Below, one piece after another: positions 1-60,290 of a stretch of 60,290 nucleotides of DNA. The position numbers and the translations under genes were made by a program. This DNA comes from Hydrolagus affinis (Eukaryota), in NCBI GenBank assembly GCA_012026655.1, contig JAAILG010001903.1, forward strand, positions 1 to 60,290, written 5' to 3'. A model generated the notes under the pieces. The model searched no databases and was not told where the DNA came from. It worked only from the letters and a program-made list of their open reading frames with translations. Positions within the stretch are counted from its first letter, which is position 1. Each line of letters starts with the position of its first letter.

Positions 1-435
1 GCCCTGTAATTACTGCATTTCCATATGAAGAATGCTGGAGTACTTTGACATTTCAACCAAAGCCTGCGCTATTCAAAATGTAAAGGTCATCAGCGTTTCA
101 GAATGACATAACTGTGAATGTTGAAGAGAAATAATGAACTTTTACCCTCCATTTTTCTCTTGTCTTTTTTCTTTAAATGACGTACTCCCTCCCATGATTT
201 TTTAATTTGAGAATGCAATGAGACGTGAAATGTACCCAGGCCTTTCCAGTGGTGGCCTGACTGGCTACTTGTATTTGCTCTAAATTCCAGTGTCTCTGAT
301 TTACGTGGTCAGGCAATTTAGCAGGCCAGCACATGCAGTATTACTTTGAATTTTAATCTTCAATTATAATCTGACCCGACAGATAAAATGATTCACTAGT
401 GTGGTTCTGACCTCCAACCCTCAGAGCAGACTTAC

Positions 436-563
436 TTTTCGTTCCAATTGCCTTTTGGTTTGCACTTCAACTTCCAATTTATCCTCAAATTCTTGTTGCA
501 TTCGCTTTTTGGTAAAGTCAATCTCTCGCATTGCACGCTCGTATTTCATTCGCCATTCTCCAC
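436..563 (-). CDS. MYO18A: MYO18A exon, coiled coil ([42 protein letters not shown])
   Basis: ctacag| acceptor, |gtaagt donor, 128 nt, phase 1 to 0. Confidence 0.95.
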
Positions 564-3500
564 CTGTAGAAATAAATGGAAGCTGCTTAACATTTAACTG
601 TTGTCATTCAAGCTCACTGTAGATACAAGTTGTGAAGGATTTTCACTTCAAAAATAATACTCCGCTGTGCCCATAAACCAGATCACTAATTTTAACATTC
701 TAATAGCACTGTATTGCACAGTTTTGGAGACCAAGGATTTCAATTTAAGTTTTGATTGGCATTCAGGGAATCCTTCAAGGGTATGTTTTGCTGGCTCTTG
801 TTATGAAAGTTGGAGACTCTGTAATTGGCAGGAACAATCTGTGCTACCATCTTCTCATCGGGTTAGCTATCCAATAACGGCATTGAATTCTAAGGAGAAG
901 TCCACAGCAAGGTGATCTCCCAGGTAGGAAAAAAAAGTTTCCTTGCGCGTAGGATAAGAAAAGTGAATACTATGGGGAGAAGAAAAAACTGTGAGAAAAT
1001 AGGTCTTTTCTTAAATAAAATATCCAGAGCTGCCATTTTTTAAGTCGAAAAAACTCAAATGAAATGATTGCTAAGCAAGTAAGGAACTAACTTGAGTCAT
1101 CATCATCGTCCAATTCTCCATTCAGCTCCGCAGCTCTGATAAGTCGAGCTTCCATTACTTCCATTTCCATAGAACTCATCTCCTTCTTCGCTGTGTCATA
1201 TTTAGTCTGAAACATAAATTCCCCAAATACAATTAATGATCAACGTCCACTGATGATTCCAGATAACGTCACATAAATAGTATTTGAAATTAATTTAAGT
1301 TAATTTTTACAATTTAAAAAAAAGTATATATTATTTGGTCAGCTGCTGTCTGACACACTTAAGAATTATGAAAACCAGACAGAGTTTTACATATTTTTGC
1401 CACCCACACAAGGAAATTTCCTTGTGTCTAATGGAATTCCAGACTAAAACTCCTATGAATTCTGCAATAGATGTCTAATACTACAACACTGTAAAATATG
1501 GGACAGAATTTCACAATTAAAGCATTCTTCCCACCTGCAACTCTTTCATTTCTTTCTCCAACCGAAGTCTTTCTGCTGCTTCGGTTTCTAACAGCTGGGA
1601 TGCTGATTCCCCTGTGTTCCTTTCGTCTGCTAACTCCGATGTCAGCTCTCCAATCTGTGGGATAAAATGACCAAAATTTTTATAGTTACATTAAAGCAAT
1701 TAGAATTTTGTATCCTGTAAATCATCAATTTTTAGTGTGGGAGGTATCTACTATCCCTTTTCCAAAATCACAAAAATGTGTTTGCTTTAGTCATTGAAAC
1801 TAAGCTCAACAACAACAAAACATTATGAGTTTAAATTTACACATCAGGGATAAATGTCACACTGGTTTTGCTTTGATTCAATGAGTTTTCTGAGAAATAC
1901 AAAATAAAAGCAGGCAGAAAGATCCAGAATGTTTATTAGATGTAAATGATTTCATATGCCTATATTAAGTCCTGTGGCATCTACCCAGTAGCAAGAGGTT
2001 GCTGCGAGTGCATATTGTAAGAATCAAATTTCTTCCATTTGAGGTCTTCGTTAGTCTTCAAAATTTATTGCACTGTGGATTTACCTGCAATTCCTCACAT
2101 TTACTTTGGGCCTATATTTTTAGAGATTGTTACAGAAATACTTGTTCTTCCAAAATACAAAAGTCTTAGATCAAACATCTCCAACTAGATTGAGGATGGA
2201 AGATGACAAAGCTGAACTAGTCACTGTTAATTAAATCTATCCTGGAAACTTTGTTTGCTCCTACTGAATAAAATTGTACTTTTCCAACTGTTGTCCCTTT
2301 TAAGGACCAATGTTTAACATCCAAATTAAAACTATTATTATTTGCATTATAGATGTTTTTGTAATACTGAAAATTACAGGTGGTGGAATTTCACCTTTTG
2401 TGCTTTCTCCTCCAAATTATTAATAGCTTTCTGCAAAATACAATTATATCTACATTCATCTTTGTGAATTGCAACTAAATCTTTCATCAGAGTGAAAATT
2501 TGATGTTAATTGAACTAGATTCATGCTAATCTTAAAACGGATTAACACTCCCCCATAACTGGAATGAAACTTTGGTATTAATACTTCAGAATCCCACTTC
2601 TTGCTTACCATATTGCGTTCACCCACTCTGATGTTCAATAATAGCCCCATTCTGATACCAGTGTGATATTTGGGAAGGCTTAATTACATATCAATTTGGT
2701 GTTGCAAAATGACTAATCTCTTCCTACAATCCAACATTGATAGTAAATCTGGCTGGAACACAATATATACACAAAGGACCTTTCACAGCAAACTTACCCT
2801 GCTCTCTAAACGGTCGTTGTTCAGTCGCAGCTCGTTGCGCTCCTTTTCAAATTTCTCTACTTTGCTGCGTAGCTGCTGAATCTCCTCCTGATGAAATTAA
2901 GTAGCCAAATTGGACGAAAATAAAAATAATCTGTCGATTTTTTTTTCTCCTCATTAGAAGCTGACTGATTTTGTTTTTTCCTTCACACCCAACAATAGCG
3001 ATCATTGTAATTACAACCTTCCTATTTGCAGTTCACGATTGTGTCATTGAGGTGGATGTGGCTGCGTCCTTGTACATATACCATACAACAGGATAATAAA
3101 GCCCGCCTCTGCTCTGATTGGCTAAAGTCTCAAATCTCTCGATCAAGGACTGGCTGACAGACAGTTTAAACTTAAGGAGAGTTCATTTGACCATTTCAGA
3201 CAATTGGTCTTGGTAGTCTGCTCCACCCGCATCTCACTCCTTACCCCAACCCCAACAACCTCACACCATCTATAGTTAGTGCCCTTCTCTTTCCCTCCCC
3301 CTTTTCTTCTTAGTTTGGTATTCCCAGTGTTAGTAGTCAATGTCTTCTGACAACATTAGGAAAATGTGTGGCAATGGCCAGCAGAAGGTGTTGTAGGAGG
3401 GATCTATGCCTGCACAGATCTCATTGCATTATTACATAAAAATAATAAAAATAAACTTCATGTTTATTGTCACAACTTTGTTACCTCCCGACTAGACTTT

Positions 3501-6500
3501 TCAAATGCACTCCTCGCTGTGTCTCTGGTTGCACTATCCCCGGTGTCTTCAAGCAACTGCAACCTCTATGGAAGTCTGAAATCCCTTCTACCCCTCCATC
3601 TCACTCTCTGCGCTCTCTATCCATCTTCAATTGCTGCTTAAAAACATCATCACCCACATCCTGCTTTGCTCCTTGCTCAGTACCTGACCGGCCATTTTGA
3701 AGTGCTCAGTGACGTGATCCTGCATGAAGGGTGCTGTCCAAATGCAAGTTGTTTGATAACTGAAGTACATTTATGGCCAAATAGTTCTACAAAAGCACAT
3801 CCCTTTTTAGTTTTATAGAAGCACCAGCACAATCAAATTCTAGCTGCAAAGATGGAATTTCAGCGTCAACCACAATAAGCAGGGACCAGAAGTGGCATGC
3901 CAGTCTATATTTGGGTTGATTACTGCAACCGCAAGCCACACTAACTGACTAATACATTTTTCCTCCACTATCCTCTTTATCTATGGTGTTTTGTTCCTGG
4001 CGACTTTTTTGTGTTTAAAATAAGGCTTCCAATTAAACCAGATTTTCCTTTCCAACATCCACAAATGGGCACTTTTTAGCAGGGTCACAGGATGGTCGTC
4101 AAGCACGAATACTGGCTGATTTTTCTCTCTTTAACTTGCGAAACTGAAGCCAATGACCACCAACAGAGTACAAGATTGACTGTCATAGATTGTAAGGCAT
4201 CCATAGTGGGAAATAAGGTTAATTTACATTAAGTAATAAAGTATATCCAAAGTAAATCAGTAACAGTTTAGGAGAAATAATCTCATCCAACATTTACAGT
4301 AATTCTCTTCAGTTAGGCTATTAAATGATTTAATAAAGATCAAATGTATCTTAACAAATATATAATGATATAAACAACTTGATGCATTCCAAAAAAATGT
4401 TCAGACATCAAAAAGATTGGATCGCATTCATTTGCTACAGCTGTTGCCAATCATGAAAGCCTTTAAATCAAATCTCACAAATCTCAACATTGAAGACAAA
4501 CAAATCTACTTGCTTTGATAGACTGCAGACTGCTCTATATATCCAATTTTTGAAAGCTTGTCTTTTCCATAGAATCTGATCTAGTCAATATTCGCATGGC
4601 ATAAATCAATGAACAAACACAGAGTATCTAATAGAAAGTTTACAGCTTTGGATAGAAGCTAAAATTGAATGCACTAAACTTTAGAAAAAAAAAGCTGTGA
4701 AGCATTTGTTAGTTTTAAAATGTGGTCAATTTAGCTCAACAACAATTTTGAGTTGCTTTCGCAGTTTTGTGTTTGTCAATCACAATGACATTTTCAGATT
4801 TACATAATTTTGATTAAACAGTGTTGCTCACTACACAAACAAGATAACTCAGAACAGTTGCTTTTCTTCAACTTATTATTAATAAAACATTTTCAGATTT
4901 ACATACTTTCATTAAAAGGTGTTGCCAGCTGTACAAACAAGATAACTCAAAAGCAATAAAAAAAAATCATTTCTTCAACACATTATTAATGTAAGCACCT
5001 TCAGAAACAAACTTAATTTATAAATACTAGGTATAAAACAACATAAAAATGTGGTTAAAAATACTTACATCTTTGCCACGTATCTGTTCCTCTGTTAACT
5101 GAACCTCAATCAATGGCTGAACAGTAGTGAACAACTTCCACCACTGCCAATTCTTGACTCCTTTATTCTTCTTTATGTTCTTCTGAATACATCGGATAGC
5201 TAGTTCTTGAATCTGAATCACAATCATTAAATCAGTATTAGTCATATCATTGCTGTGCCATCAGCATCATTTCAGATGAGTTGATTAATATCTTTTTTAA
5301 ATGGGCAACTATAGCATTTCTGGAATTACAACGCAATAAATTTAGACCAATTATGATGCCCATGACACTCCAAATGAAGTTTTAAACTTTACAACTTTAA
5401 ACAGCGCTGTTATTTCAAGAGTGAAATATAGTTGCCATTGGAAAATGTTCAACTTCCATTTTTGGTTAAGATCTGAAGATGACAACATGGAAATTGAATA
5501 TAAATATGATTGGGTGTAGAACAAACTCTGTGTTTACTCTAATGAAACCGACATTTTACCTTTCGCTTCTTGAAATATTGCCGTGCAAGGTACCCTCTGC
5601 AAGCTGCCTGGAAAAGTGTGATATTCCTTCTGGTCTGTTCATCTCTCTGCTCTTCCAATTTAACGAGAGATCCTGCTCTGAAAAACACCTATAAATCGAG
5701 AAAATTAAAATGTAAACATTTAAGTAATTTTGTCAAATATTTGGTTAATATTCATTCGCTTGCAAATATAGAGTAAATTCACTTTACAATATATTCTGTG
5801 AAGCGCTTTGAGATGTTGATAACATGTTAAAAGCACTATATCAAATACAAGGATTATTTTTATTATTCACCACATACAATATAGTGAATTTAATGGAGCT
5901 GCAAAATGTGATTGCAGATTTTAAAGTTTGTATCTTTCTCTCTTAAATGTCCCTCCCCACCATTTCTCTCCTGAAGGTGAAGATTCCTGTGGGGGCATTG
6001 AATGCCCTCTGCTATCTCATATCTCATCAGAAAAAATCAAATAGAAAAAGACCTAAAACTTTCCCCTATAAAATATTACCAAAAAAAGAAAATCAAGAAG
6101 ACACTAGTCATAAGTCTCTAATGCTTCTGAGTTGGAGTCCCTGAGGTTAAATAATTACCATTCCCTGTGCCTCCTAACAGAACGACTAAGATTGGTCACC
6201 CATTGAGTGATGGATTATAGTGATGACCAGCCATTGATGATGGATGCTCCTGCTATCATTCTACACACAACATAATAATAAATACTATAATAATCCTTAC
6301 ATTTGATATAACGTTTTTCACATCTTATCAACGTCTCAAAGTGCTTCACAGAATATACTGGAAAGTGAATTGACTGTATATTTGTGGGAGAAACACGGCA
6401 GTCAATTTGTCCCACAAACAGTTGTGGATTGAAATGACCAATATTTGTTACTGTGGTTTTTTTTGGACGGATTATTATTAGGCGTGTGGAGTAAGGAAAC

Positions 6501-9500
6501 TTGCCCAAGGTTTCGCCCTGACCTGCCTGGATTTGAACACAGGTCTCATGCTTGTAAGGCGAGTGCTCTAACCACTGAGCTACAGGAGCTCCAATGGGAT
6601 TCCCATGCCACACAAGGTTTTCAAAATTCTACATGCGGAAATACTTAACACTTTTTCCAATAACAAGTATTCAGAATCATATGAAAATGTATGAAAAATG
6701 GATGCACTTAATCCAAGATGGCTTCAAAAGTTAAATGTGAAAAGTTACTCTTCACACATCAGTACCTGTCCTGTCTACATTGGATTGTGTAGACTGTTAT
6801 TGGTTTTCTCACTTTAAAAGTTCCAGTGGATGAAAACATTCTATCAATGCCTTTTAATTTATTGAACACGAAAGGTCTTTTCAACCTCTTAAAGAAAGAA
6901 AATATCTGGCCATTAAACTAGGTTTTATAACCTTCTGTGTATTGATTTTTCTGGTTTTGTCACTCAGAAGCTGTTTCCATCAACATTAACAATGCCATCA
7001 ATGCACAGCACAGCAATATATTTTCCCAGGAATTGTGTTTGGTATTGTAATCTCCTGCAAAACCACTCAACTGGTAAGGTTATTCAACAACACAATCTTG
7101 GAGCGTACAACCACTTACAGATGGCTAGAAATAACTGCATTTGCGACAGACCATATTTGTAACCATTTAGTTTTCAATAGATTTTACATCACGATCCTGA
7201 AAATTCAAAAAACTGAACCAGAAGACATTATCATGCTGCCACATTTTGTGCTTGCATCAGAATTTCCTGATAGAAAAATCTAATTCTGGTAACAAATCAA
7301 ATGAATGTACTCTGCCTCTGGAGTCCTCACAACACTGGGTGCTGATGCACGGCTTTATGAAACAATGCTGCTTAACAATTTTTTTCCCCTCTTACATAAT
7401 TGTGCATTTCAACTTATGCGAGTGGGACTGCTGGCAAAATAGTGCTATTGTTATCTGCAGAATAAAAGGTCAAAAATCACAATACATTCAGAAGCAAAGA
7501 CATGTTTAATGTCTTTGACCAAATAGATTTAGATTTAAGCCCTGTAGCAAACATTCCCCTTACAAAGGCAGAGCTGTCAACTGTGACTTGTAGTTATTAC
7601 ATTTACATTGAAATGCTTGTGTGCTTATTTTATCTAACATGAAGAACCAGAATTTCGTATGCATCAAAACTGTACCGAACATTTGAGAATTCTGTAATTT
7701 TCACAACAAACTTGTTAAAGTTTCACTGCGATACTTTCATTAAATATGTTTTTGATATTGGTTTCAATATGTCTCTGTGTTCCTACCAAGAGGCATTTCA
7801 ACCAGAGAGAGGAGAAAATATACTGAAACTGTTCAATGAGCTATTTATCATCAATATCACAAATGTAGAATCTTGGAATTCAACTTTTCAAAAGATTATT
7901 GATTGAAGCATCTGATAAATGCATCAATCTCATTAAGCACATATTATATAAAAATGGAAGACATGAAGCAACAATGAATGTGTTACAAAATAAATGGAAA
8001 ATGCTTCACAAACATAATTCTATGAAAGGAATCTTAGTTTGAATTCTGTTCCGGTAATTATTTTGAATAAGTAGGATCACTGAAGTGGTGCAATGATATA
8101 GGAGCTTCAATGCTCTTTGGTAGAGTAAAGAACACTGCTTACACCTGCAGTGCTCGACATAATGAGATTTTGATCTCAGTTAAAACCATCAAGGAAAACT
8201 TGGCAGATGATTTAATCCTGTGTTTCCCGTGGTGATCTCATACAACTTGTTTGCAGCCAGGGGTATTCTCATGATTTTGCACAGCTCAGTATCCTAACCA
8301 ATATACAGTTTCCCATTCTACTATATTGATGCTAACATTCCATTCCTGGGCCGGTCGCACTGTTTCTCATTGCAGCAGGACTAAAGGTCAGGGACCAAAT
8401 TAACGTGATTGAAGTCATACTTATGTTGAGATTGGAAAACAAATGTGAACACGTTGGTTTGCTGAGTGGGCTGTTTTGTATAAAGGCAGCCATTGAGAAT
8501 CATCTTATATACTAAACCAATATCTCTTATCCATAAAGCAGATTTTACAAAACATTTCAATGGCACAACTTTATTTAAAACAACTCATAGTAGATCATTA
8601 CTATTAGCTGTAAGGTACAACAAATAACAACTTGGATTTATGTAGCGCCCTCCACGCCAGACGGCATCTCAGAGCGCCTCACAACTATGATCCCAGGGCC
8701 TAGACAGTGGGAGGAGGAAAAAGGTGACAAAAAGTGCGGTCGAAAAGAAAAGTTTTTAGACGTGACCCGAAAATAGGAAAGGAGAGGATTAGGCGAAGTG
8801 AGTGAGGAAAGGAGTTCCAGAGCCTCGGGGCTGAAGGCACGGCTGCCGACGGCTGCTACATCAAATGCAAGGATTATTAATATTAAATATTATTAAATTT
8901 GCACATCCTCCTGACGTGAAAGGCACTATATAAATGTAATTTTGTTGTTGTTTTATGCTGGTGTTAGTACTGGATTAAATATATACTAAATGTTGTTAAA
9001 ATTCCAATGCCAGAAAATCATGATAATAAGTATAGTACTCACCAAGTGAATCACATGATATCAAAATGTTCTTCTTGCTGCACATGTATATTTATGGTAT
9101 AAATTTGTAAAACAAAAGTAAGTGATTCCACTTGTCCAGATCAAAATGAGTAAAAACAGTTTAACGGCTTATTCTCTCATATTGTTAGCCACATGCATTA
9201 TTTTTGCAATTTACTCTCAAGTCCTACTTACGGAGTTGAGTTTCACTAACAACCAAACAATGACCTTTGTTCACTTAATAGTTTAGTATTTGACATATTG
9301 TGTGCAGAACATACAATAACTCCACAAGGAGCAAGGTTTTCATGTCATAACTAATTTGATAAAGAAAGATTTTAATTATATACAAACTAAAGATTCTTCT
9401 TTGTTTTCCCTCAGGTGATAAAAGCCAGAATCTGATGGATTGGTACCTTCACTTTCTAACTTACAAAATCATCAGTTCATTTTTTAATCACTCAAAAATG

Positions 9501-12500
9501 TTAATACACCTACCTAGTCCTCAGTGGCATATTCAGTTATAACACTGTCATTAACCCTTTCACTTCTGGTACCTATAGTGAATCTTGCACAGACTGACAG
9601 CAGAAAGTCTCTTCTCTCAGAATGATGTTGGGAGTCGTGAATTAAATTAATTTGGTAGTTGCAATCCAGTTCCCAGTGGGCATGAGTTCACATCACAAAA
9701 TGACCCCCAATTTAACTTCAATTGACACGAAGCTGGCAGTCTCATTCATTTAGGTCACTGAGATGGTTGCTGTGGGGAATGGAAATGCCAGGCTAGTGTA
9801 GCAGTGAGTGCTATTCTGAGGGGGGTCAATGCATTATTTGAAGCAGTGCAGACAGTGCTTACTCTTCATCTAGATTGACTCTGGGAATACCCGATGCTGA
9901 CAGGAGGGCAGAAGTGAAAATCACTTACATTCCCCAAAACGAATACCTCTCACCTTTACCAAGAATTAACAGAAATAGTTTTATTCAGAGCCAGGAAATA
10001 AAGTAATGCTGGTTTACAAGTTTCAACTCGGGTAAAAGTTAGTGAGACTTCCATTCAGAACATAAGTGCAGAACAAGAAATGGTTCAGAACAGCAGCAGT
10101 TACAGAAAACCTTTGCAGCACAATCCATTACAAAACACATAAGACACAGCATCTGACTCAATCTGTTATCCATAACATATACCAATGGTTTTTGTGAATG
10201 TATGAAGCCAAGAATACTGTTGCGTTTCACTTGAATAAACAGAATATTTACTAAACAGCTACACCTAAATGGCACACACGTCAGTTTCACTTCCACTAAA
10301 TTTAGCAATGCCCCAAACATTTTCAATATCTAACAGTATGCAGATTGCCACTTTGAGCTTTGGCCACAGCGGCCCTCAAAGTCCACCAAGACAGTGCAGT
10401 CACCAAGTAACTGAATGCATTAACCTGATTATATCAATCAGATTCAGCATTAACAATGTAACAGTAATTACCTAATTGGTTTAATTTATGAATTAATCAT
10501 TTAATTAATCCTTCGGTCACCTTTCCTTTCCCCACCAGCTCAGGTCCCACCACCAGCTTGGGTGCCAAGTGCCTTGGGTTATCCCCTAAAGTGAAAGGCT
10601 TTGTATAAATGTATTTGTATTGTTTCAGATTTCATTTGTCACCTGTGGTAACAAACACTTGAATTGCCTCCACTGCTCCACAATAATTCACCAAAAACCT
10701 ATCAACAATTTCACAACATGCATCTCCATTAAAAAAAACTAAAAAATATGTTCAGATCAAATTAAAAAAATTCTGGCTAAGACTTCCAAAACCTCTACAA
10801 CCTCTACTTCAGGCAGCAGTTCTTTCAGTTTAATGTTACACTTTCAACACAGGCTATTTAATGTGGAGCTAACAAGATTTTGATTGTTAAATTGAGCCAC
10901 CTACAGGCAATTTTGACATGGAAGTATTCTGCTCCATTTAGGGTGAACGTCCTCTAGGAACAGATGTTAAAAATTCTTCCTTTTTAAGCAGATTCTGGGG
11001 ATGATTGACCAATCGGGAGAGAAACTCCTGAATTAGGGCATGATATGAGCCCGTGGATGTATACAATTTTCAATGCTGCTTTAATGGTCATTTTTTCCAC
11101 TCTGAGTGATACCTCATCTGTGGGTGCATCCATGGATTGCAAGTTTCAAAAGCAAACTAGTCAATATTTTAAAAACAATTGAATATGTTTTGGGAAGGAA
11201 AATCTCTACTAGGTGAAATCCAATTAAAGACGGAAATTAACAGTTTAATTTGCAGGATTAACTCTCACTCACCATTCCCTATAGAGAAGTATGCAAACTT
11301 TAAGATTTCCCACTAATTTCCTTCACTTTCCCACTAATTGCAAATCACCCCCTTTAAGCACCCAATTCTAAAACATGCTTCTAAAGTCCATTTGAGGTTT
11401 ACTTGTGAGTTTTCTTTCAAAATCTTTTTTTGCCTCTACTCAAGGCACCTAATAAAAAGAATTAAGGAACAGTTCAGCCAAGTAAATATTTACAAATGTG
11501 AACAGTTTATTTCAGTTTATAGGTGTTTTAAAGCAATTAAATGCTTGAAGGGTAGAATTATTTTTAGTTGGCAATGAAATGTAATGGACACACAATAAAT
11601 CCAGTCAAAAACACTGCTAAATTTATCTCCTCCCTGTGGAGGAGCATTATTTATATCTGTGTACGTTAGAAAGCCGTTTGTAAAACAATAGTGCTGATCA
11701 GATGAAAATGATTTTAGAAATGGGATCAGCATTTATAGGAAGGATGATGTTGCTTATAGTGGCTAAATGCAATAGTAGTGTTGGAGATTTTTAAGATGGT
11801 CTCTTCTATTCAAGAAACCTGAACTAGAAAGATTTCTTTTCCAACCAGCATCAATATAAATATGTCAAATCCATGAAATTTGCAAGTAGCTTTTTTGGAG
11901 ACTGAGAGCACTTATATCAGAAACTATTTCATAAAGTATGAATCTAAAATCAAGTTCTCTGCAAATCTGATTTGAAATGAACAGCAGTTCAATGTTTTTA
12001 AATTGACATTTCTCTAGATCTATCATAAACATGAATTTCCATGTGTAGGTTGGATGACTGGAACTCAGTTTGGTTTGGTTTCCATATGTGTCAGATAACC
12101 TAGCTGACCAAAATTAATGAGCGAAACACTGAAAAATACTCCAACAGTTACCTGGCAAGGTAAACAGGGAAAGATTTCAAACATTCTACTGTCTTTTTCT
12201 GTACATGCCACTTTATATTCAAACTACGTGTTAAAATAATTAATTACCATTTCTCCTTATATACATATCAAGTTATGCACTCTATCAACTCAAATTCATT
12301 AAGTTGCAATCCCTCAAGGTTTGCAATTATTTCCTAAGAGTGCTCATAACAGATGACAGAAATTCTTGATACAGCAAGGTTACAGAAATGAACTCAACAA
12401 CAGACGCTCAAAGCTGAGGTCTTGGTGCCTAAAAAAAGGCAAGCACTAATCAAGCTTTTTCAATGCCTCAAGACAAATTGGGCAAATCGCATAGCAACAA

Positions 12501-15500
12501 AATGCAGCAGAGGATAACACTAGAAATACTACAAGATATGAATTATTTATAAAGATTTGAACTGAAAATTCACTGAAGTAAAACATTTAAATAGTTATTT
12601 TTACATATTGATACATAACAGCAAGAAGTACAGTTTATGAAGGGCTGACAATCAGTGGGGTGGTGGAAAAATTATTTTTAAATTAAAAATAGTTGAGTAC
12701 TATACAGGACACATGCTGGGTTATATATTGCAGTAAACGCCGTTTCACATATTACAGATGCTTACAGTTTGACATTGCAATGCTGCTACTTGGCAGGGCA
12801 TTGGGCTACTTGGCAGTGTTACTTTGGTTGGTTGGGATGGGTGGGAAGCGAGTCTGGATGCATTATAATAAATGTGGGAGGATTTTGAAGTTAAGCATTG
12901 GGGTTTAAGTTAACTATGCCCTTCATGAGTAGCCATGCACTATGTATTCTCCATCTAGGAAAGCTAAAGATGCAGCATAAGGACAATATTTATGGAAGCA
13001 AATACAGGCAGGGAGAAAAAAATCAATTACTCTACATCCAGAGATATTTCTGTGAAGCAATTTTAAAATCTACGTTACAAAAATAACACCACTTATTCCA
13101 AATTGGTTCACTTGGAAGAGAACTATTGTATATGCCAATTTTTTTTAAAAAAACAACACTAATAGAAAATAGTAATGAATCTTTATCAACTCATGTTTCT
13201 CAAGCCAATACGAATTGCTATTATGGTTCTAATTCTACTAATCCATGCAATTAATCATGCCCTATTAAGCAGCCCAGTTCATTATATCAGGTTCAAAGTT
13301 GTTTAAACAATATTGATCTTTCATTTGAACTGCAAATCCAATTCAAGGGAAGCTGGTACAATTGTTTTAGGATTAAACTGCAAGTAGCATCAAAGTAAAC
13401 ATCTTTTACTTCTATGTAATTCTACTCAGCACTAGAAAGAGCCAATGATTTAAGGGTTTGAGATTGTACAAAATCTGAACAAGAGTAAATTAAATCATAT
13501 TGGCCAATAATGTATAATTTACAAAACAAACTAATTTTACTGTAACTATAATTCAATTCACCAGCAACAGAGTTGCAGCCTATATGGCTTGGTGAGGAGA
13601 CACTTCAATGGGCATCAACTCTGATCTAGTTTTACTTAGAGGGTTAACCTTAGCGATGACAGTTGCGAATTACTGAGAGACAGATGAGCTAGTCTAATGT
13701 TGGCAGGCTTTCCCTCCAGGCCTGGATAGCAATATACTGTCAGGTATCTAACTGCTTTTATAAGCAGCATTCCTTACCCGACTAAGGCCCATGTGATAAC
13801 TGCTCTTCTCCAAATCCAGGGACTCCAGAAGCTCCTCCACTGCCTAAAAGTGAAAAATACACATGGTAAACAAACATTATAAAAAATCCAAAAGATTTCC
13901 CTTGAATCAAAAGTTATTCTGATAACATGCATAACTCTATATGACTGAATTATACAACTATACAATTTGAGGTTTAAATCTCATTCACACTGTTGCTTGC
14001 CATAATATGGTGGAACTTCACCACCGACACTCTTCACCATTGAATATGGCATGACTACCAATTTGCTTTTATAATTAGGTCCAAGAGTATAATTTATAAG
14101 ATTACAATATGTAAAAGATGAAAAAAAACATTTTTGAAAAAAAATACTGACACTAATAATATAATGAATAATTCTAACATAATGAGTCTTTATACGTGAC
14201 ATTTACAATACAACCTACAGAGTAATATTTAATAGCAGCACAGCTTTGAACTTTAGTTTTCCAAAGAGTTGCTAAGTACAACTGAAGAATGCTATAATTG
14301 GGTTTCCCTGTGTGTGAGAGAGTGTCTGCATCTATATCTATTTGTGTGCAAGCATGCGCTCACTCGTCAACATACGTTGATGGTGTTTCATTCACGTATA
14401 CTGTATATATATCAAAGAAAAAATAGAATTTTGCTTAAATGTAAACAGCAATTAAACTCATGCTTACAGTCAAAACACTTCAACCATAACACCTCCATGT
14501 GAAAAGATCAATACTGTTGTAGTTGTGATCCAACAGCGAGAAAGTCTGAAGCACCTATGTGAATCAAGGCTTTGTCTTTTGGGTTGTATGCAACAGTTTT
14601 TCAGTGTGTTCCCACTATTCCACTATAAACGGAAGGTTAATAAACAGCATACTAAAGAGGCTTTTGTTTCACATGGTTGCCACAGTGATTGCTTCACCAC
14701 GAGGCAAGCACTGCCTTATATGGAGAGGTGCCCTTTGTGTATAATGTTTCAATGGAACTGTTACTGTTCCCAATATTGTGACTAGCATCAGGAAGAAACT
14801 TTGAGAATCAATCAACTTGTCGCAAAAAAAGGGCACCACAGTGATATTGGTCAAAGTTTGCAGGCAAGAATTTCAATGCAATACCATTTGCTATTTTTCA
14901 GATCAGTATTAAATTGGTGAAGTTAGGTTTCTGACATGATCACTTGTGTCAATGTACTTCAGTTTTCTGATGCTGTGTAATAGTACACAATCTGTTGCCA
15001 TATTTCTGTCTATAGTTGATTGAGAATTTTTTAACTATGGAAAAATAGAAGCAATGCATTTTATTGAATTATACAAAGCAGAGAATTAATCAACATAACT
15101 TAATCTAAATGGTCTCCTGAAATCCTTTTATCCTAGCAGTAATCTGACACTTCTGGCTTACAATGGGTCAAACTGAATATGATGTTGGTGTTTTATGCAA
15201 AAGGTTGTTTCAAGTCAGTACCTGACTGGAGATATTAAATTATCTGCTTACACATGATTAAACTTTTGGTTTACAGGTTAAATCTATATCTGCTTCATAA
15301 TAACTGTTTATTAATTATTTGAAAGACTAAATTTATTTTTTAGTGTGAAAGACATCACAAGATCACAAGAGGTTTGGATAAAGAAGGCGCTTTGGCGCAT
15401 GGGTTCTCATCCTTCCAGCTTGCTCACACTAGCTCTTTGTTACAGCTAGGATCCTTTTTGTAATGACATTGCACATTGTTGAAACTGAGTAGAAGTTGAA

Positions 15501-18500
15501 TAGCTCCACTTTTCTGGCTTGTGATGTTTGCAATCACATTTTAAAACACACACAATACTAAAACTACCACCTGAAGCACACGTTCAGCTTCAGAAAATAT
15601 TCTGATTGGCTATCTATTATAAATACTGAAGCAAACATCTAATTATTTATTTAATAATAGGTACAATAAAAAATGACATTTTTACTAGATTCCACAGCTT
15701 CAACCACTTAACAATTTTTTTTCCCTTCTTTCAGTTCCCGAGAGCTACTTATATTATTTTGCAGCCAAGAGATCATAGAAGACAACCTGACATAGGCCGC
15801 TGCCAACACAAGCCTGCATTAGTTTGTACATAAGAATAGTGCACAAACACAATTTGGATTGACTTAGGTTTTCGTGTTCAAGCATAATTTTAAATAGAAA
15901 TTCTCAATTTAAACTTGAATTGGAAGGTCTCGGCCAAAAAGCTGAGAAGCTGTCTCAGGCTTGACTACGTGTCTGATGAAAATCAGGCAATTGAATAGTA
16001 ATTTAATATGCCTAGTGAATAATTTGAATCTGGAAAGTCAAAAGTATAAATTGTGATTCACAGTGAAATACAATGAAAGCCATAGTACAAAAAAGTATTT
16101 CTTAGTACTGACCCATGTTCTAGTATACTTTTTTCAATCTATTCCCATCTATTGCACATGAAATGTAATTTCAAAAAATCTTTTGGATACATATAATTTA
16201 ATGAGTTAGGAGGATACAGTAGTAAATTATTTTCCTAAAATGCAGGAACAAAGAAATTATATAGATATTAAAAAAACACTTGAGCACGTATTTAACCAAT
16301 TCTAATACAGTAGAAGCCCATTTATCCGTGACTCGATGAACCGGCACTTCCGTATAACCGACACGCCAAAAAAAAGTCCTCATTCGATAAACCGGAATCT
16401 ATTTGGTACAATAGTGGTGGAGCATTTGTAAATGCATAAATAATAACATAATAACAGAATATTGTATTGGTACTTATTGTTAAAACTACTCTCTTGCGCT
16501 TCTCACCTTTGATGCTGAGCTTGTAGCCATGATGCTGCAGTTGAGGTTTATAGTCCAGTGATTCTTTTTAAAATGGAGTTCGCCAAGCGGGTGAAAAAAA
16601 CGGAGCGCGATTTTAAAGCCATACTAGCGGCAAGCCAATAACGCTAGCTGATAACCCACATTGTCGCGCAGGTGCAGTATTCGGTTTGCCGCTAGTAGAA
16701 TCTAGGGCTATTGGCTTGCCGCTAGTAAAGTTGCACGACTTTAAAATCGCGCTGCCATTTTATTCACCCGCTTGGCGTCCTGCATTTAAAAAAGAATCGC
16801 TGGACTGTAAACCTCAATCAGTAAATGTGAGAAGTGCAAGAGAGTAGTTTTAGCAATAAGTACCAATACAATATTCTGTTATTATTTAGTCTGGTGTGTG
16901 TTAAAAGAACTTCAATTTTTTTGTTGTGGGTTTTCAACGACGGGCCGCCTGAATATCCGGCAGGCGCTTTCCAGCATTGGCTAGGTCCCGCGGGTGCCGG
17001 ATAAACGGGCTTTTACTGAACATCAATTTAATGTGAAATAATCTTTCACTTGGCAAGATTTGGTGGAAAATAAGCCTCAACATTTTTGTGCTCTATAATG
17101 CTGCTTTAAAAATTGATTATTAAATGATAAACTTTGGGACAAAACACAAATTGAGTTCAACAATTGCAATTTTTTTCCTCTTGTGCCACATACTATTTTT
17201 TAACACTGATTTTAAGCTAGCCATATGCTAACACTCCTTTCCCAACAGCAACCTGGCTAATGCAGTAATTCAGGGTAAAGTTACTCAGTAACTGGCCCTT
17301 TCCAGGCCAGAAACATTTACTCAGTGCCTTCTCTGATCTTGCGCCTGAGACTGGAGAATTATTGGGGAGAACTCGTACCTTACTGCACCATGCACAGCAG
17401 ATTTCTGATAGAATGTAGTGTCTCTTTGAGTTAACTCACCCGTTTTTCATCTGTGACAATGTAATTGCGCCCATGTTTCTTGGTTAGATGCGGTGCAAGG
17501 ACATCAAAGCGGCGCCTGAACTCAGAAAAGACCATGTGATCCGGATAACCTATAGATCACAATTTTAAAAACATATTAGTTATCTTGTTTTAATATTGAG
17601 ATTCTTATTTATTTCAAAGATTACAACCCCCCACCAAAACAAGAATATTTGTTTTGATAGCCTCCAATATGATTAAACAAGATAATGTCTAAGGAAATAT
17701 TCTAGGTCAAAAGGGAAAATAAATTCAATATGATATTTAGATAATTATTTGGGGAGGACAAGTTTGCTGGGCTATGGGGAGAGCAGGATTAATTTGGAAA
17801 GCTCTTTTAAAAGATCCGGTACAGACAAGATGGGCCGAATGACTTCCTTCGGTGCTATATAATTCTATGACATAATTCTTGACCCAACAACTATAAGTTG
17901 AAAATATTTGGAAAGGTCTTCTCTTCAACCTGAAAAATGAACATTTTCTACTGCCAGAGAAGCCTAATAGAGAATCATAATATTGAGTCCTGCAGCCAAG
18001 AAAAAAAGCAAAGGCAAGCATGTTTCTCAGTTCCACATGCCGATACAATTAAAACCTCTAGCACTTCCTGAGGGTGAAGTCCGCAGAGAGCGAGTCAATC
18101 CATGTCACTCTCACGTCTCCTAGCAACCAGTTTACGATTGGCACTGTATCAAGAGACTGTGGAGAAAGTAGTGACATGTCTACTACCCTTGACTAGAATA
18201 TTATCATTAGTGTGGAAATAATCAGAGGACAGAAATGTGTTTTCAAAAATAGTATGCATTGAAAGATTAGTGCTTTTTTGGTTTTTCACACTGCATTATT
18301 TGTTCCACAAAAAAGACGATATATAGTCAATTCTTTTTACAGTATATCCTGTGAAGTGTTTTGTGACATCTCAACGATGTGATAAGGCAGCTATATCAAA
18401 TGCAAGCATTATTTGAAAATTAACAAATTCAATATCCATTCACTCATTTAAAAAAAACGTATATATTGCATTGAATCTTCGTCTATTAATTTGAGAAGAA

Positions 18501-21500
18501 TCTATGTTTTATTCTGTCCTCATATTAAGTTAAATATTTAACCTTCTTGCTTCTGAAATAATAATACTGTAATAATTCTTGCATTTGATATAGCGCCTTA
18601 TCAAGTCTTCTCAAAGCACGGAATGTACTGTAAAGTGAATTGACCGTGTTTTGTGGGCTCGAAACGTGGGCAGATCTTCCATGCAATGCACCAATCCATT
18701 CACAACAGGATTGACAGGTCACCTGATTCCAGGCATCTGCCAACACCATTCTTCAGGAAACTGTTATGAGGTGCATGGAAACAGATTGCAGAGGCACACT
18801 GTGGGGAAGATAACAGCTTCAGTTTTGTACCTCTACTTGACTGCATAAGCATACTGGGATCTTGGGCAAGAGTTAGTATCCTATAATCATGCCTCTAAAT
18901 GCTACTGCACCATTGGTTCAGTGTTCTTTTAATACATGGTACAATAGCAAATAGAGAACAACAGACAACAAAATATGTTTGGCTAATCTATAAAAAGATG
19001 AAACTAAACAAGCTGCACATTATCAGGCCAAAATTCGTTGTTCATACAAAACTGATAGTCTGTATAACTAATTAGGTTGTCAGGATTCAAATTTAACTTG
19101 TTAGCAAGTCCAAAACTAAGAAGTGGGCGGGGGGGGGGGGTGGTCTCATGTAGGGCATAAATACTGGCCCTGTTGTATCATTCTATGTAATTCTAGATGG
19201 ATATGTGTGCTCACGTAATCCGGCAAAGGTGAAAACAAGATGTTTTAGTGATGGTAGATATGGTATTCATCAGTTTGCTCATTTTATGAGCAGAGTACAT
19301 GCTGACATGTCCTACATCATATACCTACGATACATAATAGATACCTCAAACAATGAGGAATTACACCTGCATTACCTTGCAAATCTATTCATCACTATGA
19401 CTGTACACTTAGAATAGCTCAGCTATTGACATTAAATATTTATTATCAGTATTATTTCTGTTAGAGATAAAAATCATAAAACGTTCCACGGGCATGTAAA
19501 AAAATTCATAAAGTAACACTTCCTTGAACACAACAACAACAGTGACAACAACAAAGTTACACTTGTAACCTTCCACGTCAGAGGACATCCCAAGACGCTG
19601 GACAGTCATTGTTTCAGACCCAAGCTGATATTTAAACACAATATTTAATATTTAACAGGAAAACCAATGCCTTATAATTATTGGAATTGTACACAGTGGT
19701 ACTGTATATAGTTCTCTAAACTAGTATTCAAAACCCCAAGAGGATCGAGCAGTATTTTATAACCATAATAATACTTGCATTTCACAAAGCAACTTATCAC
19801 TTTGAGATATCTCAAAGCACTTTTATTGGGTATAGTGTAAAGTGGAGTAACTGTGTATTTTGTGACCAAAACACAGCAGCCAAGATAGGCACAGTGACAT
19901 CCCACAAATAGCCATGAAGATTGCAGACTAGCAAAATTCCATTCTCCTACACTATTACTTCTCTTTTAGAACAGTGCCATGTGATCTTTAAAAACCACAT
20001 GAACAGGCAAACAGGTCCTCAGTTTTAAACGTCTCATCTGAAGAACAGCCCCTCCGACAAGGCAACACACTTTATTGGAGTATCGTCTTAGATTATGTGA
20101 TTCAAAGTTGAATCACATAATCTAACTGCTTGAACTCACAACTTTCTGACTCAGAGCCGAGAGTGTTAAATTGAGCCTGGTTGACAACTACAAAAACAGG
20201 GCCTATGACACTTTGTTTTCCTAATTATAACCCCATAATAAATCCTTGCAACATAATCAAAAATAGATTTTAAATGGTTTAAACCTACCTTGTCTGTATA
20301 TTCTAAGGGCATCAAGAAGTTTGCAGCCCCTAATCTGGGCTCGAAGCAGTGGTACATTCAACTGCATCAGACCTGCCTCCATGTTCTCTGCCTGTGACTC
20401 TGTATCAGTGGCTCCAGTCTTCAGAGGGGGAGTTGGAGACACCTTTGTTTCAATAAAGGCATCTGCTTTGGGTACCAAACAGTGGACAAAATGGATCTTT
20501 GACTTCTTAACTGTATCAATCAGAGCATCCTGTCCAAAAACAAATGCAAAATAACTGAATTATCTTGATAAATGCATTCAAATGTTTCACCTTGCGAAAA
20601 ACCTCTACATTGTTAAAAGCACCAAATTATTTGGTAAATTATACCGCACATGTTCAGTTGTTAGAAAAATATTTTTAGCATGCATCATTCGTCAAGTCAA
20701 CATGTGAAAGATACGCAATTCTGCACTTTGGGATTTTGTTCAAAAATAACTTTTCATATGCTCATTGAGGTGAGGAGTAATAGTGTAGGAGAATGAAATT
20801 TTGCTGTTGAATTCAGAATGAATAATTTGGGCAGGTGTGATAAATAACCTGTAGCACAGAGCTCTATTTCTTTTCTTTAAGATATTTTTACCTAATTTAT
20901 TCACATACTAACCACTTGGAGTTTGATCTGGATACAAGACGATTTCTTCTTCACAGCAGCCACACCAGTGGTGAAAGTCTTTCGCATACTAGTGGCCCTT
21001 CGTAAGGTAAGCTGTGACCCACCATCTAGCCCAGCAATAGACCCAGACAGTACAGTAGCTGATCCGGCCCTGCCCATAAATAGATTGCTGATCATTTTCC
21101 TAGGGGAGAAAATAAATATTGCTCCATATTATACAATAAGGTAAAAAGGAAAGAATGAACTCTTCCTGCATTTACACACAATAATAATAATCCTTGCATT
21201 TGATGTAGCGCCTTATCACATCTTTGAGACGTCTCAAAACACTTCACATTTTGTGGGAAAAATGTGGCAGCCAATTGCGCACAGCAGTGTCACACAAACA
21301 GTGTGGATTGAGTGACCAATTTATATCACAAGCCATTCCTTGCAATTCAAACTAGTATAAAAATCTTACGTTTTAAAAATACGAGTCTTATAAAAAAATG
21401 GCTCTTCTTACTTCTGGGAATCCTGCAATAAGGAAGCAGCATTCTGAGCAGCAGGGTTTTGCTTAGCATGGTTCAACCATCCTGTTGTGTCATACTCCAC

Positions 21501-24500
21501 CCAGTTAGTATTGTGACTGTGACCAAGGATGAAGTGATGAGGTTTGTTGCTTTTCAACAATGGACTCTGGCCTGTAAAAAAAAAGTTTAGTTTCCTACAG
21601 TGTCCTTCTCCACCATAATTAAATCTCAATAGAATAATGGTTCAGCAGAAAGAGGACACCACGTGGTGCATTCATACTGAAAGATTTATTTTTAAAGAAT
21701 CAATTTACATAATAGAGTTTGAAACAAATACGAGCTGAATTTTGTTCCACATCCTTCGTAGTAAATGGTACTTTACCTTTCTTGTCTCCTTCCTGCGGTC
21801 CATAGTATGTAAACAGTCGTTCTAAAAGAGTGTTCTCACTACCCCCAGGCTGCAGAGCTTCTTCCTCTAACAGCCAAAGCAAACCTCTTGCTTCATCTGT
21901 TCTGGCCAGCGTTCGAACCTACCAGAAATAGAGCAAAACTAACATCATCGTTTCTGCTGTCTGTTTTGTGAGGAATTCAGCGGTTTCCAATTACTTAATA
22001 ATGTTGCTGAAATATAGGCTTAGCAACTCTAGAGAAGGGCAACCCTTTCACTCATCATCTCTCCTTATGATGCAAAGTATATGTCAGTGTATTAACAACA
22101 TTTAAATAAACAGGCACCAGTAATTGTAAAACTTGCTAGATTAATAATAGTAAGAGGTAATAGCACATAGGTTCTTCTTTTTTCATCCCAGTGGCATCAG
22201 CCTCAGTGAGATCTATTGATGCATTATTTAACCACACCATTTAAGGTGCTCTTCAATAAGTGACTGAGTATATGTTATCAGTAGGCAAAAGTTGGTTTCT
22301 GCAAAAGCTTTCTGTGCTCATTGGAGCAAGTGCTGATTCAATGATGTGGAAAATAAAATGTGCTTACTTAGCAATCGAATGGCCAATAAAGTAGTTAAAG
22401 ATTTTTTATTTAAAAAAAGGCTTAAAGTCCAGTATTTCACAAACAAAGCTAAAGGGATGGGATTAATTTGGACAGCACCCTCAAAGAGCTGGCTGGCATG
22501 CACATGATGGGCCGAATAGCCTCCTTCTGTGCTGTATAATTCTATGAAGACATACAACGTGTTGCATTAGTCTTACAAACCGATTCAAAATAAATTCAAA
22601 TAGAACTGATTCGAAGAAGCAGTTAGTGCTTGAATTATGCCCCCATTTCTTTTTTGGGCAATATCCAGAGCACTAGGAGAAAGTTGGGACCAAATCACAA
22701 TTCAATGTCTGAATCTAAGCATGCGTCATTCATTCAAAGTCATGATATGCTGTCTGTTTACAAGTTTTCCCTAAATTCTAGAAGAGATCTGGACATGATT
22801 GTTCAGCCCTCCTTCAGCTTCAAACAGTAGTCAGCATTCTTGATAGCTGCAGTTTACTTTGCTATGCTAGGTGCTGTTGCCCTAAAGGAATGGTGAAGAC
22901 CCATCTTACAATTTGGTGGTAAGTTGTACTGCGAATGTTACATCAGCAAATTATTAGCTATTTCTGAACAACCTCATTAGTTCAGCCTCATCAATTGTAT
23001 TCTACTGAGCAAGTTCAACACCCTCATATTTGTTGCTGCTGAAGTTTCAGATGCTACAGATTGATTCATTTCCTTATTGCTTAGCTCTTAAATCCTATTC
23101 TTCTCTAATGTTATTGTGTGACTCGTTGCCTCTCAAATGAATAAAACAGTTCTCATTCCCGCGTTGTAAACCGTAAACTAAATAAAGTTCAAAAAGGAAA
23201 TATGGACTATAATATCTCAAATAAGCAGAGAAGACATTCACGCAAGCTTACCATATCCTGAAAAGCAATTCAAGAGTATAAAATGTCAATAGAAGCAACT
23301 AGATACATAAAATTCAATATTTATATGCAAGGAGCAATGCGGCATACAATGTGTAATGCAGCTTTAAGTCTTCTTAAAATTATATTGCTAATTAAATTCA
23401 TTTGATTGAAACCTGTCTTAAAATTATACTGATATTATACTGATTATACTATACTGTATACTGATTATATTATATTGATAATCAAATTCATTTGATTGAA
23501 ACCTGTGAACATGGAAGGCAGAAAGGTGGGGGAGGGAGGGAAAGAAGGAAATGCATGTCAGAGACAAAAATAATGAGGCACAACAGTCACTATCAGTAAC
23601 CATTATTAAGGGGGCAAAAACTTGTTATGCTATTCAGTGATAGAGCAAGAGAAATCATACATTTTCCCTCTTGGGGAATAAATAAAGAAATAAATCTATT
23701 TATGTATGAGGCAATCTCCCCCCTACCTCCCCTCCCCATCCCTGAAAATAGTACAAATGTGATGGTGTAGTTCATGAATATGATTTCAGGATCAGTGACT
23801 ACAGAGAGATTTAATTTCAAAGATCATCACGCCTGAGTTTCTTACCAGTGCCTGATGAGAGGTTTGCTCTATGGCAGCTACAGAGAAAGAAGAACTGGAT
23901 TCTATGTCATCTAATGCAAGCTCTATGTTTTCCTAGAGGGGAAGAAGATAGATTAGTAGCTGCAATTCTGATTCAGGTTATGATTCCAGTCAATAGTTAA
24001 TTAGTACAGATTTGATGGGAAAAAATATACCTGCCAACATTTTGCCATTAATTACTTTGCATGTCAAGATGTCAGTGATGAACATTGCAAGCAAATTATT
24101 TTCCACAAAATTTAAAGTGAAACTTGTCAAAGGTTACAGAGGTTATCATTTTTATTATAAGACTAAGAAACTCTGAGAGCCTGGACTGGCTTAATGAAAT
24201 ACATAACAGTTAAATATAGATCAGTGGATCTTACAGCTAAGCGTAAAATCTTAGGTTAGCAATTATGTGCAAGTGCTGATTCTGCATACCATAATGCACT
24301 TTATTTTGTTTGCTTAAGTTTCCTGCAACAAACAGAATACCTCCTTATATCGATCCATCTCTTGCAGAAACGTTCGCTCGTAGAAGAGGATCTGTAGACG
24401 TTCCTGTGCATAATTATGGCAGAGTTCCTCAAACGTTCCAGCTCTGTTATGGTTTGTGCTCTGTGGATTTTGGAATCCAGGGGTGTCCACAATCATTATT

Positions 24501-27500
24501 GAGCAAAACGAGTGCAAAGTTGATTTAAGGGCCCTAATATGAATGAAGAGAAACACAAGCCGTAATAGAATTGACAATATGTTTTTAAAATAAACATTAT
24601 GCTTATAAATACATAATAATATAATAATCCTTGCATTTGATACAACACTTTTCACATCTTATCAACGTCTCAAAGTGCAAAGCCAATTGCGCACAGCAGT
24701 GTCCCACAAACAGTCATGTATTGAAATTATTAATTTTATTTTTGTGGTTTTTTGGAGGACGGATTATTATTAGGCGTGTAGAATAAGAAAACTTGCCCAA
24801 GGTTTCGCCCTAATCTGCCTGGATTCGAACACAGTCACACGCTTGTAAGGCGAGTGCTCTAACCACTGAGCTACAGGAGTTCTTGAAATTTAAAATATTT
24901 TTGTAAAGTTACACTAAACATCCATTAGGTAAACTTGCTGAAATGCCACAAGTCATGAAATGAATTGATATTTAACTGTTAAAAGAATATAATCTCAATA
25001 AAAATAAATCTTAGAATCATAGAATCTTACGGGACAAAAGGAGGCCATTCAGCCCATCGAGTCTGTGCCTGCTCTTTGAAAAGAGCAATTCAATTGCACT
25101 GCCCAGCTCTCTCCCCATAACCGGCAAACCCACCCTCCCCAAATAAACGTCTACCTCTCTTTTAAAAGTTGTTATTAAATTGGCCTCCACCACCTTTTCA
25201 GGCAATGCATTCTTACAACAGGAAATAAATTGGGAAGAGAGATATCAAAACTGAATGTATGTATTATCACACCTAAGGTAGAGGTTTCTGAGGAGCAAGG
25301 CACAAAACATTTTGTGCTTTTCCAAAAGAAGCAAATGTTTACTGAAAATACATGATGTAATTAATTATGCAACCAAAATACCATTACAAATAATCTAGGT
25401 TAAGGCAGAATGCTGCACTACATTTCTCAAACCATAAATTGTGAAAATATAATTACCACCTACACATGTGGCAACAGTTTCACCCTATCAATATCTATTT
25501 ATTTAAATGAACAATTATGGAAATAAACTGTTAAAAATGTGTTTGTATATTCTGCAGGTTTACGCTAAACATGCTTATTAAATACATCTGGCACATTTTG
25601 AAAACAATTGAAGAATTACCTGTTAATGAGTGAGATTAACAACATAAACAACTCTCCGTATAAACTGGATGCAATCCCCTGTAGACACTCCATCGCTGCT
25701 ATTTTAGGTCCTATTAAAGCACACATACGTCACCATAGAACTTGAAAGTAGCACATTGTACTTAAAAAACGCAGAGATACACAAGGTTATTTGTTGTCAT
25801 GAACATACATGTTGCATAAAGGTGGATTCATTATTATTATTATTATTCATTTCTTTGTGCAATTTACAATACACACAAGATATATTCGATGTACAAGATG
25901 CATTCAACTGCTGTAAATCTGCATTTTTTTCAGCCACTTTTAAAATGAGCAGCTTTGATAAAAATGAATATTTTGGAGGTGTTTTACCTTGGCCATCTCC
26001 CTGTCCACTCTCATCTGATCCTTGCCGGATGGAAGGTGATCTTGGCAGCGTGCCCTTTAGCTGGTGCTTGAAAATAGAGGAGGACAGTTCTTCCAGGCTG
26101 CAACCTAACAGGTAGGCTGCTTTCTGCGCCCATTCATGTCTGGCAAACTGCCTTCTCCCAGCTTAAAACACAAGTTTAGAGAGCAGTTTATGAATACAAA
26201 TGCAGTGCAATGTACGAAAAATATTCTTAAGACACTGTTTAAGCATTATTCTCATATCACTACATTAACTTATGATAATCCCAAAATTGGATTTATAACT
26301 CTGGCTTTAAAGCTGAATGATAACCTAATACTTGGTTTGTACTGTACTTCTCATAGCAATTCACCGTGAAAAGCCCAGTAAACAGTGTTGAGAAGTGCTG
26401 TGTGAATGTAACTCAGACTGGAAGCTGGCTTCCATGATTACTTTAAGAGTGGCTTTTTGGGCACACCAATTTATACCTGTGAAATATAATTACAAATTGT
26501 GTGAATCAATTCACTTCCATTCAGTAATAGCCCGACTGGAAATTTGGGATCAATATTTAATGCTGCTAAAGAGATGGTTGCGTAACTGGTTCTTTAATAC
26601 AATTAAACCGCACAGAGCTTGTGCATTTAGTTGTCCTTGGACAGAATCTTCTTAAGCGCTGGACAACGTGATAAGGAATGGATAGTATAAAAGAGACTCT
26701 CCATTCCTCATTTACAGTGTTTCACTAACAGTAGCATAAACAAACAAAGCATCAGATATCAGCATTGAATTCCTAGTTCTGGCTAACATTTGCAATTAGG
26801 CTTTCCTTACAATTTGACAATTTTAAGCAAGCTGTTCAAAAGAAGGATAGAGGGAAAATTAGTCCTGCCCAAATCACATTCCCTTTTATCCACATAATCT
26901 CTTTGTCCAGAAATTTTCAACAAATATATAAATATATATATAAATATCTAGAATCTGTACTGTAAAGTCTAAACTGAGATTAAATTGTTACAAACTATTT
27001 TCTCCAAATCGATACTTGCATATATACTTACACATATATAAATGTACATAAAATATTGAATGGGAATTTTTTTTCCATAAGACACACAGAGGTAACTGGA
27101 TTTTCTGAAACTTTTCATCATATCTGCCTCATAACAGAGAATACTTTTCTCATGTTGGAAATGCCATTTTGTTTCATAGTTGTGAAATTAGGGGAAAAAA
27201 GCAATGTTGCAATTCTTTAAGTCAAACAATTAATGCCCTGTTTATATTGCTCGAACACGGAATGGTTGAACGTTATGGAACAAGAAACCTGACTTACTTT
27301 CCTTGCTTGTGATTAAGGAAGCTTCTATCTATTTGCAATTAAATATGTGGACTGCCACTAGCCAGTTTTGTATTACTAAAAAGCCTCCCACATGACTATC
27401 TGCCCAACAATAAATACTATTGGCCAGACATTAGCATGAACTTGCATCTTCAGGGTTGGTGGAGGAGGGAAAAAGATGGAAGGAACGTGAAAAGCAAGAC

Positions 27501-30500
27501 TGTGTTCAATATATATATTTTTGGTAAAGAATGAAAGCGGATGAAATTCTAAGAGGAAATACCTGGGACATAGCTATTTATTGTATATTTCTGCTGTTCT
27601 CACTAGAACTTTATATATTCAATACCTGGATAAATCACTATATGTAGATAAACTCAAAATTAATCTGAGATAAAGCATTCAATAATATATAGATCTACAA
27701 ATTAAATCACTGTGTATTTGTGGAATATGAAATACTAAATGAAAGCTTTGAGTGTCAACAAACAGGGAAAAGATCTATAAAACCTACATCATATATATTT
27801 TAAATTTTGTAAATAAAATAGCTTTGAGGCAGAAAATGGAAACATACAATGATGAATTATTTTTACCTTCATCACCATCTGTGTTGTTATGCCACAGCAT
27901 GCAACATGCAAACAAAAAAAATGTTAGGAAGCAGTTTCACTTTTAATATCCATCAGCAAAAAAAACTGCAATGCTGCAAAATAAGCAGGAAAATGCTTTC
28001 CAAGGTTAACCATGTTTAGCACAACGCGCATTTCAAAACAAGAGAATACATGCAAGATCAAAATAAATAAGATAAGGCGGAATAGGTTTTCAGATATTTG
28101 AACGATTAGGTACATATTACACTTACTTTAAAACAAACGATTGTAATCAATGTGCCTAAGTTACTATTTCCACATAGTTCGGTGAATGTAAATAATGCAA
28201 AGCAAAACAGACACTTCCAATTACCAGCTGGGACACAGGGCTCACAGATTTCCATGTCAATGAAGCAAGATTGTTCTGCTAAACTATTATACTGCTTGAT
28301 AAGGTGACTGGAATATTTTGCAAGGCAGCTGAACAAAATCCCAAATACATGGAGCATTTTCAAAGAAATTGGGTCACGTCACTTTCTTCAGCAGTGAAAA
28401 TCCAATTTTCTTGCACGAAAGTATTGCACAGTGCATATTAAAAAAAAGTATGCTGCACTTAACAAACCCTTAAGATGTGAACAATTTTAAATTGTTAAGA
28501 TATATTGTACACTTTTCTTTAGCATTCTAGAAATGTGAATTAGGATAGGCTGTGTATCTAACAACACATAGTTTTAGTGCCCTCATGTGGGCAGGTTTTT
28601 AAACTCACAGGTCAACAACATCAAGACTGAAGGAAGCCTCTTTAGGATTCTGAATCTGTGTTACATTTGGACAAACATAAAATTAAGAAAATTATCTCTT
28701 TTCACCCCAAAACTACCAGTACTTCACCCTTATTCCTGGAGACAAAGGATTGACAGACCATTTAACAACGGGCATCATTGCCAAGCAAAATCTTATTCTC
28801 ATCTAACATCCAAAATCTGCTGTTTCTAAGCATGCATACAAGATTTTCCCAAGCAGCTAGCTGCTACACAAGCTGATATGTTTAAACTGCAAAAAAAAAT
28901 CCTAATTCTAAAGTGTTTTATTCTCTCATATAGTCTACATCATCCAGGCAAACTACAAAGCAATATTGCTAATTATGTTAAAATGCATTTGCAAATATAA
29001 GAGAATGTTCTTAGCTCAGACAAGTGCCAATTAGTGTATATGCCCTTTATACTGCTTAATGAAATTCTACAAGGAAAGCATTCAAGCTTTTATTTCTACC
29101 CTGTAGCAGAATGTAATGTGATTCTGAAGTGCAATATTTAATTTATATTTGAAATACATATATTGTAAGCCACTTCAATATGCAAAGCAAAACTGCAAAA
29201 GATACTCACAATAAAAATTGTTATTTCCTTAGCCAATATCCAGGGTTGGTGACAGTAACAATATAATAATCCGTGCATTTGATACATCAGGGGGGCATCT
29301 CAAAGCATTTCACATGGTTACTGTATTTTTCCACAAACAGTCATAAAGTGAATGACTATTTCATCTGCAGGATTCCTTGTTAATCTAATAAAACCCTAAA
29401 AATATTCTACGGTCATTGTCCAAATGGTAATGGCTAATTTGTTTCATGTCCTGAATTGAATGATCCCTTGGAATTTTCCCTGAAATGCAAAGCAATGATT
29501 CACTAAGGCCAATCTACTTTGGCTAGTGTGGGCGTTCTCGAAAGGCCTTTGAGAGAAAATCAGCAGGTTTGAAGGTCGGAACAAGAGAGAAAGACCCAAC
29601 ATAGTTTTTTTCTGTAATGTGAAAAAGGGACTATCTGTTGATAAAACTTTCCCTTACAGTACTTCTATTTTAAATAAATACTTTTAAGGTCTGTTATGTA
29701 AACAAAAATTTAAACTATTATATGTATAGTATTTCGAATTTAGAATTAAAAGCATCTAACTTTAATTGGAAAAGGAGCTGGTAAGATTGTTGACGTATTT
29801 CCAACTTTATTTTGTGCAGTGTGGCTTTCTGGTGTTTTATCATCAGTCCAGGCTATTCTAAGTCTGATTGTCTATACCTATGTAATCAGTGCTTACCCAG
29901 CATAAGAACAGAAGGAACTGAGATTTGTTGCAACCATGAAAAGGCTGCTGGAGGTAATTCGATGAGAGAAGTCAAATAATCATAAATTTGTGACAGTCAT
30001 AACAACAGTTAGCTATAGCTTATTTGACACATGAAAGTCAATCAGTTGAATAATTTCAAATGTTAGTGTTTTAACTATATGACATTTGTGGTGTCCTGTA
30101 GCTTATTGGTTAGAGCTTACCTCACATGCAAGAAAACCTGAGTTCCATTCCTGGGTGCGGCAAAAGATTAGGCAAATTTATTTGCTTTACATACTTCTGT
30201 TTACCAAGCAGTAAGTAGGAACCTGGTTGTTCGTTGGATGGGAGGTCGCTTTGCCAGGGATAATAATGCCTTCAAAATAATAAGAATTTGGTCACTCATT
30301 CTATGACTGTTTGTGGAACACTGTTGTGCGCAATTAGCACTCACAAATTATACAGTCAATTCACTTTACAGTATACTCTGTGAAGTGCTTGGAGATGTCT
30401 AAGACTTGATAAGGCTCTCTATCAAATGCAAGGATTATGTGAAATAACATGTGAGCAAAAGAACAGCATCATACTAGAGAGGGTATAAAGAAGAACAATC

Positions 30501-33500
30501 GAGTGGATCCCAGGGTGTAATGTTGTAAAGAATGTGCTGTCAACTGGATGCACTGTAGTTTTAATTGCAGAAGATTACAGATGAACATTATCCAAGTCCT
30601 TATTAATGAAGAGAGACACAAATAATGTAATGAAAGCAGGTTATTGAACTTGAACAATGATGGCTGACATGAGTAAAAAAACTGTCAAGCCTCAAGCAAG
30701 ACTACAGATTAGAAGTTATTTTTCCATCCACAGAGCAGCAGATGTTTGGAACAGAATTCTATCAAAAGCAATTAATGTTATGTTGATAAACGTCTTTAAA
30801 GGGGAGCTCAAAGAAATATCTTGTGTGGAGTGGAATTGAAGGTTATAAGTTTAGACATAAGGGAATAAACATTCTGTGGAGCACTGTGGCTCCAATCTTT
30901 TTAGGATCATAGTGATAACATCCATGGAATAGCATTAGTTAGGGTGGGACATAAATTCTGATGATAACCTAGAGTTATGCTAATTAAATTACATCTGGCT
31001 AAAGTTTTTATACATGGTGCAAATATAATTCTGTTGAGGTTTGTTTTGCTAGCCACCCAGCTGTGCTACACTGTAAACAAGATAGTTTAAAAATTAATCT
31101 GCGTACTACCTGGAGCAATTTGCAATGAAGCAGATGGAGAAAACATTATTAAACAGAGATTAGACAGCTGTGACAATACCAATCAAAAGTCTTACTTAAA
31201 TTATTAGCAAATGTCATTTTCTCCAATTAATTGCTGCGAGGGAAACGGAAGAGTGTTTGGTGATTCTGTGCTGTACCCTCCACCTCCATATGGAAACAAT
31301 TTCCATTTACTTTCAATTCAATTTTAGTCAGATTTATGATTCATTGTGTTATTATTTCAAAGTCCCCCAAATTACAGTACATATTGTTGTACAAAATACT
31401 TCAAGAAGCACATTACTTGCTCTTTCTAATCTGAGCAATGCTATTTTGTAAACAAATCTATTTTGGTGGAAGTTATTGATTTTGCTTCAATTACTGTTTG
31501 TGGCAGAGAATTCCATATTCTATCTAACTATCCATGTAGAGATTTTTTTCCTTAGATTCCCCAAGTTCCGTTTTGGCTTACATTGCATTTACAATTGTTA
31601 GGTATGCAGTTGTAAAATCAATTGAGACTTATCACCATTGCAGTCAGTATGGAACGACCATTGTATCAGCCATAGGACGTGTAACAGTTGTATCGAAATA
31701 GGTAAATGTAAAGAAAATGTAATACAAAGATACTACACGCAATTGCTCATACTGATTTATTCGGAAATTTCTCAATAGCAAGAAGCTGATATACTGAGGT
31801 AGACTGAGAGGTAAATTCCATAATTTTAATGCTTTCCATCAATTTTGACTGTGTTCACAAATTACAAGTCCAAAGATTTTTTCACCTGTGAGTATCTTTA
31901 AGAATATTTAAAACTTTATTTGCATCAAATGTTATTCTATACATGGACTATTTTAAAAATAGCGATTTTGTTTAAAAGAAAAATTTGAAAATATCGATTG
32001 ATGTGTTATCAAAAATTCTCTTCACTGAACTTTAATGTATCCATAATACTCTATAGGTTTATGTTTATTCCAGAACTTCATGATACTTATTCCTTTTGCC
32101 ATGGTTCAAACAACTAAGCAGTGGCATTGCTTCCTAATGATGTCCTTCATGGAGATATTGTGTTGAATTTTAAAAAGATAACCCATCAATTTGAAAGAGT
32201 CACATATTGGCTGTAGAAACAAAACATTCTTTCATGTGCAAGGTACTCAAGCAAGCTGTTATTATAATCTAACCTCGCAACACACATTTACAACTCTAAG
32301 CAGTTGCATTTCTCAAATAATTAATTCTTCATTCCAGCAGTCAATGAACCATGCAGTTCCATGGAGCATGTAATGATCTGTGTCTATCATTATCTGCCTA
32401 ATCTTCAACCCTGTTTGTAAAAGGAATTTGTCCTGCCCGCTTTTGGAAAAAATTCCAAAATACTGTAATTTGTCCATTTGTCAAATTTCATCAACTTCTT
32501 ATTTACATTTCTGCTGTTTCCTGTGAAACAATTCTTAAATACTAAACATTAGTCTGTGTGTTGCAAAATGCTTATTTTGAAACATATAGCATAATTTTAC
32601 AAGGTGCCAGCAAAAAGATAAAGGATGTGGTTGTTGCTAGCCAATAAATAGATGCATGGTAACAAAAACATACCAAAGGGCAGTCATGCAATGGAGGACA
32701 AAAATAACCTTTCCAAATTTGTTTTCTAAAATCACATTGCTAAAGTCCAAAGCACTGATCTGGTCAGTCATAAATTTAACATTTATTTTCAAGTCAAAAG
32801 CTTTTTAAACTTCATTTGCTTGGTTTGAAACTTATCGCAGTTTAAGAAAAATCTCCTCTAGATACATAGAAATTACAACCCACATAATCAGGTATGTGCC
32901 AGTATATCTGTGCAATAATCTCTATTTTAAAATCAAAATATTTCAAGACTACTTTACATGATTAGAAAGCAAGTTACCCAACTGAAATCAAATCTCACAT
33001 TTATCTCAACTCTAAACCACTGAAACGTCCCTCACAACCACTTTAGTAACCACTGAGAGATTGTTTAGGGTTATCAGAATCAATCAGCTTTTCTTGTGGA
33101 TTCCTGATGGTTTGTGACAGATTAAAGTGCTTAGTTTGCACATCAGATTTCTGTACAATTCCATCAATATTTTACTTCTAAGATTTCACTGACAGCAGGC
33201 ATCAGCCTATTCCGTATCCCACATCGTACCCACCCCACCCCTATCGGTGTGTGAGCTTTCAGTCTTTCCGTCTCTCGATTCTGGAATTTCTCTGACTTTA
33301 CCTCTCCCTCTCCTTGTGCAAGGTCCATCTTAAGACCTATAATTTTGACCATGTGTTCAGGCATCTTTTTTCCCCACCCACTGGCATACACCCATAGCTT
33401 GGGTCCAAGTCAGTTCTGTTAAGTGCTTTGGGATGCCTTCTGAACATACAACGCACAGTATAAAATTTTAAATTTGTACTGTTAGATATTCCAGTTGCCA

Positions 33501-36500
33501 TTTGCGTGAACTCCAAACTTGCATTCACTCGATAGGTGCAGGAGCATCAGAAAGCAAAAGGTGAACAGAAAACAATGCGTTTGTAGACTCTCCTTGATAA
33601 TGCTTTCACTTGTAACATACTGTAAAACCCAATTAATATCTGAACTGTTACTGAGTTTCCAGGAAAAAGAATGCTGTCATAGCGCTATGCAAGCACATTT
33701 TGTGCATTAATTAGATCCAATAAAAATTCTACTGTCTGGTTTTTATATTTTATAACAAAGGCAAATATTAATAGCTCATGAAACTAAGTGGGGGAGAATT
33801 ATCAGTGGGAAATCAGACTAACTAAACAGCCATGTGTCCCAGCGTCAGATCTGATAAGCACAATTCAACTGCATATGCATCAAAACTAAAATTACATATG
33901 CATCAAAACTAAAATTAAAACAAAGCAGCAGTAAGTTATTTATAGATGAAACTTGAACTATATACATTTATTATACTTTTATATTTACATAATAGTAGAG
34001 ACATTTGTTATAATAGCTCTGGGTATTGCATAGGGCCATTAGTAAAATAATTGTAAAGACATTCAAAATAGTTTTTAGAAGTCACTTGTTAAAATGTAAA
34101 TGATCTACACAGTACCTTTCGTGGCTCCTGCTGCCCCCAAGTGGTAGATGGCGCCCAAGATATGCCAGAATGCTTTTTGTTCATCAACTGAAATTCCCAG
34201 TACTTTCATAGCAACCTGGAGTTTGTTAAATTGTTGAGCTGCCTTCTGTTTCTCTTCAGGCTGGAGACAATTAAATACTCTCAGTAATTTTTAATAAAAT
34301 GTCATATTCAAGGATTTTTCCACTTCTAAATTTATAATCAGGCAAATAAATCTGGGCTTCACCCAGAAATCATCTTAACCTGTCGACAAAGTGATCAGTA
34401 TCTGCACATACAAAACTGTTGCCAGATTAAGCCATAAATGGCATGATCATGCAGAATAATGGTTGAATTAAGAAGATATTGTATAACCGAGAGTCTGAAG
34501 AGAGTTACAAGATTTTAGATGAAAAGGTGTTGGCAAGGCATCAAAAAAGGGAAGTAATTATCAATGCTACCTCAATTCTGAGATATGCTGCTGACTAGAA
34601 AAACAATCCACCTTGAGCTACTCTTGTATTCCAACTGTACAGTATTCCCTCATTTGATGCTTTCAAGTAATGCCATAATTTAAAATCCTGCTCACTTCTG
34701 AGCCCACATCTCAACTGCAACCCCCTGAGCCCTTCAGCTCAACTGTTTTACATCTAAATCTCAAAACCAATTTATTTTCTCGGTTTTCAATTTACTTCTA
34801 TGACCTGGAATTAGTCCATATCAAACTATTTTGCCTAAATTTATGTAACTGAGCAGCCTTCAAGTTGCAAGAATAGTTGCTGCATGCGAAAATCACCATG
34901 CCTGCTCTTAAATATTCAAGCTTTTGTTATCCTCTCTGAATTCTCCACAAAAAGTTGTGATTTGTACTTTTTAAAGTATATTTCCAAGATAATCTATCAC
35001 TATTGCCAATTTTAATGCAATGAAATCAGGTTTCTTTTCATCTTCCCTTTTTATAGCCCAAATTAGCAGTACACTTATACCTTGGTTGGCTGGATTTGTG
35101 GATGGGGGAGGGGAAGAGAAGGAAGGATGACTTTACAATTAATCATCGTGGGATATATTTAACTGAAGATAGTTAATAATACCTTTGATAATGGTGTAAT
35201 TCCAAACAAACTGTTTTCTACAAAGTGATTCAGGTGAAGCTCAGTTCTGTAAATGGGAAAATAAAAAAAAATTTAGCCGTGGAAGTCATTTGTATTGTTA
35301 AATAACATAAAGGCATAGATTAATTGAAATCAGTTATACAACAGTACCTGAGAGCACTGTCGGCTCCAGCCATCAGGTAATAGAACACATTGAATGTCCC
35401 TTCATTCTCTGGACGCTTAGCAACCCTGAGCTTCTCCAAAAGCATGGTCTATTAAAGAGAAATTTTTTATGTATGTCTTCATAAATCACAACAACATGCG
35501 CTTACATAGAACCCTCCACGCAGGGTCGAGTGCTTAACAATACCGGAGCCGGTGGGGGAGGTGACTATAAGCACAGTCAACAAGGGAGGTTTTTAGGCGG
35601 GACTTGAAGAAAGAGATCACGTTGCTGTTATGGAGGTAGCTTTGTATTTAAAGCTTGCAAAATGGTATGTTCATATCCCTCATTTTTTTTAAAAAAAGGA
35701 ATCCAGATTGAAGGTTGAAATTCTCCAGTCAAGACACTCAAAATATTCTTTGAAGCACCTCTCTTTTTCTCACCTGTACAGAGGCTGAAGCCACCTGACC
35801 AGTCTGGTCAAAGTCAAGCGAGATGATCTGTGAGAAGCGAGTGGCATTGGCATTCATACTTGTACTGCTGTTGCCAAAGGCCTCCAAAATAGAATACACA
35901 GCCTGCCATTTCTCCACTGTGAAGTTCAAACATTGGAAGAGATAGCAATCAATGGAAGTCTCAGTTCAATTTAAGAAGGATACCTATGGTACTAAAAGCA
36001 TAAAAATTATATTTTTACGTAAAAGAAAAACTCTCAAGTTATGGTTCGAATTTGGACTTTACACCTACCCGTGATGAACTTTCCTGTACTGCCTGCAATT
36101 GTGACTAGATACTGAACGAGGTGCTGACTGTTTGTGGTTTTCCCACTGCCAGTTCGTCCCAAAAGAACAATAGATTGGTCCTGTCGTGTCGTAAGCAAGT
36201 TTCGATACGCAGCTTGTGCAACGGCATACACATGCGGAGAAGTATCTTCCCTACGACAACCTTTGAACATGTGCATAACCTATAACAAGAATGCAATCAG
36301 CTTCCATATGCTTGTAAATAAACAGCAAATTTTCTTCCATAGATATATATAAAATATATATACATAATAAGAAATACAGTAAAAGCCTGTTTATCCGGCA
36401 CCCGCGGGACTTGGCCAATGCCGGGTAAAGCGCCTGCCGAATATTCGGGCGGCCCGGGGCCGAAAACCCACCACAAAAAAATTAAAGTTCTTTTAACACA

Positions 36501-39500
36501 CACCATACATACCAGACTAAATAATAACAGAATATTGTATTGGTACTTATTGCTAAAACTACTCTCTTGCGCTTATCACCTTTTACTGATTGAAGTTTAC
36601 AGTCCAGCGATTCTTTTTTAAATGGAGGACGCCAAGCAGGTGAAAAAAACGGCAGCTCGATTTTAAAATCTTGCGACTTTACTAGAGGCAAGCAGATAGC
36701 CCTTGACTCTACTACCGGCAAACTGAAATACTGCACCTGCGCGACAATGTGGGTTATCGGCTAGCATTATCGGCTTGCCGCTAGTATGGCTTTAAAATCG
36801 TGCTCCGTTTTTTTCACCCACTTGGCGTGCTCCATTTTAAAAAGAATTACTGGACTATAAACCTCAACCTTGCAGCATCATGGCTTCAAGAGCAGCAGCT
36901 ACTAGTAAAGGTGAGAAGCGCAAGAGAGTAGTTTTAACAATAAGTACCAATACAACATTCTGTTATTATGTTATTATTTATGCATTTACAAATGCTTCAC
37001 TACTATTGTTCTGGATAAGTTCCGGTTTATCGAATGGGGACTCTTCTTTTGGCTTGCTGGTTATACGGAAGGGCCGGTTCATCGAGTCACAGATAAATGA
37101 GCTTCTACTGTATATAATATATACACACACATTATATATGCAACAAACTTTCAAACATAACGCAAGCAACCAGTCATTCAAAATTGGATCAATTGGTTTA
37201 AACAACAACTTTGATTTATATAGCGCCCTCCACGCCGGACGGCGTCTCAGAGCGTTTCACTGTGTAAGTATTCTGTCACATATGTATGTTTGCCAGTATG
37301 TAACAATTGCACACCAGAAAAAAACAATATTCAAGACATACCTTTTCAGAGTACATTGAAGGAGAGCTGAGCGGATTCACCACAACCATGTTTGGCCCTG
37401 CAAATGTGTGGATCAGGTTACCGCCGTAGCGTTGGCGTAATGTGTGCAGAACACTACACTCATTGAGATACAACAAGGAAGCAAGATCTTCCACTCGGTC
37501 ATAAGTTGGTGGATTTGCCTGTTTAAATACAACAATAATTACTAATGCAAACACAATACATTTGGAGGTGTATGGCGGTGTTGTACCATGATTCATTTGG
37601 CCAATCATTTCCTTGACTCTATGATAAGTCACAACACTTCTGATGTTAAAGCTCTTCGTTATTTGGAAAAGGAGTGTTAAATCTTTATTAACTAATCATT
37701 TAAATGACACAGTTTAGTCATTCTGACTACAATTAGTAAAAGATAGTAAATATTGTTCAACTTAAAAATACCTAGACAGCACAGCCATTTTGGAGTTTAG
37801 AGAGTACAGGCAAAAAGTAAAATGAGAAATAGGGAATTGATGACAAGAAGATTGTATATGGTTGGGGAAGCAGATTGTTTAATGGACAGAATAATCTCTT
37901 CTCGTTTCAAACATGGTGTTCTTGTACCCCAGAACTAATTTGAGACATGAAAAAAAAATACCTTCTCCACATCATCTTCATCCACATCCAGTATTTTTCC
38001 ATCATGGTCCAGTTTAATTTTCACTTTGCCTTCAGGGAGGCTGGATTCTTCAGCATCAGCCGTTAAGTGAGTACCTAGAGAAATAAAAGCCCCTTTAGAC
38101 TTAAAAGACACACCCAAAAAGATTGGACAATTTCTACAATTATACTAAATAAACTTCAGAGATATTAGCTTTGTGTAAATTAAGAATTGGTCTAAGATTA
38201 AAGTAGCTTAACAAACTAGTTACTAGATAATTTTAAAAAATGCATTCATCTGGCATGTTCTGAACATCATATTTGCAGAAATCGACAAGTTGAAAGACCG
38301 AGTGCAATCATAATCCACCCACTCTAACTATTGAATTTATAATTCTAAAATACAACATTAAAACACCTCATCAATTGTTAAGTCATCAGCAAGATGAGTG
38401 CCATCGAAATACTCAAAAATGGTCATCACAAGATATGAATAGTTGCCTTGACCTACAAGTCACCCTAATGTAGTGAAATCTCTGTTCAATTCTCTATTCA
38501 ATTTTCACACAAATGAGATGACGAATACAATTTAGGCACTGCAAGGAGGAAAATCTGACAAATATTCATATGGATGTGAAGGTGCAGGTCAATCATGTTC
38601 ACATGAATTGAGACTTCACAGTGTCAAGAGAATTTCTAGAAAGAGATTTACTAACATGAGAGATTCAATAAATCTATACATCTTGAATATTTTAGGCAAT
38701 AATATTTAGCTATTCGCCAAGTGTTTAGAAATAAAAGTATGCCGGGGGTGGTGGTGGTGGAACTTCTTTCATTGGCCTTGATAATCATTGTAACAGCTCT
38801 GTAGAAATGGAAAATGGTTTCAGATGAAGCTGTCAACATTGAATAAATCTGATACGAGACAGTTCAGGAAGGAAAATAAAATGATAACACAATTTGGAGC
38901 ATAGCTCCCCATATCCTAGACATGCTGGTTTTGCTGCTTGGAAAGCAGGTTATCCTTTTGACGTAGGAACATTGCTGAAAATACTATTTTTAAAATCTGG
39001 AACTTCATTCTTATTCATCCAACGATGGAGAGGAATTATTATCTGGATTACCTAATGAAAATCCATCCTTGTGGGCCAGCCACACCTTATCGGCTTCATA
39101 CCAGGCTTGCTCTACAGCAATCTGCTCCTCTGTCTTCAGCTAGAATTAGAAATTGGACGTCAGTTCGATTAAAATATCAGGCATGCATACATTCTTGTCA
39201 CTCATTATAGACATGCAGTCTCTCTCTCTTACTCACACACTTTAAATAAATGCTGTAGCAAATATAATTTAAGATTTTAGAACACAAAAACATTATATTT
39301 TTACAGCACACACGTCTACCACTAGAGAATTATCTAACACACATTAAGAGAATTACCTAATACACATTGTGAGCAAAGCTATTATAACAGCAGCAACAAA
39401 TTACATTTATTTCCTCCCACATCCCAAGCTACTGGTCAGTTGAGGATTTGCACCCAAGCTGGAAGTTGTTAAATTTAGGAGAATTTAGAAGGACAAAGTG

Positions 39501-42500
39501 GTTGGGGAGAAGAATGATTGAAGGCACAGTCAAAGAGGAAGGTCTTGAGACGTTCCTTCGAGGAGGCAAGGGGAGAGTGCAGGGACTCTGAAATGAAGTT
39601 CCAGAGAGAGAGTAGGGCAGATAGACTGAAAGTTCAACCAATAATGTTGGGTCAGGCAATGCAGGGGACGTAAAGCAAGTCAGTATCTCCCTGCTGAGAA
39701 GATCGAGAAGGTGGGTTGGTAAGGTTCAAGAAGGTTTTAGAGGTGAGTGGGGTAAAGAGACAGTGGAGGATATTTTTACCACATGACTGTACCCTTCCTG
39801 ATTCATTTTAGGTAGCAAAACCAGAAATAGTCTTTTGTTTACCTTATTTACCCAGTGCTACTGCTTTGTCAAATGCCACAAAAGCCACAGTAATTGCAGA
39901 TTACTGATTTTAGTTTGCTGCACACTATGCACAACAGTACATGACTGGTGCTGACAATGATAAACAAAATTTTAAACATTCACTTAATGAATTAGTGAGC
40001 CTTTAATACCACAGCACACTCTGCAAATCATAAAGAAAAGAGCCAAAACAAAGATTCAAAATTAATCGACTCCTTCAGCCAAAATTACAATGAGATGCAA
40101 TGATAATCTATGAACAATAGTGCAGGCATTAATATATAATGAGCTGTCCAAATAACCAAATCTTTAAATATTAATTTCGTTGAATGAACATTGATTACAT
40201 TAAATTATTCCATCCTACATCCGGAAAACAATGCAATTAATATGACTTCAGATTTGTTTTAGGCCCTACAAGCTAAAATTTTCTGAATATTTCACATTTT
40301 GGGTTTTGAATAAATAAATGCAATTATAGGACAATTTTAAAAATTCATGAAATATTAAATTATACTTTGTACATATGGCACTGATACTAAAAGGTTGATT
40401 TGACTCGAATTTTATGAGAAGGCTTCTGCCAAAACCTACTTATGCCAGCACTATTGAAAAAATTAAAAAGAATACTAAGTCAAACCTGTGATGACACATA
40501 TAAAACTCATTCTTTGATATAAATGATCTGAAAATAATTAACCTATAATCTTGTGGTTTACAAGCAAAGACGAACATGAATACCTAAGAAAATAACACAT
40601 GAGATGAAGGCACACTAAGAAAATAACACATGAGATGAAGCTGAGGACTGCACAATGTATAGGCACTTTACAAAAGCTATACTTCGCCAAACGGTGTTGA
40701 TGTGTAAATGCCAACCTGGGGCTCAGTAGAAGCAGATACTGAGGGAGACTGCAGCACAGACACTGGTACCTCTTCCACCTGATTCTGGAGAGCAGCAGCA
40801 TAGGCGCAGCAGTGCAAAGCAAACCAAGATTTAAAAATAACATTATTCTGTCTTTCACACATACTTTTCGCATTGCATTCTATTCAGTATTGTGGTTTTG
40901 TGACACACAATGAAACATAATCCTTATTTTTATTTGGGATTTATGTAGCCCCATCTTTTCCACCTAAACATAATTCTTAGATGTGCTTATAACAAAAGTC
41001 CTCAGTATTGAGACTCCTACATTAATGTGTAGCCCTCTTATTCCACTCTCTGCTTCTAAACTCATGTCTCAATCAAATTACAGTACTAGGAAGGGAAGAG
41101 CAAAATTGAAAGGTAACAGGAGAAATTTGGAGAAAATAAACAAAAAAGCTATAAATGTCAGTAAACACAAATATTTAACATTATTAGCCTTTTGAAAAGT
41201 TACCAAATCATTCTACAGTAATGTGCAACTCCTGATCAATGCTCGCAACAACTATCCAACATTTTTTCACAAGAAGTACACCTTGTTAAAAAAAAGTGCC
41301 ATTCTAAAATCTTCAGTACTTTCCTGAATATTGCTAGTGTTTTCAACTTGATAGTGGGAGTACTGTATTTATGTGCATTATTTTTGTTGAGTACTTTTCT
41401 ACTTACAGCTTTCAAATTTAAGTTACAATACTAATTAAACACAAGAAAGTGTAACATAAAATCACATTGGTGTCAAACTACAACTATAAACTAACCATAG
41501 TTTCAAATAAATACAATTTACATAATTAAATAAAAAGATGTGGCATGCATATCAATTTTACAGAAGCTAAATACTCATTGTATTAATAATCAGACTATTC
41601 ACTATTCTGTAGGTGGAAATATGGACGAGCTATTGTTCTTTAGAATGGAGCACTCGAACGTTCTCAAGGCTTGTAGTGCAGTGGAATCTGCCGTTTTGCA
41701 CACCTGTCTTTTTATGAATGCAGGGCGACCTCATTATAATATATCTCATTAAAGTTCTCTTATAAAGTGAGTTTCAAGTGAACCAGCAGTTACCAGAAGT
41801 GTGATACAGTTCCAGTTTCCGGCATAGACTAACTAGCTTTCTGCAGACATGCAGGAAACCCGCTAGTCTATCCCGGAAATGACTATCAGCAGCTTATAAT
41901 TCGGCGTCTAATTTTACATACCAAAACCCAGCTTTACAATGGGGTCACCCTGTACAATTAACATCACAATCACTAACCTTGTTTGAACTAAAATATAACT
42001 GCAAGAAAATTCTTAACTCTATGACAGTCTCTGTGAAGCTTAATGCCAAATTGTATTTTCTTTTAAAACAAATCCAATTTGGAGCGTTTCCCCCTTAAAT
42101 TCCAAGTCAATCCAGAATATATTTAATTCCCTTTAGGGAATTAAGGCATGGGAAAAGAGGCATTTACATCATATTTCACTCCAGGCAACACTTAAGTTGA
42201 AGTGTCCTAAAAACATTGGTGCATATCTTATATCTTAACATGTAATGTCATCACATTTCAAACAAAAACATCATTGCATCTTCTTGAGACCGCTGGCTGG
42301 CACCTTAGTTAAATCGACGATGGCTGAATTGAAGTTACTTTTTTTTCTTTTAGTGTGTTTATTACTTTAATTTGTTCATATGATTAATTTTCTCACAGGT
42401 GAACAAATAGAATCAGGATTGTAAGTGAAACATGAAAACAATGTTAATAAAAATAACTGATAGTATTACGCTGGAATGACACCACAGGTTTAGCAAATTG

Positions 42501-45500
42501 AGCTTCATTTTGCACGTTCTGGAATACGCCTAATTTACCTAATCAAGTTCTTTATGATTGGTGAATTTGAATAGACCAGCACACCTTTGACATTGTAGAA
42601 ATGTGTTAGGAGCAGAATACAGTACAAGCAAAGTAAGCAAAAGTGCTGTAGCGGAGATGGAAAGAAAAGGCACCACAGGATAGACATGAAGGCAGCCTTA
42701 CAGTCCAGCATGACACACGGGCACAGACACCAGCCCAGACGCAGACACCTGCCTGTGCGAGATCGTTGGAGCGAGCGTAGGAATCCTGAGAGGGAACAAG
42801 GCTCTGAGGAGATGGGACCACAGGTTCCGGCTGTGACAGCAATGCAAGGCGAAAGAAACAAGATACAAATGTAAAAATGAGAATGAAGAGAAAAAGATGA
42901 AGTTACTAAGCAAATCACAGCACGCATACAGAAATAATGAGAGCTAATGTAGTGAATTCTTGGTTACTTCACAAACTATTTTGTAGCACATCTTTATGAA
43001 CTGCTGTAGTCTTTATTATACAGTAGTATCCAAAATGACGTAGTTTGATTTTTTTCACTTCAACATATACCATGAACATAGATCTACATCTTCTGAAATC
43101 TCACACTATGCATCACAATTTTGCAAATTGATAGAAGTAGATTGCTGAAAGACTACAGAAGTTGTAAAGGCACAAATGATAAATTATTTACCTTTAAGAC
43201 AAAGAGGAATGCTAACATTGTGGTTGCAATAGCTTTTAACAGGTCACATTAAGCACAATGCAGAAGAATTATCATTACTTCATGAACATTTTTTTTATCT
43301 GTATTTATGATCACTTTTAACACAGCAATTTCAAGAAGCATATGTCAACATGAGCACCAATTCAAATTGAACATGAAATTAAACTCAAATATTTGAACAA
43401 AGCACTGCATTCATTCAAACAACCGGAAAACATTCAGAATGTGCTCAGCAAATACCAAGTCAAAGTTTATCAGCAGCTTCATCAAAACATGCCAGTGGTT
43501 TAAAACTCCTGCTGAACTCAAATAATTGGAACAAATACTATTTGTGCATTAAAAATAAATATGAAATATAGTTCCCACAGATTGGTGTATTTCACAAGGT
43601 TCAAAGGTATCAAAGCAAGTTCTAGAACACAATATAGTATTTAGTTGGTCTACTAATATAAATATTCAATGAATGTTCCAAGTTAAGGGTATTCAGAAGT
43701 GAATCAAGACATTAGTTACATATCAATTTGTACCTAGTAGTGTACATTGATGTGGGAAGTCTGTCAAACACGCTGACTGCTAAAATTACAATTAGTTTGA
43801 TAAGAAATGCCATTAAAGGTAAAAAAAAACAAGTTTGATAAGATGTCATTCGATCATGCTGTGATCTATGTGGTAATGGTGAAATATTCCAGAGGGGTTC
43901 CTAATCATAGTCCTCTGTTATCATACAGTTAGTATATACTATTAAAATTTTACAATATTATAACTGAATATTTTCAAAAAATATATTAAATAGCTCTGTG
44001 CAATACTGAATACCGCAATTATTAAAGCAAGGCAACAAGTGTTAAATATGAACTCCCAATAGCAAATTGTTCAGACAGGATTATTCAAGACACTCAAGTA
44101 TTGTTCAATAAAATGTTTGTTTTTACAGAAAGAAAGAAGATTCTCTCCAGTGTCATCTGAGCTTTGTCCGTTGGGGTCATTTGTTGAGATATCCTTTGGG
44201 CCTAAAGGTCACATGGCCAACAGTAAAATCAATTTCTTAGTTCATCAATCAATTGGAAACAACAACAGTCCATCTATCTAAAAAGAAATTCTCCATAGAA
44301 TTGTCAGCAAATTAAGGGTTAGCTGTCATTATATAAAATGTGGGTTTCTACAGCTTTCATACAGTATGAATTACTCTACAGCTTTCATATAGTATGCATC
44401 TACTTTTTTCTAGTATCTAGAAAAGATACTGCAAATCTAAAATCATACATATCATATATATACTTTGATTCATTTTCTGAAAACTGAAGCCCACTGGTTT
44501 CCTTTGCAGAATTTATACAATCCAAATTAGAAAGACCTTTGATCAAAACGCCTTGAAGATGATATAAATATTTGCCAAACTGTAAAAAAAACTAGATGTA
44601 CACATGAAAAATAATTCAGGATTTAAAAAAAGTCAAAGGTCTTGTTGCCAGATTAAAAGAAACATGCACAATCAGTCTGGTGCAAAAAGGACAGTCCAAA
44701 GAAGGTTACATTTCCATTGCCAGAAACTATGAAAATGCTCCCATGCTTTTCTCAAATTCCACTCATGAACCTTGATTGCAAATCACATGCATACTGTATA
44801 AGCATAACTATTCACTCAGGTTATAATTTGCTACACCTGATCTTTCCACAAAGTTCCACATGGCTGGCCTAGAAGTTTCATATACTATCTGTACGATTTT
44901 TTATTCTCCCTTCCTCCTCTCCACACACCGGCTACACACCTGCTTTGTAAAATCTGGTAGAGGTTCTTCAATAATAGATGAGGGCAACTTTTCCTGATCA
45001 GATATTTGTTGTTCATTGAGAAGTACCTTCTCCTTCAAATAGGTGAAAAGGGGGGTAAAACAGTGCACTTGTTTGTAAATACAAAGACCATAAATAAAGG
45101 TTAATGTCATGAAATGACATGCCTTGAATATCCCATATACCAACCATGGTTAATTCCTCAATGAGACTAGCGGAACAATTAAAAAAACCTCAATTTTTAT
45201 AATACTATATATTCATAGTTTCTTAGCACATCATGCATATTTTTAAAAAATCTTAACAAATTCTAGTCTAATGTGTAAACAGTTTCAAGTTAGGCCACAC
45301 AATTTTACAACTATGTTTCAGGATGACAAATCATTTCTCGTGCCCAAATAGTTAGTGAACCAAGCTAAGAATGGTGCAAGACACAGTTAGAATCAATATC
45401 CTTGCACAGTACGGTTCACTATTGCTCCATGCCACTCACTATTCCAAGCAGTCTTTTGTTCAAGTTTCCAAGCAGATTTTAAAAAGTGCATTGGGATACA

Positions 45501-48500
45501 ACACAAACTTCAGTAAAACTTTTATTTCTGTATCTCTGGTACACTGCACACATACTCTGGTTAGTTGGTACATGCTTTTCAGAAGAAATACCTCGCCTTT
45601 AACCAATTGTTGCTGTTGTAGTTTGTCTGGTTGTGTTTTGAATTGTTCCAAAGGAGGGGAAGCCGTTCTTTTGTTCAGCAAATCATCCGGACAAGTCTCG
45701 AAAACTTCCTCCTTCTTCTCTGGGACTCGCCGAGGTTTGTGATCTTTTGATTTTCCCCGGGTCATTAGGCTAGCCAACCCCACTGATATATCATCTTTAA
45801 CTGTAGTTTTCTTTCCTGGAGTTGCTGGTTCTATTTTTGTAGGAATAGGAACTTTTTTCCTAACATGTAGCGCAGTCTTGCTACTCTCCGTTTTAGATGG
45901 CCCTGTTGCTTCTAAAACTGGCTTGGTCTCTGCTTTGTTTTCCTTTGGTTGCTTTGTAGATTTTATCTCTTTCACCTTTCCCTTACTGTCTATTTCATCT
46001 AAAACCTTCTGCATCATTTTCTTAGCCGCTTTGGCCACTTTCTTATGAGGAACTCCCTGGTCCTCATGAACCAACTCAGTCTGGCTCTCAGTATGCATAT
46101 CTTGTTTTATTTTCTCTTGTATGTTAAACTTGCTTCCGAATTGTTCAGTTGAACTTCCATTTTCACCATTTATCTCCGGTTGCGGACTGCTGATCATCTG
46201 CTCCCTGTCATTCACCACATTAGTATTTGCACCATTTTCCGACTAAATTAACATACCGCAAAACAAAATGTTCCATAAATTATAATGGTAGAAAGAAAAG
46301 CTATAGCAGATGAATGATATGGCAGGTAGCAAGCACAATAAGCAAAAGGAATAAAACTAGAGTAAATACAAATGTGGTAACTAAGTATCAGTTAAGAACA
46401 GCTATATTTATATGATAAATCTAGTTTCGTCCCTAAACCTTGAATAATTAATACATAACAATGCTAATAATGTATAATGCAGCTTTATAATATAAATTAA
46501 ATTTAAAATGTATAGTATTAAAGTGCATTGATATCACACTTTAGCTATTTATCTATTAAGCAAAAACATATACAATATTAAGCAAAAATACTCTCAAATG
46601 CACAACAGCAGGAAACACCACCTAAAAGATTGGTTCCAGAGGTGTGGTTTCAAAATGACTGTACAGTAATTTCCCTCCCCATCCAACAAACAACTTCATA
46701 ATTAGAATGAGTGTTATGTCCATGCATTAATAAAAGTTAAAATTAATCTTCTCCATAAATTCTGGTTTGTTAGCAGCAATAACATTATGAAAATAAAGAC
46801 CTAATTCCAATATTCCACTTTTGTTAACTGTTCAGCAATATTACATATGCACTGAACACAAATAAAACTAAAACTACAAACCAAAGAAGTATGTTTTTGT
46901 TTTTCCTTATTTTCATACATGCACATGAACAGACCAGTGCAAGTTGCTTTTTAAATATTTAGGGCCTTTTCAATTCTACTATAATATACTACCAGCTGTT
47001 TTTCTTCCCAATCAGCAGAACGTTCACAAAATATTTTGTAAAATATCATTGATTGTGGAATATTTAAATGAGGATTCTGTTCCCACCCTAAATGGCTTGC
47101 AGTATTTAATCCAATAGGAATGTGCAAATAGAAAGGAAAAATAAACGTGTTACTCCACCATCTAAATACAGTACAACCAACCTCCACTTTAAAATGTCCA
47201 TTTAAAAATATCGGGTTATATAATGGTAAGCTTTCTTTCTAGCTTATGTATATCTTGCAAAGCAAAATACCTGCAGCAAACTGCAGTGTCTTAATCTTCA
47301 TTACATCTGCTAATTTCCTGATTTTTTGTGTGCAAAATATTATTTATCATGCAGCTATTGCATGCCTGAAACTGAAGCCTATACTTTGATTAGGTTTTGT
47401 TCACACACTACTGAATAAAGTCCCACACAGAAAGACTCAAAGAACAGCGTAGTTAATATGCTGCACTGCAGCAAGCCTCATCTGCCTTCTAGCCCACCAG
47501 TTATGCCGTTCCTTCCTATAAAGAAACAACTTTCTTTTCAGCAATCCATATTGCAAGTCATACTGGAGCTCTCAACAAGACCTAATTCAAGCTCCCAGCT
47601 TTTTCAATTCAAAGCACAGTAGAAAAAAAATATTAAATAGGCTAACCTGAGCACATCTTCTAAGATCCAGTCGTTTATAGGAGGATCTTTGGAAACCTTC
47701 CATGCCCAAATGAAATCAACACATCTACTGCATCTGCTGATGCAGTATCAATCACAATCTCCAGTAAGAGAAGGCCAACCACAAGGTTGCTGTGGCATTA
47801 AAAAAGCAAGTGCAGAAATGCAAATTTTCCATTTTATACTTCTTGATTAATGGAAAACTATAACACTTCCAATGCAAGTTTGGTTTCTATTGAACATTCC
47901 CTCGATGGGTCAGATATCTTTAATGGTCATTAAACTAATTAGGTGACCTGACAAAGTATATTTTCTGCAGTAAATACGCAAATATAAAGTCATCAGCATT
48001 CCTGTAAAATGTATGATTTTCAGAAAACTGACTAAGTATTAAATGCAACTGCATTTGACAGTCATTTTGAATCTAACACAGACAGGATAATATAAATACA
48101 ATTTTTAAAAACTGGATCTAAAAGCAAATTAGCACTGAACACAAATGTGAGTTACTGATTCTAAAAACATGACAACCATTTTAAGAAACTTACAGATTGT
48201 TCACAATTTTGCTGTTGGTCTTCATCAAGAGATTCCACTTGGACAACAGGCAATGACTTTTTCTTATCCAAAGGTTTTTCCTCCTTAACCTAATTAGTTA
48301 TAGGATGAGGTTGCAATATGACAGTCTGAATTTGAAGATACCATGCACAGTGCCCATATCACTTCAGTTAAAACTGGACACCTCCAGCAAAATTGTATTT
48401 ATAATACTGTAATAAGGTATATAAAGCTAATACGGTTCTAAATCTCTTAGTATAAATGCATCAATAATAATCCCAATAATCCCAATTAATACATTTGTGA

Positions 48501-49286
48501 GAGTTAATTATCCATATTTTTTTTATTAATTTATTATCAGACTATACATTATGCATAATATACTCTACCCATTTTAAACAATGTTAGTTAAATTTGAATA
48601 AAATGTAATTAGCAGTGCAGTTTGTAACATCTACAGAATAAAAGCCAAACTAAACAATTTCGGGCAGAAGTAGAACATCATCCATCCCACCTACTCATCC
48701 AATTTTTCACAATGTTCCATCAATATACTATATCTAGCAATAAATATAATAGCCCAGAGTCCTATGACAGGAACTTGTCTAGTTCCTTTTTGAAACCCTT
48801 TGTTGATTTAAATGGAATTGGATGAGATAATGAAGTATTTATGGTTTGTATCTACAATAAATCCCTTGAGGCTTCTCAATTTCTTGCTGCCTGGTTGAGC
48901 TTCAACAGTATTACTTGCTATTATGAAAACATAGAAGTATAACACAAGAATAGATAAAACAAAACATGAACAGTTTTCGCCTTTACCACAGGCACCCAGC
49001 AGTAGGAGATTCAACACTAAATAAACACTAAATTCCCAGAACTGGAAGCATTTTATATAATCAATTTTCCTTGGCAGCAAGTGTATAAAATTTGCAAATA
49101 AAAGCTTACTTTGTTTTTCGCCCACCCAATTGTTGAGGAGGTAGTAAGACTCCTCATTACTACAACCCAACCTAAGAACCACCATGTCAAATACGATTTA
49201 TTGCTAATTGCAAATGTAAATGATTCATATTTTAAAACAGGACTTCCCTTTTTCTCCCAAAATGCAAACCGTGATGAGAAAGCCAT
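436..49286 (-). CDS. MYO18A: Unconventional myosin-18A, multi-exon, partial (3' end and alpha/PDZ exon outside the window); span includes the candidate gamma-type first exons
   Basis: Spliced translation follows the human MYO18A sequence as I recall it, co-linearly (KTEEQIA..., [62 protein letters not shown]). Exon phases are consistent throughout. Confidence 0.97.
1092..1206 (-). CDS. MYO18A: MYO18A exon, coiled coil ([38 protein letters not shown])
   Basis: ttcag| and |gttagt, 115 nt, phase 0 to 1. Confidence 0.95.
1535..1654 (-). CDS. MYO18A: MYO18A exon, coiled coil ([40 protein letters not shown])
   Basis: cacag| and |gtggga, 120 nt, phase 0-0. Confidence 0.95.
2798..2887 (-). CDS. MYO18A: MYO18A exon, start of coiled coil ([30 protein letters not shown])
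   Basis: catcag| and |gtaagt, 90 nt, phase 0-0. Confidence 0.95.
3465..3755 (+). mobile_element. L2-clade LINE 3' fragment
   Basis: Translates [14 protein letters not shown] (hallmark of the L2 ORF2 C-terminus); tail gtgctgtccaaatgcaagttgtt. Confidence 0.7.
4788..4995. repeat. Tandem duplication, two diverged units of about 100 bp
   Basis: acattttcagatttacata...acaaacaagataactca...ttcttcaac..attattaat occurs twice. Confidence 0.75.
5069..5212 (-). CDS. MYO18A: MYO18A exon, neck/hook ([48 protein letters not shown])
   Basis: ttcag| and |gtaagt, 144 nt; WxWWKLF hook motif; inside ORF 5027..5245. Confidence 0.96.
5560..5688 (-). CDS. MYO18A: MYO18A exon, converter end plus IQ motif ([43 protein letters not shown])
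   Basis: tttatag| and |gtaaaa, 129 nt; FQxxxRGxxxR IQ motif. Confidence 0.96.
5776..5867 (+). mobile_element. SINE 3' tail fragment
   Basis: gtgaagcgctttgagatgttg...gcactatatcaaatacaaggattatt. Confidence 0.75.
6275..6592 (-). mobile_element. tRNA-derived SINE with L2-type 3' tail, full length
   Basis: Head has A box TAGCTCAGTGG and B box GTTCAAATCC; tail ...tatatcaaatgtaaggattatta; near-identical head at 24.8 kb. Confidence 0.85.
8618..8852 (-). mobile_element. L2-clade LINE 3' end
   Basis: aacaacttggatttatgtagcgccctccacgcc...; shared with copies at 35.5, 37.2 and 57.8 kb. Confidence 0.75.
9590..9900 (+). mobile_element. LF-SINE-like ancient element
   Basis: ccagttcccagtgggcatgagttcacatcacaaaa and aattgacacgaagctggcagtctca resemble the recalled LF-SINE core; boundaries approximate. 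Confidence 0.55.
13778..13843 (-). CDS. MYO18A: MYO18A exon, converter ([22 protein letters not shown])
   Basis: ttttag| and |gtaagg, 66 nt, phase 0-0. Confidence 0.95.
14714..14723. promoter_or_regulatory. CArG box (SRF site)
   Basis: CCTTATATGG, perfect CC(A/T)6GG; motif only. Confidence 0.35.
16308..17018. mobile_element. Non-autonomous Tigger/pogo-like (Tc1/mariner superfamily) MITE with long internal palindrome, copy 1
   Basis: TIRs CAGTAGAAGCCCATTTATCCG ... CGGATAAACGGGCTTTTACTG; TA on the left flank; CpG-rich relative to surroundings; no transposase ORF. Confidence 0.85.
17440..17549 (-). CDS. MYO18A: MYO18A exon ([37 protein letters not shown])
   Basis: ctatag| and |gtgagt, 110 nt, phase 1 to 0. 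Confidence 0.96.
17745..17872 (+). mobile_element. CR1 LINE 3' UTR fragment
   Basis: gatgggccgaatgacttccttcggtgctatataattctatgac. Confidence 0.7.
18062..18141. promoter_or_regulatory. Promoter-like motif cluster (ETS, RFX X-box, CCAAT)
   Basis: CACTTCCTG (18062), GTCTCCTAGCAAC (18115), ATTGG (18137) in a locally GC-richer non-repeat patch. Confidence 0.35.
18290..18715. mobile_element. Two SINE 3' fragments tail-to-tail (about 18290-18413 on +, about 18570-18715 on -)
   Basis: ctatatcaaatgcaagcattatt and its reverse complement aataattcttgcatttgatatag. Confidence 0.7.
19765..20170 (-). mobile_element. Deu-domain SINE (SacSINE1/AmnSINE1-like), degraded
   Basis: Minus strand reads ctctgagtcagaaagttgtgagttcaag (head), then gtcggaggggctgttcttcagatgagacgtttaaaactgagg...aagatcacatggcactgttct (resembles the Deu core as recalled), then L2-type tail. 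Confidence 0.65.
20289..20529 (-). CDS. MYO18A: MYO18A exon, motor ([21 protein letters not shown]...[20 protein letters not shown])
   Basis: gacag| and |gtaggt, 241 nt, phase 0 to 1. Confidence 0.95.
20913..21099 (-). CDS. MYO18A: MYO18A exon, motor ([62 protein letters not shown])
   Basis: cctag| and |gttagt, 187 nt, phase 2 to 0. Confidence 0.96.
21180..21325 (-). mobile_element. SINE 3' fragment
   Basis: ataataataatccttgcatttgatgtagcgccttatcac...ccaattgcgcacagcagtgtc. Confidence 0.75.
21412..21571 (-). CDS. MYO18A: MYO18A exon, motor ([54 protein letters not shown])
   Basis: ttacag| and |gtaaga, 160 nt, phase 1 to 2. Confidence 0.96.
21777..21918 (-). CDS. MYO18A: MYO18A exon, motor ([47 protein letters not shown])
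   Basis: ggtag| and |gtaaag, 142 nt, phase 0 to 1. Confidence 0.96.
22455..22548 (+). mobile_element. CR1 LINE 3' UTR fragment
   Basis: gatgggccgaatagcctccttctgtgctgtataattctatga. Confidence 0.7.
23394..23506. repeat. Direct repeat aaattcatttgattgaaacctgt (two copies) bracketing a tatactgat minisatellite
   Basis: Read directly from the sequence. Confidence 0.8.
23846..23932 (-). CDS. MYO18A: MYO18A exon, motor ([29 protein letters not shown])
   Basis: ctctag| and |gtaaga, 87 nt, phase 0-0. Confidence 0.94.
24341..24533 (-). CDS. MYO18A: MYO18A exon, switch-2 and relay ([24 protein letters not shown]...[31 protein letters not shown])
   Basis: attag| and |gtattc, 193 nt, phase 2 to 0. Confidence 0.96.
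24615..24882 (-). mobile_element. tRNA-derived SINE, same family, internal deletion
   Basis: Same A/B-box head (TAGCTCAGTGG, GTTCGAATCC) and tail atcaaatgcaaggattattat. Confidence 0.85.
25012..25212 (-). mobile_element. CR1 LINE 3' end
   Basis: [25 protein letters not shown] (CR1 ORF2 C-terminus) followed by gatgggctgaatggcctcc...attctatgattcta tail. Confidence 0.8.
25620..25710 (-). CDS. MYO18A: MYO18A exon, motor ([31 protein letters not shown])
   Basis: aatag| and |gtaatt, 91 nt, phase 1 to 2. Confidence 0.94.
25988..26161 (-). CDS. MYO18A: MYO18A exon, motor ([58 protein letters not shown])
   Basis: ttttaag| (AAG acceptor) and |gtaaaa, 174 nt, phase 1-1. Confidence 0.95.
27298..27324 (-). 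CDS. MYO18A: Candidate 27-nt cassette microexon (EASLITSKE)
   Basis: ttgcaaatagatag| acceptor, AAA|gtaagt consensus donor; phase 1-1 and open in frame; no homology recalled. Confidence 0.35.
27867..27878 (-). CDS. MYO18A: 12-nt microexon (DGDE), positional equivalent of human EAAE
   Basis: aacacag|ATGGTGATGAAG|gtaaaa; phase 1-1; fills the 4-residue gap between GATK and AGR(K/R)QF seen in the human protein. Confidence 0.8.
28225..28278 (-). CDS. MYO18A: Candidate 54/51-nt cassette exon ([18 protein letters not shown])
   Basis: tttag|CAG tandem acceptor, CTG|gtaatt donor, phase 1-1 and open; weak pyrimidine tract. Confidence 0.25.
29262..29360 (-). mobile_element. Degraded SINE 3' fragment
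   Basis: ataataatccgtgcatttgatac...catctcaaagcatttcac. Confidence 0.55.
29897..29917 (-). CDS. MYO18A: Candidate 21-nt cassette microexon (VPSVLML)
   Basis: ttgcaacaaatctcag|TTCCTTCTGTTCTTATGCTGG|gtaagc; phase 1-1 and open in frame. Confidence 0.5.
30091..30438 (+). mobile_element. tRNA-derived SINE, older related subfamily
   Basis: tcctgtagcttattggttagagc head; tail atcaaatgcaaggattat. Confidence 0.75.
30660..30850 (+). mobile_element. Degraded CR1 ORF2 C-terminal fragment
   Basis: [17 protein letters not shown]...FKGEL resembles CR1 RxFFxxRVVxxWNxLP...FKxxL. Confidence 0.5.
33170..33478 (+). mobile_element. Degraded L2-like 3' fragment
   Basis: Pyrimidine-rich body ending aagtgctttgggatgccttc...gtataaaatt. 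Confidence 0.45.
33872..33917. repeat. Perfect 23-bp tandem duplication
   Basis: catatgcatcaaaactaaaatta, two copies. Confidence 0.9.
34116..34260 (-). CDS. MYO18A: MYO18A exon, motor ([48 protein letters not shown])
   Basis: ctccag| and |gtactg, 145 nt, phase 0 to 1. Confidence 0.96.
35183..35246 (-). CDS. MYO18A: MYO18A exon, motor ([22 protein letters not shown])
   Basis: ttacag| and |gtatta, 64 nt, phase 2 to 0. Confidence 0.95.
35348..35448 (-). CDS. MYO18A: MYO18A exon, motor ([34 protein letters not shown])
   Basis: aatag| and |gtactg, 101 nt, phase 0 to 2. Confidence 0.96.
35488..35620 (-). mobile_element. L2-clade LINE 3' end
   Basis: acaacaacatgcgcttacatagaaccctccacgc... GC-rich body similar to the 8.6-kb copy. 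Confidence 0.6.
35774..35916 (-). CDS. MYO18A: MYO18A exon, switch-1 ([48 protein letters not shown])
   Basis: tcacag| and |gtgaga, 143 nt, phase 1 to 0. Confidence 0.96.
36069..36279 (-). CDS. MYO18A: MYO18A exon, P-loop ([12 protein letters not shown]...[38 protein letters not shown])
   Basis: ttatag| and |gtaggt, 211 nt, phase 0 to 1. Confidence 0.97.
36377..37110. mobile_element. Same MITE family, copy 2, inverted relative to copy 1
   Basis: TA|CAGTAAAAGCCTGTTTATCCG ... AGATAAATGAGCTTCTACTG|TA; reverse complement aligns along copy 1. Confidence 0.88.
37200..37262 (-). mobile_element. L2-clade LINE 3' terminus
   Basis: aacaacaactttgatttatatagcgccctccacgccggacggcgtctcagagcg. Confidence 0.7.
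37342..37518 (-). CDS. MYO18A: MYO18A exon, motor start ([59 protein letters not shown])
   Basis: aacag| and |gtatgt, 177 nt, phase 0-0. Confidence 0.97.
37962..38074 (-). CDS. MYO18A: MYO18A exon, SH3-like ([38 protein letters not shown])
   Basis: ctctag| and |gtattt, 113 nt, phase 1 to 0. Confidence 0.96.
39052..39139 (-). CDS. MYO18A: MYO18A first common exon ([29 protein letters not shown])
   Basis: ttctag| and |gtaatc, 88 nt, phase 0 to 1; matches human AKTEEQIAAEEAW...KVWLVHRDGFSL. Confidence 0.96.
39470..39780 (-). mobile_element. Degraded L2-like fragment
   Basis: Purine-rich; gaaggtcttgagac...gaagttccagag resembles the other L2 copies. Confidence 0.45.
40584..40640. repeat. 26-bp direct repeat, period 31
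   Basis: ctaagaaaataacacatgagatgaag, two copies. Confidence 0.9.
40716..40784 (-). CDS. MYO18A: Alternative N-terminal cassette exon ([23 protein letters not shown]); a second acceptor 6 nt inside gives 63 nt
   Basis: ctctccag| and CAG|gttggc, 69 nt, phase 0-0; GC-richer island in AT-rich intron. Confidence 0.7.
41721..41952. mobile_element. Small old MITE with central hairpin
   Basis: Imperfect TIRs CAGGGCGACCTCATTATAA ... TTACAATGGGGTCACCCTG followed by TA; central 30-bp stem at 41816-41879. Confidence 0.65.
42753..42830 (-). CDS. MYO18A: Alternative N-terminal cassette exon ([26 protein letters not shown]), GC donor
   Basis: gtcacag| acceptor with pyrimidine tract; phase 0-0 (78 nt) only with the CAG|gcaggt donor. 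Confidence 0.6.
44127..44201 (-). CDS. MYO18A: Gamma-type N-terminal exon ([25 protein letters not shown])
   Basis: ctttag| and |gtaaaa, 75 nt, phase 0-0, open. Confidence 0.65.
44940..45032 (-). CDS. MYO18A: Gamma-type N-terminal exon ([31 protein letters not shown])
   Basis: Pyrimidine tract plus tttgaag| acceptor, CAG|gtgtgt donor, 93 nt, phase 0-0. Confidence 0.7.
45592..46242 (-). CDS. MYO18A: Large gamma-type N-terminal exon, 217 aa, K/E/P/Q-rich, probably disordered ([16 protein letters not shown]...[22 protein letters not shown]...QQQLVKGE)
   Basis: Longest ORF in the window (45460..46218); aatttag| and GAG|gtattt, 651 nt, phase 0-0. Confidence 0.85.
48194..48289 (-). CDS. MYO18A: Gamma-type N-terminal exon 2 ([32 protein letters not shown])
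   Basis: ctaattag| and TCT|gtaagt, 96 nt, phase 0-0; VKEE aligns with the MYO18B IREE that follows MAISSRLALWEQK. Confidence 0.75.
49248..49286 (-). CDS. MYO18A: Gamma-type first coding exon ([13 protein letters not shown]); may extend to 49110
   Basis: ATG in gcagcATGG Kozak context; peptide resembles the MYO18B start MAISSRLALWEQK; donor is non-canonical (see findings). Confidence 0.75.
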
Positions 49287-50677
49287 GCTGCTGTCATGAA
49301 CTGGGAATTGGTTTTATGAAAAGATGGCAATTACAGAACAGTTGTTGGACCGGAACCCAAGTTCTTCCTAGCAACTGAAATTGGTGCAGCACATTGCCCT
49401 GGATTATGACCATGAAGTGGGACCTGGACACACGTGTGATGGTCACTGCAAGTACAGAGAAAGTGGAAAGCAGAAAGTCACAGTAAAGGTCACTTACAAT
49501 TATAAAGCTACAGCAACTATTTCAGCTAGCTGCTGGGTTGAATTTTACCAACAAAACTTTTAAAAAGGTGCAATGGGATGCAGAATTATCTGACTGGGAT
49601 GAAAAAAAACACAGAATCACAAAATATTTCACTAATTGTTGGTTTCTCAACTTGATCCATTCTGATAATGGTACCTTTCCTGATAACCAACTTTTGGAAC
49701 TACAGTAATTTATTGCCATTTGCAACTTAAATAGAAGGGTTAAAAAAATTCAGATTGAGAACATTTGATCTTACAAAATCCTAATTTGCATAACAATAGA
49801 TGTATTGCAATATAAAAAGTTACATTTTGTTGCCTTAAATGTAGGTAATCTATCTAACAGAGGACATACAACTTTTCACATACTAAATACTGGCATTTGG
49901 TATTAGAGAATCTGATAGCTCATGAGTTTGGCACATAGAACGAACTTTCAAAACACCTTATGACTCAGTCTATATATTTTTCTGCTGGATGACAACTTGC
50001 ATGATATACTATACACATGAACCAATAAATCAATTGAAAATTGCGAAAATAGGAAACAAACCCTTCTTTGCAAAGTTGGTCCACTATATGCTAGAGTAGT
50101 ATAAAATAAAATGGAGTCATTCTGTGTTTTACTTAAAGTGCACAGTGTTCTTTGAAGGGATTTTGTTTAAGCTAAATATGGACACTCCTGGAGTTGCTGT
50201 GGTCATCTGTTTGAATTAGACTCAGTGACTGGGTAAGTGGACAAAGTTAATCATCAACAGGATTATGAATTACAGACACAAGAGGAAATGATTAAACTTT
50301 ATATCAGAATCTGGATTATATACTATGATAGAGTGTCAAAAATCTGAAGAGTTAGTTAAATAACTGGATAAACAGGTGAGCTGAGAAAAATTGACGGCCA
50401 GTAACAGACTCTCCCACCATTTGTATTTATAAAGATTTGTAAAACTAGAGATTAATATCTAGGGCCCAAAGTATAAAAAAGTGATATACTTATGTTGATA
50501 ATTTACACCACATATACATATCTCAAACCATTTTTGTTAAAGGAATGAACTTCCAAAATATTTTGATGCAGTTTCAGTAAATGGATTGTACAGTGAAATT
50601 TTTTTTGAAGTACCATTGTACACATCACAGAAGATGCAAGATTATCAAAATTACAAATTAAAATTTGGTGATAATAC

Positions 50678-50815
50678 GAACATATGAAATAGGAGCAGGA
50701 GTAGGCCATTTGGCACCTCGAGCCTGTCCCACCATTTAATAAGATTATGGTTGATCTTCTAACCTAATTCTATTTACCTGCTTTATCGCCATATCCCTTA
50801 ATCCCTCTATCCTTT
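50678..50815 (-). mobile_element. CR1-type 3' end (shark-like family)
   Basis: aggagcaggagtaggccatttggcacctcgagcctg...aataagattatggttgatct. Confidence 0.65.
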
Positions 50816-51439
50816 CATCTGAAATTGATGATACACGCATACCTAAATATTATTATATTTAAAAGAGTGGGAAAAAGTAATAGATAAGGAAAAATATTGC
50901 TTCACATCTTAGCAAACCAAAACCAAATGGTTAGAAATTTGAGATGACAATATGAAATGGTTTTCTAGGTTCTGATCCATTCTTGTAAGATTTCATTTTC
51001 ACAATTTTCGTATTATTTCTAAAGAAACCAACTTTAGTCAAATATTTTGGATCCTGCTATTATAAAAGATTACTTTCTAATTGTAAAAGGTCTGCTTGGA
51101 TTACCTCTGCCTTCAATATAGTTGAATATAACAAAGCTAAATCAACAGAAGTGTATTAAATTTCACCGATTATCAGGATATAGTTTATGCAGCAATATAA
51201 TCGAGATATGTTCTTGAAACATTTTCTTTATTAAACAATGTGACATAAAAACTCAATCTTAATGATCCTAAAAAGAGCCATTCAGTAAATACAAACAGAA
51301 AGTGGTTCTTCCCTTCATTTTGTCCAAAATATAAACTACAGAACATTCTACCCCCAAAAAGGCATCTACAAAGCAATGAGGACTCGACCATAATTGCAAA
51401 ATATACATAAAGCTGTAGATTCCCACATTTTGCTAACTT

Positions 51440-51724
51440 GGGCCATACTCATATGCCCAAGCATTCTGTCCTACCATCAGCAGAGAAGCTGCCACTTTCC
51501 CCCCCAAATTCTGTAACTCTACCTATATCCCTCTGCCTCGCATCATCCATGTCTGCTCTTCTAAAAACAATTATAAAAGCTTTCTTCTTCAACTGCCTTG
51601 CTGAGGTGACCTTTCTCCAGAGCAGCACTGCTCCCCACATATTCCACCCTGCTTGGGTTCCCATTCCAGTTTTGTGAAGGGCTTTCCTGCATGAAAAAGT
51701 GCTTTACAAGTGGAAATTGTTGTT
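51440..51724 (+). mobile_element. Degraded L2-like 3' fragment
   Basis: Ends gcatgaaaaagtgctttacaagtggaaattgttgtt. Confidence 0.5.
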
Positions 51725-53690
51725 TCTATCCTCATGGTAATAAACTGGTTTTGCTTCTAGATCACCAAATCACCAGATCAGATGCTTAAATAACTTTGAT
51801 CTCATAAAGGTGAGTGTACAATTTGAAACTGAGCAAACCTAGATTTGTTGATTATGAAAGAGCAGCTTCTTTCAACGTCCTATTCCATTCACATACTAGA
51901 TGGTAGCATACTGGTTGGTTGACTTAATTGACTATCAGTGTTGACCATGTGTACAAAAATGTCTTTCTAATTCTTATTCACAAAATACTGGGTTTAACAT
52001 CGCTAAGAGTAACAGAGGGAGCTGTTGGGGAATGTGGAGCAAGTAAAATGAACTGTTGAGAAAAGGAGTCAATCATACTATATTTGAATGTTTAATAATG
52101 TTGAGGCACTGAAGTGTCAAAGAAGTTAAACACTTAAAGCCAAACAAATAGATTACAAGTAATAGCAGCAAATACTTTGGTTCAGTGATAGGAACAATAT
52201 AGGGCATGGGATCAGACAGGTGTTATTAGGTTCCTGTTTTCACTTGCACTTTGTTAGTTCCTCATTTTCTGTAAAACTGCTCTGCAAAGCAGGCAATGAA
52301 ACTTAATCCTAACCTCCCATAATGCAGTGAGACTGGAAAAAATAGGAAGATGAGTAACAGAAATAAGTAAGAAATAGATTAGAATCAACATACAACCTAA
52401 TAATTAGTATGTGAAGAATGGTAACTTTTTTAAAATGTTAAGCGTAACAACATAAAACACTGCAACTCACTTAATGTTAAAACATGGTTAATTAATGCCA
52501 ATTAATTCTCTTTTATCACACAACAACAACACATCAATTCTCTTCTGTCCTGTATTATAGAATTGTTTACAAAGATATCAGCTGTTTTTAACCAGACAAC
52601 AAACACTGCCTATTGTTATATCAGGAATACTTGGCGAATATCATGAGATAACAATTTCAAATTAGGATTCAGATGAAAGAACTCAAATTACTCGAATTTT
52701 ACTCTTATGATTTTCGACATTATGTGAATCCCTCAATTTCATTCACTGTGATCATTCCCTAACTATAATGTAACCACCTTCCTTTGATCGTTCAATCTGC
52801 CCTGCACAATTGAATATATTGTATCCCTTGTGCCGATCTATATTTTTATCATACCATTGCCTGAATTATGAATAAAGGAACGTTTCATAATATATCTGCG
52901 TCTAGATGTCTTGGGATGTCCTCCCGATGTGAAAGTCCCTATACAAACGTAATTTTGTTGTTGATGTAGATCAAAAGTTTCACAGTATAAAGGATGACAC
53001 AATGGATCCTGACTGCAATGAAACATGCAACAAACAGACTATATTTTTGTTACTTTATCAAAAAGTTTCAAAATAGTATCCATGCATGTTAATTTTGAAG
53101 AACAAAAATAGCTGAGTCTCAAAACACTTGCACTCAACTATTGATTATTTACAAAGCAGCATTTCACAAACATAATACTGCCCAAATTCACATAACTGTT
53201 GACCTACTATGAACAAAAAACAACAAGTGTTGAAAGTTCCTGAACTCAAGTCACACTGCTGTGAGGAAAAGTAAAATAAACAGTTCCTGAGGACAACTGA
53301 TGAGCAAGAATTTGGGAGATCTGAAAACGAGTAGCTAATTCACCAATAAATGGTTTTGTATTGTCTTAGGACACCAGGTCTGTCAAAATAAAATCTTAAT
53401 ATATTTTCATTTTTACACATCGTTACTCTAGTGAATAAGCTGAACGCCTGTCTCTTGGTACCTTGACAAATAGACTTCTTACTCTTATGCTACCACACAA
53501 GTTGCCCAGTATAGATTAAAACAGTATAACTATTTGTATACTTAAATATACAATACTGTCCATGTGATGTCACACAACATACCAGTAAATTCCCAAAAGA
53601 GAAACTTATTTAAAATTGATGTTACTACAGCCCCATTTTGGACAAAATGAGCCACAGAACCAGACATACACGTTTAACTTTCCACAATCA

Positions 53691-54144
53691 CTAAAAATAG
53701 ACACAGGCAATGGCTCTGGCCTAATCAAGACTGCACTTTCGAATCGAACAGTTGAGAGCAGAGACAAACGCAAATCATTACATTTAAAAATATATAAAAA
53801 CAGCACAAAAGCGGTTCTTTACTTTAAATACCTTTGCCTCTCTTGTTTTTCCCATTTTAAAAAACGCACAAACCAACTGTATATACTCCCATTAGTACAG
53901 TTTTGAAGAAGTTGCCACAGCCACTGATGCAAGCTTCCGTTCTGAGTGATGGAGAAATGTGATAGGCTCGCCATGTGTCATTTCCCTGACACTGCAAGGA
54001 GACAGCTGAGTAGCTACAGGCCTTCTAAAAATAACAAAAGAATGTATGCTTCAGCCCCAACAGTTGGTGCTTCTCAGTCACTTTATTTCTGACGACTATC
54101 CCACAATCAGTCACATAAAAACAGCAGCGTGTATACACTGATAA
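53691..54144. promoter_or_regulatory. Candidate striated-muscle enhancer
   Basis: MEF2 CTAAAAATAG (53691), E-box CAGCTG (54003), MEF2 CTAAAAATAA (54025), MCAT-like AGAATG (54039), E-box CAGTTG (54061), GATA TGATAA (54139). Confidence 0.45.
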
Positions 54145-54407
54145 AGAGTTGGGAAACTATGCCATGATTTGGTTGTCTACTCATCATGATTCAATTAGGG
54201 GAAATACAAGACTGTTAAATATCTGCCACGATTGCATACTTTCAGACAGAAGGGGAGGAAAAAAAACTGCTTTTCCTGCTGGAATTTTTTTTGTGGTGTG
54301 CTACTGTTATGGAGACAATGATTAACACTTTGAGAACCAATATAGTATTTTTGTAATTCTGAAAATATAAACATAAGGGTTAAAAGTTGTAATTAACACT
54401 TTATTAG

Positions 54408-54732
54408 TAATAATAATAATTCTTGCATTTGATAGAGCACTTTTCACAATTTCTAGACGTATCAAAGTGCTTACAGAATACACTGTAAAGTGAATTGACT
54501 TGTGGGCGAAACACACCAGCCAATTGCGCACAGCAGTATTGCGCAAACAGTCATAGATTTAAATAAGCAATTTTTTAAAAAAAATTTAGACGGATTATAA
54601 TCAGGTCGTGTGGAGTAAGGAAACCTGCCATAGATTTCACCCTACCAGGAATCAAACCCAGGTCTTTGGGTTTTTTTTAGTGGGGGAGAAGAGTGGGGGG
54701 TAACAAAGCAAGTGCTCTAACCGCTGAGCTCC
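54408..54732 (-). mobile_element. tRNA-derived SINE, same family, short insertion in head
   Basis: Shares tail, body and head (gagctcagcggttagagcac) with the 6.3-kb copy. Confidence 0.8.
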
Positions 54733-56824
54733 ACAAAACATTAATCTTAAATTAGTTGAAGATTATTAACATAAATAAATACAGAAAAAGTGAGGGAACT
54801 TTCATAAACAAGTCTCATCAGTTAGTGATTGATTGATATTGCTATTTTTCTTAGCAATTATGGGCCAAGGCGGGCCAAAGAGGGTGAAATTGTATTCAAC
54901 ACCTAGTTTCTATCAATGGCCTATGGAGGAAATTGTGCATGTCAATATAAGGGTATATATTAACAAGCTTCATTGTGATGACCCTTGAGAAAAACAAATG
55001 TCTGCTAAAACTCTCTGCTTAAGCTCACACATAAAGATTGTCAATTGAGTGAGATACCAGGTTTCCATGAACACCCATGGACCTAACCCCCACTCCCTCC
55101 AAGTACAAGGTACTGGAGTTGGGAGGAAAAAAAAGTTACAGAATTCAACAGTACTGTGTACTGATCTTGCACAGTACATTTGGGTAGTGCATTTGTGAAG
55201 AGCAAGACAAAAGCAATTCAGTACTTAGCATACATCATTACTCTGCGTCCCTTCAGAGTAGCTCTGCAGCTGAAAATGTGGAGGTCTATTGTAGCTACAT
55301 TTGCAGCTGTAGAAAAAAAGTACAATAAAATAAGTCAGATTTTTTTCAATGCAGAATCAAAGACCTCTCTAAGCCATTCTTCCAGGCACAGAGGAAGCAA
55401 CAATTGGTTCACTTATTGCCTATTCAGAAAACATGATAATATGAGGTAAGGAAATTAATAAGCTCGACACTTGAGGCAGTCACATTTAAAACAGAAATAC
55501 TGTATCTATTTCGATCTATGGATAACATATTAATCTGCATACAAAAGATTAACATTTCAGTCACAGTCTTTCAGTGAGCTGGAAGAATCTTTATGTTATT
55601 TTACAATAAAACATTTGCCGGTAATCAAATTTGACCTGAATATCCTGCAATTGTAAGAAGCTTCTCCCAACCAAAACAAAAGTGTCTGATCAATTCACAA
55701 TAAGTATACTGGGGACACTTAATACAGAACAAGATGGATTTTGTTCTGCTTCTATAAACTGAGTGGAGTGCATTGCAATGCTTCATTCTAATAAGGTACT
55801 ATATATATATATTTTTATAAAGCAGTTCCTTATTGCAACGCTAGGTAGTGCACAATGCAAGGCTACTGTAATAAGAAATTCTACTGTTAACCAGCAGATG
55901 TCTCCATTGACTGTTAGCAATTCCATACTTTTATTAAAACCTTCAATACAGTATGTACTGCATTATATGTACAGGAAATTATTTTCACTTGATGTCGAAG
56001 AACAATCCATGCTATAGAGATTGCAAATGTTCTGGTTTCTGACTGTTACATTTAAGGAAAAACATGGATTCAAAACCCAGGTTATTAAGCGAAAAATAGG
56101 AACAAGCTAAATTCTACAAAGATACTGGTAAATTTTTTACCAGTAATTTTTTTCAAGTAATTGAATCAATATTATGTGGATGACTGTAATCTTTAAAAGA
56201 AAATAAACAGTTCTAAAATAACATAGCATCTTACACAAAATAATACAAATTAACATAATTCTTTCAATGGTTTCTTTTAATAAGGGGACACCTGCAGACT
56301 TGAATTGAAAGGATCAATTCATGCTCACTGTAAGATAATAGTCACATTCTTCTATAAACAATACAGAAACACAAAACACATCCACAGAAAGGTGATTAAC
56401 ATACAAATACGCCCTTGGATTATTTTGTGAAATGAAGTAAATCAGTTTTCACAACTACTTGTCACTTTTTTAAAAATACATCCATTGACGTGCCTTTCAG
56501 TGGAATCATTAGCAAGAACTCTAAACTAGTGCCAAAACAAATTCATTGAACTTGGTTACAGAATACTATTGATGTTGTTCTATTAAACACGTATTGCTTC
56601 CAAATAACTGAAAGGAAATCTGTATTGGGAAACAAAATATGCCTGCTGCTTCCTATAAACAATATTATGGTTTGGCATCAACCACTCTAAAACTTTTAAC
56701 TCTAAATAGTTACACTTACTTTGGGACCAGGACCTGAACCCAAGTCCTGGCTCAGGCTTTAGTGCAGTAATGGGAATGAGTGGGAGTGGGGCAGGGGCGT
56801 GTTGAAAGCAAGCACTATATTGTT

Positions 56825-57000
56825 TGAAATGCCATTGTTTGGATGAGATGCTAACCCAAATTCCTGTTCAGGTAGATATCAGAGATCCCATAGCATCATT
56901 GAAAGAGTTTCTCTCAGTATTCTGGCCAAGAGTCATCCAAACTAATTGTCAATTTACTTCATGGGTTTTTATGGTCTTTGCTGCATTCAAATTGAATACA
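56825..57000 (+). mobile_element. Degraded Deu-domain SINE fragment
   Basis: ttggatgagatgctaacc...gttcaggtagatatcagagatcccatagca...ttctggccaa resembles the Deu core. Confidence 0.5.
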
Positions 57001-57819
57001 TTGAATAAAAATGTTGACAGCTTTACTATCAAACATTTGATGTGGGACTATGGTCAGATAATAATCGGATTTGCCAATCTTGTCCTATAAGACAACCAAG
57101 AGAAGAAGTGTATATATCAGAGTACTACAATAAATGCACATACAAAGTATTAATTTGTAATTGAGGCACAAGACTCGCACCCCTACATTTGCTTATTGTC
57201 AATTTTTGATCCAAGTAAGTCACTAACTCAGACAGCATTTAACCCAATCTGTTTGGATTAATGATAGTGTCACTGGATTTGCTATGAACGGAGATGCAAC
57301 TCCGACTGCAGATCTTTATTAAATTATCCAGATACGACAAGAACATGACCACTCAACCCCACTCCATTCCATCTAGTGAACAGCAGGATATTCTGCTTCT
57401 TAAGAGTAGAGCACATTTATCTCTTAATACAATGCATTAACCTCAACAAATGCAAGGTAGGCATCTATTCTTGTAACAGAAGACATTAGAAATTGGTTGA
57501 CTTTAAATCACCTTGAAGCTAGCAGAGAAGCACATACTCCAAATGCTATAAATACACATTTATGTGGAAGATAAATACCACAATAAATGGTTTACATATG
57601 GTGTAAATACCACTCTAATATTTTTCCAAACTAGCAGACACAATAAGATCACACTAAAGATTTGTGGATATGGAATGTATTTTTAAGGCAGTAAAAGTAC
57701 TATAAATCACATTCGCTGCATCATCTCTATCTAGGCATAACAATAGCAAGATGCTTCTAAAATGTGCCTGTCATAATAGATTTTGCATTGATGTTGAGTT
57801 GTAGAATTTCAGAATAAAA

Positions 57820-58072
57820 TAACAACAACTGTGATTTATATAGCACCCTCCACGCCGTATGGCGTCTCAGAGCTCTTCACAATAATGGATCCCGGGCCCG
57901 AAAGAAAGGTCCTTAGCCGAGACCTGAAACTAGGAAGAGAGAAGGCGAGGTGAAAGGAGTGAGAGGAAGGGAGTTCCAGAGCTTCGGGGCATAGTGGCTG
58001 AAGGCATGGCCGCCGATGGTGGAGCGGAAGATTTGGGGGACTCGGAGGAGACCAGACCGGAGGAGCGAAATA
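57820..58072 (-). mobile_element. L2-clade LINE 3' end, young (CpG retained)
   Basis: aacaacaactgtgatttatatagcaccctccacgcc...gggagttccagagcttcgggg. Confidence 0.78.
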
Positions 58073-60119
58073 TTCCAGTAAACTTACAGATAAGACCAAG
58101 TGTTAATTCAGATGAGAAAGTAAGTAAAACATTTCATGTAAAAACTCTTAAGAATTGTCATAAATGATGTGCCAAAGCTAGATTTTCAAGTTTACACAAT
58201 CATTGCGAATGCCACGCACCAAGCAGTTGTTGTGTCATCTGTACAAGATACTTTGAAAGAAATAGTACCACAATATTCCAAATACTTAAAAGACAACAAA
58301 TACCCTCTTTATGTAAGAAAGTTGCCATCGCTTACAGGAATATCCTGTGATTGTAAGAAGCTTCGTCACCCTTTTTTGTTCAAAACGTTGCCTCAACTTT
58401 ATAGTTATTATCTTGTGTTTTACAATTTTACTGCACTTTCAGGCGAAGTCCCATAGCTTCAGCGACTCTGTTTTACAGGAAAAGCCTGCAGAATTCTAAA
58501 GTCTAAATTCTTTAACCTTTTAACAGTAAACTTTGCTAAACAAATTCCTTTCTCTTCCCTAGGGCTTGGAAACTAAAACATTTCCTGCTTATCAAAGAAC
58601 AACTTCCCAGTTTTAAAATCAATCTACAGGAAAATTAAGATACAAAATTATTTGACTAACCCAACTGAATTATATATTGCAGAAATAGTTAATCCAATAA
58701 CTATAGCCTACATGGCCATTGCACTTTAAATACTGTAAATTTACTCTTTATTGTGGGCTGGAAGAACGGGCGGAAACACAGAATCAAATTGTTGACATTA
58801 CTAACAGATCTATATTAGTATTACATAGTGCAATATCTGCATGCTAAAAATTATACTGATTTCACTTCATATGCCTTCAATATCATCAAATCTTCTTATT
58901 ATTTTTAACATAGATGATTTTAAAATCAATAACAGTAAGTCAAACAACAACTGGCATTTATAGAGTTCCGCTCACGCAAGGTAGCATCCCAGATCGCTTA
59001 ATTTTGAAAAGTCAATTTTCAAAGCAAACATACTAATCACAGGGGAAAGCGTAACACAGAAGATATTAACATTACTTTATCAATAACAGGGATAAACACC
59101 ACAGTGGTTATCAAGCACAGGATTTTATCTTTACATTTCAGCATTAATGTTACACAGCAATTTCTTAATTTCATATTTTTCATGATTCAAAAAAACTGAG
59201 GTCTCCTGGGATTAATAATGATCCTTGCAGTCTATGTAGCATATTTCACATCTTCTAGACATCGAAATCAGAACAAAATAGAGCAAGACTGGTCTAAAAA
59301 CAGAATAACCAACTATTTCTTGGATGCAGACCCCCATTTTGTACATCCCATATTCAGAGACCTTAATGTAAACTTTGATTTGAGAGTATCCAAATCAACA
59401 TGGGGCCCCAATCAAAGTCCACTGGTTACTTCTCAATTTCTGACCACATCCAAAAAGAATTCAAGATTCGTAGATTAGCGAACACTCAAGAGATTGCAAC
59501 ACCTTGCTGCTAAACCTGACATTTCAGTCATCTTGTTCCTTGCTAGATATGTCTCTAGCTTGATTTTGATCCTAAATATTAAATGGTTGTCTACAATGCC
59601 TAACATTGTGTGCACACACACAGATTAGTTTGGAGGCGAGGAAAAACTCAAAAATAAAAACAAATGTCACAATTGTAGCATGGTTTAAGAAGCAAGCAAC
59701 ACCAGCCCAGAAAATGTTCACAAAGTTGTTTTCTGTCTATAAAAAATGTTGCTAGAATTCATGAACACTTCCTGCTATGTTCTGCATCAGACATATAGTT
59801 AATTGTAAGGGCTAATGCGGGCTAAAATCTGAAAATCTACTGGCTGGGCTTTCTGCAAGAATGTACTGCAAAACAAGATAGTGACATGAAGTTTAGATTA
59901 TTTATAATATTTCTAACTATGTAAATGGAAGCTTTCAGCCACTGCACTAAAATAATGATACAGTATTGATTTGAGGATGCATCATCCTTTTTAGATTTAA
60001 ATACTAAAAGTTACTGCTTCTTGGTTAAAATGTGTTTGCAACTAGACTCAGAATTTACTGCTAGACAAATTCTATAATGAAGCAAAATGACAACAAATTA
60101 AATTGGCTTTTTGTGCAAT

Positions 60120-60290
60120 GACAACAACAACAACAAATTACATTTATAGAGCGCCTTTCACGTCGGGAGGACGTCCCAAGGCGCTGCACAGGGGGAGTGT
60201 GACCCGAGCTGGGAGGGGAGTGTTTGGGCGGGGGTGAAACACGAAGGGGAGGTTGAAGAATTCGGGGTGGAACAAAAGGCACGGTCGAAG
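60120..60290 (-). mobile_element. L2-clade LINE 3' end, runs off the window
   Basis: (aac)n tail, then atttacatttatagagcgcctttcacgtcgggaggacgtcccaaggcgc. Confidence 0.75.

What the first reader, a model, noticed from the sequence alone, without database searches (positions are those of the whole stretch)
40716..49286. Complete MYO18B-like (gamma-type) N-terminal exon chain inside a MYO18A intron
Seen: seven exons of 39, 96, 651, 93, 75, 78 and 69 nt, all phase 0, join without a stop to the first common exon (LKTEEQ) and give a 367-aa K/E/P/Q/S-rich extension starting [17 protein letters not shown]. Known: human MYO18B begins MAISSRLALWEQK-IREE, and mammals have a PDZ-less, muscle-specific Myo18A-gamma isoform with its own N-terminus. 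Inference: the sarcomeric N-terminus predates the 18A/18B duplication and survives here, apparently in a cartilaginous fish, as an internal-promoter isoform. The SSR(F/L)A(F/L)WE motif, [14 protein letters not shown] and [15 protein letters not shown] are candidate short binding motifs in a disordered tail.
Basis: partly seen in the sequence, partly recalled or inferred. Interest (0 to 1): 0.75.

Follow-up and report, generated by a model that had tools for sequence, protein, structure and literature searches.

The report
Chimaera muscle myosin-18A, odd splice donor
These seven exons encode an alternative front end of a chimaera's myosin-18A, likely the counterpart of the known mammalian muscle form; its first exon is predicted to end at a rule-breaking splice site in the same place as one in human myosin-18B, and likely encodes a short actin-gripping motif.

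Summary
The exons are real: seven open, phase-0 pieces giving 367 residues in a chimaera MYO18A gene. Paddlefish RefSeq models start with the same 17 residues and have matching downstream exons. Corrections: exons 4-7 are optional cassettes in paddlefish models, exon 6 has a longer canonical form, and exon 7 looks mostly skipped in the one RNA sample. No junction read was seen, an in-frame GT donor competes, and binding could not be modelled. Verdict: a variant of a known isoform with two testable new features.

The parts
49248..49286 (-). Gamma exon 1, coding part (13 codons from ATG)
   Evidence: same first 13 residues as paddlefish P0006/P0009 and 10 further isoform models
49254..49280 (-). 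Codons 3-11 (FSSRFAFWE): candidate Lifeact-type short F-actin-binding motif
   Evidence: pattern fit to PMC13364712; only match in the 367 aa; binding untested
49242..49250 (-). Non-canonical 5' splice site AAG|GGAAGT (cut between 49248 and 49247), 8 of 9 consensus positions
   Evidence: same codon position as the human MYO18B GA-AG intron; use is inferred
49104..49112 (-). Rival in-frame canonical donor AAA|GTAAGC (cut after 49110); would add 46 residues
49287..49445 (-). Candidate 5' untranslated part of exon 1; an acceptor-like signal precedes 49445 (others at 49593/49589)
   Evidence: RNA depth in bin 49137-49797; boundary not shown
48194..48289 (-). Gamma exon 2 (32 aa)
   Evidence: AG/GT; first four residues continue the paddlefish match; low RNA depth
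45592..46242 (-). Gamma exon 3 (217 aa), predicted mostly disordered
   Evidence: RNA depth about 5x in X2
45985..46047 (-). Conserved basic amphipathic helix (exon 3 residues 66-86), diverged in this chimaera
45760..45792 (-). Conserved [11 protein letters not shown] helix (exon 3 residues 151-161)
44940..45032 (-). Exon 4 (31 aa), cassette in paddlefish models, same length there
44127..44201 (-). Exon 5 (25 aa; [15 protein letters not shown] motif), cassette; its homologue also occurs in a PDZ-bearing teleost model (P0071)
42702..42830 (-). Exon 6 with two donors: short form to 42753 (GC), long form to 42702 (GT); shared with the PDZ isoform
40716..40784 (-). Exon 7 (23 aa), cassette; apparently mostly skipped in the RNA sample laid
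   Evidence: depth 1/0/0 at 40749 against 7/9/14 at 39128
39052..39139 (-). First exon common to all isoforms (start of the SH3-like/motor region)

Best explanation
This is the alternative, PDZ-less N-terminus of a chimaera MYO18A gene, likely the orthologue of the muscle isoform Myo18A-gamma, likely transcribed from an internal promoter, with its first intron predicted to be cut at a non-GT donor and its first 11 residues predicted to grip actin filaments. Shown: gene identity, open exons, exon-by-exon match to ray-finned fish models, stranded RNA over the exons. Inferred steps: (1) a promoter at or upstream of about 49.4-49.8 kb starts the transcript; (2) exon 1 is spliced at AAG|GGAAGT, a weak U2-type donor whose non-GT character goes back to the gene that gave MYO18A and MYO18B; (3) exons 1-3 form the core, exons 4-7 are cassettes, likely under RBFOX-type control, that set the linker between about 262 and 384 residues, and exons 5-7 can also enter the PDZ isoform; (4) the ATPase-dead myosin co-assembles with thick filaments by its coiled coil while residues 3-11 form a Lifeact-like helix in the actin subdomain 1/3 cleft, tethering thick to thin filaments through a disordered linker carrying two further short helices with unknown partners. 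My odds: gamma orthologue 0.9, GG donor used 0.7, actin-binding motif 0.55.
For: Gene: a motor exon is 100% identical to PDZ-bearing Callorhinchus MYO18A P0002 and none of the named hits among the 120 listed (of 423) is called MYO18B; 23 segments match P0002 at 91% overall, ray-finned MYO18A at 70-75%; P0124 joins the PDZ exon to this exon 6 and then to the common exon. Conservation: 12 paddlefish models begin with the same 17 residues and include blocks 4-7 in 10 different combinations; motifs recur in teleost models and in 4 HMMER hits of exon 3. Expression: in runs X2 and X4 (one sample, close relative) stranded depth in the gene's sense covers the bins of exons 1-6, while 4 of 5 repeat-free bins upstream of 49.8 kb are zero in all three RNA runs; X3 shows common exons and the exon 6 bin but not exons 1-5. 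Donor: the only perfect MAG|GGRAGT on the minus strand of the window; human MYO18B GA-AG intron, 846 reads, heart and skeletal muscle among 6 tissues, lies after c.39 by arithmetic from rs133885 = p.E44G at chr22:26159289. Motif: SFM defined as V-x-x-L-x-x-x-F-E, with listed members bearing R at P4, W at P8 or F at P1 (SORBS1, TJP1, CALD1, PPP1R9A); MYO18B's N-terminus is reported necessary and sufficient for actin-fibre localisation (review). TGCATG: 11 of 31 minus-strand copies fall in the 10.1-kb unit, p 0.009, 1 on the other strand. Dead-motor signatures GRTGSGKT and DTPGFQ are in the window.
Against: No junction read was displayed: the joints table was filled by repeats, 289 rows not shown. 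Whether the related genome X1 has the same G at the donor's +2 is unknown (40 of 460 difference rows shown). An in-frame canonical donor with an open frame lies 138 nt downstream. Exon 2 depth in X2 (about 1.2x) is lower than exons 1 and 3 (about 4-5x). No human MYO18A junction is in the non-canonical list, so the mammalian gamma donor may be canonical or was missed. The polyproline helix described for mouse gamma is absent (longest proline run 2). No mammalian gamma or MYO18B sequence could be fetched, so orthology to mouse gamma rests on position, ray-finned models and the review. The motif pattern was chosen after seeing the peptide and hits 1893 of 10000 shuffles somewhere (71 within the first 13 residues); P4 is R, not the consensus L, and the hydrophobic moment of the first windows is low (0.07-0.33). 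Tissue of the RNA is unknown.
Confidence: 0.7

Rival explanations
1. Same gamma isoform, but the GG is an assembly error or a lineage-specific change, and exon 1 is really spliced at a GT/GC here or at the canonical donor at 49110 (413-residue extension).
For: In-frame AAA|GTAAGC (7 of 9) with a 59-codon open frame; single assembly; a little sense depth in the bin holding 49110-49136; non-canonical sites often sit beside alternative sites.
Against: Paddlefish and teleost models run straight from residue 13 into exon 2 with no insert; human MYO18B has a non-GT donor at the same codon, unlikely to coincide with a random error; that bin also holds a repeat (X1 depth 121 against about 60).
Confidence: 0.2
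2. The conserved N-terminal 17 residues bind something other than actin (myosin rod, titin, MyBP-C or obscurin) and target the protein to the A-band; the motif fit is chance.
For: Gamma and 18B localise to A-bands; the permissive pattern is common; conservation extends beyond the nine motif positions; the SFM screen did not list this site.
Against: MYO18B's N-terminus alone goes to actin stress fibres; the match sits in the one stretch shared by both paralogues; the screen extended hits by 20 residues each side, which may have handicapped a site at residue 3 (inference).
Confidence: 0.3
3. The gamma unit is a decaying relic in this lineage, silenced by loss of the exon 1 GT.
For: GG donor, GC donor, weak exon 5 donor (4 of 9), divergent basic helix.
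Against: All frames open over 1101 nt; 17 of 17 residues identical to paddlefish; sense RNA over the exons in a close relative.
Confidence: 0.05
4. The gene is MYO18B itself and these are its ordinary 5' exons.
For: No PDZ exon in the window; non-GT donor as in human MYO18B; no MYO18B sequence was available for a tree.
Against: Common exons match a PDZ-bearing MYO18A at 91% and a Logan protein with PDZ likewise; P0124 splices PDZ exon to exon 6 of this chain.
Confidence: 0.03
5. The 18A-gamma/18B likeness arose by convergence or later gene conversion, not by descent from the pre-duplication gene.
For: The shared stretch is short (19 residues) and a binding motif can arise de novo; three partial invertebrate MYO18 transcripts show no gamma motif.
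Against: Same start, same 13-codon exon end and a non-GT donor in both; those invertebrate transcripts are 5'-incomplete and lie outside the vertebrate duplication.
Confidence: 0.05

Closest known systems
Mouse Myo18A-gamma (Horsthemke 2019, seen only through reviews PMC11112018, PMC7900500 and passages of PMC11285346)
   Same: MYO18A gene, PDZ-less alternative N-terminal extension, internal start, conserved extreme N-terminus, dead-motor P-loop and switch-2 changes
   Different: No polyproline run here (P 8%, longest run 2); K/E-rich composition; serine-rich C-terminus lies outside the window; sequences could not be aligned because the mouse protein was not obtained
Paddlefish and teleost RefSeq MYO18A-like isoforms (P0006, P0009, P0125-P0136, P0062, P0077)
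   Same: First 17 residues identical to paddlefish; same order of motifs; four phase-0 cassettes of 31/22/12/24 residues against 31/25/26 or 43/23 here
   Different: About 26% identity overall; teleost linkers are proline-repeat rich; the basic helix is V/K/R-rich there and alanine/methionine-substituted here; they are unnamed automatic models
Human MYO18B
   Same: Similar first 19 residues to gamma (review, mouse); intron after codon 13 with a non-GT donor
   Different: GA there, GG here; the rest of the extension has low similarity by the review; single promoter type, no PDZ isoform described
[quoted passage not shown]
   Same: Hydrophobic P1, aromatic P8, Glu P9, in a disordered terminal region; closest listed entry SORBS1 691-699
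   Different: F at P1 and R at P4 are minority choices; this site is not in their Supplementary Table 3, where MYO18A appears only at 1685-1693 and MYO18B not at all
U2-like non-canonical 5' splice sites (PMC4176328: FGFR GA-AG, CPSF3 GG-AG)
   Same: Near-perfect consensus apart from position +2
   Different: Here the homologous intron in two paralogues would carry two different non-GT bases; no read support yet for the chimaera site

Membership tests
Myo18A-gamma isoform | Encoded by the MYO18A gene | tested here: met
Myo18A-gamma isoform | Alternative N-terminal extension without PDZ, in frame with the first common exon | tested here: met
   (no Pfam family below E 1 in exon 3); splicing itself not shown
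Myo18A-gamma isoform | Extreme N-terminus similar to MYO18B | tested here: inconclusive
Myo18A-gamma isoform | Polyproline II helix in the extension (mouse) | tested here: not met
   longest proline run 2, P 8.2%; hence filed as a variant, gamma-type, not as the mouse form
Myo18A-gamma isoform | Serine-rich alternative C-terminus | not testable with these tools
   window ends near residue 1380 of 2000; no genome held
Myo18A-gamma isoform | Internal transcription start, striated-muscle expression | tested here: inconclusive
   depth begins in bin 49137-49797, present in 2 of 3 runs of one sample of unknown tissue; no start sites called
Myo18A-gamma isoform | A-band localisation, negligible ATPase | not testable with these tools
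   motor motifs match the dead-motor pattern
MYO18B | Separate gene with no PDZ isoform | tested here: not met
   exons shared with PDZ-bearing proteins
SFM (Lifeact/ITPKA-type F-actin motif) | P1 hydrophobic, P8 aromatic, P9 Glu | tested here: met
   F3, W10, E11
SFM (Lifeact/ITPKA-type F-actin motif) | P4 Leu | tested here: inconclusive
   R6 here, not the consensus; R at P4 occurs in listed members such as SORBS1, TJP1, OPHN1
SFM (Lifeact/ITPKA-type F-actin motif) | Predicted complex with actin (ipTM over 0.6, ITPKA-like pose) or measured binding | not testable with these tools
U2-like non-canonical 5' splice site | U2 consensus apart from the dinucleotide | tested here: met
   8 of 9 positions
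U2-like non-canonical 5' splice site | Junction reads, and not a polymorphism or assembly error | tested here: inconclusive
   neither the joint nor position 49246 was among the rows shown

The most novel reading that the evidence does not exclude
The pre-duplication class-18 myosin gene had a 13-codon muscle exon that encodes a Lifeact-type F-actin grip and ends at a non-GT donor. Both paralogues kept the grip and kept the donor non-canonical (GA in human MYO18B, GG in chimaera MYO18A-gamma), so selection has acted on weakness of the site rather than on its base: a splicing gate on the actin tether of sarcomeric myosin-18.
Probability: 0.35. Interest if true: 0.78.

Novelty: new variant of a known kind. 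Interest (0 to 1): 0.5.

Why it matters
Reviews describe the gamma and 18B N-termini as of unknown function although both proteins are essential for mouse sarcomeres and MYO18B mutations cause human myopathy. Deep conservation narrows 367 residues to four short motifs, and the fit of the first to a defined F-actin motif gives a cheap test of how these ATPase-dead myosins tether thick to thin filaments. A non-GT donor retained at one position in two old paralogues would be a rare natural case for studying non-canonical splicing, would explain why gene predictors drop this exon (inference from P0028, P0065, P0140, which lack it), and would matter for reading variants at the human MYO18B c.39 boundary. 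The bare existence of the isoform in a cartilaginous fish only dates it to the jawed-vertebrate ancestor.

Tried and rejected
No own genome held. Exon 3 search among proteins of 381-2000 aa: 0 of 1549 candidates (full-length gamma and 18B are longer). P0006 residues 1-40: 2 of 10 candidates, both paddlefish, uninformative for sharks or tetrapods. Atlas: no usable hit. Pfam and PDB: nothing for exon 3 or the N-terminal peptide. Run search listed no RNA holder; the RNA runs were additions and were laid. Exon 1 DNA pattern in metagenome contigs: 0; related-loci scan gave 7 loci, none with gamma exons. Complex prediction with actin was not available, so no verdict. RNA folding round the donor: z 0.85, no special structure. 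Rfam: only two tRNA-like hits elsewhere. Bacterial promoter scan irrelevant; MEF2/CArG/TATA scans gave no convincing cluster next to exon 1, nearest MEF2-like site 50853-50862. [quoted passage not shown] No beta-type first exon found. Earlier findings of the scan: none. Horsthemke 2019 and Gurung 2017 were not held.

Full report
OBSERVATION. The seven pieces are present on the minus strand at 49286-49248, 48289-48194, 46242-45592, 45032-44940, 44201-44127, 42830-42753 and 40784-40716; each is stop-free in phase 0 and together they give 367 residues ahead of the common exon 39139-39052. Five donors are GT.

HOST GENE. A 70-residue motor exon is 100% identical to Callorhinchus milii Myosin XVIIIA P0002, which carries a PDZ domain; 120 of 423 hits were listed and none of the named ones is called MYO18B. 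P0002 maps to 23 segments from 39145 down to 424; summed identity is 91-92% to chimaera proteins and 70-75% to three ray-finned ones (segment edges lower these figures). So the window is from a chimaera close to, but not identical with, the C. milii records. The PDZ region has no match in the window; that the unit lies in the intron after the PDZ exon is inferred from P0001/P0002 (PDZ exon joined to the common exon) and P0124, which joins PDZ exon, a 43-residue exon 6 and the common exon. No tree against MYO18B could be built, as no MYO18B sequence was obtained.

CONSERVATION. Twelve paddlefish RefSeq models begin with the same 17 residues as exons 1-2 predict; Diretmus and Stegastes models differ slightly. 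Comparing the paddlefish isoforms resolves four optional blocks of 31, 22, 12 and 24 residues, used in 10 combinations among the 12 models; blocks 6 and 7 also occur in 2 of 4 PDZ-bearing paddlefish models and block 5 in a PDZ-bearing teleost model. Window exons 5 and 7 match blocks 5 and 7 (0 of 2000 shuffles), exon 4 matches block 4 in length and weakly in sequence (25 of 2000), exon 6 does not match significantly. Exon 6 has a second, canonical donor at 42702; this long form equals P0124 at 41 of 43 residues and its end resembles Stegastes and Synaphobranchus models, while a 26-residue short form exists in Diretmus. These are automatic gene models, not experiments. HMMER with exon 3 against 1.84 billion proteins gave 4 hits at E up to 0.001: three unnamed Logan proteins and a sturgeon model.

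EXPRESSION. One lay of four runs. X1 covers introns evenly in long contigs with about 1.5% differences: DNA of a close relative. X2-X4 are one RNA sample. In X2 and X4, first-mate-plus depth (the gene's sense in most stranded libraries) covers the bins of exons 1-6; X3 shows the common exons and the exon 6 bin but not exons 1-5. Of 5 repeat-free bins upstream of 49.8 kb, 4 are zero in all three runs and one has 0.03. Rough depth per exon in X2: exon 1 about 3.9 (if 198 nt), exon 2 1.2, exon 3 4.9, exons 4-6 6-10, common exons 8-11. At 40749 in exon 7 depth is 1, 0 and 0 against 7, 9 and 14 at 39128, so exon 7 looks mostly skipped. The joints shown were all from repeats (289 rows hidden) and only 40 of 460 difference rows were shown, so neither splicing nor the donor base was checked. 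Numbers are small and the tissue is unknown.

WHAT IS IN PRINT. PMC11112018 (parts 1-4 of 6 read; figure not visible) describes Myo18A-gamma and states that its first 19 residues are highly similar to Myo18B while the rest of the termini are not. PMC7900500 (section 4, passages) calls the gamma extension of unknown function except a polyproline helix. PMC11285346 (passages) notes an internal start and heart-tube profile. The primary paper was not held.

THE DONOR. AAG|GGAAGT matches 8 of 9 consensus positions and is the only such GG site on the minus strand of the window (0.55 expected somewhere by composition). The supplement of PMC4176328 (file 3 searched and part 31 read; file 1 unreadable; main text passages) lists a human MYO18B GA-AG intron, chr22:26157098-26159197, U2-like, 846 reads in six tissues including heart and skeletal muscle. 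The next exon starts at 26159198. rs133885 is G/A at 26159289 (PMC11109224 and PMC8633773, passages and one supplement row) and is p.E44G (PMC3591001, passages), hence c.131; 131 minus 91 gives c.40 as the exon's first base, assuming no intron within those 92 bases. The human intron therefore follows codon 13, exactly where the window's GG donor lies. Two different non-GT donors at one homologous position are best explained by descent from the pre-duplication gene (inference). Against: an in-frame GT donor at 49110 with an open frame, no junction reads, and no MYO18A row in the human list. A search for MYO18B with GA-AG found 0 papers; the library lacks most subscription papers, including those most likely to mention it.

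THE MOTIF. PMC13364712 (abstract, sections 6, 7, 8, 16, Supplementary Table 3 in full, source data searched but cut; preprint passages) defines V-x-x-L-x-x-x-F-E from Lifeact and ITPKA, with P1 and P8 essential. Residues 3-11 here give F, R, W, E at P1, P4, P8, P9; listed members show each of these choices, the nearest being SORBS1 691-699. Their table has no MYO18B entry and MYO18A only at 1685-1693; the 9 myosin-18 rows in the searchable source data do not include this site. A permissive pattern, chosen after seeing the peptide, matches only at residue 3 of the 367; shuffles match somewhere in 1893 of 10000 and within the first 13 residues in 71. The review reports that MYO18B's N-terminus is needed and sufficient for actin-fibre localisation.

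MECHANISM. Shown: exons, gene, conservation, sense RNA. Inferred: an internal promoter; GG splicing; a core of exons 1-3 plus cassettes tuning linker length (262-384 residues), likely under RBFOX-type control (TGCATG 11 of 31 copies in 17% of the strand, p 0.009; motif meaning recalled). From the reviews: dead motor, thick-filament co-assembly, A-band location; the window carries the same P-loop and switch-2 changes. Predicted: the N-terminal helix tethers to thin filaments.

VERDICT. A gamma-type MYO18A unit in a chimaera: a variant of a known isoform, not a new system. Interest 0.5, carried by the shared non-GT donor and the actin-motif lead, both directly testable and both unproven here.

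Noticed in passing
window 39140-49247, minus strand: TGCATG (RBFOX word, recalled) is enriched in the gamma unit, 11 of 31 copies, and strand-biased.
   Followed up: partly
window 42676-42753: The stretch around and about 25 nt beyond the long exon 6 donor matches a mis-predicted sturgeon N-terminus (P0005) at 58% in a non-coding frame, suggesting nucleotide-level conservation of the alternative donor region.
   Followed up: partly
window 41866-42526: Sense RNA depth 0.74 in X2 in a bin with no predicted exon; unexplained, perhaps pre-mRNA or a further exon.
   Followed up: no
window 49445 and 49589-49593: Acceptor-like signals upstream of the ATG; the ATG exon may be internal with a non-coding first exon further up. 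A phase-0 join from the PDZ exon to 49445 would meet a stop at once.
   Followed up: partly
window 45985-46047: [quoted passage not shown]
   Followed up: partly
P0001, P0008 and other PDZ-type N-termini: The permissive F-actin pattern also matches once, near the start of the alpha extension.
   Followed up: no
window 6522-6586, 24818-24877; about 39.4-39.8, 50.7, 52.9, 54.4-54.7 kb: tRNA-like Rfam hits and very high-copy repeats, likely SINEs.
   Followed up: no
window about 13775-13807: A small common exon missed by model P0002 lies alone in the 11.7-kb gap between 17440 and 5688.
   Followed up: partly
L001-L003: Three 5'-incomplete invertebrate-like myosin-18 transcripts have long N-terminal extensions with no gamma motif.
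   Followed up: partly
L008-L051: 44 contigs in prokaryote assemblies carry eukaryotic-type actin. Many are short and animal-like (likely contamination), but several sit in long contigs or a complete Microcoleus chromosome (L010, L011, L022) or are divergent with N-terminal extensions (L041, L042), possibly genuine bacterial actins.
   Followed up: no

Follow-up and report, generated by a model that had tools for sequence, protein, structure and literature searches.

In the MYO18A gene of Hydrolagus affinis, the GG dinucleotide that follows codon 13 of a gamma-type N-terminus is real and shared with two relatives. We hold with good confidence that a 958-nt GG-AG intron is likely spliced from this site, joining the conserved 13-residue start of muscle-type MYO18A to exon 2, and that the non-GT donor is likely inherited, since in the human paralogue MYO18B a GA-AG intron follows the same codon. 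GG donors rank among the rarest natural splice sites, and most of them are minor variants. A GG serving as sole route to a conserved protein start, with GA in the human paralogue, offers a natural test of tolerated accidents versus selected weak links. The window, meaning the whole 60,290-nt stretch of DNA that was analysed, holds the following parts of the gene.

49248..49286, minus strand: first coding exon of the gamma-type MYO18A N-terminus, coding part, 13 codons; ATG at 49286, with A at -3 and G at +4.
49240..49250, minus strand: non-canonical GG donor AAG|GGAAGTCC; +1 is 49247 and +2 is 49246; 7/11 matches to the U1-complementary consensus.
48290..49247, minus strand: GG-AG intron, 958 nt, phase 0, inferred from sequence, reads and teleost proteins.
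48194..48289, minus strand: second coding exon, 96 nt, phase 0 on both sides; starts VKEEK, has a GT donor at its end, and an RNA read covers 48194-48280.
45592..46242, minus strand: third, large gamma-specific exon, homologous to N-terminal regions of sturgeon, gecko, snake and teleost MYO18A models.
424..39145, minus strand: shared MYO18A motor, neck and tail exons, with a GT donor near all 23 exon ends checked (22 by nearest-match scan, the 23rd by eye).

The motor exons are closest to MYO18A in protein comparison (best named match Callorhinchus milii Myosin XVIIIA, 98%), and the MYO18B name is absent among the matches listed for them (best 120 of 215). Ahead of the motor lies an alternative N-terminal extension that lacks a PDZ domain and has a conserved extreme N-terminus. 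Assignment of the gene to MYO18A and of the isoform to the gamma type is thus supported. Myo18A-gamma has been described in mouse (Horsthemke et al. 2019; reviews PMC11112018, PMC7900500) as an N-terminal extension without PDZ or KE region joined to the MYO18A motor, with a Myo18B-like extreme N-terminus; over their first 19 residues Myo18A-gamma and Myo18B are highly similar (PMC11112018). The fish form shares these traits, although the description is from mouse and the alternative C-terminus of the mouse form falls outside the present window. The accessible text of the review PMC11112018 has no match for "splice" or "exon", and so no note on the splice site. Atlas searches gave a generic myosin head and otherwise no usable match, the 60 PDB matches listed were class-2 myosins only, and a homologue search with exon 3, which stops at 2000 residues so that a blank means little, gave no match.

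The end of the first coding exon is set by homology. All 13 of its residues align by tblastn, at 85% identity, with two teleost N-termini, P0047 (Diretmus) and P0085 (Stegastes, XP_008274577.1), with an E value of 2.5e-07 within the window, and the match of both stops exactly at 49248. Directly after codon 13, on the minus strand, the sequence reads GGAAGTCC, so that the initial annotation was right to place AAG|GGAAGT at the homology-predicted exon end. Positions +1 and +3 to +6 agree with the donor consensus, a match expected about once in 1000 (hand arithmetic, 34% GC). The motif AG|GGAAGT is found twice in the window, once per strand, and is not rare by itself; its placement at the predicted exon end is what lies beyond chance. 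The intron is U2-like in the remainder of its donor (+3 to +6 AAGT) and ends in the acceptor TAATTAG|GTTAAG at 48290/48289 of the minus strand. This N-terminus is present in 2 of the 124 proteins compared, P0047 and P0085, both of which go straight on with exon-2-like sequence (VKEDNK or IKDENK) and carry no insertion. In three protein models exon-2-like sequence comes at the start, preceded by a different first exon or by none, and two pattern scans of metagenome contigs for exon 1 in other vertebrates gave 0 matches.

The exon had been called the first gamma exon. It is a gamma exon, but probably first only among the coding exons, because RNA depth ends below 49442, next to an acceptor-like tract. 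Together these suggest a non-coding exon further upstream of 49445.

49445..49480, minus strand: acceptor-like pyrimidine tract and CAG, the CAG ending at 49445.

Other explanations of the unusual donor were considered and set aside. The U12-type donor consensus is RTATCCTT, which GGAAGTCC does not fit. We know of no G-to-U editing, and RNA editing of GG to GT was discarded. RNA folding around both donors (the second is described below) is ordinary (z 0.37), so a structural explanation was dropped, and Rfam has 0 matches in 47000-52000.

The closest parallel is in the human paralogue. A supplementary table of Parada et al. (2014, PMC4176328) lists human MYO18B chr22:26157098+26159197 as a U2-type GA-AG intron, supported by 846 reads in 6 tissues, 6 cDNAs and four GENCODE transcripts. 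The variant rs133885 at 26,159,289 alters MYO18B codon 44 (G/E), which makes c.40 the first base after this intron. By coordinates the intron thus maps to c.39/c.40, the same codon and phase as the fish GG donor. The two introns are in paralogous genes, lie after codon 13 in phase 0, are U2-like with a non-GT donor and an AG acceptor, and belong to muscle-expressed genes; they differ in that the human donor is GA with 846 junction reads, whereas the fish GG has no junction reads so far. MYO18B is a table entry only, the accessible main text of PMC4176328 making no mention of it. The GG-AG intron proposed in the initial annotation is therefore supported by DNA reads, teleost N-termini and the human GA-AG intron, while a lineage-specific donor loss is not supported as the main route, human MYO18B having GA at the same codon. 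With one close fish group and one human paralogue as its sample, the non-GT donor likely predates the MYO18A/MYO18B split.

Alternatively, the GG may be used but have arisen in the fish lineage independently of the MYO18B GA, its strong surrounding sequence making loss of the +2 T tolerable. We consider this unlikely, though it is the likeliest of the alternatives. The dinucleotides do differ, the sampling is limited to the fish group and human paralogue just named, and leaky +2 variants are known to derive from strong donors (PMC12805630). MYO18A is also absent from the human non-canonical intron list of PMC4176328; its donor in human may thus be canonical or have gone unseen. However, GA and GG donors make up 0.006% and 0.014% of human exons (PMC12805630), which makes a chance coincidence of the two very unlikely; two events near 1 in 10,000 at the same intron would hardly be expected without a shared cause.

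Other known non-GT donors resemble the fish site in part. Vertebrate U2-type GG-AG introns in CPSF3, COL21A1 and EFHC2 (PMC4176328) and the +2T>G minigene donors of ATM (PMC12805630) likewise have GG in an otherwise consensus donor and an AG acceptor. Among the human GG-AG matches listed (28 of 161), 23 of the 28 are unannotated with low reads or are non-U2-like, and they are mostly minor (PMC4176328); the fish GG, unlike these, is the sole donor giving a conserved protein start. In FGFR1, 2 and 3 a non-canonical GA donor is also kept across paralogues (Twigg 1998, Brackenridge 2003, cited in PMC4176328), but there it serves as an alternative site, relies on a GT 6 nt upstream and keeps one dinucleotide in every paralogue. 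The fish site lacks such a GT, and MYO18A and MYO18B carry different dinucleotides. The copepod Eurytemora affinis uses GG donors genome-wide alongside GA, in ~12% of introns (PMC5714493), whereas all other donors checked in fish MYO18A are GT. Among the literature matches listed, which exclude subscription papers and bioRxiv supplements, none describes the GG site or a MYO18A/MYO18B donor link, and neither MYO18A nor MYO18B occurs in 11 supplementary files of PMC6280755.

How such a site might work can be outlined. The major spliceosome would read the GG site through U1 pairing at -2, -1, +1 and +3 to +6, and cleavage would fall just ahead of +1. As the +2 T is missing, the site would be weak and dependent on enhancers, for which the purine-rich exon end and the T-rich intron start are candidates. 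GG donors in reporters need both upstream and downstream enhancers (PMC6280755), GG sites rank among the weakest in reporters and minigenes (PMC6280755, PMC12805630), and two ATM +2T>G variants gave 13% and 24% full-length transcript in a minigene (PMC12805630). The GG-AG intron is probably weak and leaky, and probably an inherited trait of class-18 myosins in which +2 is A or G and not T. A weak site would limit, or make regulable, the dose of the sarcomeric isoform with the conserved N-terminal peptide. We lean, with some reserve, towards the broader view that non-GT donors have persisted in both sarcomeric class-18 myosins since before their duplication, at the intron that attaches their shared N-terminal peptide, and that a weak, enhancer-gated site has been selected to set how much of the A-band form is made or how muscle-specific it is, because on this reading +2 moved between A and G and never back to T. 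Annotation pipelines would miss or replace exon 1, which may hide a muscle isoform in many genomes. MYO18B is a myopathy gene, and variants at c.39+1 to +6 would be misjudged by GT-trained tools.

Past the GG donor the frame stays open for 46 codons to a canonical donor, AAA|GTAAGC (exon end 49110, intron start 49109), just as the initial annotation had reported.

49110..49247, minus strand: possible exon extension, 138 nt, open and in frame here and in one relative (organism A), with a stop and a 13-nt deletion in the other (organism B).
49102..49112, minus strand: competing canonical donor AAA|GTAAGCTT; 7/11 consensus matches, equal to the GG donor; likely minor or cryptic.

It is possible in principle that GG is dead or nearly so and that the GT at 49110 is used, so that 46 residues are inserted here and in organism A, while organism B has lost this N-terminus or starts further down. 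An open frame of this length has a chance of ~0.055, or ~0.02 once multiplied by one third for phase, and the 138 nt are identical in the window and organism A, both of which favour such use. Organism B shares the GG, but there TCA has become TAA at read-through codon 22 and the extension is 138-13 = 125 nt, so that it carries a stop and a frameshift although its exon 1 is transcribed. Exon 2, by comparison, has a single indel among the relatives, an in-frame 9-nt deletion in organism A. Not every carrier of the lost donor thus keeps the extension open and in frame, and exonisation of the extension, which had been suggested as a rescue of that donor, is not supported as the main route. The extension has no similarity to any of the 124 proteins compared (best E 9.8). 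A homologue search with the first 40 read-through codons, which stops at 2000 residues, gave no match either; it also missed P0047 and P0085, which share the N-terminus, and blank searches of this kind therefore mean little.

RNA reads of organism B (run X13) bear on both donors. The 9 non-repeat reads all share a single orientation, which agrees with a minus-strand transcript. Eight lie over exon 1, and depth falls across the GG site from 5 at 49300, five reads from ~3 start places, to 1 at 49222. If the reads are 101 nt long, every arrangement tried forces three read ends into 49240-49250; binned depth is consistent with 49247 as the end of all three, and arrangements with none spliced at GG fit too (2660 to 3724 found). 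The extension holds 2 of the 8 reads, one computed to cross GG unspliced and one computed to end at 49108, as expected of a read spliced at the GT donor, and the rest of the intron has no non-repeat depth in this run. No joint was listed at a threshold of 3 reads from 2 starts with 27 in 100 of the run read. These two reads favour the GT donor as the main site, but the depth drop across GG, the disrupted extension in organism B and the missing insertion in 2/2 teleost N-termini speak against it, and the human GA-AG coincidence would be left unexplained; we judge it improbable. The downstream GT may be used as a minor leak. With GG as the main site, some transcripts would likely bypass it, running on to the GT donor or retaining the intron; these would be non-productive in organism B, and here and in organism A they would lengthen the protein by 46 residues.

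Since AG|G is common to both intron ends, register shifts of -2 to +1 are possible, none of which gives GT-AG, GC-AG or AT-AC. A shift to GA at 49246, in frame with exon 2 only from the ATG at 49297 (51 nt to 49247, phase 0), or to the GT at +5, where some non-canonical reporter sites are cut (PMC6280755), is very improbable: either site has 4/11 consensus matches, the upstream ATG has a weak start context, and the conserved peptide lies in the other frame.

49232..49297, minus strand: upstream ORF of 21 codons that overlaps the main one; its ATG lies 11 nt ahead of the main start and has a weak context.

An assembly error or private allele at 49246, also raised at the outset, is ruled out for practical purposes, since all three DNA runs covering the position, from three studies and two of them from diverged organisms (depth 29-50), show G at +2 and no other letter, T and C included. 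The records are X1 record 7 (49152-49546, 0 differences), X2 record 9 (the whole stretch, 24 other letters) and X7 record 23 (49149-49657, 7 other letters and a 13-nt gap). The relatives differ from the window at ~2% of sites (39 of 1801), a divergence at which an unchanged base is expected 98 times in 100, so the unchanged G shows age and not selection. Alignment of the donor finds GG kept in both relatives, and GG at 49247-49246 is the true genomic sequence, common to the two.

The gene is MYO18A. A motor-domain exon used as query gave 215 matches among 236 candidates; the best named match among those listed is Myosin XVIIIA of Callorhinchus milii (98%), and the name MYO18B is absent from the best 120 of the 215. 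These matches point to a cartilaginous fish as the source, probably one close to the chimaeras. A GT donor lies near all 23 shared exon ends checked (22 by nearest-match scan, 1 by eye). Exons at 49286, 48289 and 46242 form an N-terminal extension without a PDZ domain; the third of them matches the N-terminal part of MYO18A models from sturgeon, gecko, snake and teleosts. This arrangement agrees with review descriptions of the gamma isoform (PMC11112018; PMC7900500). From the minus-strand ATG at 49286, 13 codons run to 49248 and are followed by GGAAGTCC, past which the frame stays open for 46 further codons up to a GT donor, AAA/GTAAGC, at 49110/49109 (minus strand). The layout proposed in the initial annotation (13 codons, GG donor, 46 open codons, GT donor, exon 2) thus matches the minus strand throughout. 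The 8-base GG-donor motif has 2 copies in the window; it is not rare per se, and its significance is its position.

Features downstream of the GG donor
48290/48289, minus strand: next acceptor (window sequence)
From 48289, minus strand: exon 2, 96 nt, phase 0, first residues VKEEK
39145 to 424, minus strand: shared MYO18A exons (protein-to-window comparison)

Homologues end the exon at the GG site, as had been predicted. The conserved 13-residue start occurs in 2 of the 124 proteins compared, P0047 (Diretmus) and P0085 (Stegastes), whose tblastn match to the window stops at 49248 and which go straight into the exon-2-like residues VKEDNK or IKDENK. A comparison of the 46-residue extension with the 124 showed no resemblance (best E 9.8). 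Three further models, P0098 (perch), P0081 (rattlesnake) and P0014 (eel), have an exon-2-like start without the conserved 13 residues, the exon ahead of it being different or absent; such starts hint at annotation trouble at the donor and are not evidence of its sequence.

Four of 16 listed runs were compared with the window: X1, X2 and X7 (DNA) and X13 (RNA). X1, which could be the source sample itself, shows zero differences over 49152-49546 at depth 2.8. X2, from organism A, a diverged relative, holds the whole stretch in a single contig with 24 other letters (depth 50), and X7, from a second relative, organism B, spans 49149-49657, where it has a gap and differs at 7 letters (depth 29). 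Base 49246 is identical to the window in all three. Because just 39 of 1801 sites vary among the window genome and organisms A and B, any one base has a 98 in 100 chance of being unchanged; the G predates the split of the three lineages, but its retention is not in itself a sign of selection.

A second reading held that a lost donor was rescued by exonising the 138 nt up to the GT donor. The extension is open in the window and unchanged in organism A, and the chance of an open in-phase extension is only about 0.02, so a minor longer form made via the GT donor may exist in these two. The rescue fails in organism B, where a change at 49222 turns read-through codon 22 from TCA into TAA and a 13-nt deletion at 49202 leaves 125 nt; a carrier of the GG is therefore unable to make protein via the GT donor. 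Exon 2, by comparison, has one indel only, a 9-nt, in-frame deletion in organism A (48248-48256). The third reading, an assembly error or private polymorphism at 49246, is excluded by the G kept in X1, X2 and X7, an agreement that likewise rules out a sequencing error.

The RNA run X13 (organism B), of which 27 in 100 was read, gave 16 reads: 7 on the intronic segment 48765-48803, a short dispersed repeat fragment on which many unrelated contigs also pile up, 1 on exon 2 and 8 over 49108-49441. The 9 reads off the repeat all run the same way, consistent with a minus-strand transcript in a stranded library. By computation the exon-2 read occupies 48194-48280, halting at the exon-2 donor; depth is 5 at 49300, 1 at 49222 and zero at the start of exon 2, and no joint is listed in the portion read. 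Read ends were computed from binned depths, with deleted bases uncounted and 101-nt reads assumed. Under this assumption each arrangement tried has 3 reads whose ends fall inside 49240-49250, and the 36-base remainder equals 3 reads ending at 49247, the expected stop for a read spliced at GG, with 19 letters unaligned. All unaligned letters fall at the GG junction in 559 arrangements, 9 of which also match the three reported start places; 2660 to 3724 arrangements without any GG-spliced read fit as well. Two reads lie in the extension, one computing to end at 49108, as expected from GT-donor splicing. Since non-GG arrangements fit, the reads over exon 1 may stem from few molecules, and reads occur in the extension, the RNA is no more than suggestive of GG use plus some leak.

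The strongest argument for GG use comes from the paralogue. MYO18B, confined to vertebrates and thought to be a duplicate of MYO18A (PMC7900500), has a U2-like GA-AG intron at chr22:26157098+26159197. The PMC4176328 supplement, where a term search for MYO18A gave 0 matches, credits this intron with 846 reads from 6 tissues, heart and skeletal muscle among them, as well as 6 cDNAs and four GENCODE transcripts. The supplement's coordinates are hg19 and 0-based, so the next MYO18B exon begins at 26,159,198; rs133885, a G/E exchange at codon 44 (c.131), lies at 26,159,289 (PMC3591001 table 1; PMC8633773 table 3), which places the exon start at c.40. By this arithmetic the GA-AG intron lies directly after codon 13 and in phase 0, the very position of the GG site. 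Over their first 19 residues, Myo18A-gamma and Myo18B are described as highly similar (PMC11112018), and we infer that these residues align without a gap. GA and GG donors make up 0.006% and 0.014% of human exons (PMC12805630), and it is this rarity that gives the coincidence its weight. The coincidence also argues that the non-GT donor at the codon-13 intron was inherited or else is one that the site favours; if the GG donor is used, we consider inheritance from before the MYO18A/MYO18B duplication fairly likely.

The GG donor is a real feature. Its presence in three DNA runs, the P0047/P0085 junction and the MYO18B intron at the same codon and phase uphold the GG-AG reading, and intron 48290-49247 is very probably used. 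The major spliceosome would excise it, U1 presumably pairing with the donor at the 7 of 11 positions that match; the GT donor at 49110 reaches the same count, as do many of the gene's ordinary donors. A purine run closes the exon, and T makes up 42% of the intron start; as this T share is barely above background, both are candidate enhancers only. Among the non-canonical donors compared in reporters, GG comes second from the bottom and depends on an SR-protein site upstream together with TIA1 sites downstream (PMC6280755); for two ATM GG donors, normal transcript amounted to 13% and 24% (PMC12805630). A weak site with a non-productive bypass would limit or gate the gamma isoform, an effect that may be under selection. 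GG-AG introns are a rare class already known, and FGFR1-3 are paralogues sharing a non-canonical donor (as cited in PMC4176328). Unlike these, the MYO18A donor is the only route to a conserved protein start; in contrast to FGFR1-3, no helper GT lies 6 nt ahead of it, and the dinucleotide differs between the paralogues (GG, GA). A search of the openly accessible literature found no description of the GG site or the MYO18A/MYO18B link, nor do passages of PMC7072748 and the TOGA2 preprint mention either.

Several minor observations concern the surrounding minus strand. A pyrimidine tract and CAG that resemble an acceptor end at 49445, with ATT/GTAAGT just 52 nt upstream at 49497; with RNA depth stopping below 49442, the tract and CAG suggest a non-coding exon upstream of 49445. 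An overlapping 21-codon upstream ORF (49232-49297), its ATG 11 nt before the main start and with no change listed there in organisms A and B, could damp translation. The segment at about 50680-50810 has the look of a SINE or LINE tail from a shark/ray family. At 44124-44189 a bird MYO18A model matches weakly (E 0.04), possibly marking a further gamma-specific exon. The stretch 42693-42791, past the gamma exons and ahead of the first shared exon, is a conserved exon or element: in translation it matches MYO18A models of gecko and bird (identity 44-56%, E down to 9e-08), its Cys/Trp-rich translation perhaps reflecting the wrong reading frame.
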